A model generated the notes under the pieces. That model ran no database searches. It was given only the letters and a program-made list of their open reading frames with translations, and had not been told where the DNA came from. The position numbers and the translations under genes were made by a program. Below, in pieces: positions 1 to 51,125 of a DNA stretch of 51,125 nucleotides. Positions within the stretch are counted from its first letter, which is position 1. Every line of letters starts with the position of its first letter. Source of the stretch: an uncultured Gammaproteobacteria bacterium (lineage in GTDB: Bacteria > Pseudomonadota > Gammaproteobacteria > Pseudomonadales > UBA7434); contig CAXAHI010000002.1 in assembly GCA_963968645.1 (NCBI GenBank), positions 1 to 51,125 on the forward strand. Reading direction: 5' to 3'.

Positions 1-145
1 TTTTGTTAAACGTATCCTTTTAAGTTCGAAGCGTTGGTTATAAATCAGAAGTCATAAATGAATTATAAGTTGGTGCTTAGAAGTTAGTACTTATAATTTA
101 TTAAGAGTTTAGCAATAAAAAATTGTAAATAGGTAAAATGATTTA

Positions 146-1501
146 ATGCATATTCATATACTCGGTATTTGCGGCACTTTTATGGGTAGCCTTGCGCTGT
201 TGGCGCGAGAGGCTGGACATATTGTTACTGGTGCAGATCAAAACGTCTATCCGCCGATGAGTGATCAACTTGAAGCGGCAGGCATTGAGCTTTATCAAGG
301 TTACGATGCAGAACATATTGCTGCCTTGTCGCCCGATAGCGTCATTATTGGTAATGCACTCTCGCGCGGTAATCCCTCGGTTGAATATGTATTAGATGAA
401 GGGCTGCATTACCAGTCGGGTCCTGAATGGTTGTCTGAGCATGTATTGCGTGGTCGATGGGTATTGGCGGTGGCAGGTACGCACGGTAAAACGACAACCG
501 CCAGTATGTTAGCGTGGATTTTATCTTATGCGGGTTTAGAAGTGGGTTATTTAATTGGGGGCGTGCCCAGTAATTTTGGTCAGTCGGCGCGTTTAGGCAG
601 TGCGCCTTATTTTGTGATTGAGGCCGATGAATACGATACGGCGTTTTTTGATAAGCGTTCTAAGTTTGTTCATTACCATCCGCAAACCTTAGTCATTAAT
701 AATTTAGAGTTTGATCACGCTGATATTTTTGATGACTTAGCCGCGATTCAGCGTCAAATGCATCATTTGGTTCGCACCGTTCCTGCCAAGGGAAAAATCA
801 TGATTCCTAACGTGACTGCATTAAATTCGGTTATCGATATGGGTTGTTGGTCGTCATTAGAATATCTTTCTGGCACGCAGAGCCCTTGGGAAATCAGTTT
901 AGAGGCGGCTGATCAGTCGACGTTTAATGTGGCAAAGGGCGAAGACTGCGGGCAAGTAGAATGGACATTATGTGGAGTGCATAATCGTGATAATGCGCTT
1001 GCGGCTATTGCGGCGGCTCACCATATTGGTGTGAGTGTTAGCACGGCGACTGCGGCGTTATGTGAATTTACAAGCGTGAAGCGACGTATGGAGCGTTTGG
1101 CTTGTATTGATGGCGTAACGGTATATGACGATTTCGCGCATCATCCTAGCGCTATAAAAACCACTTTGGCGGGTATGCGAGCGCGCTGTAAAAGCGGTCG
1201 TGTTATCGCCATTATTGAGCCTCGATCAAATACCATGCGTATGGGTTGTCATAGTGATGACCTCCCTGCTGCGATTGCCGATGCTGATTACGTGTGGTGG
1301 TATGAATCAGAAGTAAATAGTAGCGTGCTTGACACCTTGTTTACTGCTAACGATAAAGTAGTAGTAAGAAATAGCATTCCTATTATTATTGAACAAGTCG
1401 TTGCGCAGGCGCAGGCTGGTGATGAAATTGTCATTATGAGTAATGGCGGTTTTGGCGGTATACATACTTCGTTAATAAGTGCGCTAGAGCTGCGTGATTA
1501 A
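146..1501 (+). CDS. mpl: UDP-N-acetylmuramate:L-alanyl-gamma-D-glutamyl-meso-diaminopimelate ligase (murein peptide ligase)
   Basis: 451-aa ORF. N-terminus MHIHILGICGTFMGSLA, Mur-ligase P-loop AGTHGKTTT, and the DEYDTAFFDK and NLEFDHADIF blocks fit the Mpl/MurC family. Length is typical of Mpl. Confidence 0.9.
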   Translation: MHIHILGICGTFMGSLALLAREAGHIVTGADQNVYPPMSDQLEAAGIELYQGYDAEHIAALSPDSVIIGNALSRGNPSVEYVLDEGLHYQSGPEWLSEHVLRGRWVLAVAGTHGKTTTASMLAWILSYAGLEVGYLIGGVPSNFGQSARLGSAPYFVIEADEYDTAFFDKRSKFVHYHPQTLVINNLEFDHADIFDDLAAIQRQMHHLVRTVPAKGKIMIPNVTALNSVIDMGCWSSLEYLSGTQSPWEISLEAADQSTFNVAKGEDCGQVEWTLCGVHNRDNALAAIAAAHHIGVSVSTATAALCEFTSVKRRMERLACIDGVTVYDDFAHHPSAIKTTLAGMRARCKSGRVIAIIEPRSNTMRMGCHSDDLPAAIADADYVWWYESEVNSSVLDTLFTANDKVVVRNSIPIIIEQVVAQAQAGDEIVIMSNGGFGGIHTSLISALELRD

Positions 1502-1593
1502 AATTATTTTCAAAAGATAGCAGCTGAAAGAAAACCGATTAAAGAAAATCGATTAAAGTAAACCACTCAAGATAAAGCAGCGATAGAAAAAAT

Positions 1594-2196
1594 ATGAAAA
1601 GAATAACCTTAGCGATAACCGGTGCCTCAGGCGCACAATATGGATTGCGATTGTTAGAGGTGTTACTGGCAGCCAAAGTGGAAGTGCATTTTTTAATTTC
1701 AGATGCAGCACGGCAAGTAATGGCCTTAGAGATGGGTGTTAATTTACCGAGTGATGATGCCGAATTAGTTGAGTATTTTACTGAGCAGTATCAAGCGAGT
1801 GCCGAACAGATTCATGTTTATGGGCGTAAGCAGTGGGGAGCATCGGTAGCATCAGGTTCTAATGCGCCTGATGCAATGGTTATTTGTCCTTGTAGTTCAG
1901 GCACTTTATCGGCGGTGGCTACGGGCGCTAGCAATAATTTAATTGAGCGCGCCGCTGATGTGATGTTAAAAGAGCGAAAGCAATTAATTATTTTGCATCG
2001 AGAGATGCCGTTATCAACGATTCATCTTGAGCACTTATTAAGTTTATCGAAACTGGGTGTGGTAGTTATGCCAGCATCACCTGGCTTTTATCATAAACCG
2101 ACAAGTGTTGAAGATATAATAGATTTTGTCGTGGCGCGCATATTAGATCATCTTGGTGTTGAGCAAACTTTAATGGCGCGTTGGGGTCAATCTTAG
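1594..2196 (+). CDS. ubiX: Flavin prenyltransferase UbiX
   Basis: 200 aa. ITGASGAQYGLRLLE near the N-terminus and the CPCSSGTLSAVATG block are characteristic of the UbiX/Pad1 flavoprotein family. Confidence 0.9.
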   Translation: MKRITLAITGASGAQYGLRLLEVLLAAKVEVHFLISDAARQVMALEMGVNLPSDDAELVEYFTEQYQASAEQIHVYGRKQWGASVASGSNAPDAMVICPCSSGTLSAVATGASNNLIERAADVMLKERKQLIILHREMPLSTIHLEHLLSLSKLGVVVMPASPGFYHKPTSVEDIIDFVVARILDHLGVEQTLMARWGQS

Positions 2197-2305
2197 CGTT
2201 GCTTGAATAGGCCTTTTTTATATTTACATATAAATTATACGGTCATGAAAAAAGTTGTTATTGAATTAGTCATTAATAAATGCGTTATATTAATAGGGGT
2301 TCATC

Positions 2306-4852
2306 TTGTCAGATTCCAAATCCACACCTTCTTCTCAATCAAATCTATCTTCAGCCTTTGCTAAGGTTTATGACGCGCTTATTTTATCGCGCCCCTGGGT
2401 TGCCATATTTTTCTTGGTGGTAGCAACGACGCTAGCCGGTTTTTATGCACAAAACTACAAAGTAGATGCGTCGGCCGATGCCTTAGTGCTTGAGGGAGAT
2501 AAAGACTTAGCTTTCTTTCGCGAGGTCGGCAAACGATATGCCGCAGAAGAATTTTTTATTGTGGCTTACCAGCCAAAAGAAAATTTATTTTCGGAACAGT
2601 CTTTAAATAATATAAGTGAATTAGTGAGTGATCTAGAAAAAATTAAAGGTGTATCGACGGTGATGTCCATATTGGATGTGCCGTTATTATATTCACCCAA
2701 AGTATCAATAAGCAGTTTGATGTTAGGCATTAAAACATTGCGTGATAGTAGTGTTGATAGAGATTTAGCTGCTAATGAGTTTCGTGATAGTCCTATCTAT
2801 AAACAATTATTAACAAGTACCGATGCTAAAACTACGGCATTACAAATTGGGTTGGTGCGTGATCAAACGTACAATAACTTACTGGATGAAAGAAATCGCT
2901 TACGGGTATTAAATTCGGCGGGCTCTTTACCAGATGTTGAAATGGAAAAGTTGATTGCGGCAGAACAAGCTTTTAAAAGCTACACCGTAAAAACGGCTGA
3001 GCATCAGCAGCAGTTGGTTAAGGATGTTAGAGCCGTCTTAGATCGGCATCGCGGCGCAGCGACAGAAATATTTCTAGGCGGTGTGCCTATGATTGCTAGC
3101 GACATGGTTTCGTTTGTTAAAAGTGATATGAAAGTGTTTGGTGTAGGAATTTTAATTTTTGTTATTGTGGTGCTTACCATTATTTTTCGAACATTAAGGT
3201 GGGTTTTCTTACCGTTATTGGTTTGCATGCTAACCAATATTTTTATGTTGGGCCTGCTTGGTTTTCTAGATTGGCGCATGACAGTTATTTCCTCTAATTT
3301 TATTGCCTTGTTATTAATTATAACGCTGGCAATTGCTGTGCATCTTATTGTTCGCTATAGAGAGCTGCAGCTATTAAAGCCAGAGGCTTCGCAACATGAG
3401 CTTGCATTGGCGACAGTGTTGGCAATGTTAAGGCCTTGTGTCTATACCGGGCTTACAACCATTGTTGCTTTTATGTCATTAGTGATTAGCGGTATTCGAC
3501 CCGTCATGGATTTTGGTTGGATGATGACGATTGGTGTAATGGTTGCTTTAGCGACAACCTTTATTGTTGTGCCTATTGGCATGCTTTTAGGTCGCCCTCC
3601 TGCGCCTGAAAAAAATAGTCAGTCGTTGTCGAGCGAATCTGTTTTCACGCTACGCTTTGCGAGTATTACAGAGCATCATGGTGGAAAAATTCTGGCTATT
3701 GCAGGTTTGATTTTATTATTCTCGATTTCGGGTGTTACACAATTAAAAGTAGAAAATCGATTTATAGATTACTTTGATGAGTCGACAGAAATTTACCGTG
3801 GTATGGAGCTAGTCGATAGCGAATTAGGTGGCACTATTCCACTAGAGATTGTTGTCTATCCAGAAGCTTTGAATGAAAGTAATGTGGATGAATACGAAGA
3901 TGATTCGTTTGATGACTTTGATGATGAATTCAGTAGCGATGAGTTTGGTGATTCGTCATCAGAAATTAGCCCTTGGTTTACATTGGCAGGACTTAATGAG
4001 CTCAATAAAATTCATCAGCATGTTGATGGCTTATCTGAAACGGGTAAGGTTTTATCATTAGCAACGGTTTATCAACTCGCTGGTGATTTGTTGGGTGATG
4101 GCTTGGATGATATTCAGCTAGCATTGGCGTATCGAAAATTACCGTCAGAAATTAAAGATGTAATGATTACGCCGTATTTGCATGATGCAACGAATGAAGC
4201 GCGTATTACCATTCGTGTGAAAGAGACAAGTCGAACATTGAATCGTGCTGAGTTATTAGAAGATCTGCATCGGTTTATGCAAGAAGATATGGGTTACACG
4301 GAAGATCGATACCGCTTTACGGGTATGTTAGTGTTGTATAACAATTTACTGCAAAGCTTATTTGTTTCGCAAATTCTTACTTTGGGTTTAGTCTTTATTG
4401 CTATTACCGCCATGCTTGTTGTGTTGTTTCAATCTTTTAATTTGGCGCTAATCGGAATTGTACCCAACTTAATGGCGGCGCTGCTGGTGTTGGGTGGTAT
4501 GGGTTGGGCGGGTGTACCGCTAGACATGATGACAATTACAATAGCGGCTATAAGCATTGGTATTGGTGTCGATAATACGATTCATTATGTGCATCGATTT
4601 AAGCGTGAGTTTAAGCTCGATGGTGATTATATTGCCACTATGTATCGCTGCCATGGCAGTATTGGTCGAGCGATGTATTACACCTCTATTACGATTATTT
4701 TTGGCTTTTCGATTTTGGCGTTATCAAACTTTAAGCCCAGTATTTATTTTGGTTTGCTAACTGGCGTTGCTATGCTTTCTGCGTTATTGGGTTCGTTACT
4801 CTTATTGCCTAAATTATTATTATTGTTTAAGCCGCTTGGTAAATCGAGTTAA
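2306..4852 (+). CDS. MMPL/RND-superfamily exporter (COG1033-like, two-fold repeat)
   Basis: 848 aa with a TTG start. Two repeats, each a large soluble loop followed by a 5-6 helix bundle. The GIGVDNTIHY motif lies in the second bundle. Architecture resembles HpnN/MMPL-type lipid exporters. Confidence 0.75.
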   Translation: MSDSKSTPSSQSNLSSAFAKVYDALILSRPWVAIFFLVVATTLAGFYAQNYKVDASADALVLEGDKDLAFFREVGKRYAAEEFFIVAYQPKENLFSEQSLNNISELVSDLEKIKGVSTVMSILDVPLLYSPKVSISSLMLGIKTLRDSSVDRDLAANEFRDSPIYKQLLTSTDAKTTALQIGLVRDQTYNNLLDERNRLRVLNSAGSLPDVEMEKLIAAEQAFKSYTVKTAEHQQQLVKDVRAVLDRHRGAATEIFLGGVPMIASDMVSFVKSDMKVFGVGILIFVIVVLTIIFRTLRWVFLPLLVCMLTNIFMLGLLGFLDWRMTVISSNFIALLLIITLAIAVHLIVRYRELQLLKPEASQHELALATVLAMLRPCVYTGLTTIVAFMSLVISGIRPVMDFGWMMTIGVMVALATTFIVVPIGMLLGRPPAPEKNSQSLSSESVFTLRFASITEHHGGKILAIAGLILLFSISGVTQLKVENRFIDYFDESTEIYRGMELVDSELGGTIPLEIVVYPEALNESNVDEYEDDSFDDFDDEFSSDEFGDSSSEISPWFTLAGLNELNKIHQHVDGLSETGKVLSLATVYQLAGDLLGDGLDDIQLALAYRKLPSEIKDVMITPYLHDATNEARITIRVKETSRTLNRAELLEDLHRFMQEDMGYTEDRYRFTGMLVLYNNLLQSLFVSQILTLGLVFIAITAMLVVLFQSFNLALIGIVPNLMAALLVLGGMGWAGVPLDMMTITIAAISIGIGVDNTIHYVHRFKREFKLDGDYIATMYRCHGSIGRAMYYTSITIIFGFSILALSNFKPSIYFGLLTGVAMLSALLGSLLLLPKLLLLFKPLGKSS

Positions 4853-4893
4853 AGTACTAAGAGTCATAACGGTAATTAAGAGGCGTTGCTATC

Positions 4894-5172
4894 GTGCCTG
4901 ATGTGAATGATGTGCAACGTTGTATTGCCGGTTGTGGAGCCTGCTGTATTGCGCCACATATTTCATCATCGATACCTGGCATGCCAGAGGGTAAACCCGC
5001 TGGCGTTCGCTGCGTTCAGTTAGATGCAGAAAATGCTTGCTTGTTGTTTGGTCTGCCTTCAAGACCAAAGGTATGTTCAGCGTTTACTCCGCAAGTTGAT
5101 ATGTGTTCTAACGGCCCTATTGAGGCTTTACGCTGGCTAACGGTTTTAGAGCAGGCAACTAAGCCGAGTTAA
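4894..5172 (+). CDS. YkgJ-family (UPF0153) Cys-cluster zinc/iron-chelating protein
   Basis: 92 aa with a GTG start. Contains the CxxCGxCC-type cluster CIAGCGACCI plus downstream Cys residues (CVQL, CLLF, CSAF). Confidence 0.6.
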   Translation: MPDVNDVQRCIAGCGACCIAPHISSSIPGMPEGKPAGVRCVQLDAENACLLFGLPSRPKVCSAFTPQVDMCSNGPIEALRWLTVLEQATKPS

Positions 5173-5217
5173 TTAAAACCGCCATGGTTTATTATTTATT
5201 TTGATTGAGTATTTTTT

Positions 5218-5829
5218 GTGTTAATAGACTATCCCTTATTTCCGCTGCCCTTAGTTGCCTTTCCCGGTTGTCGTTTGCCTTTGCAGATTTTTGAGCCGCG
5301 GTATCTCGATCTCGTCAAGACGACGCTGGCTAACGACAGTACTTTTGGTGTGGTGACGGTAGTGCCTCGAACGCCTAACATGGGCTCGGAAGATGCTGGC
5401 ATTGAAGCTATAGGCACGGCGGTTAAAATTGTGGACTTTAATGAGCAACCAAATGGTTTGCTGGGGATAGTTTGCGAAGGCCAGCATAAATTCACCGTGA
5501 AGCAGACTTATCTTGCAGACAATAAGGTGTTTTTAGCGTCGGCAGAGCCCATAGAGGCTGAGGTCGTTATGCTTGTTCCCGAGGTGTTTGAAGAGCAGGT
5601 GTATATGCTGACCTCCCTAATGAAGCATCCTTATGTGGCGTCATTAGGCTATATTGACCGAGAAGTTGAGGATTGGTTTACGGATGCCTCTCGTTTAGGT
5701 TGCTATCTTGCGTATCTGCTGCCTTTTTCTAATGCGCAGCGTTATCGCTTATTGGCATTGGCTGATCCGATTGAGCGATTAAATAGTATTCAGCTGTTGC
5801 TGAATGAGATGGATGATAATGGCGTTTAA
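5218..5829 (+). CDS. LON substrate-binding (LON-N, PUA-like) domain protein
   Basis: 203 aa. N-terminus LFPLPLVAFPGCRLPLQIFEPRYLDLV matches the Lon N-terminal domain. No AAA or protease domain is present. Confidence 0.7.
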   Translation: MLIDYPLFPLPLVAFPGCRLPLQIFEPRYLDLVKTTLANDSTFGVVTVVPRTPNMGSEDAGIEAIGTAVKIVDFNEQPNGLLGIVCEGQHKFTVKQTYLADNKVFLASAEPIEAEVVMLVPEVFEEQVYMLTSLMKHPYVASLGYIDREVEDWFTDASRLGCYLAYLLPFSNAQRYRLLALADPIERLNSIQLLLNEMDDNGV

Positions 5830-5894
5830 CGCGCCTTAGCTGGCCATTTAAGGTCAGTCGCTAAGCTATTATGTTAGTACTGCCTATTTTCTAA

Positions 5895-5919
5895 CACATT
5901 TTCAAAATGTGGCTACAAT
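5895..5919. promoter_or_regulatory. Perfect 8+8 palindrome (cacatttt-c-aaaatgtg) abutting a tacaat -10-like hexamer, upstream of the exonuclease gene
   Basis: Read directly: arms at 5895-5902 and 5904-5911 are exact reverse complements, and tacaat lies at 5914-5919. The site sits about 85 nt upstream of the ATG at 6003. Confidence 0.35.
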
Positions 5920-6002
5920 ATAGCTAAATAAATTTAATCGCCTATTGGCATCGACTCCGATGCGCCCTAAGCGGACTAATAATTTCGAGAGAGCAGTATT
6001 CC

Positions 6003-6482
6003 ATGTACAACTTTATTGACGTAGAAGCGTCTGGTTTTGGTGCCGGCAGTTATCCTATTGAGGTTGGTGTCGCTATGGCGAGCGGACAAATGCACTGTAC
6101 GTTAATTCGCCCAGAAGACGATTGGGTTCATTGGAATGAGGATGCAGCCGCCATTCATGGTATTCCTCGCGATATCCTATTGGTTAAAGGTAAGTCAGCG
6201 CTTAAAGTGGCTATGTTGTTGAATGAGTGGCTCGATGGTGAAACGGTTTATTCTGATGCTTGGGGTAATGACTCTTGTTGGTTGGCGATGCTGTATGAAG
6301 AAGCGAGTATTCGTCAGCGTTTTAAAATCGATTCTGTCGTCTCGTTAATGTCTCAGAAACAAATGGCGCAATGGCATCAAAAGAAAAACTCGGTCATTCA
6401 GAATATGCAGCTTCAGCGTCATCGTGCAAGTAGCGATGCGTTGATCTTACAAACCACATTGACTGAGCTGCAATCATCGTAG
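6003..6482 (+). CDS. DEDDh-type 3'-5' exonuclease (DnaQ-like fold)
   Basis: 159 aa. ExoI-like FIDVEASGF near the N-terminus and an ExoIII-like H-x4-D (HRASSDAL) near the C-terminus. Confidence 0.65.
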   Translation: MYNFIDVEASGFGAGSYPIEVGVAMASGQMHCTLIRPEDDWVHWNEDAAAIHGIPRDILLVKGKSALKVAMLLNEWLDGETVYSDAWGNDSCWLAMLYEEASIRQRFKIDSVVSLMSQKQMAQWHQKKNSVIQNMQLQRHRASSDALILQTTLTELQSS

Positions 6483-6895
6483 CTTAATCGTAGCTTCAAT
6501 CGTCTCTAAGACGGATAAATAGCTAAGCTGTTGTTATAGTTGGCTATTTATCATTTTTTATGCCATTTTTTCAATTCATACCTCTGCAAGTGTATTTTTC
6601 TTCTCCCTCCTTACGTTGTTTATTCGATTTAGTGCAAAAAAGTGTAAAGCTATATAAAGAGCATATCTTTAGAAGCAAACTTCATTTAGTTTAAATACTA
6701 AGCTTGGATTATTAAGCCTGCCCTGTGAAACGTGTTTTTTAGGCACTAATAAGTAGAAAAAACAGCTACTTAATCAATGACAAACAACTTTTTTGGACTA
6801 CGCTTAATTAATGAATTAAGAAAAACTTTATCTTATCGTTATATAAAAATTAAAACGCTAAGTCATCAATTTAAGAGTATTCATAGGGATTCATC
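6483..6895 (+). promoter_or_regulatory. 413-nt AT-rich non-coding leader/promoter region of the EPS locus
   Basis: Largest non-coding gap in the window, immediately upstream of the first EPS gene. Contains the inverted repeat cttaatt-aatg-aattaag at 6803-6820. I could not pin down an unambiguous -35/-10 pair. Confidence 0.4.
6514..6559 (+). terminator. Possible weak intrinsic terminator after the exonuclease gene
   Basis: gataaatagc (6514-6523) pairs with gctatttatc (6543-6552) and is followed by atttttta. The stem is AT-rich and the loop is long (19 nt), so the structure is weak. Confidence 0.3.
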
Positions 6896-7534
6896 ATGAG
6901 CGGTTTTATTTCAGCCAATTTACAGCGTCGCTGTTCAAGTTATTGCTTGGGGTTGTCTACACTTTTTTTCGCATTATTTCTTAGCACTTATGCCTTAGCT
7001 CAAGAAGAAAGCGGAACAATTGAGGCTGGCAAGATTGAATCGGGTACTTACTTGGTTAATGCTGGTGATGTTTTGTCATTGGAAGTCTGGAATGAGCCGT
7101 CGCTTAGTTCCGAGCAGTTTTCTGTAAGGCCTGATGGCTTTGTAAGCATTCCTGTTATTGGTGAAATACGCGCAAGCAAAAAAACGATTTTGGAATTACA
7201 AGCATCGATTGCGCAGGGCTTATCGCGTTATTTAAAAGATGAGCCAACGGTTGTGGTTTCTGTACTCGCGAGTAATGGTAATTTGGTTTATGTATTGGGT
7301 AAGGTAGGTCGGCCAGGTGCATTCCCTTTAAATGGGCCAATGGATGTTACTCAAGCGCTAGCTTTTGCCGGTGGGTTAAATAGTTTTGCTGCTGAAAATA
7401 AGATTAAGGTTTTGCGACGTAACGATAACGGCCAACAAAGGTCGATTAAATTCAAATATGGTCAGGTAAAAGATGGCGATAAACTTGAAACTAATATCCT
7501 GCTGAAGAGCGGCGATATTGTTTTAGTACCGTAA
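6896..7534 (+). CDS. Polysaccharide export protein, short Wza-like (PEP-CTERM-locus type)
   Basis: 212 aa with a signal peptide (FALFLSTYALAQEE). Poly_export block YLVNAGDVLSLEVWNEP...FSVRPDGFVSIPVIGEIRA, and SLBB-like block VYVLGKVGRPGAFPL...DVTQALAFAGGL. Confidence 0.85.
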   Translation: MSGFISANLQRRCSSYCLGLSTLFFALFLSTYALAQEESGTIEAGKIESGTYLVNAGDVLSLEVWNEPSLSSEQFSVRPDGFVSIPVIGEIRASKKTILELQASIAQGLSRYLKDEPTVVVSVLASNGNLVYVLGKVGRPGAFPLNGPMDVTQALAFAGGLNSFAAENKIKVLRRNDNGQQRSIKFKYGQVKDGDKLETNILLKSGDIVLVP

Positions 7535-7555
7535 ATCGGATATCAAAAGTAAATC

Positions 7556-8947
7556 ATGTTTATGCAGCGTTATTCGTTAATCATTAGAGGCCTAGTTTTT
7601 TGGTTGTTTATCGCGAGTACGAATATATCGGCAAGTGAATATTCATTAGGTAAATCGGTAAATGTAAGAACTTATTATGCTGACAATTCCGGTTTATCAA
7701 CAATTAATAAAGTTGAGCGATACGGTGAAACGGGCGCGTTGAATTTTGATTTATCTCGGATGACAGAGATATCTAGATTTACCGGAGCGCTATTGCTAAA
7801 AGTAAATAATTATAATATTAAGTCATACAGTACCTTTGACCAGCGCGGTAACGTTGATTATACAAAAAATAATGAAAGAGGTTCTTGGGGTTTTGGTGTT
7901 ACTTATGATCGAGACTCTATAAGCTCTTATGAGGACACAGAGCAGAATTTCAATCTGCAAAATCAAATAGATACTCAGGTTCTATCACAAAGCTTGAGGG
8001 CTAATTGGAATCGGCAACTGAATGAAAAAAATGTATTGGCTTTGAATGCTAGTATGACTGATGTCGCTTATGAATCCGCTTTCCGTAACGATTATCGTTA
8101 TGGGCAGAGCTCATTATTATGGCAGCATTATTTAAGCGACCGCCTGCGATTGCAGGCCAATGTTTCATATAGTTTGTTTGATTCCGAAAGTACCAGTGGT
8201 TTGAGTGTTAGCCCTTTATTTAATGATGCGATTGTTAATGGTGATCTTTCGGAAAATGATGCGCTTTTTTTGGTTGAGGCCTGTAGAGCAGGATTTAATT
8301 TAATTGATCAGATAACTAGTGGTGCTCTGACGCCGTGGCAATGTTTTGAGGAGTTAGAGCGCGATAACCTTCAGTCTACCCTGAAGTTACAGTTAGGCAT
8401 TTATTATGTTTGGAATGAAAATTTGACACTTGATCTTCTGTATGGAGATTCATCCGTTAAGTCTGAGTTAGAACAAACCTATATTAATTTACCGCCTTTG
8501 GGTGAGACTGAAGGGCAGCGTGTCACTAGCGATACGGGTGAAGATGGTGGGGTAACTTATCAAGGAAGTCTAAATTATTCGGGTGAGCGGCTTCAGTCGA
8601 CATTTAGTGCTTCTCGTAATGAAAGTGTGAACAGTAATAGTGTTTTGTCATTAAACACTCGGGTCGGTTTGAATGTGCAGCTTAGCTTTAATAGGTATCA
8701 TGCATTAGCTAGTGGTATTGAATGGTATCGACAAGAAAACTCTGGTTTTTTTGGCGCTGAATTTTACGATAGAGATATAGCATCTTTCAGGTTAAGTCAT
8801 TCTTATCATATGTTGAAAGACTGGACATTAACTTCACTTTACCGATTTAAAGATTTGAGCCGAGCGCAACAGTCGGAGCCTGCCCGAGGAAATGAAATTC
8901 ATTTCAGTGTTAACTGGTCTCCGGCCAAGACAAGTTGGTCGCGATAA
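7556..8947 (+). CDS. Putative outer-membrane beta-barrel protein associated with PEP-CTERM EPS loci
   Basis: 463 aa. Signal peptide ending ISASEY, Ser/Asn/Tyr/Gly-rich sequence with alternating beta-strand character, and no TM helices. Its position between the export protein and the chain-length determinant matches the uncharacterised OM family of these loci. Confidence 0.55.
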   Translation: MFMQRYSLIIRGLVFWLFIASTNISASEYSLGKSVNVRTYYADNSGLSTINKVERYGETGALNFDLSRMTEISRFTGALLLKVNNYNIKSYSTFDQRGNVDYTKNNERGSWGFGVTYDRDSISSYEDTEQNFNLQNQIDTQVLSQSLRANWNRQLNEKNVLALNASMTDVAYESAFRNDYRYGQSSLLWQHYLSDRLRLQANVSYSLFDSESTSGLSVSPLFNDAIVNGDLSENDALFLVEACRAGFNLIDQITSGALTPWQCFEELERDNLQSTLKLQLGIYYVWNENLTLDLLYGDSSVKSELEQTYINLPPLGETEGQRVTSDTGEDGGVTYQGSLNYSGERLQSTFSASRNESVNSNSVLSLNTRVGLNVQLSFNRYHALASGIEWYRQENSGFFGAEFYDRDIASFRLSHSYHMLKDWTLTSLYRFKDLSRAQQSEPARGNEIHFSVNWSPAKTSWSR

Positions 8948-9065
8948 TCAGTTGAATAAGTGATCTTTCTTCGTGTCGAACAATGGGTTTTATAATAATT
9001 GATGTTCATGACATGAAAAAATTAAGTGATATATTGAAATTTTTGAATAGGATTTAAAAATATTT

Positions 9066-10829
9066 ATGAATAATCAAGCAGAGATGCTAGATATTGAAGA
9101 AAACACTCGATCGATTGGCGACTATATAAATGTTATTCGTAGACGCAAGCGTGTGCTAGCAATTACTGCGGGTACAGTGATGGCTATTATTATTCTGGCA
9201 GCATTTTTATGGCCGAAAACATATCGTTCACAGGCTATTATTCTTATTGAGCAGCAAGATATTCCCACTGATCTGGTGCAGACAACTATAACGAGTTACG
9301 CGCAGCAACGTATTGAAGAAATTAAGCAGCGCATTATGACGATTGGTAACATTATCGGAATTGTTGAGGAGTTTGAGCTTTATACCGAGCGTGAACTCGA
9401 AAGAAAAACCCGTACTGAAATTGCGCTAGAGTTTCGTAAAGCGGTATCTATTAGGCCTATTAGCGCTGAAGTAGTTGACCCTCGCAGTGGTCGTCCTACC
9501 CAAGCAATCATTGCATTTAGCTTGTCTTTTGATGGTGATAATCCATCGAAAGTACAAAAGGTGACAAATGAAATTACTACTTTGTATCTTGAGGAGAACC
9601 TTAAAGAGCGAACAGAGCAAACGAAAAGCACATCAGATTTTTTAAGTTCTGAAGCAGATTCGTTGTCAAAAAAGTTAGAAGATCTTGATGGAAAGGTTGC
9701 ATTATTTAAAGAGCAACATGAAGGCGCAATGCCTGCGCAAAATCAGTTTAATTTAAATGTTGTCGACCGAACTGATTTACAGATAAGCAGTTTAGATTTT
9801 CAATTAAATCAGCTCGAAAAAAGAAAAATGGAGCTTGTAGGTCAGTTATCTCGAATAAATCCAACAGCACCTATAACTTTGTCGAATGGGCAAATGGTGT
9901 TAGGTGAGGCTGATAGGTTAAGTGCATTGCAATCTCAAGTTCGACAATATGAGTCGGTCTACCATGCCGATCATCCTACGTTAATTAGATTACGTCGCGA
10001 GATTGCTTCATTACTTGATGTTGCTAGTGCCGATAATCAATTCGATGATGTGGTTGAGCAGTTAAAGCAAGAGCGTGATCAGCTTAGTGAGCTTAAAGGG
10101 AGATATACATCAGATCATCCGCAAGTAATAGCGTCCCAAAGAGTGATTGAAGCTTTAGAGGATAAGTTGGCGCAAGGTGTTGAGTCTAATGCCGAGATGA
10201 AGCCAGATAATCCTGCGTACTTAGTATTACAGATGCGACTTAATGCTACCAATGAGGATATTCGTGCTAACACTGAAAAATTAAAGAATTTAAGATCAAA
10301 GATTGAGCGCCATGAAGGTTATCTATCAAGGTCTCCGCAAATTGAAAAAGAATATCAAAAGTTATTAAGAGATTATCAAAACACTTATGCAAAGTATCAA
10401 GAGATTCGTGCTAAAAAAATGTCAGCAGATTTAGCGCTGAATTTAGAATCTGAGCGAAAAGGTGAGCGCTTTACACTTATCCAGCCACCTGAATTACCTA
10501 TCGATCCAGTGAGTCCAAATAGAACGGCAATGGTGTTTCTTGCGGTTATTCTAGGCCTTGGTGCTGGTTTAGGTGCGGCTATCTTGCGTGAAGCGATGGA
10601 TAGTTCAATTTTTGGCGCTTCAGAAGTTACGTCGTTAACGGGAGAAGCACCCATGGCCATTATAGGCTATATGGAAACAAAAGAAGAAGAGTCTAAGCAT
10701 CATCTTAAGCGGCTTTATATTGTCTTAGCTTTAGTGTTAGCTGGAATATTGGCGCTAACGTTATTCCACTTTTTCGTAAAACCACTCGATGTGACTTGGT
10801 ATATCTTGCTTAGAAGGCTTGGCATTTAG
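9066..10829 (+). CDS. Polysaccharide chain-length determinant (PCP/Wzz-like, PEP-CTERM-locus subfamily)
   Basis: 587 aa. N-terminal TM (AITAGTVMAIIILAAFLW) and a long coiled-coil periplasmic region. Pro-rich PELPIDPVSP motif directly before the second TM (PCP signature), plus an extra C-terminal TM. Confidence 0.8.
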   Translation: MNNQAEMLDIEENTRSIGDYINVIRRRKRVLAITAGTVMAIIILAAFLWPKTYRSQAIILIEQQDIPTDLVQTTITSYAQQRIEEIKQRIMTIGNIIGIVEEFELYTERELERKTRTEIALEFRKAVSIRPISAEVVDPRSGRPTQAIIAFSLSFDGDNPSKVQKVTNEITTLYLEENLKERTEQTKSTSDFLSSEADSLSKKLEDLDGKVALFKEQHEGAMPAQNQFNLNVVDRTDLQISSLDFQLNQLEKRKMELVGQLSRINPTAPITLSNGQMVLGEADRLSALQSQVRQYESVYHADHPTLIRLRREIASLLDVASADNQFDDVVEQLKQERDQLSELKGRYTSDHPQVIASQRVIEALEDKLAQGVESNAEMKPDNPAYLVLQMRLNATNEDIRANTEKLKNLRSKIERHEGYLSRSPQIEKEYQKLLRDYQNTYAKYQEIRAKKMSADLALNLESERKGERFTLIQPPELPIDPVSPNRTAMVFLAVILGLGAGLGAAILREAMDSSIFGASEVTSLTGEAPMAIIGYMETKEEESKHHLKRLYIVLALVLAGILALTLFHFFVKPLDVTWYILLRRLGI

Positions 10830-10884
10830 AGCGTCACTCGTTTTTAATAAATTAAAACTAAGATTCTATTAGGGCAGACCTACA

Positions 10885-11781
10885 ATGGAAAGAATACAAG
10901 AAGCGATAGAAAAGGCTAGACGCGAGCGCCAAGGTAATATTGGTTCAACGTCTTCGTCTGACTCTGAAGCCAAGACTTCAGAGTTGTCGCCTGAAATAAA
11001 TAACGAGAGTTCGGCTGGCGAAACCGCGAGTACAAGCGCAATAGTAAGCAAGCCTGCCGAACAAAATGCAATACCAGAAAATACCGGTTCCGTTCGTGTT
11101 AAGTATTCTCAGACGCGCACAGTAAAGCTGGATGATGATGAATTAAAAGACCGCCGTATAGTTGCTGGTTTTGCTCATGACCCTCGCTCTGAACCTTATC
11201 GACAACTCCGTGGACAAATCTTAAATAAGTTTCGCAAAAACAATTGGCAGACTTTAGCTATCACCAGTCCTAACAGCGGTGGCGGTAGAACGCTTACTGC
11301 CATGAATCTTGCGATTAGCCTATCATTAGAGGTGAATCAAACCGTTTTGTTAGTCGACTTAGATTTACGTCAACCGGGTGTGGCAAACTGTATTGGTGTG
11401 GATGATATTGAATACGGTATCGTTGATTATGTTAATGGAACTCAAAGCTTAGAAAATATATTAATCCATCCTGGGTTTGAGCGCTTAGTGTTATTGCCAG
11501 GAACGCCTCAAGGTGCTTTTACTTCAGAAATTCTTAGCTCTCCCGAAATGAAAGCAGTTAAAGATGAACTGGTTGCACGTTATCCAGGGCGATTAATTAT
11601 TTTTGATCTGCCTGCTGTATTGAGTCACGATGATGCGCTGGTTTTTGCTCCAGGTTGTGATGCGACATTAATGGTTATTGAAGAAGGCGGCACCAAGAAA
11701 AAAGAAATCGAGCGAGCTTATCAGTTACTTGAAGGCTGCAATATTATTGGTTCGGTACTTAATAAAGTTAAGTATCTATAA
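10885..11781 (+). CDS. BY-kinase-like P-loop ATPase (EPS/PEP-CTERM-locus tyrosine autokinase family) with a variant Walker A
   Basis: 298 aa. Walker A' VLLVDLDLRQP and Walker B LIIFDLPAV are intact. Walker A reads SPNSGGGRT, with Arg where the canonical Lys sits. The N-terminal ~100 aa are Ser/Thr/Glu-rich. The C-terminus NKVKYL has only one Tyr. Confidence 0.7.
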   Translation: MERIQEAIEKARRERQGNIGSTSSSDSEAKTSELSPEINNESSAGETASTSAIVSKPAEQNAIPENTGSVRVKYSQTRTVKLDDDELKDRRIVAGFAHDPRSEPYRQLRGQILNKFRKNNWQTLAITSPNSGGGRTLTAMNLAISLSLEVNQTVLLVDLDLRQPGVANCIGVDDIEYGIVDYVNGTQSLENILIHPGFERLVLLPGTPQGAFTSEILSSPEMKAVKDELVARYPGRLIIFDLPAVLSHDDALVFAPGCDATLMVIEEGGTKKKEIERAYQLLEGCNIIGSVLNKVKYL

Positions 11782-11796
11782 GCGGCTCAGAATATT

Positions 11797-12771
11797 ATGT
11801 ATCGCCAACACTTTGGATTAAAAGTAAAGCCTTTCAGTTTAATTCCTGATCCTAGTTTTCTGCATTTTTCAGATAAGCATAAAGTTGCCTACAGCTTATT
11901 GGAATACGGTCTGCATGAGCAGAGCGGTTTAACCGTTATTACGGGCGAAGTCGGTAGCGGAAAAACAACGCTTATTCGACATCTGTTAAGTGAGATTGAT
12001 CAAAGCGAATTAGCGATTGGGTTAATTAATAATACGCATGCATCATTGGGTGATTTAACCCAATGGGTAGCATTAGCGTTTGGCATTGCCCATGAAGATA
12101 AAGACAAAGTCACGTTGTTTCGTGATGTACAAGACTATCTTATTAATGAATGGGCGAATGGTAAGCGCGCAGTATTAATCGTTGATGAAGCGCAGAACAT
12201 GGATAAAGAGACGTTAGAGGAATTACGTCTCTATACCAATATCAATGCTGATGGAGAGCAATTTTTACAAATCGTTTTAGTCGGTCAGCCAGAGTTACGT
12301 GATATTTTACGAGCGCCAGAACTGGCTCAGATGGCGCAGCGTGTTTCTGTTGAATACCATATCGAACCGCTTGGCTGGCAAGATACGGCAAATTATATTC
12401 GACATCGTTTAGCTACCGCCAGTAATGAAGAAAGTGTTGAGTCTGCCTCGCATATATTTGATTCAGTGGCGATAGCCGTTATATTTTATTTTAGTGGTGG
12501 CGTGCCTCGTTTGATTAATACGCTATGTGACTTTGCGTTAGTCCATGCTTATGCAATGGGTCTACAGACCATTAATCATTCGATAGCATTAGAAGTTGTT
12601 CGTGGTAGAACGATTGGTGGCGTCAATCGATTCACCAACAATGAAGAGCAGCTAACATTAGTTCGCGAGCGAGTCTTGGGTGCCGTAGGTCTTGATTTGG
12701 CATCAGCGCTTGAGGATTACAAACCGAGTTCGCCTAAAGGCGCAGAACTGACAGATGATACCGTTCTGTAA
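11797..12771 (+). CDS. ExeA/GspA-like AAA ATPase (putative secretion ATPase of PEP-CTERM loci)
   Basis: 324 aa. Family-typical N-terminus YRQHFGLKVKPF...PDPSFLHFSDKH, Walker A GEVGSGKTT, Walker B LIVDEAQN. No TM segment or peptidoglycan-binding domain. Confidence 0.8.
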   Translation: MYRQHFGLKVKPFSLIPDPSFLHFSDKHKVAYSLLEYGLHEQSGLTVITGEVGSGKTTLIRHLLSEIDQSELAIGLINNTHASLGDLTQWVALAFGIAHEDKDKVTLFRDVQDYLINEWANGKRAVLIVDEAQNMDKETLEELRLYTNINADGEQFLQIVLVGQPELRDILRAPELAQMAQRVSVEYHIEPLGWQDTANYIRHRLATASNEESVESASHIFDSVAIAVIFYFSGGVPRLINTLCDFALVHAYAMGLQTINHSIALEVVRGRTIGGVNRFTNNEEQLTLVRERVLGAVGLDLASALEDYKPSSPKGAELTDDTVL

Positions 12772-12801
12772 CGGCGATTAAATGATGAGAGAACTGAAGC
12801 T

Positions 12802-14103
12802 ATGAAAGTTGTAATGATTGGTGCTGGATACGTTGGCCTTGTTTCGGGCGCCTGTTTTGCTGAGTTTGGTGCTAGCGTTACTTGTGTGGATGTTGTGCAA
12901 GAAAAAATCGATGCGCTTAAAGCCGGCGTTATGCCTATTTATGAGCCAGGACTTGATCAGCTGGTAAAAAAGAATGTAGATGCTGGTCGTTTAAATTTTA
13001 CAACGGCATTAGCTGAAGAAGTGCCTAGTGCCGATATTATTTTTATTGCTGTTGGTACACCAACACGTCGTGGTGATGGCCATGCTGATTTAAAGTATGT
13101 CTATGAAGCGGCTAAACAAATTGGTCAGCACCTTAATGGCTATACCGTTATCGTGAATAAATCGACAGTACCGGTGGGCACGGCCAGTCAGGTTTCTCGA
13201 TTAATTGCAGAGGCTAATCCTGATGCTGATTTTTCAGTCGCCTCTAATCCAGAATTTTTACGTGAAGGTGCTGCAATAGGCGATTTTATGCGCCCTGATC
13301 GTGTTGTATTAGGCATTGAAGATGCGCGTGCTGAAAAGGTATTAAGAGAATTATATCGACCGATCAATCTAATAGAAGCGCCTATCTTAGTCACTAACTG
13401 GGAAAGTGCCGAGTTAACTAAGTATGCAGCGAATGCTTTTTTAGCAACAAAAATAAGCTTTATCAATGAAATATCCAATCTTTGTGAAGCGGTAGGTGCC
13501 GATGTTCATGATGTTGCTAAAGGTATGGGCCTTGATGCGCGTATAGGTAAAAAGTTTCTGCACCCAGGGCCGGGTTATGGCGGATCTTGTTTTCCTAAAG
13601 ACACTTTGGCGTTAATTCGTATTGCACAAGAAAATGATGTGCCATCGCGCATTGTTGAAAGTGTTGTTGAAGTTAACGCTGCGCAAAAAGCCAGAATGGT
13701 GAAAAAAATTCGCACTGCATTAGGTGATCTCTCTGGAAAAACCATCGCCGTTTTAGGGTTAACCTTTAAGCCTGAAACCGATGATATGCGTGATTCGCCT
13801 TCGCTATCAATAATCCCTCCTTTATTAGATAAGGGCGCGATAATCAAAGCGCATGATCCTAAAGGTTTGAAAGAAGCGAAACATGAACTTCCTGATACCG
13901 TGCAATATGTTGACGATATCAATGATGCAATAACGGGCGCCGACGCTTTAGTTATCATGACTGAGTGGAATGAATATCGAAGTTTAAATCTTATTGAACT
14001 AAAAGAGAAAATGCGTGGCAAGGCGTTTATTGATTTACGTAATGTCTATGAGCGAGATGCTGTCGAAGCGGCTGGATTTGATTATGCCGCAGTGGGGCGT
14101 TAA
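12802..14103 (+). CDS. ugd: UDP-glucose 6-dehydrogenase
   Basis: 433 aa. Rossmann MKVVMIGAGYVGLVSGACFAEFG and catalytic-Cys block GYGGSCFPKD. Confidence 0.9.
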   Translation: MKVVMIGAGYVGLVSGACFAEFGASVTCVDVVQEKIDALKAGVMPIYEPGLDQLVKKNVDAGRLNFTTALAEEVPSADIIFIAVGTPTRRGDGHADLKYVYEAAKQIGQHLNGYTVIVNKSTVPVGTASQVSRLIAEANPDADFSVASNPEFLREGAAIGDFMRPDRVVLGIEDARAEKVLRELYRPINLIEAPILVTNWESAELTKYAANAFLATKISFINEISNLCEAVGADVHDVAKGMGLDARIGKKFLHPGPGYGGSCFPKDTLALIRIAQENDVPSRIVESVVEVNAAQKARMVKKIRTALGDLSGKTIAVLGLTFKPETDDMRDSPSLSIIPPLLDKGAIIKAHDPKGLKEAKHELPDTVQYVDDINDAITGADALVIMTEWNEYRSLNLIELKEKMRGKAFIDLRNVYERDAVEAAGFDYAAVGR

Positions 14104-14109
14104 ACCGTA

Positions 14110-15117
14110 ATGAATATTTTAGTGACAGGTGCCGCTGGTTTTATTGGCTCTGCTTTAACGCTTCGGTTAATGGAAGATGGCCATAACGTTGTTGGCATCG
14201 ATAATTTTAATGATTATTACGATGTAAGCTTAAAACGTGCCCGAGTTGCCCGTGCATTAGCTTTAGATAATTTCACTTTGTATGAGATTGATGTTGCTGA
14301 CAAGGACGCTGTTACAAAAGTATTTAAGAATGAGTCAATAGACCGGGTTATGCATTTAGCTGCGCAAGCTGGCGTTCGTTATTCATTAGATAATCCATCG
14401 GCTTATATTGATGCCAATATGCATGGATTTTTAAATATTTTAGAGGCTTGTCGTGATTATCCCGTTGAGCATTTAGTCTATGCCTCTACAAGCTCTGTTT
14501 ATGGCGCTAATCAGACCATGCCTTTTTCAGAGCATGTAGGCACAAATCATCCCGTCAGTCTTTATGCGGCTACTAAAAAAGCCAATGAGTTAATGGCGCA
14601 TGCTTATGCCCATTTATTTCAAGTGCCAGTAACAGGGTTACGCTTTTTCACGGTATACGGCCCATGGGGACGACCTGATATGGCGCTCTTTAAATTCACC
14701 CAGAAAATATTGGCGGGTGAGCCTATTGATGTTTATGGTTATGGTGAGCAGTCGCGAGACTTTACTTATATTGATGATATTGTCGAAGGTATTGTTAGAA
14801 CTTTAGCGAACCCTGCGCAACCTTCTGAAAACTGGGATGCAAAGCAGCCTGATCCATCACTTGCTGGTGCGCCTTATCGAATATATAACATTGGCAGTAA
14901 TAGTCCGCAGCCATTGATGCGCTATATTGAAGTGTTAGAAGATTGCTTAGGTGTAGAAGCCCAAAAAAATATGCTGCCAATGCAGCCAGGTGATGTGAAA
15001 GATACCTATGCTGATGTGAGCAATTTAATTGCTGATGTTGGTTATAAACCTGATACCTCTATTGACGTTGGTGTAAAAAAGTTTGTTGAGTGGTATCGGA
15101 ATTATTTTAAAATTTAA
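14110..15117 (+). CDS. NAD-dependent epimerase, most likely UDP-glucuronate 4-epimerase
   Basis: 335 aa. GAAGFIGS, catalytic YAATKKANE (YxxxK), and the YYDVSLKRARV block typical of Cap1J/LpsL-type UDP-GlcA 4-epimerases. Directly follows ugd. Confidence 0.75.
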   Translation: MNILVTGAAGFIGSALTLRLMEDGHNVVGIDNFNDYYDVSLKRARVARALALDNFTLYEIDVADKDAVTKVFKNESIDRVMHLAAQAGVRYSLDNPSAYIDANMHGFLNILEACRDYPVEHLVYASTSSVYGANQTMPFSEHVGTNHPVSLYAATKKANELMAHAYAHLFQVPVTGLRFFTVYGPWGRPDMALFKFTQKILAGEPIDVYGYGEQSRDFTYIDDIVEGIVRTLANPAQPSENWDAKQPDPSLAGAPYRIYNIGSNSPQPLMRYIEVLEDCLGVEAQKNMLPMQPGDVKDTYADVSNLIADVGYKPDTSIDVGVKKFVEWYRNYFKI

Positions 15118-15135
15118 TCCTATTTGAGATAGCTA

Positions 15136-16371
15136 ATGAAAAGTGTCAGTGAGTATCAAACAATTTGTGTAATGGGTTTAGGCTATATTGGTTTGCCTAC
15201 AGCTTCTCTGTTGGCAACTAAAGGTTTTTCGGTAACCGGTGTTGATGTCTCTCAAAAAGTAATCGATACCATTAACAAAGGCGAGATTCATATTGTCGAG
15301 CCTGATTTAGATATATTGGTTAAGTCTGCTGTTCACTCGGGTAACTTAACGGCAAGTTTAGAGCCTGTAGAAGCTGACGTATTTATTATAGCCGTACCAA
15401 CTCCGTTTAAAGATGGTGGGCCAGATCATATTTCAGGAAAAAAACCAGATCTTTCTTACATAGAGGCGGCCACTAAAAAAATATCTCCTTATATAAAACC
15501 GGGGAATTTGGTGATCTTGGAATCAACAAGCCCAGTAGGAACAACCGATGAGGTGGTTGCAGCCATACTCAAAGAAGATGGTCATGCGGTGGGTGAGGAC
15601 GTTCATGTAGCACATTGTCCCGAGCGTGTATTGCCTGGACGTATTCTTATTGAGTTGGTTGAAAATGATCGCGTTGTTGGCGGAATCAACGAGAATTCTA
15701 CTGCAATCACTGTCGAGTTCTATGAACGGTTTGTTCGTGGCGCTGTATTGGCAACTACAGCAAAAACGGCCGAAATGGTTAAGCTAACAGAAAACTCATC
15801 GCGTGATGTGCAAATTGCATTTGCGAATGAGTTATCAATGATTTGTGAAACCGAGACGATTGACACTTGGGAGGTTATTGAGCTGGCCAATCGACATCCG
15901 CGAGTAAATATTTTGCAACCTGGTCCTGGTGTGGGTGGTCATTGTATTGCTGTTGATCCATGGTTTATTGTCGATAGATCGCCCGAGTGTTCAAACTTAA
16001 TTAGAACGGCACGCGAAGTAAATGATGCTAAGCCTGATTGGGTGATAGAGCGTGTAAAAAAATGTGCAGATAAATTTAAAAGCCCAACCATAGCTTGTTT
16101 AGGGTTGGCATTTAAGGCGGATGTTGATGACTTACGTGAGTCGCCAGCTTTTGATATTGTTAAGCGATTAAAAAGCGAAAATATTGGTGAGTTAATAATT
16201 TGTGAGCCAAACTTAAAGTCACATGATGATTTTGAGTTATGTGCATTGGACAGTGCAATTAAACGAGCTGATATTGTGTTGCTACTGGTTGATCATAAAT
16301 CCTTTAAAAAGTGTAAGGCATCTGATTTAGGTGAGAAGGTTGTGATTGATACACGAGGAGTGGTTAAGTAA
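15136..16371 (+). CDS. wecC: UDP-N-acetyl-D-mannosamine dehydrogenase
   Basis: 411 aa. VMGLGYIGLPTASLLA Rossmann motif, the VGGHCIAVDP catalytic-Cys block, and a WecC/Cap5O-like overall pattern. wecB is present later in the same locus. Confidence 0.85.
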   Translation: MKSVSEYQTICVMGLGYIGLPTASLLATKGFSVTGVDVSQKVIDTINKGEIHIVEPDLDILVKSAVHSGNLTASLEPVEADVFIIAVPTPFKDGGPDHISGKKPDLSYIEAATKKISPYIKPGNLVILESTSPVGTTDEVVAAILKEDGHAVGEDVHVAHCPERVLPGRILIELVENDRVVGGINENSTAITVEFYERFVRGAVLATTAKTAEMVKLTENSSRDVQIAFANELSMICETETIDTWEVIELANRHPRVNILQPGPGVGGHCIAVDPWFIVDRSPECSNLIRTAREVNDAKPDWVIERVKKCADKFKSPTIACLGLAFKADVDDLRESPAFDIVKRLKSENIGELIICEPNLKSHDDFELCALDSAIKRADIVLLLVDHKSFKKCKASDLGEKVVIDTRGVVK

Positions 16372-17055
16372 ATGCCAAAATCGCTTATGGTTAGGGGTGA
16401 TCATCTTGACGGTAAAAATAAAGCTGTGGATGACTGTTTTTTTGTAGGTGTTTGTGGCGGGTCAGCTTCGGGAAAATCTCATTTAAGTCGAAAAATCTCT
16501 GATTTTTATCATGATAGTGCCACTATTATTAGTCAAGATGACTACTATCATGATAATAGCCACCTTACTAAATATGAGCGTGAGATTAAAAATTATGATC
16601 ATCCTGATGCAATTGATTTAGGCCTGCTCTATAAAAACCTTTCAGGACTAAAGTCTGGTGTCTCTGTAGAGGCGCCGCGTTATTCTTTTGAGTCGCATGG
16701 GCGAATGGCTTCTGGTCAAACGGTTGTTCCTAATAAAATTATTATTGTTGAGGGTTTATTTGTTTTTCAGAATCCAGAGCTGAGACAGTTATTGGACCTT
16801 AAGGTTTTTCTCACGGTTGATCACGATATCCGCTTGATTAGAAGAATTAGGCGTGATGTAGATGAGCGTGGGCGATCATTGAAATCTGTGCTTGACCAAT
16901 ATGTGGCAACGACTAAGCCGATGCATGATGAATTTATTGAGCCCGCTAGTCAGTATGCAGATCAACTTATTTCTTGTCTTGATAGTAAAGATATGGATTC
17001 GGCAGTTACTACGATTAGTCAGCGTATTAGCGACTTAACTACTGAAGTGAATTAA
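16372..17055 (+). CDS. udk: Uridine/cytidine kinase
   Basis: 227 aa. Collinear with E. coli Udk as I recall it: P-loop GGSASGKS, QDDYYHD, NYDHPDAID, IIIVEGLF, RRIRRDVDERGRS, FIEPASQYAD. The ATG immediately follows the wecC stop codon (gtt aag taa atg). Confidence 0.85.
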   Translation: MPKSLMVRGDHLDGKNKAVDDCFFVGVCGGSASGKSHLSRKISDFYHDSATIISQDDYYHDNSHLTKYEREIKNYDHPDAIDLGLLYKNLSGLKSGVSVEAPRYSFESHGRMASGQTVVPNKIIIVEGLFVFQNPELRQLLDLKVFLTVDHDIRLIRRIRRDVDERGRSLKSVLDQYVATTKPMHDEFIEPASQYADQLISCLDSKDMDSAVTTISQRISDLTTEVN

Positions 17056-17057
17056 TC

Positions 17058-18239
17058 GTGGTTAGTGTTTCTAAAAGGTTTAATTATCCTTATGTCATTG
17101 ATGATGTCATTAATGAATTTGTTTTGGCGTGCCATCAAGTATTCGCTGGAGATAAATTAGGAATTTTATTGGTCGGCAGCTCTGCTAGAGGCGAGTTATC
17201 TTGGTCTATGAAAGAGTCTATGGCATGTTTTTATAGTGATATTGAATTTATTGTTGTTGTAGAGAAAATGGATAAGCGGAGCGAATCTTTCTCCAACGAG
17301 ATAGCTGACCTTCAGAAGAAGCGCGATTTAGGTAAGCGATTTAAGATTGATTATGTATTAAATGATTGGGATGGTATTGCCTGTTTAGATAAAAAGATTT
17401 TTGTATTCGATAGTAAAAATACAGGTATTGAGTTAGGTGATCAGCCTATAAAGCCAATGATGCCAAATGTGAATAAAAATAATATAAATTTCCATGAGCT
17501 TAATGATGTGCTGCTGCATCGTATGAAAGCATTGTTGATGGATGTGCCAGATAATCTCTTTCATCAAGCGGATAAGCAAGATGATTTCTGTTTGTCGATT
17601 GCCAAAAACACCCTTGATATTACCACTTGGTTATTTCCCTATGAAGCAGAAGAGCTCATTTCTGGGTTTGAGAATCGCTTGAACAGCTGGGAACAGCGGC
17701 GTAAAGATTTGAAACTATCGTTATATTTTGGCGATGATGAATTCAATTTTTTACGGGAATGTATTGCTATGCGTAGAGGTGTATTAAAAGAGCTGGATGC
17801 AGTTTCTCTGTTGGAAAAATATATTTCAATTTATGCAAAAGCTATTACTTATTGCAAATTCATGAACGATATAAGTTCGGATGAACCTCTGTCAAAGGCG
17901 AGTGTAAGTAGTTCCTTATTTTTGGAGTTTAGTTTTCGTCGCCGTTTAAAAGAAGCATCTTTGCTATTGGTTAATTTCAAAGTGTTTGGTCCGGCTTGCT
18001 TACTCACTAATATATTTACTCCACGAAAGGGGCGTCAGATAGAGTTTTGTTTCTTAATGATTGAGGCCCTTTCTCTGTTATTGACTAATCAAAAAAATAA
18101 GCATGACGAAATGATCAGTCAGTCAAAAGAAAGTTTAGGACATCTTCTTATTCTACAAGATGGAATGAATCGGAGTCGAGTGGATCAATGGTTAGGTTTG
18201 CGTGATCAATATCGCTCACTCACTGAGATAGTGATTTAA
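17058..18239 (+). CDS. Pol-beta-superfamily nucleotidyltransferase-fold protein with a helical C-terminal domain, function unknown
   Basis: 393 aa with a GTG start 2 nt after the udk stop. Contains the hG[GS]...DhE pattern: LLVGSSARGE...(16 aa)...SDIEFIVVV, with a later candidate third carboxylate in FKIDYVL. The remaining ~300 aa have no motif I recognise. Confidence 0.5.
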   Translation: MVSVSKRFNYPYVIDDVINEFVLACHQVFAGDKLGILLVGSSARGELSWSMKESMACFYSDIEFIVVVEKMDKRSESFSNEIADLQKKRDLGKRFKIDYVLNDWDGIACLDKKIFVFDSKNTGIELGDQPIKPMMPNVNKNNINFHELNDVLLHRMKALLMDVPDNLFHQADKQDDFCLSIAKNTLDITTWLFPYEAEELISGFENRLNSWEQRRKDLKLSLYFGDDEFNFLRECIAMRRGVLKELDAVSLLEKYISIYAKAITYCKFMNDISSDEPLSKASVSSSLFLEFSFRRRLKEASLLLVNFKVFGPACLLTNIFTPRKGRQIEFCFLMIEALSLLLTNQKNKHDEMISQSKESLGHLLILQDGMNRSRVDQWLGLRDQYRSLTEIVI

Positions 18240-18243
18240 ACCC

Positions 18244-19575
18244 ATGATGAATATACCGGAAATTAGTGTTCTTCTTAGTCTTGGCGTTTCTCTTGCGCTA
18301 TATTTTCTTGGTGTTTGCTATGTAATGATGAATAAAGTGCCTGGTAGGGCTTTTGTTATAAAAGTATTTTCTGCGGCATTCATCATTAGAGTTGTAGCTG
18401 CATTCGTTATTTTTTACTCATTAGTTTCTCTCGGCGGAGATGGCTTTGTTATTCATGATGATAGAGCTTATGACAAGACTGCAACTGAGATTTCTAGAGA
18501 TTTAAGTGATCATCGGCCTGGTTTTAAAGAATACGGTACCGGTTGGAAAAATATTGCTTACTTTAATATTAACGGGTTTGTATATCATTATTTAAATTTT
18601 GACACGATGACCTCTCGCATTATGAATGGCTTTTTCGGCGCTATAGTGGTTGTGCTCGGATATTACATAATGCTTCAGCTCTTTGGGCCAAAGTCTGCCC
18701 GAGTGGCTGCAATAATGCTGGCTATCTTACCTAATCTTATTTTCTGGTCAGCATCGCAGGTTAAGGATCCTTTGATAACGCTTTGTACCATGTCTCTTAT
18801 ATATATTATGGTGTGTAAGTTTCGTTCAGGAATTAATATTTTCGTTGTATTGGCGTACCTGTTTTTTATGTCCTTGCTCTGGTTTTTAAGAAAAGATTTT
18901 TGCTTTCCTCTTATTGGGGCATCTATTGTTTGGGCGTTGTTTCGTTACACCTTTTTAGGGCGCTACTTTAATGATCCACGTCGAACTATGTTCGTTAAGA
19001 TGATAGTGATGGGAGTATTTTCAATTCCTTTATTGCTTGGATTGAGCGGCACAGGATATGGCGGTGACTTTATTGGGACTATGTCTAAATTTAATGAAGT
19101 ACAAGGTGGTTTAGCTACTTCAAGTGGGTTTACTCGTTATCTACGTGTGGTTAATCCAACAGATTTTTACAAGATTCCGCCAGCTATGGCTTTTACTGCA
19201 ATTGCTCCTTTACCAACTTTTAGTCCGGTAAAAAATCCGATCCAATATGGTGGAGCCCTTTATTCATATATTAATTTGCCTCTTGTTTTAATGATGCCAT
19301 TTATTGTCGTTGGCTTGTTAAAGTTCCGTAGTTCTAATATGCTGTTTACTGATCAACTTTTGGTGCGATGGCTGCCAGTATTAACTTGGATCTCATTAAG
19401 TATTATTTATTTAGGTGTCTTGCGATATAAAGCTGCATTGATGACATACTTTATGATGTGGGCTGCGGTCGGATGGACTCATCGGCGTCGCTTTAAGAAA
19501 GAGTTGATGTTTGTTTATGCCATTGCTGTAGTAGGAATTATAATAATTATACCTATAGCGAAAATCTTTAGATAA
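18244..19575 (+). CDS. Polytopic (about 12 TM) inner-membrane protein: candidate Wzy-type polymerase or GT-C (ArnT/PMT-like) glycosyltransferase
   Basis: 443 aa with about 12 hydrophobic helices and two larger loops. The first loop carries HDDRAYDKTATEISRDL, reminiscent of the ArnT loop motif DETRYAEISREM. No other Wzy candidate exists in the locus. Confidence 0.4.
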   Translation: MMNIPEISVLLSLGVSLALYFLGVCYVMMNKVPGRAFVIKVFSAAFIIRVVAAFVIFYSLVSLGGDGFVIHDDRAYDKTATEISRDLSDHRPGFKEYGTGWKNIAYFNINGFVYHYLNFDTMTSRIMNGFFGAIVVVLGYYIMLQLFGPKSARVAAIMLAILPNLIFWSASQVKDPLITLCTMSLIYIMVCKFRSGINIFVVLAYLFFMSLLWFLRKDFCFPLIGASIVWALFRYTFLGRYFNDPRRTMFVKMIVMGVFSIPLLLGLSGTGYGGDFIGTMSKFNEVQGGLATSSGFTRYLRVVNPTDFYKIPPAMAFTAIAPLPTFSPVKNPIQYGGALYSYINLPLVLMMPFIVVGLLKFRSSNMLFTDQLLVRWLPVLTWISLSIIYLGVLRYKAALMTYFMMWAAVGWTHRRRFKKELMFVYAIAVVGIIIIIPIAKIFR

Positions 19576-19591
19576 AAATTGGATTAATAAT

Positions 19592-20695
19592 ATGAAAACG
19601 CCAATATTAGTTATTTTTGTCGATGCCTTGCCTTATGATCGAGGTATAAACCTTGTTCGAAGTCTTAATGCTAAAACCTACTCTAAGTCAGTGCCTGGGG
19701 CTGGTTATAGTATTAATGTAAAAGCAGAAATGTTTGCTGGGTTACAGCCAGATGACGTGGGTTATTTTTGTGAGTGGAATTATGACTCGGAAAAAGTTGT
19801 GCCACGCTGGGTAAAAGCCTTAATGCCTGTATTGGAGTCAGTTGGCAATTTGAGTCGCTTTGCTAACCGAGTAATTCATAAAATAATAAGTAAAGTTTTA
19901 AAAGAAAATATTTTTGCCATACCGTATCGGTTTTTACCATTATTAAAATGTTCTGGTCTAACGGCTTACGAGCGTAACTTTCAGTTTCCGACTTTTTTGT
20001 CAGAGGGAGGATTCGATCGTGTGCTCTATAGTGAAGAGGGTGTTAATGATAAAAAAGTATTTGAAAAAGCCATTAGCTTATTAAAAAAAGAAAAGAATGA
20101 GCGCCTTTTTGTTTCAACTGCCCAGCTTGATGGTGTAATGCATCACTATGGTATGGAATGTAAGGAATACGAAGATCAAATTCTGCTCATTGAAGACTAT
20201 GCTGTTCGTCTTATTAAAGAGTTTATGTCCATTCATGGTGATGAGGCTCGTTATTTTCTGTTCTCAGATCATGGGATGGCGCCAGTTTTAGAGGGGGTAA
20301 ATTTTGACCTTAGCGATAGTTGTGGTGCGCCGGGTAATGATACTTATGTTTATGTCGTTGATGCTACTTTTTATCGTGTTTGGTTAAATGATAAAACCTT
20401 TGAGTCAAAAGTAGTTGATGCCTTTTCCGAATTGACGGTTGGTCATATATTGTCGGATGAAGAGAGAGCGCGCTACGGTATTGTCGATAAAAAGCATGGA
20501 GATATTATTTTTCTCTTGGACGAGTCGAAGCAGTTTGCACCTAACTTTTTTGGTTATGAAACTTGTAAAGCTATGCATGGTTATGCGCCTGAGTTAGACA
20601 GTCAGTTTGGATCCTTTATTAGTAATATTGAGGGTGTTCATGGTGAGGAAATAGCGGCAACTTCGATTTATAAGACAGTTCGGGCTAATTTGTGA
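19592..20695 (+). CDS. Alkaline-phosphatase-superfamily enzyme (NPP/phosphodiesterase-like), apparently cytoplasmic
   Basis: 367 aa. Ordered AP/NPP metal and nucleophile motifs: ILVIFVDALPYD, GYSIN...AGLQP, QLDGVMHHYG, FSDHGM, MHGYAPE. No signal peptide or TM segment. Confidence 0.55.
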   Translation: MKTPILVIFVDALPYDRGINLVRSLNAKTYSKSVPGAGYSINVKAEMFAGLQPDDVGYFCEWNYDSEKVVPRWVKALMPVLESVGNLSRFANRVIHKIISKVLKENIFAIPYRFLPLLKCSGLTAYERNFQFPTFLSEGGFDRVLYSEEGVNDKKVFEKAISLLKKEKNERLFVSTAQLDGVMHHYGMECKEYEDQILLIEDYAVRLIKEFMSIHGDEARYFLFSDHGMAPVLEGVNFDLSDSCGAPGNDTYVYVVDATFYRVWLNDKTFESKVVDAFSELTVGHILSDEERARYGIVDKKHGDIIFLLDESKQFAPNFFGYETCKAMHGYAPELDSQFGSFISNIEGVHGEEIAATSIYKTVRANL

Positions 20696-22521
20696 AACCT
20701 GCAGCTAGTTTTTTAGCTGTGCTTTTTTTTTTGAATTTTAGTTCATTCGTTTATGCATCTATTGAAATATATACCGCTCCTGCTTTTTATAATTTTCAGA
20801 AAAAATTCCCTTTAGATTCGGATTTAGATAGGCGGCGTGAGATAAATCCTCGGGTAATTCATCTCTCAGACTATCAGGGATTGGCTAGAGTTGATGATTC
20901 AAATGATATTTTTATAGATGCTTTTAAGGGTGAGGTGATTTATAAAAGTCTTATTCTTAAAAATGTGTCGACTCTCGTTAATTTAGATGGTCGTTTTCAA
21001 TTTAGCGAGAATTCAGGGTTGTTAAATGAGTCAAATACTGAATTAAGCTTAATAAGCTCTTGGTTCCAAGCTGGCAAGAACACAACACTAACTAAAAGAT
21101 CGCAGTATTTAACACATGAACTGCTGCTTAAAGATGATCGTTCGGTAGACCTTGATGATAGCTGGACTAAAGTTGGAACTAAATGGTATTACAATCCACC
21201 TTATTTTTCAGATCATGAAGAAGTTCTGACGAGTATTGAAAACAAAGAGAGTAAGCGGTTGCTTCTTGAGTTTCAGCTGCCAGTTGATATTGATTCTGGT
21301 CATTATATAGTTGAATTAGTGATTAAAGAGATAAGTTCGGGCGAGGTTCTTGACGTTCTGAATTTTCATATTAATGTAAGTGATGTCCGTTTAAACACAC
21401 AATTAAAAAATGATTATGACCTGTTCATTTATACTAAATTGGCTCTCGATCCTATGGTTGGCCGAAAGAATTCATTCATAAATGGGCAGAATAATTATGG
21501 TGATGACGAATATCAAGAAAGACTATTTTTAAATAATATTAATGATATCGCGGACAAGGGTTTTAATGGAGCTTTAGTTCTAGATTGGCGGCCAAAGTAT
21601 ATTAAAAAAGCGTTGAAAATTTTTCGAAGCGTAGGTTTGTCAGAAGTGGTTGTGTACGCTAAGCCAGTAGTTAAAAAAGGCGTGCAGGCATTGACTGGCG
21701 AGTTAGTTGATACAATTAAAGAAGAGGGTTTTGAGCCGATTTTTTATGGTTATGATGAGCCTGGTGGAAATAAAAAGCGTGAGCAGCAGCTGGCACTTAA
21801 TGAGGAGATTTCTTATTTAGGGGCTAAATCAATGAACGCAATTTTTTGGGATGACTTAGCAGCGTCTAAAGCGGAAATAAAAACGGAAGGCCAAGATTTT
21901 GATTATTTAACGATAAGCATGGGAAGTCATGGCGCTAAAAAGTTTCTAAAAGAGTTACCTTTAGTAAGAGGTGGGCCTACTAAATATCTTGCTTATTGGC
22001 ATCCTCATGTTGAAAATCCGGTTAGAAATAGACTTTACATGGGCTTCTGGCTTTGGGCTAGTGGTCTTGATGGTGTTTCCCCTCATGCATATTATATTCT
22101 CCCTCATATTGCTAGATATGAGAAAGAAGGCTTGGGAGCTGAGCGCGGCCCACTCTCACCGTATAATGATTTTTCTATGTGGGATAATCCTAATGGAAAT
22201 TTTAGGCAGCATGCTACAGTTTATCCCCATAGTAAAGGTGTTATATCAACATTGCAGTGGGAAGCGATTACAGAGGGAGTGACTGATTTAATACTTATTC
22301 GCCAGCTCGAAGAGTTATTACAGGATGATAATGAGTTGTCGCTTAAAGCAAGAGCGGATGACTTGTTCGGTGAGATTCGTCGTAATACTTTGACGAGAAA
22401 ATCTTCGGCGTTGAGTGATATAGAGACAAAATTTTTTTTAGTGTTATTAGAAGAGTGGCGAGCACGAATTAAGCGGTTGATCATTGAATATCATTCAGCA
22501 GGCGGTAAGTTAAAAGAATGA
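20692..22521 (+). CDS. Secreted protein, possibly DUF4091/GH123-like glycoside-hydrolase-type
   Basis: 609 aa. The GTG start overlaps the upstream stop (GTGA). Signal peptide AVLFFLNFSSFVYA|SI. The segment GHYIVELVIKEISSGEVLDVLNFHINVSDVRL resembles the beta-sandwich-to-barrel junction of DUF4091 proteins. Later YGYDEPGG and Trp/Tyr-rich blocks are also present. The assignment rests on memory of the family only. Confidence 0.35.
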   Translation: MKPAASFLAVLFFLNFSSFVYASIEIYTAPAFYNFQKKFPLDSDLDRRREINPRVIHLSDYQGLARVDDSNDIFIDAFKGEVIYKSLILKNVSTLVNLDGRFQFSENSGLLNESNTELSLISSWFQAGKNTTLTKRSQYLTHELLLKDDRSVDLDDSWTKVGTKWYYNPPYFSDHEEVLTSIENKESKRLLLEFQLPVDIDSGHYIVELVIKEISSGEVLDVLNFHINVSDVRLNTQLKNDYDLFIYTKLALDPMVGRKNSFINGQNNYGDDEYQERLFLNNINDIADKGFNGALVLDWRPKYIKKALKIFRSVGLSEVVVYAKPVVKKGVQALTGELVDTIKEEGFEPIFYGYDEPGGNKKREQQLALNEEISYLGAKSMNAIFWDDLAASKAEIKTEGQDFDYLTISMGSHGAKKFLKELPLVRGGPTKYLAYWHPHVENPVRNRLYMGFWLWASGLDGVSPHAYYILPHIARYEKEGLGAERGPLSPYNDFSMWDNPNGNFRQHATVYPHSKGVISTLQWEAITEGVTDLILIRQLEELLQDDNELSLKARADDLFGEIRRNTLTRKSSALSDIETKFFLVLLEEWRARIKRLIIEYHSAGGKLKE

Positions 22522-23726
22522 CTAATAAAAAAAATATACTTTTTGTTGAGTATTGTCCTGATCTTAAAGGTGGCGGTGCTCAGCGTGTGTTTCTAAATAT
22601 TTTAAAGACTGTTAATCAGGCAGATTACAAAATATTTTCGGCTTTTCCACTCTATAAGAAAGGAGATTTAGCTGATGAAATACCAGAGTATGTGACAACT
22701 TTTAATTATGATTCAAAATCGCCAGAAAAAACAGGAAGAAAGATTCTTGCTTACTTGGAATTCCTACTTTTTATCCCGATAATAGTATTTCAAAATTGTT
22801 ATAGACTGAAGCGAAATAGTATTGAAGTTGTTTATTGTCATTCTATTATTAGTGGTTTTCATTTTGCTCTTGCAAAAACATTAGTTAACTTTAAGCTAGT
22901 TTATCATGAGCATAATATGGCTTCCCAGCGACCTAAGATGTTCGTTTGGCGATTGATGTTTGACTTTGTAAATAGTCGCTCGGATAAAATAATAGCTATA
23001 AGTCATGGAGTGGCAAATGAGTTGGCTGATTATGGATGCGACAGAGAGAAGATAGTAGTTGTTCATAATGGTATAGAGTTGCAAGCAATAAAGGATGTTA
23101 ACCATTTAGTCGCAAAGGGATATCAGCGGTTGGGACTTGATTCATCTAATAAAACTTTATTGGTGGGGATGATTGGGCATTTTAGGCCGTGGAAAGGTCA
23201 AGCACTTTTTGTGGAGTCTTATCATACAGCATGTGTATTTAATGATGATATTCATTATGTTATTGTTGGCGGCATACATGACGACGCTTATTATGAGCAA
23301 GTTCAGCAGTACATTCTTCAACATGACCTTTCTGATAAAGTGACTATAACTGGCCATCAGGATAATATTCCTGAGCTGCTTTCGTGTATGGATATCATTG
23401 TCGTTCCGTCTGTTCCAGAGCCTTTTGGGCTCGTTGTTTTAGAGGCCATGATGATGGCGAAGCCTGTGGTGGCATTTAATATAGGCGGGCCTGCTGAGAT
23501 TATTAGAGCTGGTCAAACAGGTGTTCTAGTTGATGATGTTGGAAGTGTATCTCTCGGTGAGGCTATTGGTTCTCTGCTTAATGATTCTGAGTTGAGAAGG
23601 GTGATGGGTTGTGAGGGTAGGGATCTTTTGGAAAAAGAGTTTACTTGCCAGGTACAGGTAAATCACGTTGAAACAATTATTAATGATCTCTGTGAAGAGT
23701 TGTCTATAAAAAAGCGAAGCGTTTAG
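22518..23726 (+). CDS. Glycosyltransferase family 4
   Basis: 402 aa. The ATG overlaps the upstream stop (ATGA). C-terminal GT-B E-x7-E block PSVPEPFGLVVLEAMMMAKPVVAFNIGGPAEII. Confidence 0.85.
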   Translation: MTNKKNILFVEYCPDLKGGGAQRVFLNILKTVNQADYKIFSAFPLYKKGDLADEIPEYVTTFNYDSKSPEKTGRKILAYLEFLLFIPIIVFQNCYRLKRNSIEVVYCHSIISGFHFALAKTLVNFKLVYHEHNMASQRPKMFVWRLMFDFVNSRSDKIIAISHGVANELADYGCDREKIVVVHNGIELQAIKDVNHLVAKGYQRLGLDSSNKTLLVGMIGHFRPWKGQALFVESYHTACVFNDDIHYVIVGGIHDDAYYEQVQQYILQHDLSDKVTITGHQDNIPELLSCMDIIVVPSVPEPFGLVVLEAMMMAKPVVAFNIGGPAEIIRAGQTGVLVDDVGSVSLGEAIGSLLNDSELRRVMGCEGRDLLEKEFTCQVQVNHVETIINDLCEELSIKKRSV

Positions 23727-23728
23727 TA

Positions 23729-24922
23729 ATGAATAAAAAAATACAGGCACAAGATGTTCACTGCATACATTACATTAATCGGCTGCATTTAGAAAACGGA
23801 GGTGTCGTTCGATTTGTCTTAGATATATGCCAGGTTTTGTCTGCGCAAGGCATTAAAGTCACGCTTATAACGCAAGATGCTAAAGATATTCCTGAAGACT
23901 GGTTAACTGATGTAAGTAAGCCTGAAGTGATCGAGCTTAAGCAAAAAAAATTACCCGGCGGTTTTTTAACACCTACTAATATACGGCGTGTCAAAAATAT
24001 TTTTTTAGCCAATAAAAACACAGTTATTAACTTCCATATTCCTTGGATTTTGAGTAACTTTCAACTCGCTAGGCTTGCTAATAAAAATAATATTCCATAT
24101 ATCGTAACTCCCCATGGATCGTTAGATGGGTGGTCGATGGAGCAAAAAAATCTTAAGAAAGAAATATTTTGGTTTCTATTCGGAAAAAAACATTATAGAG
24201 ATGCCAAGTGTATTCACTACACTGCAGGCAGTGAAAAAGAGCAAGGTCAAAAGTACATTGCTAAAAAATCTGCATATGTCATCCCTTGTCTTTTTGATTC
24301 GTCCGAATTTTTCGATCTGCCAGATACTGCGTTGGCTGAATCAAAATTCAGCCAGATAGATAATATGCGTCCTAATATTTTATTCCTTAGTCGCATCCAT
24401 CCTAAAAAAGGGACTGATATTCTAGTTCATGCTACTCGATTACTGAAAGATAGAGGCGTTGAATGTAATGTTTTGTTAGCTGGGCCAGACGATACCAAGG
24501 CTAAAGGGTACCGCGCTGAATTAGAGCAGCAAATTAATCAGTTAGGTTTGTCAGAAAGGGTGCATCTTATAGGTATGGTGAAGGGGCAGGACAAATTATC
24601 ACTTTATCGGAGGGCTGAATTATTTGTACTCCCAACTCATCAAGAAAATTTTGGATTTGTTTTGGTTGAGGCTATGGCTTGTGGTACGCCAGTAGTGACA
24701 TCTTTTGGCGTAGATATATGGAGGGAGATTCAAAGTGGTGGAGCGACTATAACAGAGAATTCTCCCGAACTTATAGCCGACAGAATTGAGGGGTTATTAG
24801 CGGACAGGGTAGAGTTGGATTCTTTGGGTAAAAAATCACGAGAATGGGTTTTTAGAGAGTTCGATGCCTCGAAGCTTGCCACCGATTACTCGGCGATGTA
24901 CATACAAGCTGCGCTAAGCTGA
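23729..24922 (+). CDS. Glycosyltransferase family 4
   Basis: 397 aa with the block PTHQENFGFVLVEAMACGTPVVTS. Starts 2 nt after the previous stop. Confidence 0.85.
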   Translation: MNKKIQAQDVHCIHYINRLHLENGGVVRFVLDICQVLSAQGIKVTLITQDAKDIPEDWLTDVSKPEVIELKQKKLPGGFLTPTNIRRVKNIFLANKNTVINFHIPWILSNFQLARLANKNNIPYIVTPHGSLDGWSMEQKNLKKEIFWFLFGKKHYRDAKCIHYTAGSEKEQGQKYIAKKSAYVIPCLFDSSEFFDLPDTALAESKFSQIDNMRPNILFLSRIHPKKGTDILVHATRLLKDRGVECNVLLAGPDDTKAKGYRAELEQQINQLGLSERVHLIGMVKGQDKLSLYRRAELFVLPTHQENFGFVLVEAMACGTPVVTSFGVDIWREIQSGGATITENSPELIADRIEGLLADRVELDSLGKKSREWVFREFDASKLATDYSAMYIQAALS

Positions 24923-24933
24923 AAAGGGTTGTC

Positions 24934-26385
24934 TTGAATAATTTAATTGCTAACACATCTATAGCGTCATTTTTGCAAAGGGGCTTTCTTAATTTTTCAT
25001 CACTTATTGTAACGGTAGTTCTGTCACGGCTATTGACGGTCTCGGAATTCGGCTTGTTTTCACTCGTCAATGCAATTGTCTTTTTTCTGGTGATTGTTTT
25101 TAGTGGAGGAATTCAGGCTTCGATGGCGCGCTTTATTGCTCTAGCTGATGATGGGCAGTATCGCCGAGTGATTCTGCATAAAGGTCTGAGCTTGCTATTG
25201 CCGTGGGTCTTTTTGTGTACGGGTCTTTACTATTTGCTATATGCGCCCATGATTAAAGCTATTTTTAACGAAAGCCCTCTCTCCGGATTAAGCTTGGTTA
25301 TTTATGGCATTGCCTTAATAGAAGTGATTCGTTTGTTTGTTGAGAAAGTCAGTCATGGTTTAGGTCGATTGGGTATCGCGGCAGAGCAGAGTGCTTACAC
25401 ATCAATATTGCTTATAGTGTTTTTAATATCGGCTGCTTGGTTTATATCAACGGCGGAGTCCGTGCTTTGGGCCAAAGTGGTAGCCTTGGCTCTCCCCATA
25501 CCTTTTGCACTCAGTAAATTGATGTCTATATTTAGAGATAGTATTTCCGCTGATGCGCCAAAAGCTCCTGAGACTCATGAAATCGCGCGTTATGGCTTGC
25601 CGCTATCTTTGATTTCATTGGCCGGATTTGGTTTTCTACAAGCAGATTTAATTTTTTTAGGTCGTTATCTAGATACGGTTAGCGTTGGCTTATACTCTAT
25701 TTGCGTATTCACTTATGTCCGCTTGCTGTTGGTTCCTCGAGCGTTAGGTAATGGTTTAGCTCCTTATATGGCCCGTATTAAGAGCGATAAAGATTGGTTT
25801 TCTTATTTTGAAAAGGGTATTTTTTATACATTAACTTTTTCTGTGCCTGTTGTCATGGTTGGTTTTTTTGTGGGTGCGGACGTTCTTGTCTTCGTGTTTG
25901 GAGAGAAGTATCGAGAAGCTGCGGATGTGTTCCGCTTGTTATCGATCTACTTTCTCTTATCGTCCTTGTTGGCAGTTGTGAATCCTATCTTAGATTTTTC
26001 GGGTCAGGCCGGAATCAGGGCGATTGGGGTTGGTTTGGGCTGTGCCATTAATATTGTGTTAGATATATTATTAATCCCTATTTATGGGATAGATGGGGCT
26101 GCATACGCTACAATAATTGGATATCTTTTTTTCTTTATAGTTGTAATGAGTAACGTGCGTAAATGTGCATTAATCAATTTAGTAAAAAGTCGCCCGATAC
26201 TCAGGTTGCTATTTGTTGTTCTAATTCTTTTGTTATTGATTTTGATAGTAGGATTTATAATTCCAAGTTATTCAACGATAATAATTTTATCGATTTTATT
26301 ATTTGTCTATCCTGTGCTGCTGCTGATCTTTAAGGTCTATACTTCAGATGACGTTACGGTACTCCTTAATAAATTAAAACGATAG
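24934..26385 (+). CDS. Oligosaccharide flippase (Wzx / MOP-superfamily polysaccharide biosynthesis protein)
   Basis: 483 aa with a TTG start and about 12-14 TM helices spread over the whole length. Sits in a glycosyltransferase context. Confidence 0.75.
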   Translation: MNNLIANTSIASFLQRGFLNFSSLIVTVVLSRLLTVSEFGLFSLVNAIVFFLVIVFSGGIQASMARFIALADDGQYRRVILHKGLSLLLPWVFLCTGLYYLLYAPMIKAIFNESPLSGLSLVIYGIALIEVIRLFVEKVSHGLGRLGIAAEQSAYTSILLIVFLISAAWFISTAESVLWAKVVALALPIPFALSKLMSIFRDSISADAPKAPETHEIARYGLPLSLISLAGFGFLQADLIFLGRYLDTVSVGLYSICVFTYVRLLLVPRALGNGLAPYMARIKSDKDWFSYFEKGIFYTLTFSVPVVMVGFFVGADVLVFVFGEKYREAADVFRLLSIYFLLSSLLAVVNPILDFSGQAGIRAIGVGLGCAINIVLDILLIPIYGIDGAAYATIIGYLFFFIVVMSNVRKCALINLVKSRPILRLLFVVLILLLLILIVGFIIPSYSTIIILSILLFVYPVLLLIFKVYTSDDVTVLLNKLKR

Positions 26386-26418
26386 TAATATATTATTTTT
26401 CATATCACGAGTTAACTT

Positions 26419-27648
26419 ATGAATATTGTCATTGATGGGGCATATGGGTTTGACAACCTAGGCGATGAGGCGATGCTGCATACTGCCATTCAGATTTTTC
26501 GAAATAGTGATCTGATTGATAATATTTCTGTGTCATCTTGTTCGCCCGAAAAAATCAAAAACTTCCACGGCGTAAACGCCAGTCGTTCGCTTTTACTTGG
26601 AAATATTATTCGCCAGTTAAGGTCTTTTAGTTTTAAGGCAGCACTATCGTCTTTTCGCTTTGTGTGCTCGACGGACGTACTCGTTTTTGCTGGTGGCAGC
26701 ATATTAAATGACAAGAAGGGTTATAAAGATCTGTTAGTAATTTTGTATAAAATATTACTCTACCGTATTTTAGGAAAGCAAGTGATGTTTTGGGGCGTGG
26801 CTTTTGATCAGCCTAGTAGCCGTATAGGTCGATTTTTATTAGGAAATATTGTAAAGCTTGCTTTACTTGTTATTTTTCGTGATGAAAAATCAAAAAAGCT
26901 AACTGAGAATCTGGGTTGGAGTCAGCAGCATGTTTATAGCGGCGTCGATATATTATTTAGTTTGCTGCCATGGACTGCTAAGCTTTATTCATCAAAAGAG
27001 AAAATAATCCGTGAAAACCGTCAAATAGGATTGAGTTTGCGGCCTTACCCACCAAATATTGGCTGTGATGTTGAAGAGTTGGATGACTCGTTATGCGAAA
27101 AAATTGTTGATTATTTGTCAAGGCTAAGTGATTCGCTTGATAATCATTTAGAGGTAGTGCCACTTATATTTTCTGATGGTGAAGGTCAGAAGAATGATAG
27201 GTCTATGATAGAAAGAGTTGAGACGGCGCTTCCTAACATTGTGTTTAAGTGGCCCGAGGTGAAAATCAGCCAGTGCAAAAATGGTGAGTTTAATGATTTG
27301 TTAGAGCAATATCTTAGCTGTATAGCGGGTCTAGACTTTGTAGTTGGTGAGCGTTTTCATGCGCTTGTATTGGCGCAAATGCTGGAGATTCCTTATGTGG
27401 CTATATCTTATGATAAAAAGATAGATGAGCTAGCTAAGCTTACTAATATGGACTTTTTTTGCATCAACTTATTATCAGGGCTTGCAGATGATACGCTGGC
27501 GCAAGATTTATTCGATGCCTCATATCGGGTTATAGATGAGCATGAACAAATTACTTGCCAGCTACATGACGCTAATGTATTTATTTCTGCAGAATCTAAA
27601 AATAACCAAGCCAAATTATTGGCTGGGTTACATGCTTTACATCAGTGA
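26419..27648 (+). CDS. Polysaccharide pyruvyl transferase family protein
   Basis: 409 aa. N-terminal GFDNLGDEAML and C-terminal VGERFHALVLAQMLEIPYVAISYDKKIDE match the CsaB/PS_pyruv_trans pattern. Confidence 0.75.
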   Translation: MNIVIDGAYGFDNLGDEAMLHTAIQIFRNSDLIDNISVSSCSPEKIKNFHGVNASRSLLLGNIIRQLRSFSFKAALSSFRFVCSTDVLVFAGGSILNDKKGYKDLLVILYKILLYRILGKQVMFWGVAFDQPSSRIGRFLLGNIVKLALLVIFRDEKSKKLTENLGWSQQHVYSGVDILFSLLPWTAKLYSSKEKIIRENRQIGLSLRPYPPNIGCDVEELDDSLCEKIVDYLSRLSDSLDNHLEVVPLIFSDGEGQKNDRSMIERVETALPNIVFKWPEVKISQCKNGEFNDLLEQYLSCIAGLDFVVGERFHALVLAQMLEIPYVAISYDKKIDELAKLTNMDFFCINLLSGLADDTLAQDLFDASYRVIDEHEQITCQLHDANVFISAESKNNQAKLLAGLHALHQ

Positions 27649-27689
27649 GGCGTTAATTACTTAAGTATAATGAAAAGTTGGGTATATTT

Positions 27690-29816
27690 GTGAAACAGAT
27701 ACTTCAAGATCTAAAGACAGGCGATACGATTTTAGAGGATGTTCCTTGCCCATCACTGGGTTCGGACTCTGTCCTTATCCAAACTACCAGAACTTTGGTT
27801 TCTGCAGGCACTGAGCGCATGCTCGTTGATTTTGGTAAGGGTAATTTAATTCAAAAGGCTCGATCTCAGCCGGATAAAGTCAAGCAGGTGCTTGAAAAAG
27901 TGCAAACTGATGGCTTAATGCCTACTATCGATGCGGTCAAAAATAAGCTTGATACGCCGCTTCCGCTAGGCTATTGCAATGTCGGTCGTGTGCTTGGCAG
28001 TCGTTCGGACGCTTTTTCCATTGGTCAGCGTGTTGTCTCTAATGGCAAGCATGCTGAAATTGTTTCGGTGCCAAAAAATCTTTGTGCTGTTATTCCAGAT
28101 TCTGTCGATGATGAGTCTGCCGTATTCACTGTCATTGGTGCCATTGCACTTCAAGGTATTCGTTTAATTAAGCCTACTTTAGGTGAAACGGTAGTCGTGA
28201 CTGGGCTGGGTTTAATTGGCTTGGTAGCGGTGCAGCTTTTACGTGCACATGGTTGTCGAGTTTTAGGTATAGATTATGATGCTGAAAAAGTCGCCATTGC
28301 TAAACAGTTAGGCGCAGAGGTTGTTAATTTATCTGCAGGGCAAGACCCAATAGCGGTAGCTGAAAAATATAGTCGCGGCCGAGGTGTTGATGCCGTTTTA
28401 ATCACCGCATCAACAAAAAGCAACGAGCCAATTCATCAAGCGGCCACGATGTGCCGTCAGCGAGGCAGAATTGTATTAGTCGGTGTTGTGGGCATGGAAA
28501 TGTCTCGCGCTGATTTTTACGAGAAAGAGCTTTCTTTTCAGGTGTCCTGTTCTTATGGGCCTGGTCGTTATGACCCAAACTATGAAGAGGGAGGTAATGA
28601 TTACCCGTTCGGTTTAGTCCGCTGGACTGAGCAACGTAACTTTGAAGCCATTCTCGATATGATGGCTGACGGTCGCCTCGATATGAAGCCGTTAATTAGT
28701 CACCGTTTTAAACTCGCTGATGCTGCGGATGCGTATGACTTGATTAGTGACGGTAACCCATTAGGTGTGTTACTCGAATACGATTTAGAGCAAGACCATA
28801 ATAATGTAAGCGGCAATGTCCAGCGTGTAATTTCACTTAATCCGAAAGCGGATGTAAAAAGACATACAGCTGCCAATGCATCAATTGCGTTTATCGGCGC
28901 AGGTAATTATGCGTCGAGTGTGCTGGTGCCAGCTTTTGCAGCAACAGGGGCAAGGTTAAAGTCTATTGCTTCAGCAACGGGTGTTAGCAGTGTTCACGTT
29001 GGTAAAAAGAATGGTGTAGAAGAGGCGACAACAGATACCGCAGCCGTATTCACTGACCCAGATGTCAATGCCTTAGTTATTTCAACGCGTCATAATGGTC
29101 ATGCTAAGCAAGTATGTACAGGGCTAGAAAATGGTAAGCATATATTTGTTGAAAAACCATTAGTCTTAACCCGTGAAGAGTTAAAGGAAGTCAGCAGTGT
29201 TTATGATGGTTTAGAAAAAAAGCCATTATTAATGGTCGGCTTTAATCGTCGTTATGCGCCTCATGTCGTTAAAGCAAAGCAATTACTCAGTCGCCAGAGC
29301 TCAACTGTTAGTATGGTTATGACGGTTAATGCTGGGTTTATTCCAGCAGATCATTGGGTACATGACCCAGTTATGGGCGGCGGAAGGATTATTGGCGAGG
29401 CATGTCATTTTATTGATTTGCTTCGACATTTAGCCGATGCGCCTATCGAGTCAGTTAATGCTATTGCAATGGATGGTCAGTGTCAGGATTCAGTCTCTGT
29501 GCAGTTAAGATTTGCGAACGGTTCAATTGGTGTTGTTAATTACCTAGCGAATGGCAGTAAATCATTATCGAAAGAACGCTTAGAAATTTTCTGTAATGGC
29601 GCTGTCTTGCAGCTAGATAACTTCCGTTCTTTGCGTGGTTATGGCTGGCCTGGGTTTAAATCCGATAAGTTGTGGCGACAAAATAAAGGGCAGGCACAAT
29701 GTGCTAAGGCCTTTGTTGATGCGATTACTACTGGCGATGCTTCGCAGCTAATTGCCTTTGAAGAATTGAGTGAGGTTACTCTAGCTTGTTTTGATGTCAT
29801 GGATCAAATTGGCTAG
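27690..29816 (+). CDS. Bi-domain oxidoreductase (N-terminal MDR/Zn-ADH-like, C-terminal Gfo/Idh/MocA-like)
   Basis: The track ORF starts at TTG 27678. I prefer GTG 27690, giving MKQILQDLKTGDT, the N-terminus I recall for this family. Also SAGTERML, Rossmann VVVTGLGLIGLVAVQL, second Rossmann IAFIGAGNYASS and the Gfo/Idh/MocA EKP motif HIFVEKPL. Confidence 0.8.
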   Translation: MKQILQDLKTGDTILEDVPCPSLGSDSVLIQTTRTLVSAGTERMLVDFGKGNLIQKARSQPDKVKQVLEKVQTDGLMPTIDAVKNKLDTPLPLGYCNVGRVLGSRSDAFSIGQRVVSNGKHAEIVSVPKNLCAVIPDSVDDESAVFTVIGAIALQGIRLIKPTLGETVVVTGLGLIGLVAVQLLRAHGCRVLGIDYDAEKVAIAKQLGAEVVNLSAGQDPIAVAEKYSRGRGVDAVLITASTKSNEPIHQAATMCRQRGRIVLVGVVGMEMSRADFYEKELSFQVSCSYGPGRYDPNYEEGGNDYPFGLVRWTEQRNFEAILDMMADGRLDMKPLISHRFKLADAADAYDLISDGNPLGVLLEYDLEQDHNNVSGNVQRVISLNPKADVKRHTAANASIAFIGAGNYASSVLVPAFAATGARLKSIASATGVSSVHVGKKNGVEEATTDTAAVFTDPDVNALVISTRHNGHAKQVCTGLENGKHIFVEKPLVLTREELKEVSSVYDGLEKKPLLMVGFNRRYAPHVVKAKQLLSRQSSTVSMVMTVNAGFIPADHWVHDPVMGGGRIIGEACHFIDLLRHLADAPIESVNAIAMDGQCQDSVSVQLRFANGSIGVVNYLANGSKSLSKERLEIFCNGAVLQLDNFRSLRGYGWPGFKSDKLWRQNKGQAQCAKAFVDAITTGDASQLIAFEELSEVTLACFDVMDQIG

Positions 29817-29870
29817 ACGTAAATTCATGCGTAACTTACTTTTGTGGCGTGTTTGGCGAGCGTATTTAAT

Positions 29871-31574
29871 ATGATTCTAAAAATTATTCGATTGTTGAAT
29901 ACGCTTAAATACTTAAAATTCCGCCAGTTTTGTTTTTTTATTCTGCGTAGAAAATTCCCTTCCACCGTTATTCGCGTGCCTACTTTATTGCCTGACGCTA
30001 ATCAGCTGAGCCTAGTTGACCCCATTGCTACCCACTATAGAGTGGAATCAAAAAATGCTATTCAGTTTTTAAATCACAGTCGAGCGTTTGAATTAAGCGC
30101 TATTGATTGGTGCCCCGTTGATACGCAGCGCCTATGGCGTTATAACTTACATTATTTCGATTATTTACGTGACCCTGCTTGGTCTATTGAAGAAAAATTC
30201 AGCATGATTAATAGCTGGATTGCTAATAATAAGCAGTCAACACAACCCGGCTGGGAGCCTTTTACCTGTAGTTTAAGATTGGTGAATTGGCTTTTTTTCC
30301 TGAATAGAAATAAGCAGTGTATGACGTCAGAAGTGCAGCATAGTGTTTATGAACAGGCACTTTGGTTAGAGCGAAATGATGAACAGCACATATTGGCCAA
30401 TCATTATTTTGAGAATATTAAAGCGTTATTATTTGCCGGCTGTTTCTTTTTTAATAGTGATAATAAAGATACGAATGTGAGTCGATGGTTGAAGCGCAGC
30501 AAGCAAGCAATTATTCAGCAGTTAAAAGAACAAACACTTGCTGACGGTGGTCACTACGAAAGGTCCCCTCAGTATCATGCTTTAATGTTAGAGAATTATC
30601 TCGATATTTATAATTTGGCAGTTAGCAATAAAAGTTTTTTTGATGACGATTTTATTCCAGAGCTTAAAAAATATTCTGTACTAGGTTTAAACTGGTTAAA
30701 CGATATTGTTTTTCCAGATAATAATATTCCTCTGTTTAATGATTCCGCGCTTGGCGTTTCGCCTTCATTAGAAAACCTTAACCAATATGCTTATCAACTT
30801 TTGTCTTATGAATACCAAGAGCAGGCAAAGCATTTAGCGACTATCGAAAAACATGACAGTGGCTTATATGGATTGCGAAGCAGTGATGACATGTTGCTGA
30901 TGGATTGCGGAGACATAGGGCCTTCTTATCAGCCTGGACATACACATTGTGATTTTCTAAGTTATGAATTGATGCTAGGTGGCAAGCGTCTAGTGGTTGA
31001 TACGGGTGTTTTCGAATATGAGCCCGGGCCGCTTAGGCATTATGTTCGTTCTACCCAGGCGCATAATACGGTTTCTATTGATGGTGATGAGCAGTCTGAA
31101 ATATGGGGTGAGTTCCGAGTTGCCCGTAGAGCGAAAAAGCTTGATGCTCAAGTGTGTGCTGTTGACGATCGGGTTAGTATAACGGGTGCTTATAGTGGTT
31201 TTTATGGTTCAACACTGGGCTGGAAGCCGCGCTTTAAGCATCAGCGTGATATCAATGTAAAGTTAGTTAAAGATGCTGTCGAAAGCATTGAGGTCGTTGA
31301 TACACTGAGTGGAAAGGGAGAGCATGAAGCTGAGAGCTATATTCATATTCATCCCGACTTTGTACTTGAGTCTATAGACGAAAAAAATATAAAAATATTA
31401 TTAGATGGTGTCATTTTCGCCAAATTAGAAATAAATACTGATTGTCAGTATCGTATTGAAAAAACGATTTACTGCCCAGAATTTGGTGTTAAGCATGACA
31501 TTGATTGTATCGTTATTTATCGGCAAGGTTTCATGCCGCTCAACTTAGGTTATCGCATTCAGCGTTTTATATAA
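29871..31574 (+). CDS. Heparinase II/III-family (alginate-lyase-fold) protein without a signal peptide
   Basis: Blocks NHYFENIKALLFAG, GGHYERSPQYH, QPGHTHCDFLSYEL and AHNTVSIDG. I prefer ATG 29871 (MILKIIRLLNTLKYLKFRQF) over the GTG 29844 of the track. No secretion signal. Confidence 0.75.
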   Translation: MILKIIRLLNTLKYLKFRQFCFFILRRKFPSTVIRVPTLLPDANQLSLVDPIATHYRVESKNAIQFLNHSRAFELSAIDWCPVDTQRLWRYNLHYFDYLRDPAWSIEEKFSMINSWIANNKQSTQPGWEPFTCSLRLVNWLFFLNRNKQCMTSEVQHSVYEQALWLERNDEQHILANHYFENIKALLFAGCFFFNSDNKDTNVSRWLKRSKQAIIQQLKEQTLADGGHYERSPQYHALMLENYLDIYNLAVSNKSFFDDDFIPELKKYSVLGLNWLNDIVFPDNNIPLFNDSALGVSPSLENLNQYAYQLLSYEYQEQAKHLATIEKHDSGLYGLRSSDDMLLMDCGDIGPSYQPGHTHCDFLSYELMLGGKRLVVDTGVFEYEPGPLRHYVRSTQAHNTVSIDGDEQSEIWGEFRVARRAKKLDAQVCAVDDRVSITGAYSGFYGSTLGWKPRFKHQRDINVKLVKDAVESIEVVDTLSGKGEHEAESYIHIHPDFVLESIDEKNIKILLDGVIFAKLEINTDCQYRIEKTIYCPEFGVKHDIDCIVIYRQGFMPLNLGYRIQRFI

Positions 31575-32794
31575 TGAAAATTCTTTTTTTATCCCATTAC
31601 TTTCCACCCGAGGTTAATGCGCCTGCGACTCGCACTTACGAGCATTGTAAGCGCTGGGTTGAGCAAGGCCATGAAGTAACAGTGATCAGTTGTGTACCTC
31701 ATCATCCTATGGGTAAAGCTTACCCTGGGTATAATAATCGCTGGTGGTTTGAAGAAAATACCGATGGCATTCGCGCGATTAAAATCAAAACTTATATCAC
31801 AGCTAATGAAGGCTTTTTGAAGCGCACACTCAATTACGTTATCTATATGGTAATGGCTATTTTGATAGCGCCATTCTTACCTAAGACGGATGTAGTTATT
31901 TCGACGTCACCACAATTCTTTAATGGCTTGGCTGGTTACTTTGTTTCACGTATCAAGCGAGTTCCTTGGTTATTAGAAATTCGCGATTTATGGCCGGAAT
32001 CAATTTTAGCAGTAGGTGCTATTAAAAATAAATTCCTAATTACTCTTTTAGAGGGTTTAGAGCGTTTTCTTTATCGAAAGGCAGATCATGTTGTTCCGGT
32101 TACTCAGGCTTTTAAACTGCATATTGAAAAAAATGGTGCACAAGCCTCAAATATAACGGTAATTAGAAATGGCGTTAATCTCGATCTTTTTGAAAAGACT
32201 GAGCGTAATAACTCGCTAGCGCAAGATTGGAATTTGGAAAATAAATTTGTTGCGGCTTATGTGGGGACTCACGGTTTAGCGCATGGTTTGGATACGATTC
32301 TTGATGCCGCAGAGATACTACGAGAGCATGAAGATATTGTTTTTTTAATGGTGGGTGATGGTGCGGTTCGCGCTAAGCTTTTAGAAGCGGTTAGTACTAG
32401 AAAATTAACTAACGTACTTATGAAGTCTCAGCAACCCAAAGATAGGATGCCGGCTATTTGGTCTATCACAGATGCGAGTCTTGTATTACTCAAAAAACTC
32501 GATCTCTTTAAAACGGTTATTCCATCAAAAATATTTGAAAGTATGGCCATGTCTGTTCCTATTATTCTTGGCGTTGAAGGTGAGGTTAAGTCGATAATTG
32601 ATGAGGCGGGTAGTGGTGTCTGTATTGAGCCAGAATCAGCAGAGCAATTGGCAGCCGCTGTTCTTAGTTTAAAAAACAATCAAGATCTGTATGAAAATAT
32701 TAGCGCTAAAGGTCCTCAATATGTTGCTGATCACTTCGATAGAAAAGTACTTGCGGATCAATATCTTACTGTATTAGAAAAATTGAAACTATGA
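31574..32794 (+). CDS. Glycosyltransferase family 4 (WbuB-like)
   Basis: The true start is probably ATG 31574, overlapping the upstream stop (TAATG) and giving MKILFLSHYFPPEVNAPATRTYEH, a typical WbuB-like N-terminus. The track start at 31505 lies inside the upstream gene. Confidence 0.85.
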   Translation: MKILFLSHYFPPEVNAPATRTYEHCKRWVEQGHEVTVISCVPHHPMGKAYPGYNNRWWFEENTDGIRAIKIKTYITANEGFLKRTLNYVIYMVMAILIAPFLPKTDVVISTSPQFFNGLAGYFVSRIKRVPWLLEIRDLWPESILAVGAIKNKFLITLLEGLERFLYRKADHVVPVTQAFKLHIEKNGAQASNITVIRNGVNLDLFEKTERNNSLAQDWNLENKFVAAYVGTHGLAHGLDTILDAAEILREHEDIVFLMVGDGAVRAKLLEAVSTRKLTNVLMKSQQPKDRMPAIWSITDASLVLLKKLDLFKTVIPSKIFESMAMSVPIILGVEGEVKSIIDEAGSGVCIEPESAEQLAAAVLSLKNNQDLYENISAKGPQYVADHFDRKVLADQYLTVLEKLKL

Positions 32795-32914
32795 GCTACA
32801 CTTTGTTATCAAGCTAAATAAATTGGTTAGATTGTATAGCTGCGACATTAGCGATTAGTTATTGTCTTTCAATATTGGCGCTGATCGAATAACACTCAAT
32901 TAAAGAAAAAGGGT

Positions 32915-34486
32915 TTGAACTTGGACATAAAAACAATACTGCTATCAAAAGAGTCGCTTTTATTGTTATTAGCAATATTAACTCTGGGCTGGGTAAGTTA
33001 CGACGGTCTTGAGTTGATGGTGGGCTGGTGGGAGAGAGATGAATATAGCCATGGTTATATGATCCCATTCGTTGCTATTTATTTACTATGGCAAAAACGC
33101 TTTCTTTTAGCTGCGAATGTTGAGAGTGGTTCTTATGCTGGAGTCGTCTTGCTTTCCATGGCGCTATTTACATGGCTGCTTGGTGAGTTGAGTGCTATCT
33201 ATACCATTACTCAGTATGCATTTTTCGTAGGTATGTTTGCGCTTGCCTTGCTCTGGCTGGGTGTTAAAGGCACAAAGGTGGTTTGGGCGCCTATTTTTTA
33301 CTTAGTGTTTATGATCCCACTACCTAATTTCCTTTATTTTAATTTATCTCAAGAGCTGCAGTTAATTTCGTCAGTGATTGGTGTAGCGGTTATTCGTCTA
33401 TTTGATATCAGTGTCTATCTAGAGGGTAATGTTATCGATCTGGGTGTTTATCAGTTGCAGGTTGTTGAGGCTTGTAGTGGCTTACGTTACTTATTTCCCC
33501 TAATGAGCTTTGGTTTCTTAATCTCTTATATTTACCGCGGTCCCGTGTGGCAAAAGATCGTTATTTTCCTATCCACGATTCCTATTACTGTTGTAATGAA
33601 TAGTTTCAGAATTGGCGTGATTGGTGTGTCGGTAGAGTATTTTGGTATTGCTGCTGCTGAAGGTTTTTTACATGATTTCGAGGGCTGGATTGTATTTATG
33701 GCTTGTCTCGGTGTATTGCTATTCGAGATTTGGTTATTTTATTTACTCTCTTCACGTACGACCAGTTTTGGCTCGTTATTTGATTTGGATTTCGGCGGTG
33801 GTGAGCAACCAGAAAACCTTACAGCTAAACCGTTTAAGTTGGCGACCCCGGCTTGGATAGGGATGGCAATGCTAGTTGCCGCTATTCCAGCATCAATGTA
33901 CTTCTCAGAACGACAAGATATTGTGCCAGATCGTATGGCTTTTATCGATTTTCCTTTAGAGCAAAATGGCTGGATTGGTAAGCAAAATGCATTAACAGAA
34001 GATGTATTAGACGAGCTGAAATTAACTGACTATTTTATGGGTAACTATAAAAAAATCGGCAGCGCCAGTACGGTTAATTTTTATACTGCTTGGTATCAGG
34101 AGCAGCGAAAAGGAGCGTCTATACATTCGCCTAAATCCTGCTTACCTGGCGGAGGCTGGATAATAAAAAGTCATACCATTGAAACTATTAATGAAGTCCT
34201 TCGTGACGGTGAATCGTTAAAAATCAACCGAGTTAATATGCAAATGGGCGAAAATAATCAGCTTGTTTACTATTGGTTCCAAGGGCGTAATCGTAATATA
34301 ACCAATGAATATTTAGCTAAGTGGTTTATTTTTTGGGATTCCTTAACTCGTCAAAGAACGGATGGTGCATTGGTTCGTTTGGTTACTTATGTACCTGAGG
34401 GAGCTGATATCGCCGAAGCAGATAAGCGTTTAGTGGCGTTTATATCGGCCATTGATGAGCAGCTACCTAAATATATTCCTGAGTAA
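32915..34486 (+). CDS. xrtA: Exosortase (XrtA-type by locus context) fused to an EpsI-family C-terminal domain
   Basis: 523 aa with a TTG start. N-terminal W...YSHGYMIPFVAIYLLW. Catalytic-type motifs VVEACSGLRYL (Cys187, nt 33473-33475), NSFRIGVIG (Arg232) and HDFEGW (His253). About 8 TMs, then an additional TM and a soluble ~200-aa domain (EpsI-like). Confidence 0.75.
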   Translation: MNLDIKTILLSKESLLLLLAILTLGWVSYDGLELMVGWWERDEYSHGYMIPFVAIYLLWQKRFLLAANVESGSYAGVVLLSMALFTWLLGELSAIYTITQYAFFVGMFALALLWLGVKGTKVVWAPIFYLVFMIPLPNFLYFNLSQELQLISSVIGVAVIRLFDISVYLEGNVIDLGVYQLQVVEACSGLRYLFPLMSFGFLISYIYRGPVWQKIVIFLSTIPITVVMNSFRIGVIGVSVEYFGIAAAEGFLHDFEGWIVFMACLGVLLFEIWLFYLLSSRTTSFGSLFDLDFGGGEQPENLTAKPFKLATPAWIGMAMLVAAIPASMYFSERQDIVPDRMAFIDFPLEQNGWIGKQNALTEDVLDELKLTDYFMGNYKKIGSASTVNFYTAWYQEQRKGASIHSPKSCLPGGGWIIKSHTIETINEVLRDGESLKINRVNMQMGENNQLVYYWFQGRNRNITNEYLAKWFIFWDSLTRQRTDGALVRLVTYVPEGADIAEADKRLVAFISAIDEQLPKYIPE

Positions 34487-34552
34487 AGAGTAGTGATTTT
34501 CAAAAAAAATAAACAGGTAAATAAACGAGTCAAAAGGGGAGGTATCTAAAGT

Positions 34553-36184
34553 TTGGAAATTGCAATCAGTTTTGCATTAGCGCTTTTTCTTAGCACTGCC
34601 TTAGTCCCAATGGCGATTCGCTATGCTCCAGTGTTAGGGCTACTTGATGAGCCGGATGGTGATCGAAAAATTCATGTTGATCCTATTCCGCGTTGTGGTG
34701 GCTTAGCCATTATTATTGCTGTGTTCATTCCTACTATGTTTTGGTTGAGTGATGTATCAGCATTATCGGGTTTCTTTATTGGTGCGGCAATTATTGCCTT
34801 ATCCGGTTTTGTAGATGATCGTTATGATTTAGATTATAAGTGGAAATTTGCGGGTCAGATAATAGGTGTTGCTGTTTTTCTACTAGGCAATGTCGAAATC
34901 ACTAAAACGCCTTTTTTAGGCTTGGGTAATTTAACGCCCTGGATCAGCTATTCAATAATGGCTCTGTTTATTCTAGGCGTCACTAATGCGGTTAATTTAA
35001 GTGACGGTTTAGATGGCCTTGCTGCAGGCTCAAGTTTATTGAGTTTAGGTTTTATTGGTTATCTCAGTTACGTAGCCGGTGAAATGTCATTAGCCTTAAT
35101 TGCTGGCGCTACCATGGGAGGGCTGTTAGGTTTTCTACGCTTTAATACCCATCCTGCTTCAGTATTTATGGGGGATGCAGGTAGTCAATTTTTAGGTTTT
35201 GTTGCGGCCTGCCTTGCTATCTTAGCTACTCAGTCATCGAGTTCAGCGGTGAGTCCAATACTGGCAGTAATGGTCGTTGGCCTACCTATTCTTGATACCG
35301 TGGCTGTGATGTTAATGCGGGTGCGTGATGGGCAGTCGCCATTCCATCCTGATCAGCGACACATTCATCATCAATTTTTAATGTTGGGTTTGTTACATTA
35401 TCAGTCCGTTGCGGCACTTTACATCCTTAATTTTTCATTGCTTGCCATTGCTTATTTTATGCGGTTTGAGGCTGATATATATGTACTCATTTCATATTTA
35501 CTGTTCTGTAGTACTACTTTAGGCATTATCGCTTTTTTAAAGCATTCGTCTTTTGCTCAGCGTCGTCGAGAAATACGCGCGCAGCAAACTGAGCGTCGTA
35601 ATCTTTGGTTAAGGCGTTTAGGCTGGATTCATATTCATGGCGTAGGTGTCATTCAATATTTGTTAGGCGCTATTTGGGTTAGCTTAGTTTTAGTGTGTGA
35701 CTATAGTGACCCTATATTGACGAGCATTGCATTTGCGATTGTTGCAATAACAGTATTGAGTTGGAATAAAATAAAGGAAAGTCGTTTATATATACGGTTT
35801 CTTTTATATTCTGTCAGCGTAATTTCAATATTTAGTGCCACATACCAACAAGATTTATCGGTGTTGGATTGGGGCGAAGGAAAGCTATACATTGATTTAT
35901 TAATTCTTGCCTTGGTGGTTTTTCTTGTTTTATCGATTCGTATGACTCGTCGAGAATTATTCCGTCTTGATACGCAAGATATTTTGGTATTGCTCGTTTT
36001 AGGAGCCTCTTCGGTTTTAGTTGTGGGTTTTGATAGCGGTGATCAGGTATTAAGTGCGATTATACGATTAGCCGTATTGCTCTATGCTTCTGAGTATGTG
36101 GTCGGTCGTGTAAAAGGTTTTACAACAGTAAAAATACTAACAATACTCACATTTTTGATGGTTGGTGTAACGGGTATTTTATAG
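34553..36184 (+). CDS. WecA/MraY-family polyprenyl-phosphate N-acetylhexosamine-1-phosphate transferase with a C-terminal membrane extension
   Basis: 543 aa. TTG start with GGAGG 10 nt upstream. Blocks FVDDRYDL, NAVNLSDGLDGLA and VFMGDAGSQFLGF. About 200 extra hydrophobic residues lie beyond the usual family length. Confidence 0.8.
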   Translation: MEIAISFALALFLSTALVPMAIRYAPVLGLLDEPDGDRKIHVDPIPRCGGLAIIIAVFIPTMFWLSDVSALSGFFIGAAIIALSGFVDDRYDLDYKWKFAGQIIGVAVFLLGNVEITKTPFLGLGNLTPWISYSIMALFILGVTNAVNLSDGLDGLAAGSSLLSLGFIGYLSYVAGEMSLALIAGATMGGLLGFLRFNTHPASVFMGDAGSQFLGFVAACLAILATQSSSSAVSPILAVMVVGLPILDTVAVMLMRVRDGQSPFHPDQRHIHHQFLMLGLLHYQSVAALYILNFSLLAIAYFMRFEADIYVLISYLLFCSTTLGIIAFLKHSSFAQRRREIRAQQTERRNLWLRRLGWIHIHGVGVIQYLLGAIWVSLVLVCDYSDPILTSIAFAIVAITVLSWNKIKESRLYIRFLLYSVSVISIFSATYQQDLSVLDWGEGKLYIDLLILALVVFLVLSIRMTRRELFRLDTQDILVLLVLGASSVLVVGFDSGDQVLSAIIRLAVLLYASEYVVGRVKGFTTVKILTILTFLMVGVTGIL

Positions 36185-36296
36185 TCTGTTTTTTTTGAGC
36201 AGGCAGTTAAAAAAATTATGGTTCGTGATTTTATTTTTCATGAGTATATTGGTTTATTATTTAATGATTTTAAAAAATAGAAAAGGGTTACTTAAC

Positions 36297-38696
36297 ATGC
36301 TAACGAAAAGCTTTGTTCGTATCTTATCAGCATTAATGTTGGTGGGCTTAATAGCTGCCTGCAGTAGTGGCGAAGATAGACAAGAAAAATATTTAGAGAG
36401 AGCGCAGGCTTACTTTGATGAGGGAGATATCGATAAGGCCCGTATCGAGGCGCGCAACGTATTGCAAATTAACCCTAAAAATATAGCAGCGAAACAGTTG
36501 CTAGGCGAGATTAGCTATGATGATGGCAATATAAGAAAAGCCTACGGCATGTTTTTATCGGTGCTTGATGAGAGTCCTGATAATGTTGCGGCTAATACTG
36601 CGATGGCAAAAATATATATTGCGGTAAAAGATTATGATAAAACCATCGAGCATTCTAATTCTATATTAGCTATTGAGAGTAATAATGCATTAGTCCTTGG
36701 TTATAAAGCACTTGCGCTAGCAGGCCAAGGTGATATTGCTAAGGCTGAAGAAGTCGCAGCAGAGGCCTTGTTGATTGATCCAGGCTCAACAGAAGCGCTG
36801 GGTGTTATGGTGCAAAAATATTTTAATGAAAAATCTAATGAAAAAGGTTTAGCCGTTTTAGAGCGTGGACAGTTAGCCAACCCTGATGAAGTTAGAATTA
36901 TTTCAATGAAAATTTCATTGCTTGAAAATATGGGTGACACCGAAGCAGTTGAAGCTGAGTTGATAGGATTGGCGAATAAGTTTCCTGAAGAGGCTCGCTA
37001 TACACAAACGTTGGCTAAATATTATGTGCGTGAATCTAATTTAGACGCTGCTGAAGCAGCTCTAAGAGATTTTGCTGAAACTAATGAAGATGATATATCG
37101 GCAAAGCTATCGATTATTTCTTTTTTACTACAGCAGCGATCGAAAGAGCAAGCGATTCAACAAGCTGAAACATATTTAGATCAAGATAAAGATCAGAGTA
37201 AATTTTCTGCGGCGTTAGCGCAGTTACATTTATTTACCGGTGATAAAGATTCTGCTGTTAGTGTACTTGAAGCGGCTGTTGATAGAGATCCACGAAGCGT
37301 GGGATCTATTGAGGCGAGAAATATATTGGTTAGCATTTATCTTCAGGAAGAGTCGTTTGATCAAGCGAATAACTTACTTGCAGAAGTGCTGGATATTGAA
37401 CCTGAAAATGCGGATGCCTTATTAACGAGAGCGCGATTAAGCTTGAGTGATGGTGAAATCAAAGATGGTATTTCGGATCTTCGAGTTATTCTGAAAAATG
37501 ATCCAGAGTCGATTGTTGCTATGACTTTACTGGCTGCTGCGCAAGAGTTGGAAGGCAGTGAAGGCCTGGCTTTAGATAATTATAAAAAATTAATGACGCT
37601 GCAAAAACCTGACTTGTCTGTGCTTACAAGCGCTGCACGTCTAGCGATTTCTTCTGAGCAATATCAAGAGGCCGAGAGTTATATTCGTCAGGCTTTAGAG
37701 CTTGAGGGCGATAATGCTAGCTTGGTGACAAACCTCGTTAAATTATTAGTATTAAAAGAAGATTGGGATGCGGCACGATCGTTTGCTAATCGATTGGTTG
37801 ATTCTGAAAGTTCCAGCGCCTTGGGTTATTTCTTAATGGCAGGTCTGGATACTCGTTTAGAAGATAACGATTCTGCTATTAAAAATCTTAAAGCGTCACT
37901 TAAGGCTGAGCCGAAAGGGGTGGAGTCATTGACTGGACTGTCGTCTCTTATTACTCAGCAAAGCGGTTTAGCGCCTGCAGTGGCGTTTGTTGGCGAGCAT
38001 TGCGAAAGTTATCCTGAGCAGGCCCATTGTCACCACCTTTTGGGTGGTTTACTTGCCCAATCGGGTAATTTAGATCAAGCGATTACCGAGTATGAGGCGG
38101 CGCTATCGCTGAATGATAAATTATTAATTACCTATCGTCAGCTCGCTAAAGTGTATGGCTTTCAGCGCAATAAAGAGGGTGTTATTGCTGTATTAGAGCG
38201 AGGTATTGCAGCCACTGAAGATCAAGGTCTTGCGTTTGATATGGCTAATTTTTATTATCAGATTGGCGATTTCCAGAAATCTAGCGATATTTATGTAGCG
38301 ATGATTGATACAGATGAAAATGCATTGTCTGCAAAAAATAATTTAGCGATGTTATATGCTGAGTTTTTGAATACGCCTGAGAATATTAAAAAAGCGAATG
38401 CACTTATCGCAGATCTTCAGGATTCAGAAAACCCTGCTTTCTTGGATACCGTGGGTTGGGTGCTTTATCTAACGGGCGAGTATGATAGAGCGGTTACTTA
38501 CTTGCAGGCAGCGGTTGATAAAGTCGGTAGCTCTGGTTTATTGCAATACCACTTGGGTATGGCTTTTTCTAAATTAGACGACTCTGTTAATGCGAAAATC
38601 CATCTTGAGCTTGCTGTTAAAGACGGTCGAGAAGATCCATCAAAACGTTTTTCAGGTTTTGATGTCGCATTAGCTACCTTAGAAAATATTGAGTAG
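36297..38696 (+). CDS. prsT: PEP-CTERM-system TPR-repeat lipoprotein (PrsT-like)
   Basis: About 800 aa of TPR repeats. I prefer ATG 36297, giving MLTKSFVRILSALMLVGLIAAC with a lipobox (LIAAC). The track start at 36195 adds an implausible 34 aa. Confidence 0.75.
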   Translation: MLTKSFVRILSALMLVGLIAACSSGEDRQEKYLERAQAYFDEGDIDKARIEARNVLQINPKNIAAKQLLGEISYDDGNIRKAYGMFLSVLDESPDNVAANTAMAKIYIAVKDYDKTIEHSNSILAIESNNALVLGYKALALAGQGDIAKAEEVAAEALLIDPGSTEALGVMVQKYFNEKSNEKGLAVLERGQLANPDEVRIISMKISLLENMGDTEAVEAELIGLANKFPEEARYTQTLAKYYVRESNLDAAEAALRDFAETNEDDISAKLSIISFLLQQRSKEQAIQQAETYLDQDKDQSKFSAALAQLHLFTGDKDSAVSVLEAAVDRDPRSVGSIEARNILVSIYLQEESFDQANNLLAEVLDIEPENADALLTRARLSLSDGEIKDGISDLRVILKNDPESIVAMTLLAAAQELEGSEGLALDNYKKLMTLQKPDLSVLTSAARLAISSEQYQEAESYIRQALELEGDNASLVTNLVKLLVLKEDWDAARSFANRLVDSESSSALGYFLMAGLDTRLEDNDSAIKNLKASLKAEPKGVESLTGLSSLITQQSGLAPAVAFVGEHCESYPEQAHCHHLLGGLLAQSGNLDQAITEYEAALSLNDKLLITYRQLAKVYGFQRNKEGVIAVLERGIAATEDQGLAFDMANFYYQIGDFQKSSDIYVAMIDTDENALSAKNNLAMLYAEFLNTPENIKKANALIADLQDSENPAFLDTVGWVLYLTGEYDRAVTYLQAAVDKVGSSGLLQYHLGMAFSKLDDSVNAKIHLELAVKDGREDPSKRFSGFDVALATLENIE

Positions 38697-38718
38697 AGTC
38701 TCTACAGAGTTTTAAATT

Positions 38719-39858
38719 ATGCCTTACAAGGTTTTAACCGTTTTTGGTACGCGCCCCGAAGCCATTAAAATGGCTCCTGTGGTATTGGCATTACAAGCCA
38801 GCACTGCGCTGGAGAGTCGGGTTTGTGTGACTGCGCAGCATCGCCAAATGTTAGATCAGGTTTTGGGTTTGTTTAAGATTACGCCCGATTATGATTTAGA
38901 TTTAATGCGGCCGAATCAAGATTTATACGATATTACATCGAGAATCTTACTGGGTTTGCGCGATGTACTTGATGATTATAAGCCTGATCTTGTCTTAGTG
39001 CATGGTGATACGACAACGTGTTTTGCTGCCAGCCTTGCTGCTTTTTATAAGCAAATCCCGATCGGCCATGTTGAAGCGGGTCTACGCACTGGTGATATGC
39101 AGGCTCCGTTTCCTGAAGAGGCGAATCGAAGCTTGGTTGGTCGTATAGCGCGTCTGAACTTTGCACCAACGGAATCTTCGCAAGCGAATTTACAACGTGA
39201 AAACGTGGCTAGTGATTCGATTACGGTTACCGGCAATACAGTCATTGATGCTTTGCTTTGGGTGAAGTCACGACTCGCTGAGTATGATGATACTGTTTGG
39301 CGTGAGGCGGTTACGCCCCATGTCTTTGAGCGTTTACAAGATACCGACAGAAAACTAGTTTTGATTACAGGTCATCGTCGCGAAAATTTTGGCCAAGGTT
39401 TTGTTGATCTTTGCACCGCGATTAAATTGTTAGCAGAAGCACACAGTGATTGGGAGTTTGTTTATCCCGTTCACCTTAACCCTAATGTGCAAAAACCGGT
39501 GTTCGATATTTTATCGGGGCTGGATAATGTCTCCTTAATTGATCCACAAGATTATTTACCCTTTACTTGGTTAATGAATCGCTCATCACTTATCTTAACT
39601 GACTCTGGCGGTATTCAGGAAGAGGCGCCATCATTGGGTAAGCCTGTACTGGTTATGCGCAGTGTGACTGAGCGACCAGAGGCGGTAGATGCAGGGACTG
39701 TGAGATTGGTGGGTACTGACCAACAAGCGATTGTTGAGCATGTTGAGGCGGTGATGATGGATGATGCCGTTTATCAGTCGATGTCAAAAGCGCATAACCC
39801 TTATGGAGATGGACAGGCGGCGGGTCGAATTGTCGAAGTCATTGAAGGCTTGCAATAA
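38719..39858 (+). CDS. wecB: UDP-N-acetylglucosamine 2-epimerase (non-hydrolysing)
   Basis: 379 aa. [25 protein letters not shown] and [20 protein letters not shown] blocks. Confidence 0.9.
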
Positions 39859-39867
39859 TATTGCAGC

Positions 39868-39902
39868 TGAGCGCTGGCGATAATCCCCAGCGCTCACTTT
39901 TT
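39868..39902. terminator. Bidirectional intrinsic terminator between convergent wecB and the BON-domain gene
   Basis: A 10-bp GC-rich stem, tgagcgctgg (39868-39877) with ccagcgctca (39887-39896), a 9-nt loop, then cttttt. Confidence 0.7.
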
Positions 39903-39982
39903 ATCTTAACTTTTCTCTTTCTATCTTAAACCCTCTCTTTCGTATCCGCTTCAATTTCGACTAAGACAAATAGTTAGCGAGG

Positions 39983-40426
39983 TTATTGATCGCTTGTAGG
40001 TATAATAATGAGCTTGCTGGTAATTTTAGAGACGCCTTTAACGCTTTGAGCAATCAGTAGCGCTCGCTCTTTTGCCGTTTGGCTAACGACATTGCCATGC
40101 AGCGTGATCTCCCCTTTATAGCTATCAACATTGATATCCCATCCTGAAATAGTCTTATCCCGTAACAATTTCTGTTTAATATCGGCAACAATACGCGTGT
40201 CGCTAGCAACCTCGGAGGCGTTACGTTCGTCTTTAGTCACCTCATAGCCTGCGACTGCAGCGCCGCCCAGTAATGCCACATGGCAGCCGCCTAAGCCCAG
40301 ACTCATAATGGCAATTAATGCTGTACGGCTAAGAAAGTGATTACGACTGTGTTTAAAAGGATGGCTGGCTTGCATCTTAATAGTACGGTTTTGGGTCAGC
40401 TTGAATAATGTTTGCAGCTTTTTCAT
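39983..40426 (-). CDS. BON-domain (OsmY-like) lipoprotein
   Basis: 147 aa. Lipobox LGLGGC and a BON-type block VDSYKGEITLHGNVVSQTAKERALLIAQSVKGVSKI. AGGAAA lies 8 nt upstream of the ATG at 40426. Confidence 0.75.
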   Translation of the reverse strand: MKKLQTLFKLTQNRTIKMQASHPFKHSRNHFLSRTALIAIMSLGLGGCHVALLGGAAVAGYEVTKDERNASEVASDTRIVADIKQKLLRDKTISGWDINVDSYKGEITLHGNVVSQTAKERALLIAQSVKGVSKITSKLIIIPTSDQ

Positions 40427-40586
40427 GCGATCGTTTCCTGTGAATCTCAGTGTCGGGCATTGCTTGAGTCGATGATGCCAGTTTAATGCCGATTAGTTTA
40501 ACGAATTAATGCACTCGGGTCGCTAGCTAGTTGCGAAACCACCATACTGTGAGAGAATAGCTGATCAAATGTTTTAGGATAAAGTC
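40427..40586. promoter_or_regulatory. Divergent promoter region (BON-domain gene / proA)
   Basis: A 160-nt gap between divergently oriented genes. No specific boxes were assigned. Confidence 0.35.
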
Positions 40587-41867
40587 GTGAATATTGATCA
40601 ATATATGCAAACCCTGGGTGAACGCGCTCGTTCTGCCAGTCGTGCCATGTCATCAGCCTCTACTGGCGATAAAAATGCGGCGTTATTGGCGATTGCTCGT
40701 CACTTAGAAGCCTCTCGTTCAGCTTTAATTAAAGCTAATGCCAGCGATCTTGCGACGGCGCAGGCCAATGGCCTTGAAGCGGCGCTACTCGATCGTCTTG
40801 AGCTCACAGATGCTCGTATCGATGGCATGTTAGAAGGCTTAGAACAGGTCGCAGCACTGGCAGACCCTATTGGTGGCCTGACTGATATGTGTTCACGACC
40901 TTCAGGCATTCAGGTTGGTAAAATGCGGGTGCCATTAGGTGTTATCGGCATTATTTATGAGTCGCGCCCAAATGTAACGGTCGAAGCGGCTAGCTTGTGT
41001 TTAAAGTCGGGTAATGCGGTGATACTGCGTGGCGGTTCTGAGGCAATACAATCTAACCAAGCAATTTCGGCCTGCATTCAGGCTGGGCTCGCTGAGGTGG
41101 GTTTGCCACAAACGGCTGTGCAAGTGGTTGAAACTACCGATAGAGAAGCTGTTGGGCAATTAATTACCATGCCCGAATTTGTTGATGTAATTGTGCCTCG
41201 TGGCGGCAAAGGCTTGATCGAGCGCATTAGTCGTGATGCTCGCGTTCCCGTCATTAAACATCTTGATGGCAATTGTCATGTCTATATTGATGACAGTGCC
41301 AATGAAGCAATGGCTATTAGCATTGCCGTCAATGCCAAAACGCAGCGTTATGGTACCTGTAATACCGCCGAGTCTTTGTTAGTTGCTAAAGATGTAGCTG
41401 AGTCGCTATTGCCGAAGTTGGCGCAAGCTTTTGAATCACACGGTGTTGAGTTGCGCGCCTGTGAAGAGTCGTTACGTATTATTAGTGGTGGCAGTGCATC
41501 AAGTAATGTTAAATTGATTGCGGCAACAGAAGACGATTGGTACGAAGAGTATTTAGCGCCAATACTGGCCGTCAAAGTCGTTGCTGATCTTGATGAGGCC
41601 ATAGAACATATTAATCATTATAGCTCTCAGCACAGTGAAACCATTGTGACTGAGCACCATCCACGTGCTATGCGATTTATTCGCGAGGTTGATTCTAGTT
41701 CGGTCATGATAAACGCTTCAACACGTTTTGCTGATGGCTTTGAATACGGCTTAGGTGCTGAAATTGGTATCTCTACCGATAAAATTCATGCACGTGGCCC
41801 GGTTGGCCTAGAAGGTCTAACTTCGCAGAAATACGTCGTGCTCGGTAGCGGACAAATACGCAGTTAA
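40587..41867 (+). CDS. proA: Gamma-glutamyl phosphate reductase
   Basis: 426 aa. Aldehyde-dehydrogenase-fold blocks [17 protein letters not shown] and [10 protein letters not shown]-terminus is similar to Pseudomonas-type ProA. Confidence 0.92.
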
Positions 41868-41888
41868 CATGATTAGAATCGCCTTTAT

Positions 41889-42578
41889 ATGACGCAGCGT
41901 ATTGGTATCTTTGGTGGTACTTTCGATCCTGTCCATTACGGTCATATCGCCTCGGCTAAAATGTTAGTGACTCAGCTGTCGTTGGATACGCTTTACTTTA
42001 TGCCATGCCAGCAGCATCCGTTCCATAAGCGCCCCGGGGCTAGCCCAGCGCAACGAGCTAATATGTTAGCTTTAGCTGTTGCAGATGAGGCGCAACTTCA
42101 GGTCGACGAACGCGAGCTTAGGCGTGATGGGATGTCGTATACTGTCGATAGCTTACAAGAGATTCGTCGCGAGTTCGGTAATGATGCTGTTATCGTTTTT
42201 ATTCTCGGCACTGATGCTTTTGCTTCACTGCATCAATGGGAGCGTTGGCAGTCTATATTAGACTTCGCTAATGTCGCGGTTATTGAGCGAGCGGGTCAGT
42301 TAACGACAGCGCAAATTATTGAAGCTGAGTTGAAAGCATTGTTAGCGCAATCGGTGACTACGGTTAAAGCATCGCATGGCGAGCTGGTTCAGTTAGTGTT
42401 AGAGCCTTATATTATTTCATCAACGGTGCTTAGGTCTGCATTAGCTGCGACTTATCAAGTTGATAGCAAGGTTGATAGCCAAGTTGATGAAGCGCGAATG
42501 AAAGTGATTAATGAATTTATACCGGCCTCGGTTGTGCAATATATCGAAGCTCAGCAGTTATATCAGTCAAACCATTAA
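41889..42578 (+). CDS. nadD: Nicotinate-nucleotide adenylyltransferase
   Basis: 229 aa. GIFGGTFDPVHYGH (HxGH motif) and ISST near the C-terminus. Sits between proA and rsfS. Confidence 0.85.
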   Translation: MTQRIGIFGGTFDPVHYGHIASAKMLVTQLSLDTLYFMPCQQHPFHKRPGASPAQRANMLALAVADEAQLQVDERELRRDGMSYTVDSLQEIRREFGNDAVIVFILGTDAFASLHQWERWQSILDFANVAVIERAGQLTTAQIIEAELKALLAQSVTTVKASHGELVQLVLEPYIISSTVLRSALAATYQVDSKVDSQVDEARMKVINEFIPASVVQYIEAQQLYQSNH

Positions 42579-42604
42579 ACGATTCAATTTATTGAAATTT
42601 ATTC

Positions 42605-42973
42605 TTGTCAGGAGTTAGTGAAAGCCTAGTGAAAAATGCAAACGCGAGAAACGAAGAATTAAAAAACACCATCATTGCCGCATTAGAAGATTTAAAAGCG
42701 GTCGATATTACGGTCATATCAGTCGCAGATTCGTCTAGCGTTACCGATTGGATGGTTATTGCTACTGGAACGTCTAACCGCCATGTTAAGGCGTTAGCGA
42801 GCAATGTTGAAGTCGATGGTAAAAAATATGGCTTCAAAACCATAGGCAGTGAAGGAAATGAAACTGCTGAATGGGTGTTGGTCGATTTTGGTGATGTTAT
42901 TGTGCATGTTATGTTGCCGACAACCCGCGCCTTTTATGATTTAGAAAGCCTGTGGACATTAAAACCCGCTTAA
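42605..42973 (+). CDS. rsfS: Ribosome silencing factor RsfS
   Basis: LEDLKAVDITVI...TDWMVIATGTSNRHV...WVLVDFGDVIVHVM matches RsfS/IojAP. The start is uncertain (TTG 42605 or GTG 42629). Confidence 0.85.
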   Translation: MSGVSESLVKNANARNEELKNTIIAALEDLKAVDITVISVADSSSVTDWMVIATGTSNRHVKALASNVEVDGKKYGFKTIGSEGNETAEWVLVDFGDVIVHVMLPTTRAFYDLESLWTLKPA

Positions 42974-43023
42974 GCAATTAATAGGCTAGCATTCGACGTT
43001 GCTATATATAACTGTACACAACT

Positions 43024-43527
43024 ATGCAAATTAGTATTATCGCCATAGGCAATAAAATGCCCGCTTGGGTAGTGGAGAATTGCGCCGACTACTTGCGTCG
43101 AATGCCGTCTGAGTTATCCGTCAATCTTATCGAAGTGCCTGCCGAGAAGCGCAGTAAAAACCAATCAGTCGAAGCGATTCGTCGCCGTGAAACGCAGCGT
43201 TTATTACAAGCGGTGCCGCTGGCTAATACTATTGTGGCTCTGGATGAGCGAGGCCAATCGGTAACAACCGATGGTTTGTCGAAGAAAATGGATCATTGGC
43301 AAATGGAAGGGCGCGATGTCAGTTTTCTTATTGGCGGCCCCGATGGTCTCGACTTCTCTGTTGCGGCATTAGAAAAACCCAATTCAACAAAAACTCGTCA
43401 TTGGCCAGATTGGCGTTGGTCACTCTCAGGTCTCACATTTACTCATCCCATGGTAAGAGTTATCTTGGCTGAACAGCTGTACCGCGCGTGGAGCATTAGC
43501 GTCGGTCATCCTTATCACCGAGATTAA
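43024..43527 (+). CDS. rlmH: 23S rRNA (pseudouridine1915-N3)-methyltransferase RlmH
   Basis: 167 aa with SPOUT-family blocks LIGGPDGL and LYRAWSISVGHPYHRD. Carries a ~12-aa insertion relative to E. coli RlmH. Confidence 0.9.
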   Translation: MQISIIAIGNKMPAWVVENCADYLRRMPSELSVNLIEVPAEKRSKNQSVEAIRRRETQRLLQAVPLANTIVALDERGQSVTTDGLSKKMDHWQMEGRDVSFLIGGPDGLDFSVAALEKPNSTKTRHWPDWRWSLSGLTFTHPMVRVILAEQLYRAWSISVGHPYHRD

Positions 43528-43533
43528 TTAATC

Positions 43534-45429
43534 ATGCAGCGTTATGCGGCCATAAAAGATAGTCATAGCGAGCAGCGATTGTATCGCTCACGTCTTTTTT
43601 TATCGTTGACTATGGTGGTGATCTTTTTTTGCGTATTAGCCTATCGCTATGCCGATTTGCAAATTTTTCAATACGATTCTTTTGTCACTCAGTCCGAGCG
43701 CAACCGCGTTCACGTTCAACCTGTTGCGCCTAAGCGTGGTTTAATTTTTGATACTAACGGCGTCTTACTTGCTGATAACCAGCCAAGCTATAGTTTGGTG
43801 TTAGTGAAAGAGCGGGTCGAAAATTTGGATGGCACGCTAACAGATCTTCAGCAATTATTTGATATCGATGCAAGAAGCGTTGAGAAATTTAAGCAGCGGC
43901 TTAAGCGGCGTGCTCCCTATCAAGCAGTGCCATTAAAGTTTCGTTTAAGTGAAGATGAAATTAGTCGCTTTGCGGTTAACCGTTATCGTTTATCGGGAGT
44001 TGAGGTTAAAGCTCAGCTTGTCAGAAATTATCCTGAGTCTGCCAGCCTTACTCATGTGGTCGGTTATGTTGGCCGAATTAATACTTCCGATCAAGAAGAT
44101 TTAGCGCGCCTTGAAAGTAATAAAACGAATTATGCCGCTACAGACCATATTGGAAAAATTGGTATTGAGCGTTTTTATGAATCGATACTGCATGGTGAAG
44201 CAGGTTCTCAATACGTAGAAACGAATGCGCATGGTCGAGTGTTGCGTGTGCTGCAAGAAGAAAAACCAAACCCCGCCATTCCCGGTGTCGATTTAACATT
44301 ACATATTGATGCCGACATTCAGAAAAAAATATTTCAACTTATGGATGGCAGGCGCGGTTCAGTAGTTGCCTTAAATCCTCGTACTGGTGGTGTCATAGCG
44401 ATGGTGAGTACGCCATCGTATGATGCCAACCCATTTGTCACGGGAATTACTAAAGAAGACTACGCTAAGTTGCGAGAGTCTATTGATTTGCCGTTATTTA
44501 ATCGTTCGCTACAAGGGCAGTATCCACCGGGCTCAACGATTAAGCCGATTATTGGTTTAGCAGGTTTACATTACCGCGTGGTAAATGCCACCAGTTATGT
44601 TGCTGACCCTGGTTGGTATCAATTACCTAATGATGATCGCTTATACCGTGATTGGAAAAAAGGTGGGCATGCCCACTTTATTAATTTACACGATTCGCTA
44701 GCACAGAGTTGTGATGTCTATTTTTATGATTTGGCGTATAAATTAGGCGTCGACCGCATACATGATTTTTCTGCGCAGTTTGGATTAGGCTCTCGAACGG
44801 GCATCGATTCGACCAACGAGCGCAGTGGTTTGTTACCTTCGCGAGAATGGAAAAAACAAAATAAAAACCAGCCGTGGTTTCCTGGTGAAACATTGAATAT
44901 TGGTATTGGTCAGGGCTATATGTTGGCTACGCCGTTACAGTTGGCAGTAGCAACGGCAACCATTGCAAATCGTGGCGAGCGTCCTATACCGCAATTAGTT
45001 AAACAGATGCCCGAAGAGACAGTCGTCCACGAAAATACTTTTACAGTTGCCGATAGTTACTGGGATCAAATTATCGATGGTATGGAAGCTGTCGTACATG
45101 ATCGTATTAATGGGACGGCCAGAAGTATAGGTCGCGGCATTAATTATCGAATAGCGGGTAAAAGTGGTACTGCGCAGGTGGTAGGTATTGCCCAAGGTGA
45201 AGAGTACGACGAAGATGCGATTACTGAACGACAGCGTGATCACGCTTTATTTGTTGGCTTTGCGCCTATTGATAATCCGCAGGTGGCTGTAGCCGTGATT
45301 ATTGAAAATGCAGGTGGTGGTAGTACGCATGCTGCGCCCGTTGCGCGTAAAGTATTTGATTGGGTATTAGAGGCGAATGCTCGCAAGCAAGCAGCAAGTA
45401 GTAAGCGAGTGACAAATAATGAGTTGTAG
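43534..45429 (+). CDS. mrdA: Penicillin-binding protein 2 (elongasome transpeptidase)
   Basis: 631 aa with an N-terminal TM, SxxK (GSTIKP) and KSGT (GKSGTAQ). Followed by rodA. Confidence 0.9.
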   Translation: MQRYAAIKDSHSEQRLYRSRLFLSLTMVVIFFCVLAYRYADLQIFQYDSFVTQSERNRVHVQPVAPKRGLIFDTNGVLLADNQPSYSLVLVKERVENLDGTLTDLQQLFDIDARSVEKFKQRLKRRAPYQAVPLKFRLSEDEISRFAVNRYRLSGVEVKAQLVRNYPESASLTHVVGYVGRINTSDQEDLARLESNKTNYAATDHIGKIGIERFYESILHGEAGSQYVETNAHGRVLRVLQEEKPNPAIPGVDLTLHIDADIQKKIFQLMDGRRGSVVALNPRTGGVIAMVSTPSYDANPFVTGITKEDYAKLRESIDLPLFNRSLQGQYPPGSTIKPIIGLAGLHYRVVNATSYVADPGWYQLPNDDRLYRDWKKGGHAHFINLHDSLAQSCDVYFYDLAYKLGVDRIHDFSAQFGLGSRTGIDSTNERSGLLPSREWKKQNKNQPWFPGETLNIGIGQGYMLATPLQLAVATATIANRGERPIPQLVKQMPEETVVHENTFTVADSYWDQIIDGMEAVVHDRINGTARSIGRGINYRIAGKSGTAQVVGIAQGEEYDEDAITERQRDHALFVGFAPIDNPQVAVAVIIENAGGGSTHAAPVARKVFDWVLEANARKQAASSKRVTNNEL

Positions 45430-45432
45430 ACT

Positions 45433-46578
45433 ATGAGAGGACAGTCAGATTTTGTTCGAAGCCTGCCAGGCGACCCAAGTGCGCTATCTATTCAGGCGGG
45501 GCATTTTCGTCGCTGGCATATTGATTTGCCGTTGCTAGTATTGCTGGTTGCTGTCGCTTTTTTTGGCTTGGTGGTTCTTTATAGTGCTAGTGGTAAAGAC
45601 ATAGGCCGCGTATTAAGGCAGTTAGTTTATTTAGGTATTTCTTTTATGGGTTTATTTATAGTTGCGCAAATAAAAGTGAAAACCTTAAAAGCATTAGCGC
45701 CATTAGGTTATGTATTAGGGATATTTTTATTACTCATGGTGGCTTGGGTAGGCGAGGGCTCTAAAGGTGCGCAACGATGGCTGAATGTATTTGGCCTTAT
45801 CCGTTTCCAGCCTTCCGAATTAATGAAAATTGCTGTTCCATTAACGGTTGCTTGGTATTTATCAGATAAAATTCTACCCCCTAAAGTACAAACACTATTA
45901 ATTGGTTTGGTGATTGCTGTTTTGCCATCACTCTTTATTGTCATGCAGCCAGATTTAGGGACCTCCATTTTAATTGCTGCCTCGGGGTTATTTGTTTTGT
46001 GGCTGGGCGGTATTCGTTGGAGCTTTCTAATAGGTGGCGGTTTATTAGCGGTAGTTTCTGCATGGCCAGTATGGCAGTTTTTATTACATGGCTACCAACG
46101 CCAGCGGATTATGACTTTATTTAATCCTGAGGATGATCGCTTAGGCGCAGGTTGGAATATTATTCAATCAAAAACTGCGATTGGTTCTGGCGGCTGGGAT
46201 GGCAAAGGATGGCTGAATGGCACGCAGTCGCATTTAGATTTTTTACCTGAAAGTCATACCGATTTTATTATTGCAGTATTGGCCGAAGAATTTGGCTTTA
46301 TGGGTGTCGTATTATTATTGTTTTTATACCTACTCATTATTATTCGTGGCGCACAAATTAGTCTTGCCGCTAAAAATATATTTGGCAGCTTAGCTGCCGG
46401 TAGCATAACCCTTACTTTTTTTGTTTATGTATTGGTTAATATGGGCATGGTTTCCGGTATGCTACCGGTTGTTGGTGTACCTTTACCGCTAATCAGTTAT
46501 GGCGGTACGGCAATGGTAACTATGTTTGCTAGCTTTGGTGTGTTGATGGCAATTAGCACTGAAGATACTCAGCGTTAG
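45433..46578 (+). CDS. rodA: Peptidoglycan glycosyltransferase RodA (SEDS family)
   Basis: 381 aa, about 10 TMs. FtsW/RodA blocks QPSELMK, MQPDLGT, PESHTDFI and PLPLISYGGT. Confidence 0.9.
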   Translation: MRGQSDFVRSLPGDPSALSIQAGHFRRWHIDLPLLVLLVAVAFFGLVVLYSASGKDIGRVLRQLVYLGISFMGLFIVAQIKVKTLKALAPLGYVLGIFLLLMVAWVGEGSKGAQRWLNVFGLIRFQPSELMKIAVPLTVAWYLSDKILPPKVQTLLIGLVIAVLPSLFIVMQPDLGTSILIAASGLFVLWLGGIRWSFLIGGGLLAVVSAWPVWQFLLHGYQRQRIMTLFNPEDDRLGAGWNIIQSKTAIGSGGWDGKGWLNGTQSHLDFLPESHTDFIIAVLAEEFGFMGVVLLLFLYLLIIIRGAQISLAAKNIFGSLAAGSITLTFFVYVLVNMGMVSGMLPVVGVPLPLISYGGTAMVTMFASFGVLMAISTEDTQR

Positions 46579-46650
46579 TACATTAATAGCGTTCTAAAAA
46601 AACGGATTCCGATGTTAATCGATAGTTTAATTGATATTTTAAACAGATAA

Positions 46651-47676
46651 ATGAGTGAGAGAGTATTTATGAAAATGGTAGAAAAATGCTTTAATTTTTG
46701 CCTGCCCCAGCTGGTTCTTCTTGGTGCGTTAAGTCTGTCGTCATTAGCGTCTGCCGATTATAGCGAACACCCTTCTGCGCAGGCATTAATTGATACTCTG
46801 GTTAGCGAGCATGATTTTACCGTTGAGCAAGTTAAAGCCGTGTTAGTAGAAGCGGATACTCAGCAACGTATTCTCGATAGTATGACAAATGCGGCAGAAA
46901 AAACGAAAACGTGGGCAGCCTACCGTCGCAGCTTTTTAAGCCCTATACGTATTACTCAAGGGGTTAAGTTTTTAGCTAAACATGAGCAGATTTTTGATCA
47001 AGTTGAACAGCAATACGGTGTGCCGCGTGAAATTATCACCGCTATTTTAGGTGTTGAAACCAATTACGGTGGCTATACCGGTAAAGCGAGTGTCTTAGAT
47101 GCATTAGCAACATTGGCTTTTGAGCATCCTCGCCGCAGCCGGTTCTTCACTTCTGAATTAGCTGAGTTTATTGTTTTATGTCGTGAGCAGCAGTGGTCGC
47201 CAGAGCAGCAGTTGGGTTCTTACGCAGGCGCAATGGGTATGAGTCAGTTTATGCCAAGTAATTATCGTCGTTTGGCTATTGATGGTAATGGTGATGGCCA
47301 AGTCGATCTCTTTGAGCCGGTTGATGCCATTCACAGCATTGCGAATTACTTTGTACATCATGGCTGGGAGCTAGAAGGGCGTGTGACAAGCCGAGCGGCA
47401 GTGAGTGCCGAATTTGATACTAGCGTTATTGGTAAAGGCCTTAAGCCTAATCATAGCGTTGAAGCTTTGGGTTTGGCGGGTTATCACCCACAAGATCAAG
47501 TGCCTGCAGAAATTAAAGCGCGCATCATTCGATTTAATGATGCCGATGGTGATGAGTTTTGGTTGGGATACCAGAATTTTTATGTCATTAGTCGTTACAA
47601 TCCCCGTTCAAAATATGCCATGGCGGTTTATCAATTAAGCCTGTCGATTCTTTCGGCAGCCAGTGATGCGGGCTAG
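46651..47676 (+). CDS. mltB: Lytic murein transglycosylase B (soluble SltB1-type)
   Basis: Blocks GVETNYGGYTG and GAMGMSQFMPSNY. Signal peptide without a lipobox. The start may instead be ATG 46669. Confidence 0.85.
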   Translation: MSERVFMKMVEKCFNFCLPQLVLLGALSLSSLASADYSEHPSAQALIDTLVSEHDFTVEQVKAVLVEADTQQRILDSMTNAAEKTKTWAAYRRSFLSPIRITQGVKFLAKHEQIFDQVEQQYGVPREIITAILGVETNYGGYTGKASVLDALATLAFEHPRRSRFFTSELAEFIVLCREQQWSPEQQLGSYAGAMGMSQFMPSNYRRLAIDGNGDGQVDLFEPVDAIHSIANYFVHHGWELEGRVTSRAAVSAEFDTSVIGKGLKPNHSVEALGLAGYHPQDQVPAEIKARIIRFNDADGDEFWLGYQNFYVISRYNPRSKYAMAVYQLSLSILSAASDAG

Positions 47677-47795
47677 CGCTTCGTATTGATAATAAGTCTG
47701 CAAGTTAGATACAGTGTTGTGGGCATAGATATAAAAAGGCAGTCAGCCGGTATCGGGCAAATGGTTTCGGGTAAAAATAAGGTGTTTTCATTCGT

Positions 47796-48710
47796 ATGAT
47801 TAAAAAAATTGAGATCCTGATTTCTCGCTTAGTAATATTACTGTTTGTAGTATCACTGTCAGGCTGTGGGTTTTTTGGCGGTTTAAGTAAGCCGGGTGGC
47901 AGCACAGATAGCGCCCCGAACGTTACTCTCGATAATCGTAAAATTATAAATGCTACCCCAAAAGTAGAAGCGCGAAGCCGCGGGGGTAATTTCACGCCTT
48001 ATACGGTGTTGGGTAAAACCTATCGAGTAATGAAAACGGCCAAAGGTTATAAAGAGCGTGGCGGTGCATCTTGGTATGGCACTAAATTTCATGGCAGGCT
48101 GACCTCCAATGGTGAGCGCTACAATATGTACGAGATGACAGCGGCACATAAAAGCTTACCGATTCCTACCTATGTCACCGTCAAGAATTTAGATAATGGG
48201 CGTGAAATCATCGTCCGAGTCAATGATCGTGGGCCTTTTCATGAAGGGCGCATTATTGATTTATCCTATGCGGCAGCGAGTAAAATCGGCATGCTAAAGA
48301 AGGGTACGGCTAGGGTAGAAGTTAAGGCTATAGACCCGCGAGAGTGGAAAAAATCTAAGCGGGCACGTAAAAAGGCCAAAATAGCTGCGGCTAAAGCATC
48401 AGCTGCGGCATTAGTCGCACCAGTGGCAGCCACGCTCGATACCAGTGCAAACGCCAATACGGCTGTTATAAAGCGCGAATACTTACAGGTCGCTGCGTTT
48501 AAAAATCTTGAGGCCGCACAAAAATTGCAGAATCAACTATTGGATACGCTGCAAGCGCTTAGTGAGGCTGCGAACGTAGTGATTCACCCCTCCGATCAAG
48601 ATGTTTATCGTGTACGTATTGGCCCTTTTGCTTCGACTGCAGAAAGTTTATTAATAAAAAATGCAGCAGGCTTGGAATCCTTTGGTAAGATGCACTCAGT
48701 TTATGAATAG
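47796..48710 (+). CDS. rlpA: Septal ring lytic transglycosylase RlpA (DPBB + SPOR domains), lipoprotein
   Basis: Lipobox LSGCGF, DPBB block GGASWYGTKFHGRLTSNGERYNMYEMTAAHKSLP, and a C-terminal SPOR-like YLQVAAFKNLEAAQKL. Confidence 0.85.
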   Translation: MIKKIEILISRLVILLFVVSLSGCGFFGGLSKPGGSTDSAPNVTLDNRKIINATPKVEARSRGGNFTPYTVLGKTYRVMKTAKGYKERGGASWYGTKFHGRLTSNGERYNMYEMTAAHKSLPIPTYVTVKNLDNGREIIVRVNDRGPFHEGRIIDLSYAAASKIGMLKKGTARVEVKAIDPREWKKSKRARKKAKIAAAKASAAALVAPVAATLDTSANANTAVIKREYLQVAAFKNLEAAQKLQNQLLDTLQALSEAANVVIHPSDQDVYRVRIGPFASTAESLLIKNAAGLESFGKMHSVYE

Positions 48711-48720
48711 AGGAAAATAA

Positions 48721-49896
48721 GTGATCAAAGTAATTAACCAATGGGCCAAATTTGCAGCATTGTCAGTCGTTGTCAGCAGTAGTTATGCCTTAGCGCAAGG
48801 TACGGCGACGTTAATGCCTTCGCCGCCGCAGTTAGCCGCCAGCAGCTACATACTTATTGATGTCGATAGCGGCAAGATTATTGTCGAGTCAAATGCTGAT
48901 GAGCGCTTGCCGCCTGCCAGTTTAACTAAGATGATGACCAGTTATATTGTTTCTTCTGAGTTGGTTAAAGGTAATATCAGTTCGGATGATGCCGTGCCTA
49001 TAAGTGTTAAAGCTTGGCGCATGGGTGGATCCAAGATGTTTATCCGCGAAGGCACTACGGTACCGGTTAAGGATTTATTAAAAGGGGTTATTATTCAATC
49101 GGGTAATGATGCCAGCGTCGCATTAGCTGAGTTTGTTGCCGGTGATGAAGGCGCATTTGCCGAAGTCATGAACCAGCAAGCCAGCTTATTAGGCATGCAG
49201 AAAACTAATTTTGTTAACGCTACCGGATGGCCAGCTAAAGGGCATTTGACCACAGCTAGAGATTTATCAGTATTAGCGACGTCTCTTATCCGCCATTTCC
49301 CAGATCACTATACGCTGTACTCACAAAAAGAATTTACCTTTAACGGTATTACTCAGCCGAATCGTAATGGTCTGTTATGGCGTGATGCCAGTGTCGATGG
49401 ATTAAAAACGGGCCATACGGATGAAGCAGGCTACTGCCTAGTGGCATCGGCTAAACGTGATGATATGCGTTTAGTGTCTGTGGTTATGGGTGCAAAAAGT
49501 GGCCGTGGGCGAGAGCAAGAAACGCAAAAGTTATTATCTTACGGGTTTCGCTATTACGAAACACACCAGCTTTATAATGCCGAGCAAGTCATTAACTCTC
49601 CGCGCCTTTGGGCGGGTGCTAGCCCTTCGTTAGATCTTGTTTTAGCCGATCCCATTGTACTAACGATTCCTCGTGGTCAGCGCGATAACTTACAAGTGAC
49701 TATAGAAGTCGATAATAATATTGTTGCACCGATCTTAGCTGGACAATCATATGGCCTGCTTAATATTAGTCTTAATGGTGAAGTGTTAGAGCAGCGTGAG
49801 TTGCTGGCGGCTAATAATATTGATTCGGCTGCATTGTTTTCTCGTTTGTGGGATCACTTTATATTGTTTGTTAGAGGCGTTTTTGGTCTTGATTAA
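48721..49896 (+). CDS. dacC: D-alanyl-D-alanine carboxypeptidase (PBP5/6 class)
   Basis: 391 aa with a signal peptide, SxxK (SLTKMMT), SxN (SGND) and KTG (KTGHT). Confidence 0.88.
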   Translation: MIKVINQWAKFAALSVVVSSSYALAQGTATLMPSPPQLAASSYILIDVDSGKIIVESNADERLPPASLTKMMTSYIVSSELVKGNISSDDAVPISVKAWRMGGSKMFIREGTTVPVKDLLKGVIIQSGNDASVALAEFVAGDEGAFAEVMNQQASLLGMQKTNFVNATGWPAKGHLTTARDLSVLATSLIRHFPDHYTLYSQKEFTFNGITQPNRNGLLWRDASVDGLKTGHTDEAGYCLVASAKRDDMRLVSVVMGAKSGRGREQETQKLLSYGFRYYETHQLYNAEQVINSPRLWAGASPSLDLVLADPIVLTIPRGQRDNLQVTIEVDNNIVAPILAGQSYGLLNISLNGEVLEQRELLAANNIDSAALFSRLWDHFILFVRGVFGLD

Positions 49897-49931
49897 AATA
49901 ACACAAGGGCCTTATATGATGAGTGCTGATA

Positions 49932-50231
49932 ATGAGTGAGATTATAGGTAACCAGACGCTTCCAGAAGGGCAGGAAGAGCCTAAGATTGAGTTTCCTTGT
50001 GATTATCCCATCAAAATATTAGGTGAGGCAGATGAGTCGTTTAATGCGCTTGTTGCCAGTATTGTTCTTAAGCATGCACCTGATTTTGACGTAACGACAC
50101 TCACTAGTCGTGATAGTAGCAAGGGCAAGTTTCGCTCAGTAGGCGTCATTATTCGCGCTACGGGTGAGCCGCAGATTATGGCCTTGTTTCACGAATTAAA
50201 AGCCACTGGCCGCGTTAAGATGGTTATCTAA
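49932..50231 (+). CDS. ybeD: YbeD-family (DUF493) protein
   Basis: The FPCDYPIKILG block and its position between dac and lipB support the call. I prefer ATG 49932 over the GTG 49923 of the track, but the start is uncertain. Confidence 0.8.
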   Translation: MSEIIGNQTLPEGQEEPKIEFPCDYPIKILGEADESFNALVASIVLKHAPDFDVTTLTSRDSSKGKFRSVGVIIRATGEPQIMALFHELKATGRVKMVI

Positions 50232-50941
50232 TGTCAGTTGATTCTCAATTACAGGTGCGTGATTTTTTAAATCATGGCACCAACTCTATAAAAGCTTCAC
50301 CTTCTTCGGCTACACCTCAGTTGCTTGACTATGATCCTGTCTGGCAAGCCATGAAAGAATTTACACGCACACGTACTGCTGAAACGCCAGATGAGTTATG
50401 GCTGCTTGAGCACGCTCCTGTGTTTACTTTAGGTAAAGCTGCCGATGAGTCGCATGTGATTGATGCCGGTGATATACCGATGGTGAGAGTCGATAGAGGC
50501 GGGCAGGTGACGTATCATGGTCCTGGTCAAATTATGGCGTATACGTTAATTAATTTAAATCGCCGTAGTTTAGGTGTTAGAGCGCTGGTTGAGTGTTTAG
50601 AGAAAACGGTAATTGATGTGCTTGCGGGTTATGGCGTGGAAGCTTATGGCGATAGAAAGGCGCCGGGTGTGTATGTTGAGAAGAAAAAAATCGCGGCCTT
50701 GGGTTTACGGGTGAGTCGTGGTTGTTCTTATCATGGGCTGTGTTTTAATTTTGATTTTGATACTGCGCCATTCGCGGGGATTAATCCTTGTGGTTTTCCT
50801 GATCTTGAGGTGACGCAGTTGCAGCAGCAGGTTGATGTGTTACCGGATAAGAAGGCGTTGGCTAAGCAGTTGGTGGCGGCGCTTTGTGTGCAGTTGGCTT
50901 ATGATGATGTTAAGTATGATTATTCGATTTGGGGAGCTTAA
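50231..50941 (+). CDS. lipB: Octanoyltransferase LipB
   Basis: 236 aa with blocks LLEHAPVFTLGKA, RGGQVTYHGPGQ and KIAALGLRV. The ATG overlaps the ybeD stop. Confidence 0.9.
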   Translation: MSVDSQLQVRDFLNHGTNSIKASPSSATPQLLDYDPVWQAMKEFTRTRTAETPDELWLLEHAPVFTLGKAADESHVIDAGDIPMVRVDRGGQVTYHGPGQIMAYTLINLNRRSLGVRALVECLEKTVIDVLAGYGVEAYGDRKAPGVYVEKKKIAALGLRVSRGCSYHGLCFNFDFDTAPFAGINPCGFPDLEVTQLQQQVDVLPDKKALAKQLVAALCVQLAYDDVKYDYSIWGA

Positions 50942-50962
50942 CTTTAGTTTGTGTTTTTTTTA

Positions 50963-51005
50963 GAGTTTTCAGTTTAAGGTTGTCGGGAGTGGCCCGACAT
51001 GCCAG
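50963..51005 (+). repeat. REP-like hairpin repeat, copy 1
   Basis: gagttttcagtttaaggttgtcgggagtggcccgacatgccag. Contains the GC-rich hairpin gtcggg-agtgg-cccgac. 38 of 43 positions match copy 2. Confidence 0.7.
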
Positions 51006-51070
51006 AAACCAGAGTCTTGTGCATAAATTTAACGATAATGGGATGTTCTGAAGTTTTACTTTTTTTGTTT

Positions 51071-51113
51071 GAGTTTTCAGTTCAAGACCGTCGGGGGTGG
51101 CCCGACATGCCAG
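51071..51113 (+). repeat. REP-like hairpin repeat, copy 2
   Basis: gagttttcagttcaagaccgtcgggggtggcccgacatgccag, 108 nt downstream of copy 1 in the same orientation. Both copies are preceded by a T-run. Confidence 0.7.
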
Positions 51114-51125
51114 TCACTTTTCTTT

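Follow-up and report, generated by a model that had tools for sequence, protein, structure and literature searches.

A nested gene module with a nucleotidyltransferase and alkaline-phosphatase-superfamily core, a candidate glycan-tailoring system, in an XrtD-exosortase EPS operon

Five co-directional ORFs between wecC and two GT4 glycosyltransferase genes (16372-22521 of the window, i.e., the whole 51,125-nucleotide stretch of DNA analyzed, from an uncultured gammaproteobacterium) represent a real, recurring and nested module. Its core consists of a nucleotidyltransferase (NT; ORF2) and an alkaline-phosphatase-superfamily enzyme (AP; ORF4), often joined by a nucleoside kinase, and it matches no described pathway. 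Our best explanation, put forward tentatively, is that the five ORFs belong to a Wzx-dependent XrtD-exosortase EPS operon as co-transcribed accessory genes and together form a glycan-tailoring module, in which a nucleoside-5'-phosphodiester made by NT would be resolved by AP and the nucleoside salvaged by the kinase.

Gene content and operon context

The ORF positions given in the initial annotation proved exact to the base. Directly 3' of wecC (15136-16371) lie ORF1 (16372-17055, + strand, 227 aa, ATG start), ORF2 (17058-18239, +, 393 aa, GTG start), ORF3 (18244-19575, +, 443 aa), ORF4 (19592-20695, +, 367 aa) and ORF5 (20692-22521, +, 609 aa, GTG start), followed by a GT4 gene (22518-23726, +; Glycos_transf_1 and Glyco_transf_4 matches) and, further on, a Wzx flippase gene (24934-26385, +; Polysacc_synt and Polysacc_synt_3 matches). 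Every junction described earlier was seen on reading the sequence: TAAATG at 16369-16374, gaps of 2 nt (17056-17057), 4 nt (18240-18243) and 16 nt (19576-19591), the GTGA overlap at 20692-20695 and the ATGA overlap of ORF5 with the GT4 gene at 22518-22521. The cassette junctions range from -4 to +16 nt and the gaps in the surrounding + strand array of 24 genes (6896-39858) from -70 to 120 nt; close packing is stronger within the cassette, yet not exclusive to it. Promoter- and terminator-like matches within 12-27 kb were not commoner than in shuffled sequence, consistent with read-through transcription across the cassette.

Because each of the five ORFs has homologues in other assemblies (28-94% identity), sequence comparison identifies them as genuine genes rather than chance ORFs; their start codons also match the N-termini of the homologues. 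Annotation of the window by family matches bore out the claimed EPS context: a Wzx-dependent EPS operon whose exosortase is specifically XrtD (TIGR04152, 578 bits), with Poly_export, chain-length determinant, tyrosine autokinase and XrtA/PEP-CTERM-associated ATPase genes, with UDP-sugar dehydrogenases, GT4s, a WecA-like transferase and WecB, and with Wzx, a pyruvyl transferase, a heparinase II/III-like gene and a PrsT-like TPR protein.

Recurrence of the module

The initial annotation had taken the five ORFs as one unit inside an exosortase EPS operon. The gene set was found to recur outside its own genome, in metagenomes and MAGs (the sources of all module carriers found), but in nested form: among the 27 loci whose AP gene has 1.3 kb or more of sequence on each side, NT was invariant (27/27), whereas GT-C (13/27, abutting the NT-AP pair in several gene orders), Udk (9/27) and the GH123-like gene (6/27) were optional, and gene order was shuffled between lineages. 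NT was present in 42 of the 50 distinct AP-bearing loci, a sample collected by means of short peptide patterns, with a possible bias from this. NT-seeded and AP-seeded loci recovered one another's partner, and the stop and start codons of the pair often overlap. Nor does the pair require an exosortase locus: some of its loci show no exosortase gene in view, namely one that has Wza/Wzi/Wzz, one that has Wzy_C, and Anaerolineales-type GT4/Wzx loci. All sampled loci with enough flank to judge were glycan-biosynthesis loci (GT4, Wzx or Wzy genes).

Udk is normally a solitary housekeeping gene. It lay within a few kb of the NT-AP pair in 13 of the 50 loci, in at least five arrangements (including UDK-AP with NT 5 kb off on the opposite strand, and AP-UDK), and the module-linked Udks belong to three or more distinct clades; no kinase was nearby in about two thirds of loci. 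NT or AP was found in 0/68 Udk-seeded reference loci. At two loci (L111 and L112) a PfkB kinase, non-homologous to Udk and closest to adenosine kinases and ribokinases, sits immediately upstream of NT, which is the Udk slot in window-type loci.

GT4 and Wzx genes flank the NT-AP pair. An ORF3-type gene adjoins Wzx in type-B loci, the AP gene of L128 adjoins heptose-pathway genes (GHMP kinase, SIS, HAD), and most loci without GT-C carry a GT4 gene directly 3' of the pair. For the GT4 that follows AP in L015-L017 the best match is the window GT4 at 22518 (30-34% identity), a weak hint that the latter is a possible partner of the pair.

Predicted functions of the encoded proteins

Profile and structure searches upheld all five fold assignments of the initial annotation (PRK/Udk, Pol-beta NTase, PMT_2-type membrane protein, Phosphodiest-type AP and secreted DUF4091/GH123-like protein), and its view that the composition is undescribed also stood: no family match placed the module in a characterized pathway, and literature searches yielded no description of such a module.

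ORF2 belongs to a family without any Pfam or NCBIfam model, and had no sequence match in Pfam, NCBIfam or PDB. Its catalytic residues are intact: G40-S41, D61-x-E63 and D98 are invariant among close homologues, and across the broad NT family (489 cluster representatives at E<=1e-3) G40, S41, D61, E63 and D98 were kept in 18/18, 17/18, 18/18, 18/18 and 16/18 respectively. With the AF2 model (pLDDT 89.8), the best 10 Foldseek matches were all AadA/ANT(3'')(9) enzymes (E 4e-4 to 3e-3, probability 1.0; 11-14% identity, TM-score about 0.35-0.5), and weaker ones included the AMPylator DrrA and the Hailong defence NTase HalB. The model thus predicts an AadA/ANT-like Pol-beta-fold nucleotidyltransferase as core member of the module. 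Like ORF2, the ANT family combines an N-terminal Pol-beta NTase with a helical C-terminal domain and a GS...DxE motif, and its chemistry is O-nucleotidylylation of a sugar-like hydroxyl; ORF2 differs in being about 130 residues longer, in lacking a Pfam match and in its context of glycan biosynthesis rather than resistance. NT has no signal peptide and no TM segment, and one protein (P0178) fuses an ORF2-like domain to a Wzx-family flippase.

ORF4 matches PF01663 (Phosphodiest) at 29.9 bits (cut-off 23) and, weakly, the Metalloenzyme family (E 8e-4), while profiles of the AP family match the Xanthomonas NPP 2gsn (2.1e-10) and the ENPP6/7/4/5/1 structures. NPP metal ligands line up with the motifs LDGxxH, SDHG and MHGY, and the entire NT-linked AP family shows no variation at D11, S40, D180, H184, D226, H227 and H329 (D11 and S40 assigned by position and invariance rather than by explicit NPP alignment), which points to a complete NPP bimetal site plus Ser nucleophile. 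No signal peptide or TM segment was found in ORF4, the other core member, which is predicted to be a cytoplasmic NPP-type AP-superfamily enzyme.

ORF1, by its sequence, is a uridine-cytidine kinase. It matches PF00485 (PRK family, E 7.2e-42), passes NF004018 'uridine kinase' (229.9 bits, cut-off 180), scores below the cut-off of TIGR00235 (205.6 against 220.3), aligns to the Thermus uridine-cytidine kinase 3asy/3w8r without gaps over 179 residues (E 4e-45), and also aligns to human UCK2. The P-loop G29-K35, D56, Y104, H109, R166 and R168 are invariant across module-linked Udks. Since these proteins and ORF1 keep every uridine/cytidine-kinase residue, ORF1 more likely handles a nucleoside than a small substituent; we propose nucleoside salvage as the step of this optional member.

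ORF3, a frequent add-on, appears from its family matches to be a GT-C polytopic membrane protein of ArnT/PMT (PMT_2) type. It has about nine strongly hydrophobic segments and an invariant loop motif (GGDGF-x-I-x-DDR-x-YD); its own match to PMT_2 is 17 bits (E 0.007), all five aligned homologues match PMT_2 (best 1.5e-9), one matches Alg9-like GT22, and a sequence search of PDB gave no match. The window holds neither a GtrA-type flippase nor a GtrB/ArnC-type GT2 polyprenyl-phosphate glycosyltransferase, the source of a GT-C lipid-linked donor.

ORF5, an occasional add-on, is modelled as a secreted (beta/alpha)8 protein of GH123/DUF4091-like type that carries a DE motif. Its N-terminus is signal-like (MKPAASFLAVLFFLNFSSFVYA), and with the AF2 model (pLDDT 83.4) each of the best 22 Foldseek matches was a GH123 or related beta-N-acetylgalactosaminidase, matched over the full length (E 1e-19 to 2e-15). 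BvGH123, CpNga123, NgaDssm and NgaP2 share with it the N-terminal beta-sandwich, the barrel and the DE motif at 11-14% identity. ORF5 itself has no GH123_cat Pfam match; Glyco_hydro_123_N_2 is matched by 8 of 17 homologues, and the invariant G-Y-D355-E356-P coincides in alignment with the DE of the GH123_cat carrier P0047. In GH123 and related beta-N-acetylgalactosaminidases this DE motif is catalytic (PMC11087588). The ORF5 family is a rare one, with 20 clusters in 5.8 billion. Rather than taking part in the phospho-chemistry, ORF5 is best seen as a beta-N-acetylhexosaminidase-like enzyme that processes EPS in the periplasm, and, like the EPS-operon hydrolases PslG and AlgL (PelA was also compared), it is predicted to be secreted and is encoded inside the EPS operon.

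Proposed mechanism

The scheme builds on the evidence that the genes are real, on their folds and families, on catalytic residues that are intact, on which products are cytoplasmic and which secreted, and on the co-occurrence statistics; from these we infer substrates, step order, nucleoside release and a phosphate-linked substituent as product. At the cytoplasmic membrane face, while the neighboring GT4 enzymes assemble the undecaprenyl-PP-linked repeat unit, ORF2 would O-nucleotidylylate an alcohol (a repeat-unit hydroxyl or a small X-OH) at the expense of UTP or CTP, giving a nucleoside-5'-phosphodiester. Ser40 of ORF4 would attack its phosphorus and the nucleoside would leave, so that the glycan retains or receives a phosphate or phospho-X group. 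ORF1 would re-phosphorylate the freed nucleoside and pull the exchange forward, as DgkA does in recycling diacylglycerol, the leaving group with the AP-superfamily enzymes EptA, LtaS and BcsG. After flipping by Wzx, ORF3 would perform a periplasmic transfer or joining step, and secreted ORF5 would trim or cleave beta-N-acetylhexosamine linkages of the EPS.

Several lines of evidence favor this scheme: i) the core pairing of NT and AP (42/50 and 27/27 loci); ii) the family-wide NTase triad, with O-nucleotidylylating ANT enzymes as nearest structural neighbors; iii) the apparent NPP bimetal site and invariant Ser of AP, whose PDB relatives include ENPP6 and ENPP7, which cleave phosphodiesters with an alcohol as leaving group; iv) for a cytoplasmic repeat-unit stage, the lack of signal or TM segments in NT and AP, the GT4/Wzx flanks and the Wzx-NT fusion; and v) for the nucleoside-kinase link, the recurrence of Udk near the pair (0/68 controls) and the PfkB kinases of L111 and L112. 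On the other hand, phosphorylating a sugar with a plain kinase is cheaper, and the route looks needlessly complex unless phospho-X is transferred; the kinase-less loci would have to lean on a housekeeping enzyme. Furthermore, in NPPs the nucleotidyl group usually stays on the nucleophile and NMP rather than nucleoside is released, the nucleoside-leaving orientation in ORF4 being a proposal, and the GT-C step is unexplained, the GT2 enzyme for a lipid-linked donor being absent from the window.

Alternative explanations

It is also conceivable, though unlikely, that there is no single pathway and that independent accessory genes have gathered in the variable center of the EPS locus. Udk would then raise UTP supply for UDP-sugars, ORF3 would supply the Wzy-type polymerase that is otherwise missing or act as a side-branch GT-C, ORF5 would hydrolyze EPS much as PslG and AlgL do, and NT-AP would be something separate, possibly a nucleotidylylation writer/eraser for an assembly-machinery protein. 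The nested, patchy distribution agrees with this, as do the absence of a Wzy_C/O-antigen-polymerase match from the window with ORF3 beside Wzx in type-B loci, the commonness of hydrolases in EPS operons (the heparinase-like gene being another here) and the DrrA match of ORF2. However, Udk stands repeatedly beside AP or NT in varied arrangements against none of the 68 control loci, another ribofuranosyl kinase family replaces it in two loci, GT-C abuts the pair in 13/27 loci in several orders, and the ORF3 family matches PMT_2 rather than Wzy families.

The step order suggested by the initial annotation, a linear lic/MeOPN-like route (ORF1 phosphorylates X, ORF2 makes NDP-X, and AP transfers phospho-X with release of NMP), fits poorly and we regard it as improbable. 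The kinase, NTase and AP-fold genes are indeed adjacent and recur together, PfkB provides a second kinase family just upstream of NT at two loci, and AP-superfamily enzymes such as EptA, LtaS and BcsG transfer phospho-substituents to glycans. But ORF1 keeps all UCK residues and passes the NCBIfam uridine-kinase cut-off, so that X would be a nucleoside; moreover about two thirds of loci lack the kinase, and the structural neighbors of ORF2 nucleotidylylate hydroxyls, not phosphates.

Quite improbable too is nucleotide-sugar supply for the adjacent GT4s, with the kinase making a sugar phosphate, AP acting as phosphomutase and ORF2 forming the NDP-sugar. In most loci the gene immediately after the NT-AP pair encodes a GT4, PfkB (L111, L112) is a sugar-kinase family, L128 has its heptose-pathway neighbors, and the AP superfamily includes Ser/Thr-phosphoenzyme mutases (phosphopentomutase, iPGM), in line with the Metalloenzyme match of ORF4; yet ORF4 is closest to NPP phosphodiesterases rather than to mutases, Udk is nucleoside-specific by sequence, the operon already holds standard UDP-sugar enzymes, and we know of no Pol-beta-fold sugar-1-phosphate nucleotidyltransferase. 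Finally, it is very improbable that ORF2 and ORF4 serve resistance or defence (e.g., inactivating aminoglycoside or uridyl-nucleoside antibiotics) and merely reside in the operon with no link to EPS. In favor of this, aminoglycoside resistance enzymes are the closest structural matches to ORF2 and the defence NTase HalB is a weaker one; against it, identity to the ANT enzymes is only 11-14%, all judgeable loci serve glycan biosynthesis, and a Wzx fusion is known.

Relation to known systems

Like LicABCD (phosphocholine) and Cj1415-1418 (Campylobacter O-methyl-phosphoramidate), the proposed tailoring module would combine a glycan-locus kinase, nucleotidyltransferase and transferase for phosphate-linked decoration, but with a UCK-type P-loop kinase instead of a choline or glutamine kinase, a Pol-beta/ANT-like instead of a LicC/GlmU-like NTase, and an AP fold instead of LicD. 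As its kinase is nucleoside-specific by sequence and optional, its step order is probably unlike theirs. CMP-sugar synthetases (CMP-Kdo, CMP-Neu5Ac) use NTP to form a nucleoside-5'-phosphodiester at a sugar hydroxyl, the type of intermediate proposed here; their fold is different, and NMP leaves next, whereas the nucleoside would leave here.

EptA/LptA, LtaS, OpgB, BcsG and the eukaryotic PigN share with ORF4 the Ser/Thr nucleophile and bimetal AP core, and carry out phosphodiester transesterification in which an alcohol leaves, the diacylglycerol being recycled by DgkA; BcsG, with a Ser nucleophile, modifies an exopolysaccharide. They are membrane-anchored, act outside the cytoplasm and use phospholipid donors, while ORF4 is predicted to be soluble, cytoplasmic and of the NPP (PF01663) subtype and, unlike them, has as its partner an NTase whose product would be a nucleotide-type donor. 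The three-component periplasmic glycosylation systems GtrA/B/C and ArnC/E/F/T include the GT-C (PMT_2/ArnT-like) class of ORF3, which decorates glycans outside the cytoplasm; in place of their GT2 and flippase, an NTase and an AP-fold enzyme are the partners here. The probable outcome of the module is a phosphate-linked decoration on the sugar chain.

A five-gene cassette inside a Wzx-dependent EPS operon

The cassette spans positions 16372-22521 and consists of five forward-strand ORFs: ORF1 (Udk kinase; 16372-17055), ORF2 (nucleotidyltransferase, NT; 17058-18239), ORF3 (putative GT-C membrane protein; 18244-19575), ORF4 (alkaline-phosphatase-superfamily enzyme, AP; 19592-20695) and ORF5 (GH123/DUF4091-like secreted protein; 20692-22521). 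Both the positions and the junctions reported in the initial annotation proved exact, the former against the ORF list and the latter to the base: TAAATG at the start, gaps of 2, 4 and 16 nt, and GTGA and ATGA overlaps.

The cassette is embedded in a single long co-directional gene array, which by its hallmark genes is a PEP-CTERM/exosortase-type, Wzx-dependent EPS operon. Upstream lie genes for an export protein, a chain-length determinant, a tyrosine autokinase and an XrtA-associated ATPase, together with UDP-glucose and UDP-ManNAc dehydrogenases and an epimerase; downstream lie two GT4 glycosyltransferases, Wzx, a pyruvyl transferase, an ADH/GFO fusion, a heparinase II/III-like protein and a third GT4, and further along the operon are exosortase XrtD with an EpsI domain, a WecA-like transferase, a PrsT-like TPR protein and WecB. 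All the hallmarks of an XrtD/PEP-CTERM-type EPS locus were present, i.e., exosortase with EpsI, export protein, chain-length determinant, tyrosine kinase, ATPase and PrsT. The exosortase scored 577.9 bits against TIGR04152 (NCBIfam cut-off 400), and the best matches of other operon proteins were TIGR03015, TIGR03007, TIGR03018, TIGR03027 and TIGR02917, each under its equivalog cut-off. The exosortase gene (32915-34486) is of the VPLPA-CTERM-specific XrtD type, with the EpsI domain fused; ORFs bearing VPLPA-CTERM or PEP-CTERM sorting signals were sought across the whole 51-kb window and none was found. A promoter and terminator scan returned matches no commoner than in shuffled sequence.

GC content is 36-39% from ORF1 to the pyruvyl-transferase gene at 27648, compared with 39-42.5% upstream, in the genes for export and precursors; this low-GC stretch (~16000-27700) fits an exchangeable, serotype-like central block. 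GC reaches 44-46% in the gene starting at 27678 and in the wecB gene.

A family search of the operon for Wzy_C/O-antigen polymerases gave no match. The WecA-like initiating transferase (34553-36184) is 543 aa long, with a TIGR02380 (WecA) match over residues 10-323 and a Pfam Glycos_transf_4 match over 73-225; its residues 330-543 hold about six extra hydrophobic segments in which no family was placed. Because no such polymerase was matched in the operon, this C-terminal extension or ORF3 might be the source of the polymerase function, and ORF3 could be the EPS polymerase itself, since no Wzy-type polymerase was recognized in the window.

Several other genes of the operon merit description. 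The gene at 27678-29816 encodes a 712-aa protein in which a zinc-type alcohol dehydrogenase domain is fused to a GFO/IDH/MocA oxidoreductase; it is kept beside the module in related loci, at 74% identity in L001 and 65% in L007 (two comparison loci from other assemblies). The heparinase II/III-like protein (29844-31574) has no obvious signal peptide; its ORF overlaps the next GT4 ORF (31505-32794) by 70 nt, the TTG start of the latter probably having been called too early, and heparinase-like genes accompany the module in L006 and L007 also. A 463-aa protein (7556-8947), encoded between the export-protein and chain-length-determinant genes, starts with a signal-like sequence and gave no match in the family search; its composition suggests an outer-membrane beta-barrel.

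The NT-AP pair is the obligatory core of a nested module

Close homologues are very scarce, with 27 clusters for ORF2 and 20 for ORF5 among 5.8 billion, and those of the two proteins share contigs. A Cellvibrionales MAG (UBA1969) and marine metagenomes have the window-type order of five genes after wecC, which also recurred in sequences of 35-50% identity. Other arrangements were: i) a shuffled order, Udk-AP-NT-GT-C with the ORF5 gene several genes off, in Methylococcaceae MAGs and others; ii) GH-AP-NT-GT-C, with Udk absent; and iii) GT4-NT-AP-GT-C, with both Udk and ORF5 absent. Distant NT members sampled from long contigs were found in glycan loci within the block GT4-NT-AP-GT4, where stop and start codons overlap; an Anaerolineales MAG, further long contigs from metagenomes, and loci with Wzy_C or Wza/Wzi/Wzz genes all provide instances.

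For an independent count, loci were seeded on the AP protein and every locus was scored with local profiles; sampling was by short peptide patterns, and neighbours were called from six-frame ORFs with home-made profiles. NT was found in 42 of 50 distinct AP loci. Restricting the count to the 27 loci whose AP gene has 1.3 kb or more on each side gave NT in all 27, GT-C in 13, Udk in nine and the GH123-like gene in six. Thus the module is nested, with an obligatory NT-AP pair and optional additions. The five-gene set is therefore conserved in part: the genes do recur together elsewhere, but only NT-AP is obligatory and the order is shuffled. Nor is the module tied to exosortase loci, a link that the initial annotation had put forward as a point to check. 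Its carriers range from marine Gammaproteobacteria to Anaerolineales, and all those found are uncultured.

Two apparent regularities were discarded. A GT4 gene usually follows the pair, yet a specific GT4 subfamily as constant companion was rejected, as the 27-34% identity to the window GT4 was too weak for a call of orthology. Apparent NT-AP fusion proteins, i.e., long AP ORFs in L130 and L097, were spurious high-GC 5' extensions or overlapping frames.

Loci with the pair only (L015, L016, L017, L087, L099 and L103) often contained SAM methyltransferases, sulfotransferases, a radical-SAM gene or a second, larger (~550 aa) Phosphodiest-family protein, which hints that they make heavily decorated (methylated, sulfated or phosphorylated) glycans. 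In L128 (1539-3730), the genes after AP encode a GHMP kinase, a SIS-domain isomerase and a HAD phosphatase, a set typical of the NDP-heptose pathway; this contig ends 459 nt upstream of AP.

Predicted activities of the NT and AP proteins

Family searches and Foldseek bore out all five fold guesses of the initial annotation (PRK/Udk, Pol-beta NTase, membrane protein of probable PMT_2 type, AP fold and DUF4091-like). For ORF2, nothing was found at E<=0.1 in Pfam or NCBIfam, including curated NTase families such as NTP_transf_2, and nothing significant among PDB sequences with either the single sequence or a broad profile, the profile reaching AadA at E 0.18. Among ten distant relatives, nine had no NTase-family match and the remaining one, P0178, matched Wzx families only. 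The placement of ORF2 therefore comes from structure prediction only. Its AlphaFold (AF2) model (pLDDT 89.8) has strands at residues 35-103 and only helices afterwards, which agrees with an alpha/beta NTase domain and, C-terminal to it, a helical domain for substrate binding. The top ten Foldseek matches were AadA/ANT(3'')(9) enzymes (probability 1.0, TM 0.35-0.53), with weaker matches to HalB, DrrA, the minimal NTase protein HI0073 and a HEPN-domain protein; a LicD/fukutin-type phosphotransferase was dropped as a candidate, no such entries being among the matches. On this model ORF2 would be a relative of ANT enzymes in structure only. The hG[GS]-x(9-13+)-Dh[DE]h motif and a third carboxylate are present in ORF2, and the Pol-beta NTase signature G40-S41...D61-x-E63...D98 (D61-I-E63 in ORF2) is invariant in the family alignment; in the broad family G40, D61 and E63 are kept in 18/18 members, S41 in 17/18 and D98 in 16/18. 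The family profile matched 489 representatives of clusters at 50% identity. P0178 is a natural fusion of 914 aa, in which a Wzx flippase (Polysacc_synt_3, 35-325) is joined to an ORF2-like NT region (501-780).

ORF4 matched PF01663 (Phosphodiest) at 29.9 bits, above the gathering threshold of 23, and its family profile retrieved from the PDB the Xanthomonas NPP 2gsn (2.1e-10) and ENPP6 (1.8e-8), with ENPP7, ENPP4, ENPP5 and ENPP1 also matched. The DxxxH, DHG and HGY motifs (D180/H184, D226/H227 and H329) align with NPP metal ligands, and these residues together with D11 and S40 are invariant even in relatives 23-37% identical. A two-metal site and a Ser/Thr nucleophile are thus both found, the D11/S40 part resting on position and on invariance in eight of eight diverse members; the nucleophile is Ser in ORF4 and Thr in NPPs. 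No signal peptide or TM segment was found in ORF4, which begins at the beta1 strand with the metal-binding Asp. Since it lacks the N-terminal membrane anchor, signal peptide and extracytoplasmic catalytic domain of EptA, LtaS, BcsG and OpgB, ORF4 is no member of that group, although it may work in an analogous way.

Predicted activities of the optional components

By every sequence test ORF1 is a uridine-cytidine kinase (UCK): it scored 143.9 bits (7e-42) against PF00485 (Pfam cut-off 22) and, in NCBIfam, 229.9 bits against NF004018 (above the cut-off of 180) and 205.6 bits against TIGR00235 (just under the cut-off of 220.3), and it aligned without gaps over 179 residues to Thermus 3asy/3w8r and human UCK2. 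The UCK features (P-loop, catalytic Asp base, nucleoside-binding Tyr/His and Arg-rich lid) were all found, and G29-K35, D56, Y104, H109 and R157/158/161/166/168 are invariant in module-linked Udks. H109 occupies the position of Thermus Y93, which is His in the 3w8r sequence and Tyr in 3asy; Tyr93 restricts the Thermus enzyme to cytidine.

ORF3 is a polytopic membrane protein with at least nine hydrophobic segments, scoring 17 bits against PMT_2 (PF13231; Pfam cut-off 26.1). All five aligned orthologues matched PMT_2 (best 1.5e-9), one of them also matching an Alg9-like GT-C family, and the ORF3-type proteins of L006 and L007 have precomputed PMT_2 matches at E<=1e-5. An invariant DDR-x-YD loop motif follows TM2 and, by the positive-inside rule, would face the periplasm.

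ORF5 has a signal-like N-terminus. The 22 top Foldseek matches of its AlphaFold model (pLDDT 83.4) were all GH123 or related DUF4091 beta-N-acetylgalactosaminidases (E 1.4e-19 to 1.9e-15, TM ~0.5-0.65), and the GH123 fold of an N-terminal beta-sandwich and a (beta/alpha)8 barrel is predicted. D355-E356 is invariant in 17/17 members and aligns with the DE pair of P0047, a homologue that bears GH123_cat; the DE motif is the catalytic pair of GH123-type substrate-assisted hydrolases (PMC11087588). ORF5 itself had no match to GH123_cat (PF13320) at E<=0.1, and GH123_cat was absent among the families matched at E<=1 by the 17 members, eight of which matched the N-terminal domain family PF22680; the ORF5 profile reached 8k2j in the PDB at 7.9e-5.

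Nucleoside kinases are repeatedly associated with the pair

Udk is normally a solitary housekeeping gene. Neither NT nor AP occurred in any of 68 reference loci seeded on Udk, by a peptide-pattern scan that did not recover the module-linked Udks. Udk lay beside the pair in 13 of 50 AP loci, and the gene orders were of at least five kinds: Udk-NT...; Udk-AP-NT; Udk-NT-AP-Wzx, among Wza/Wzi genes; Udk-AP, where NT and GT-C are 5 kb off on the opposite strand; and AP-Udk. All UCK residues are kept in these module-linked Udks. A single dedicated clade of them was rejected: they form at least three clades, mutually as distant as from housekeeping Udks, and therefore reflect either repeated recruitment or old co-divergence.

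Moreover, in L111 (5792-6706) and L112 (218-1096) a PfkB-family kinase lies immediately upstream of NT, the position of Udk in window-type loci. Among proteins of solved structure, this kinase is closest to adenosine kinases and ribokinases, and it is not homologous to Udk. Since Udk and PfkB both phosphorylate a ribofuranose 5-hydroxyl, their presence beside NT points to a nucleoside or ribofuranosyl 5-OH in the pathway, and we regard this double occurrence as the strongest clue to the chemistry. A Sulfatase-family gene is found two genes downstream of AP in both L111 and L112.

A proposed nucleoside cycle and its alternatives

ANT-type NTases move NMP from NTP to a sugar hydroxyl, and AP-superfamily enzymes with a Ser/Thr nucleophile hydrolyze or transfer phosphodiesters via a covalent intermediate; ENPP6 and ENPP7, which are among the nearest solved relatives of ORF4, expel the alcohol and retain the other phospho-group. 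Both NT and AP are predicted to be cytoplasmic, and both superfamilies make or break nucleotide phosphodiesters. In the scheme that we propose, i) NT would make a nucleoside-5'-phosphodiester, the acceptor being either a small alcohol X or a hydroxyl in the lipid-linked repeat unit; ii) AP would attack the diester and the nucleoside would depart, so that the glycan keeps a phosphate or receives phospho-X; and iii) the Udk or PfkB kinase would salvage the nucleoside, pulling a near-isoenergetic exchange forward. GT4 and Wzx genes on the flanks, together with the Wzx-NT fusion, place this step at repeat-unit assembly, prior to flipping. The role of ORF3 would be periplasmic; ORF5 would trim the beta-HexNAc linkages in an EPS with N-acetylhexosamine-based precursors (WecA-like, WecB and WecC).

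We infer this scheme as the simplest one that keeps to family-normal chemistry for each enzyme and explains the nucleoside kinase. That NT and AP form a dedicated glycan-tailoring pair is likely. The whole package (NT diester, AP with nucleoside leaving, kinase salvage, periplasmic ORF3 and ORF5 trimming) is tentative, and somewhat below even in our estimate: a plain kinase route would be cheaper, a local kinase is absent from most loci, and the package is further weakened because NPPs normally release NMP rather than the nucleoside and because no GtrB/ArnC-type donor synthase for GT-C is present in the window.

An unlikely alternative would make the components independent accessory genes, or NT and AP a regulatory writer/eraser pair; either reading leaves the repeated recruitment of kinases unexplained. 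Improbable, in our estimate, is the linear order of kinase, nucleotidyltransferase and transferase that was initially modelled on lic phosphocholine and MeOPN decoration, which conflicts with a kinase that by its residues appears nucleoside-specific. The likeness to these systems is an analogy of logic and did not extend to families: the substituent-specific kinase, LicC/GlmU-type cytidylyltransferase and LicD-type transferase are all absent, and the module has UCK, Pol-beta/ANT-like and AP folds instead. A kinase-mutase-NTase route to a nucleotide sugar, which conflicts with the NPP affinity of ORF4, seems no more probable. A role in resistance or defence is highly improbable given the uniformly glycan context.

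Significance of the module

The proposed nucleoside cycle would be the nucleotide counterpart of the phospholipid/diacylglycerol/DgkA cycle of EptA, LtaS and BcsG; the module may resemble known phospho-decoration systems in its working, and belongs to none of them. To our knowledge, every known route relies either on CDP- or NDP-activated substituents together with LicD/TagF-type enzymes, or on phospholipid donors that are used outside the cytoplasm. The module has a different enzyme set, and neither Pfam nor NCBIfam has a model for its core NT family. It is possible, though we think it rather unlikely, that the donor chemistry is new, with an ANT-like NT diester serving as phosphoryl or phospho-X donor for a cytoplasmic NPP-type AP, free nucleoside leaving and a dedicated kinase closing the cycle; such a route would span several bacterial phyla. 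The literature searches turned up no account of the module, a GH123-family paper (PMC11087588) being relevant to ORF5 only.

Because all carriers found are uncultured, purified polymers have probably never revealed the chemistry of the module. Phosphate-linked decorations alter the charge, metal binding, phage and immune recognition and material properties of polysaccharides. If true, the nucleoside cycle would provide glycobiology with a new type of donor, account for a pyrimidine-salvage kinase within EPS operons and supply a rule by which several hundred families of 'hypothetical protein' could be annotated. Even with the mechanism wrong, the pairing of NT and AP (27/27) is a clean, testable functional link.
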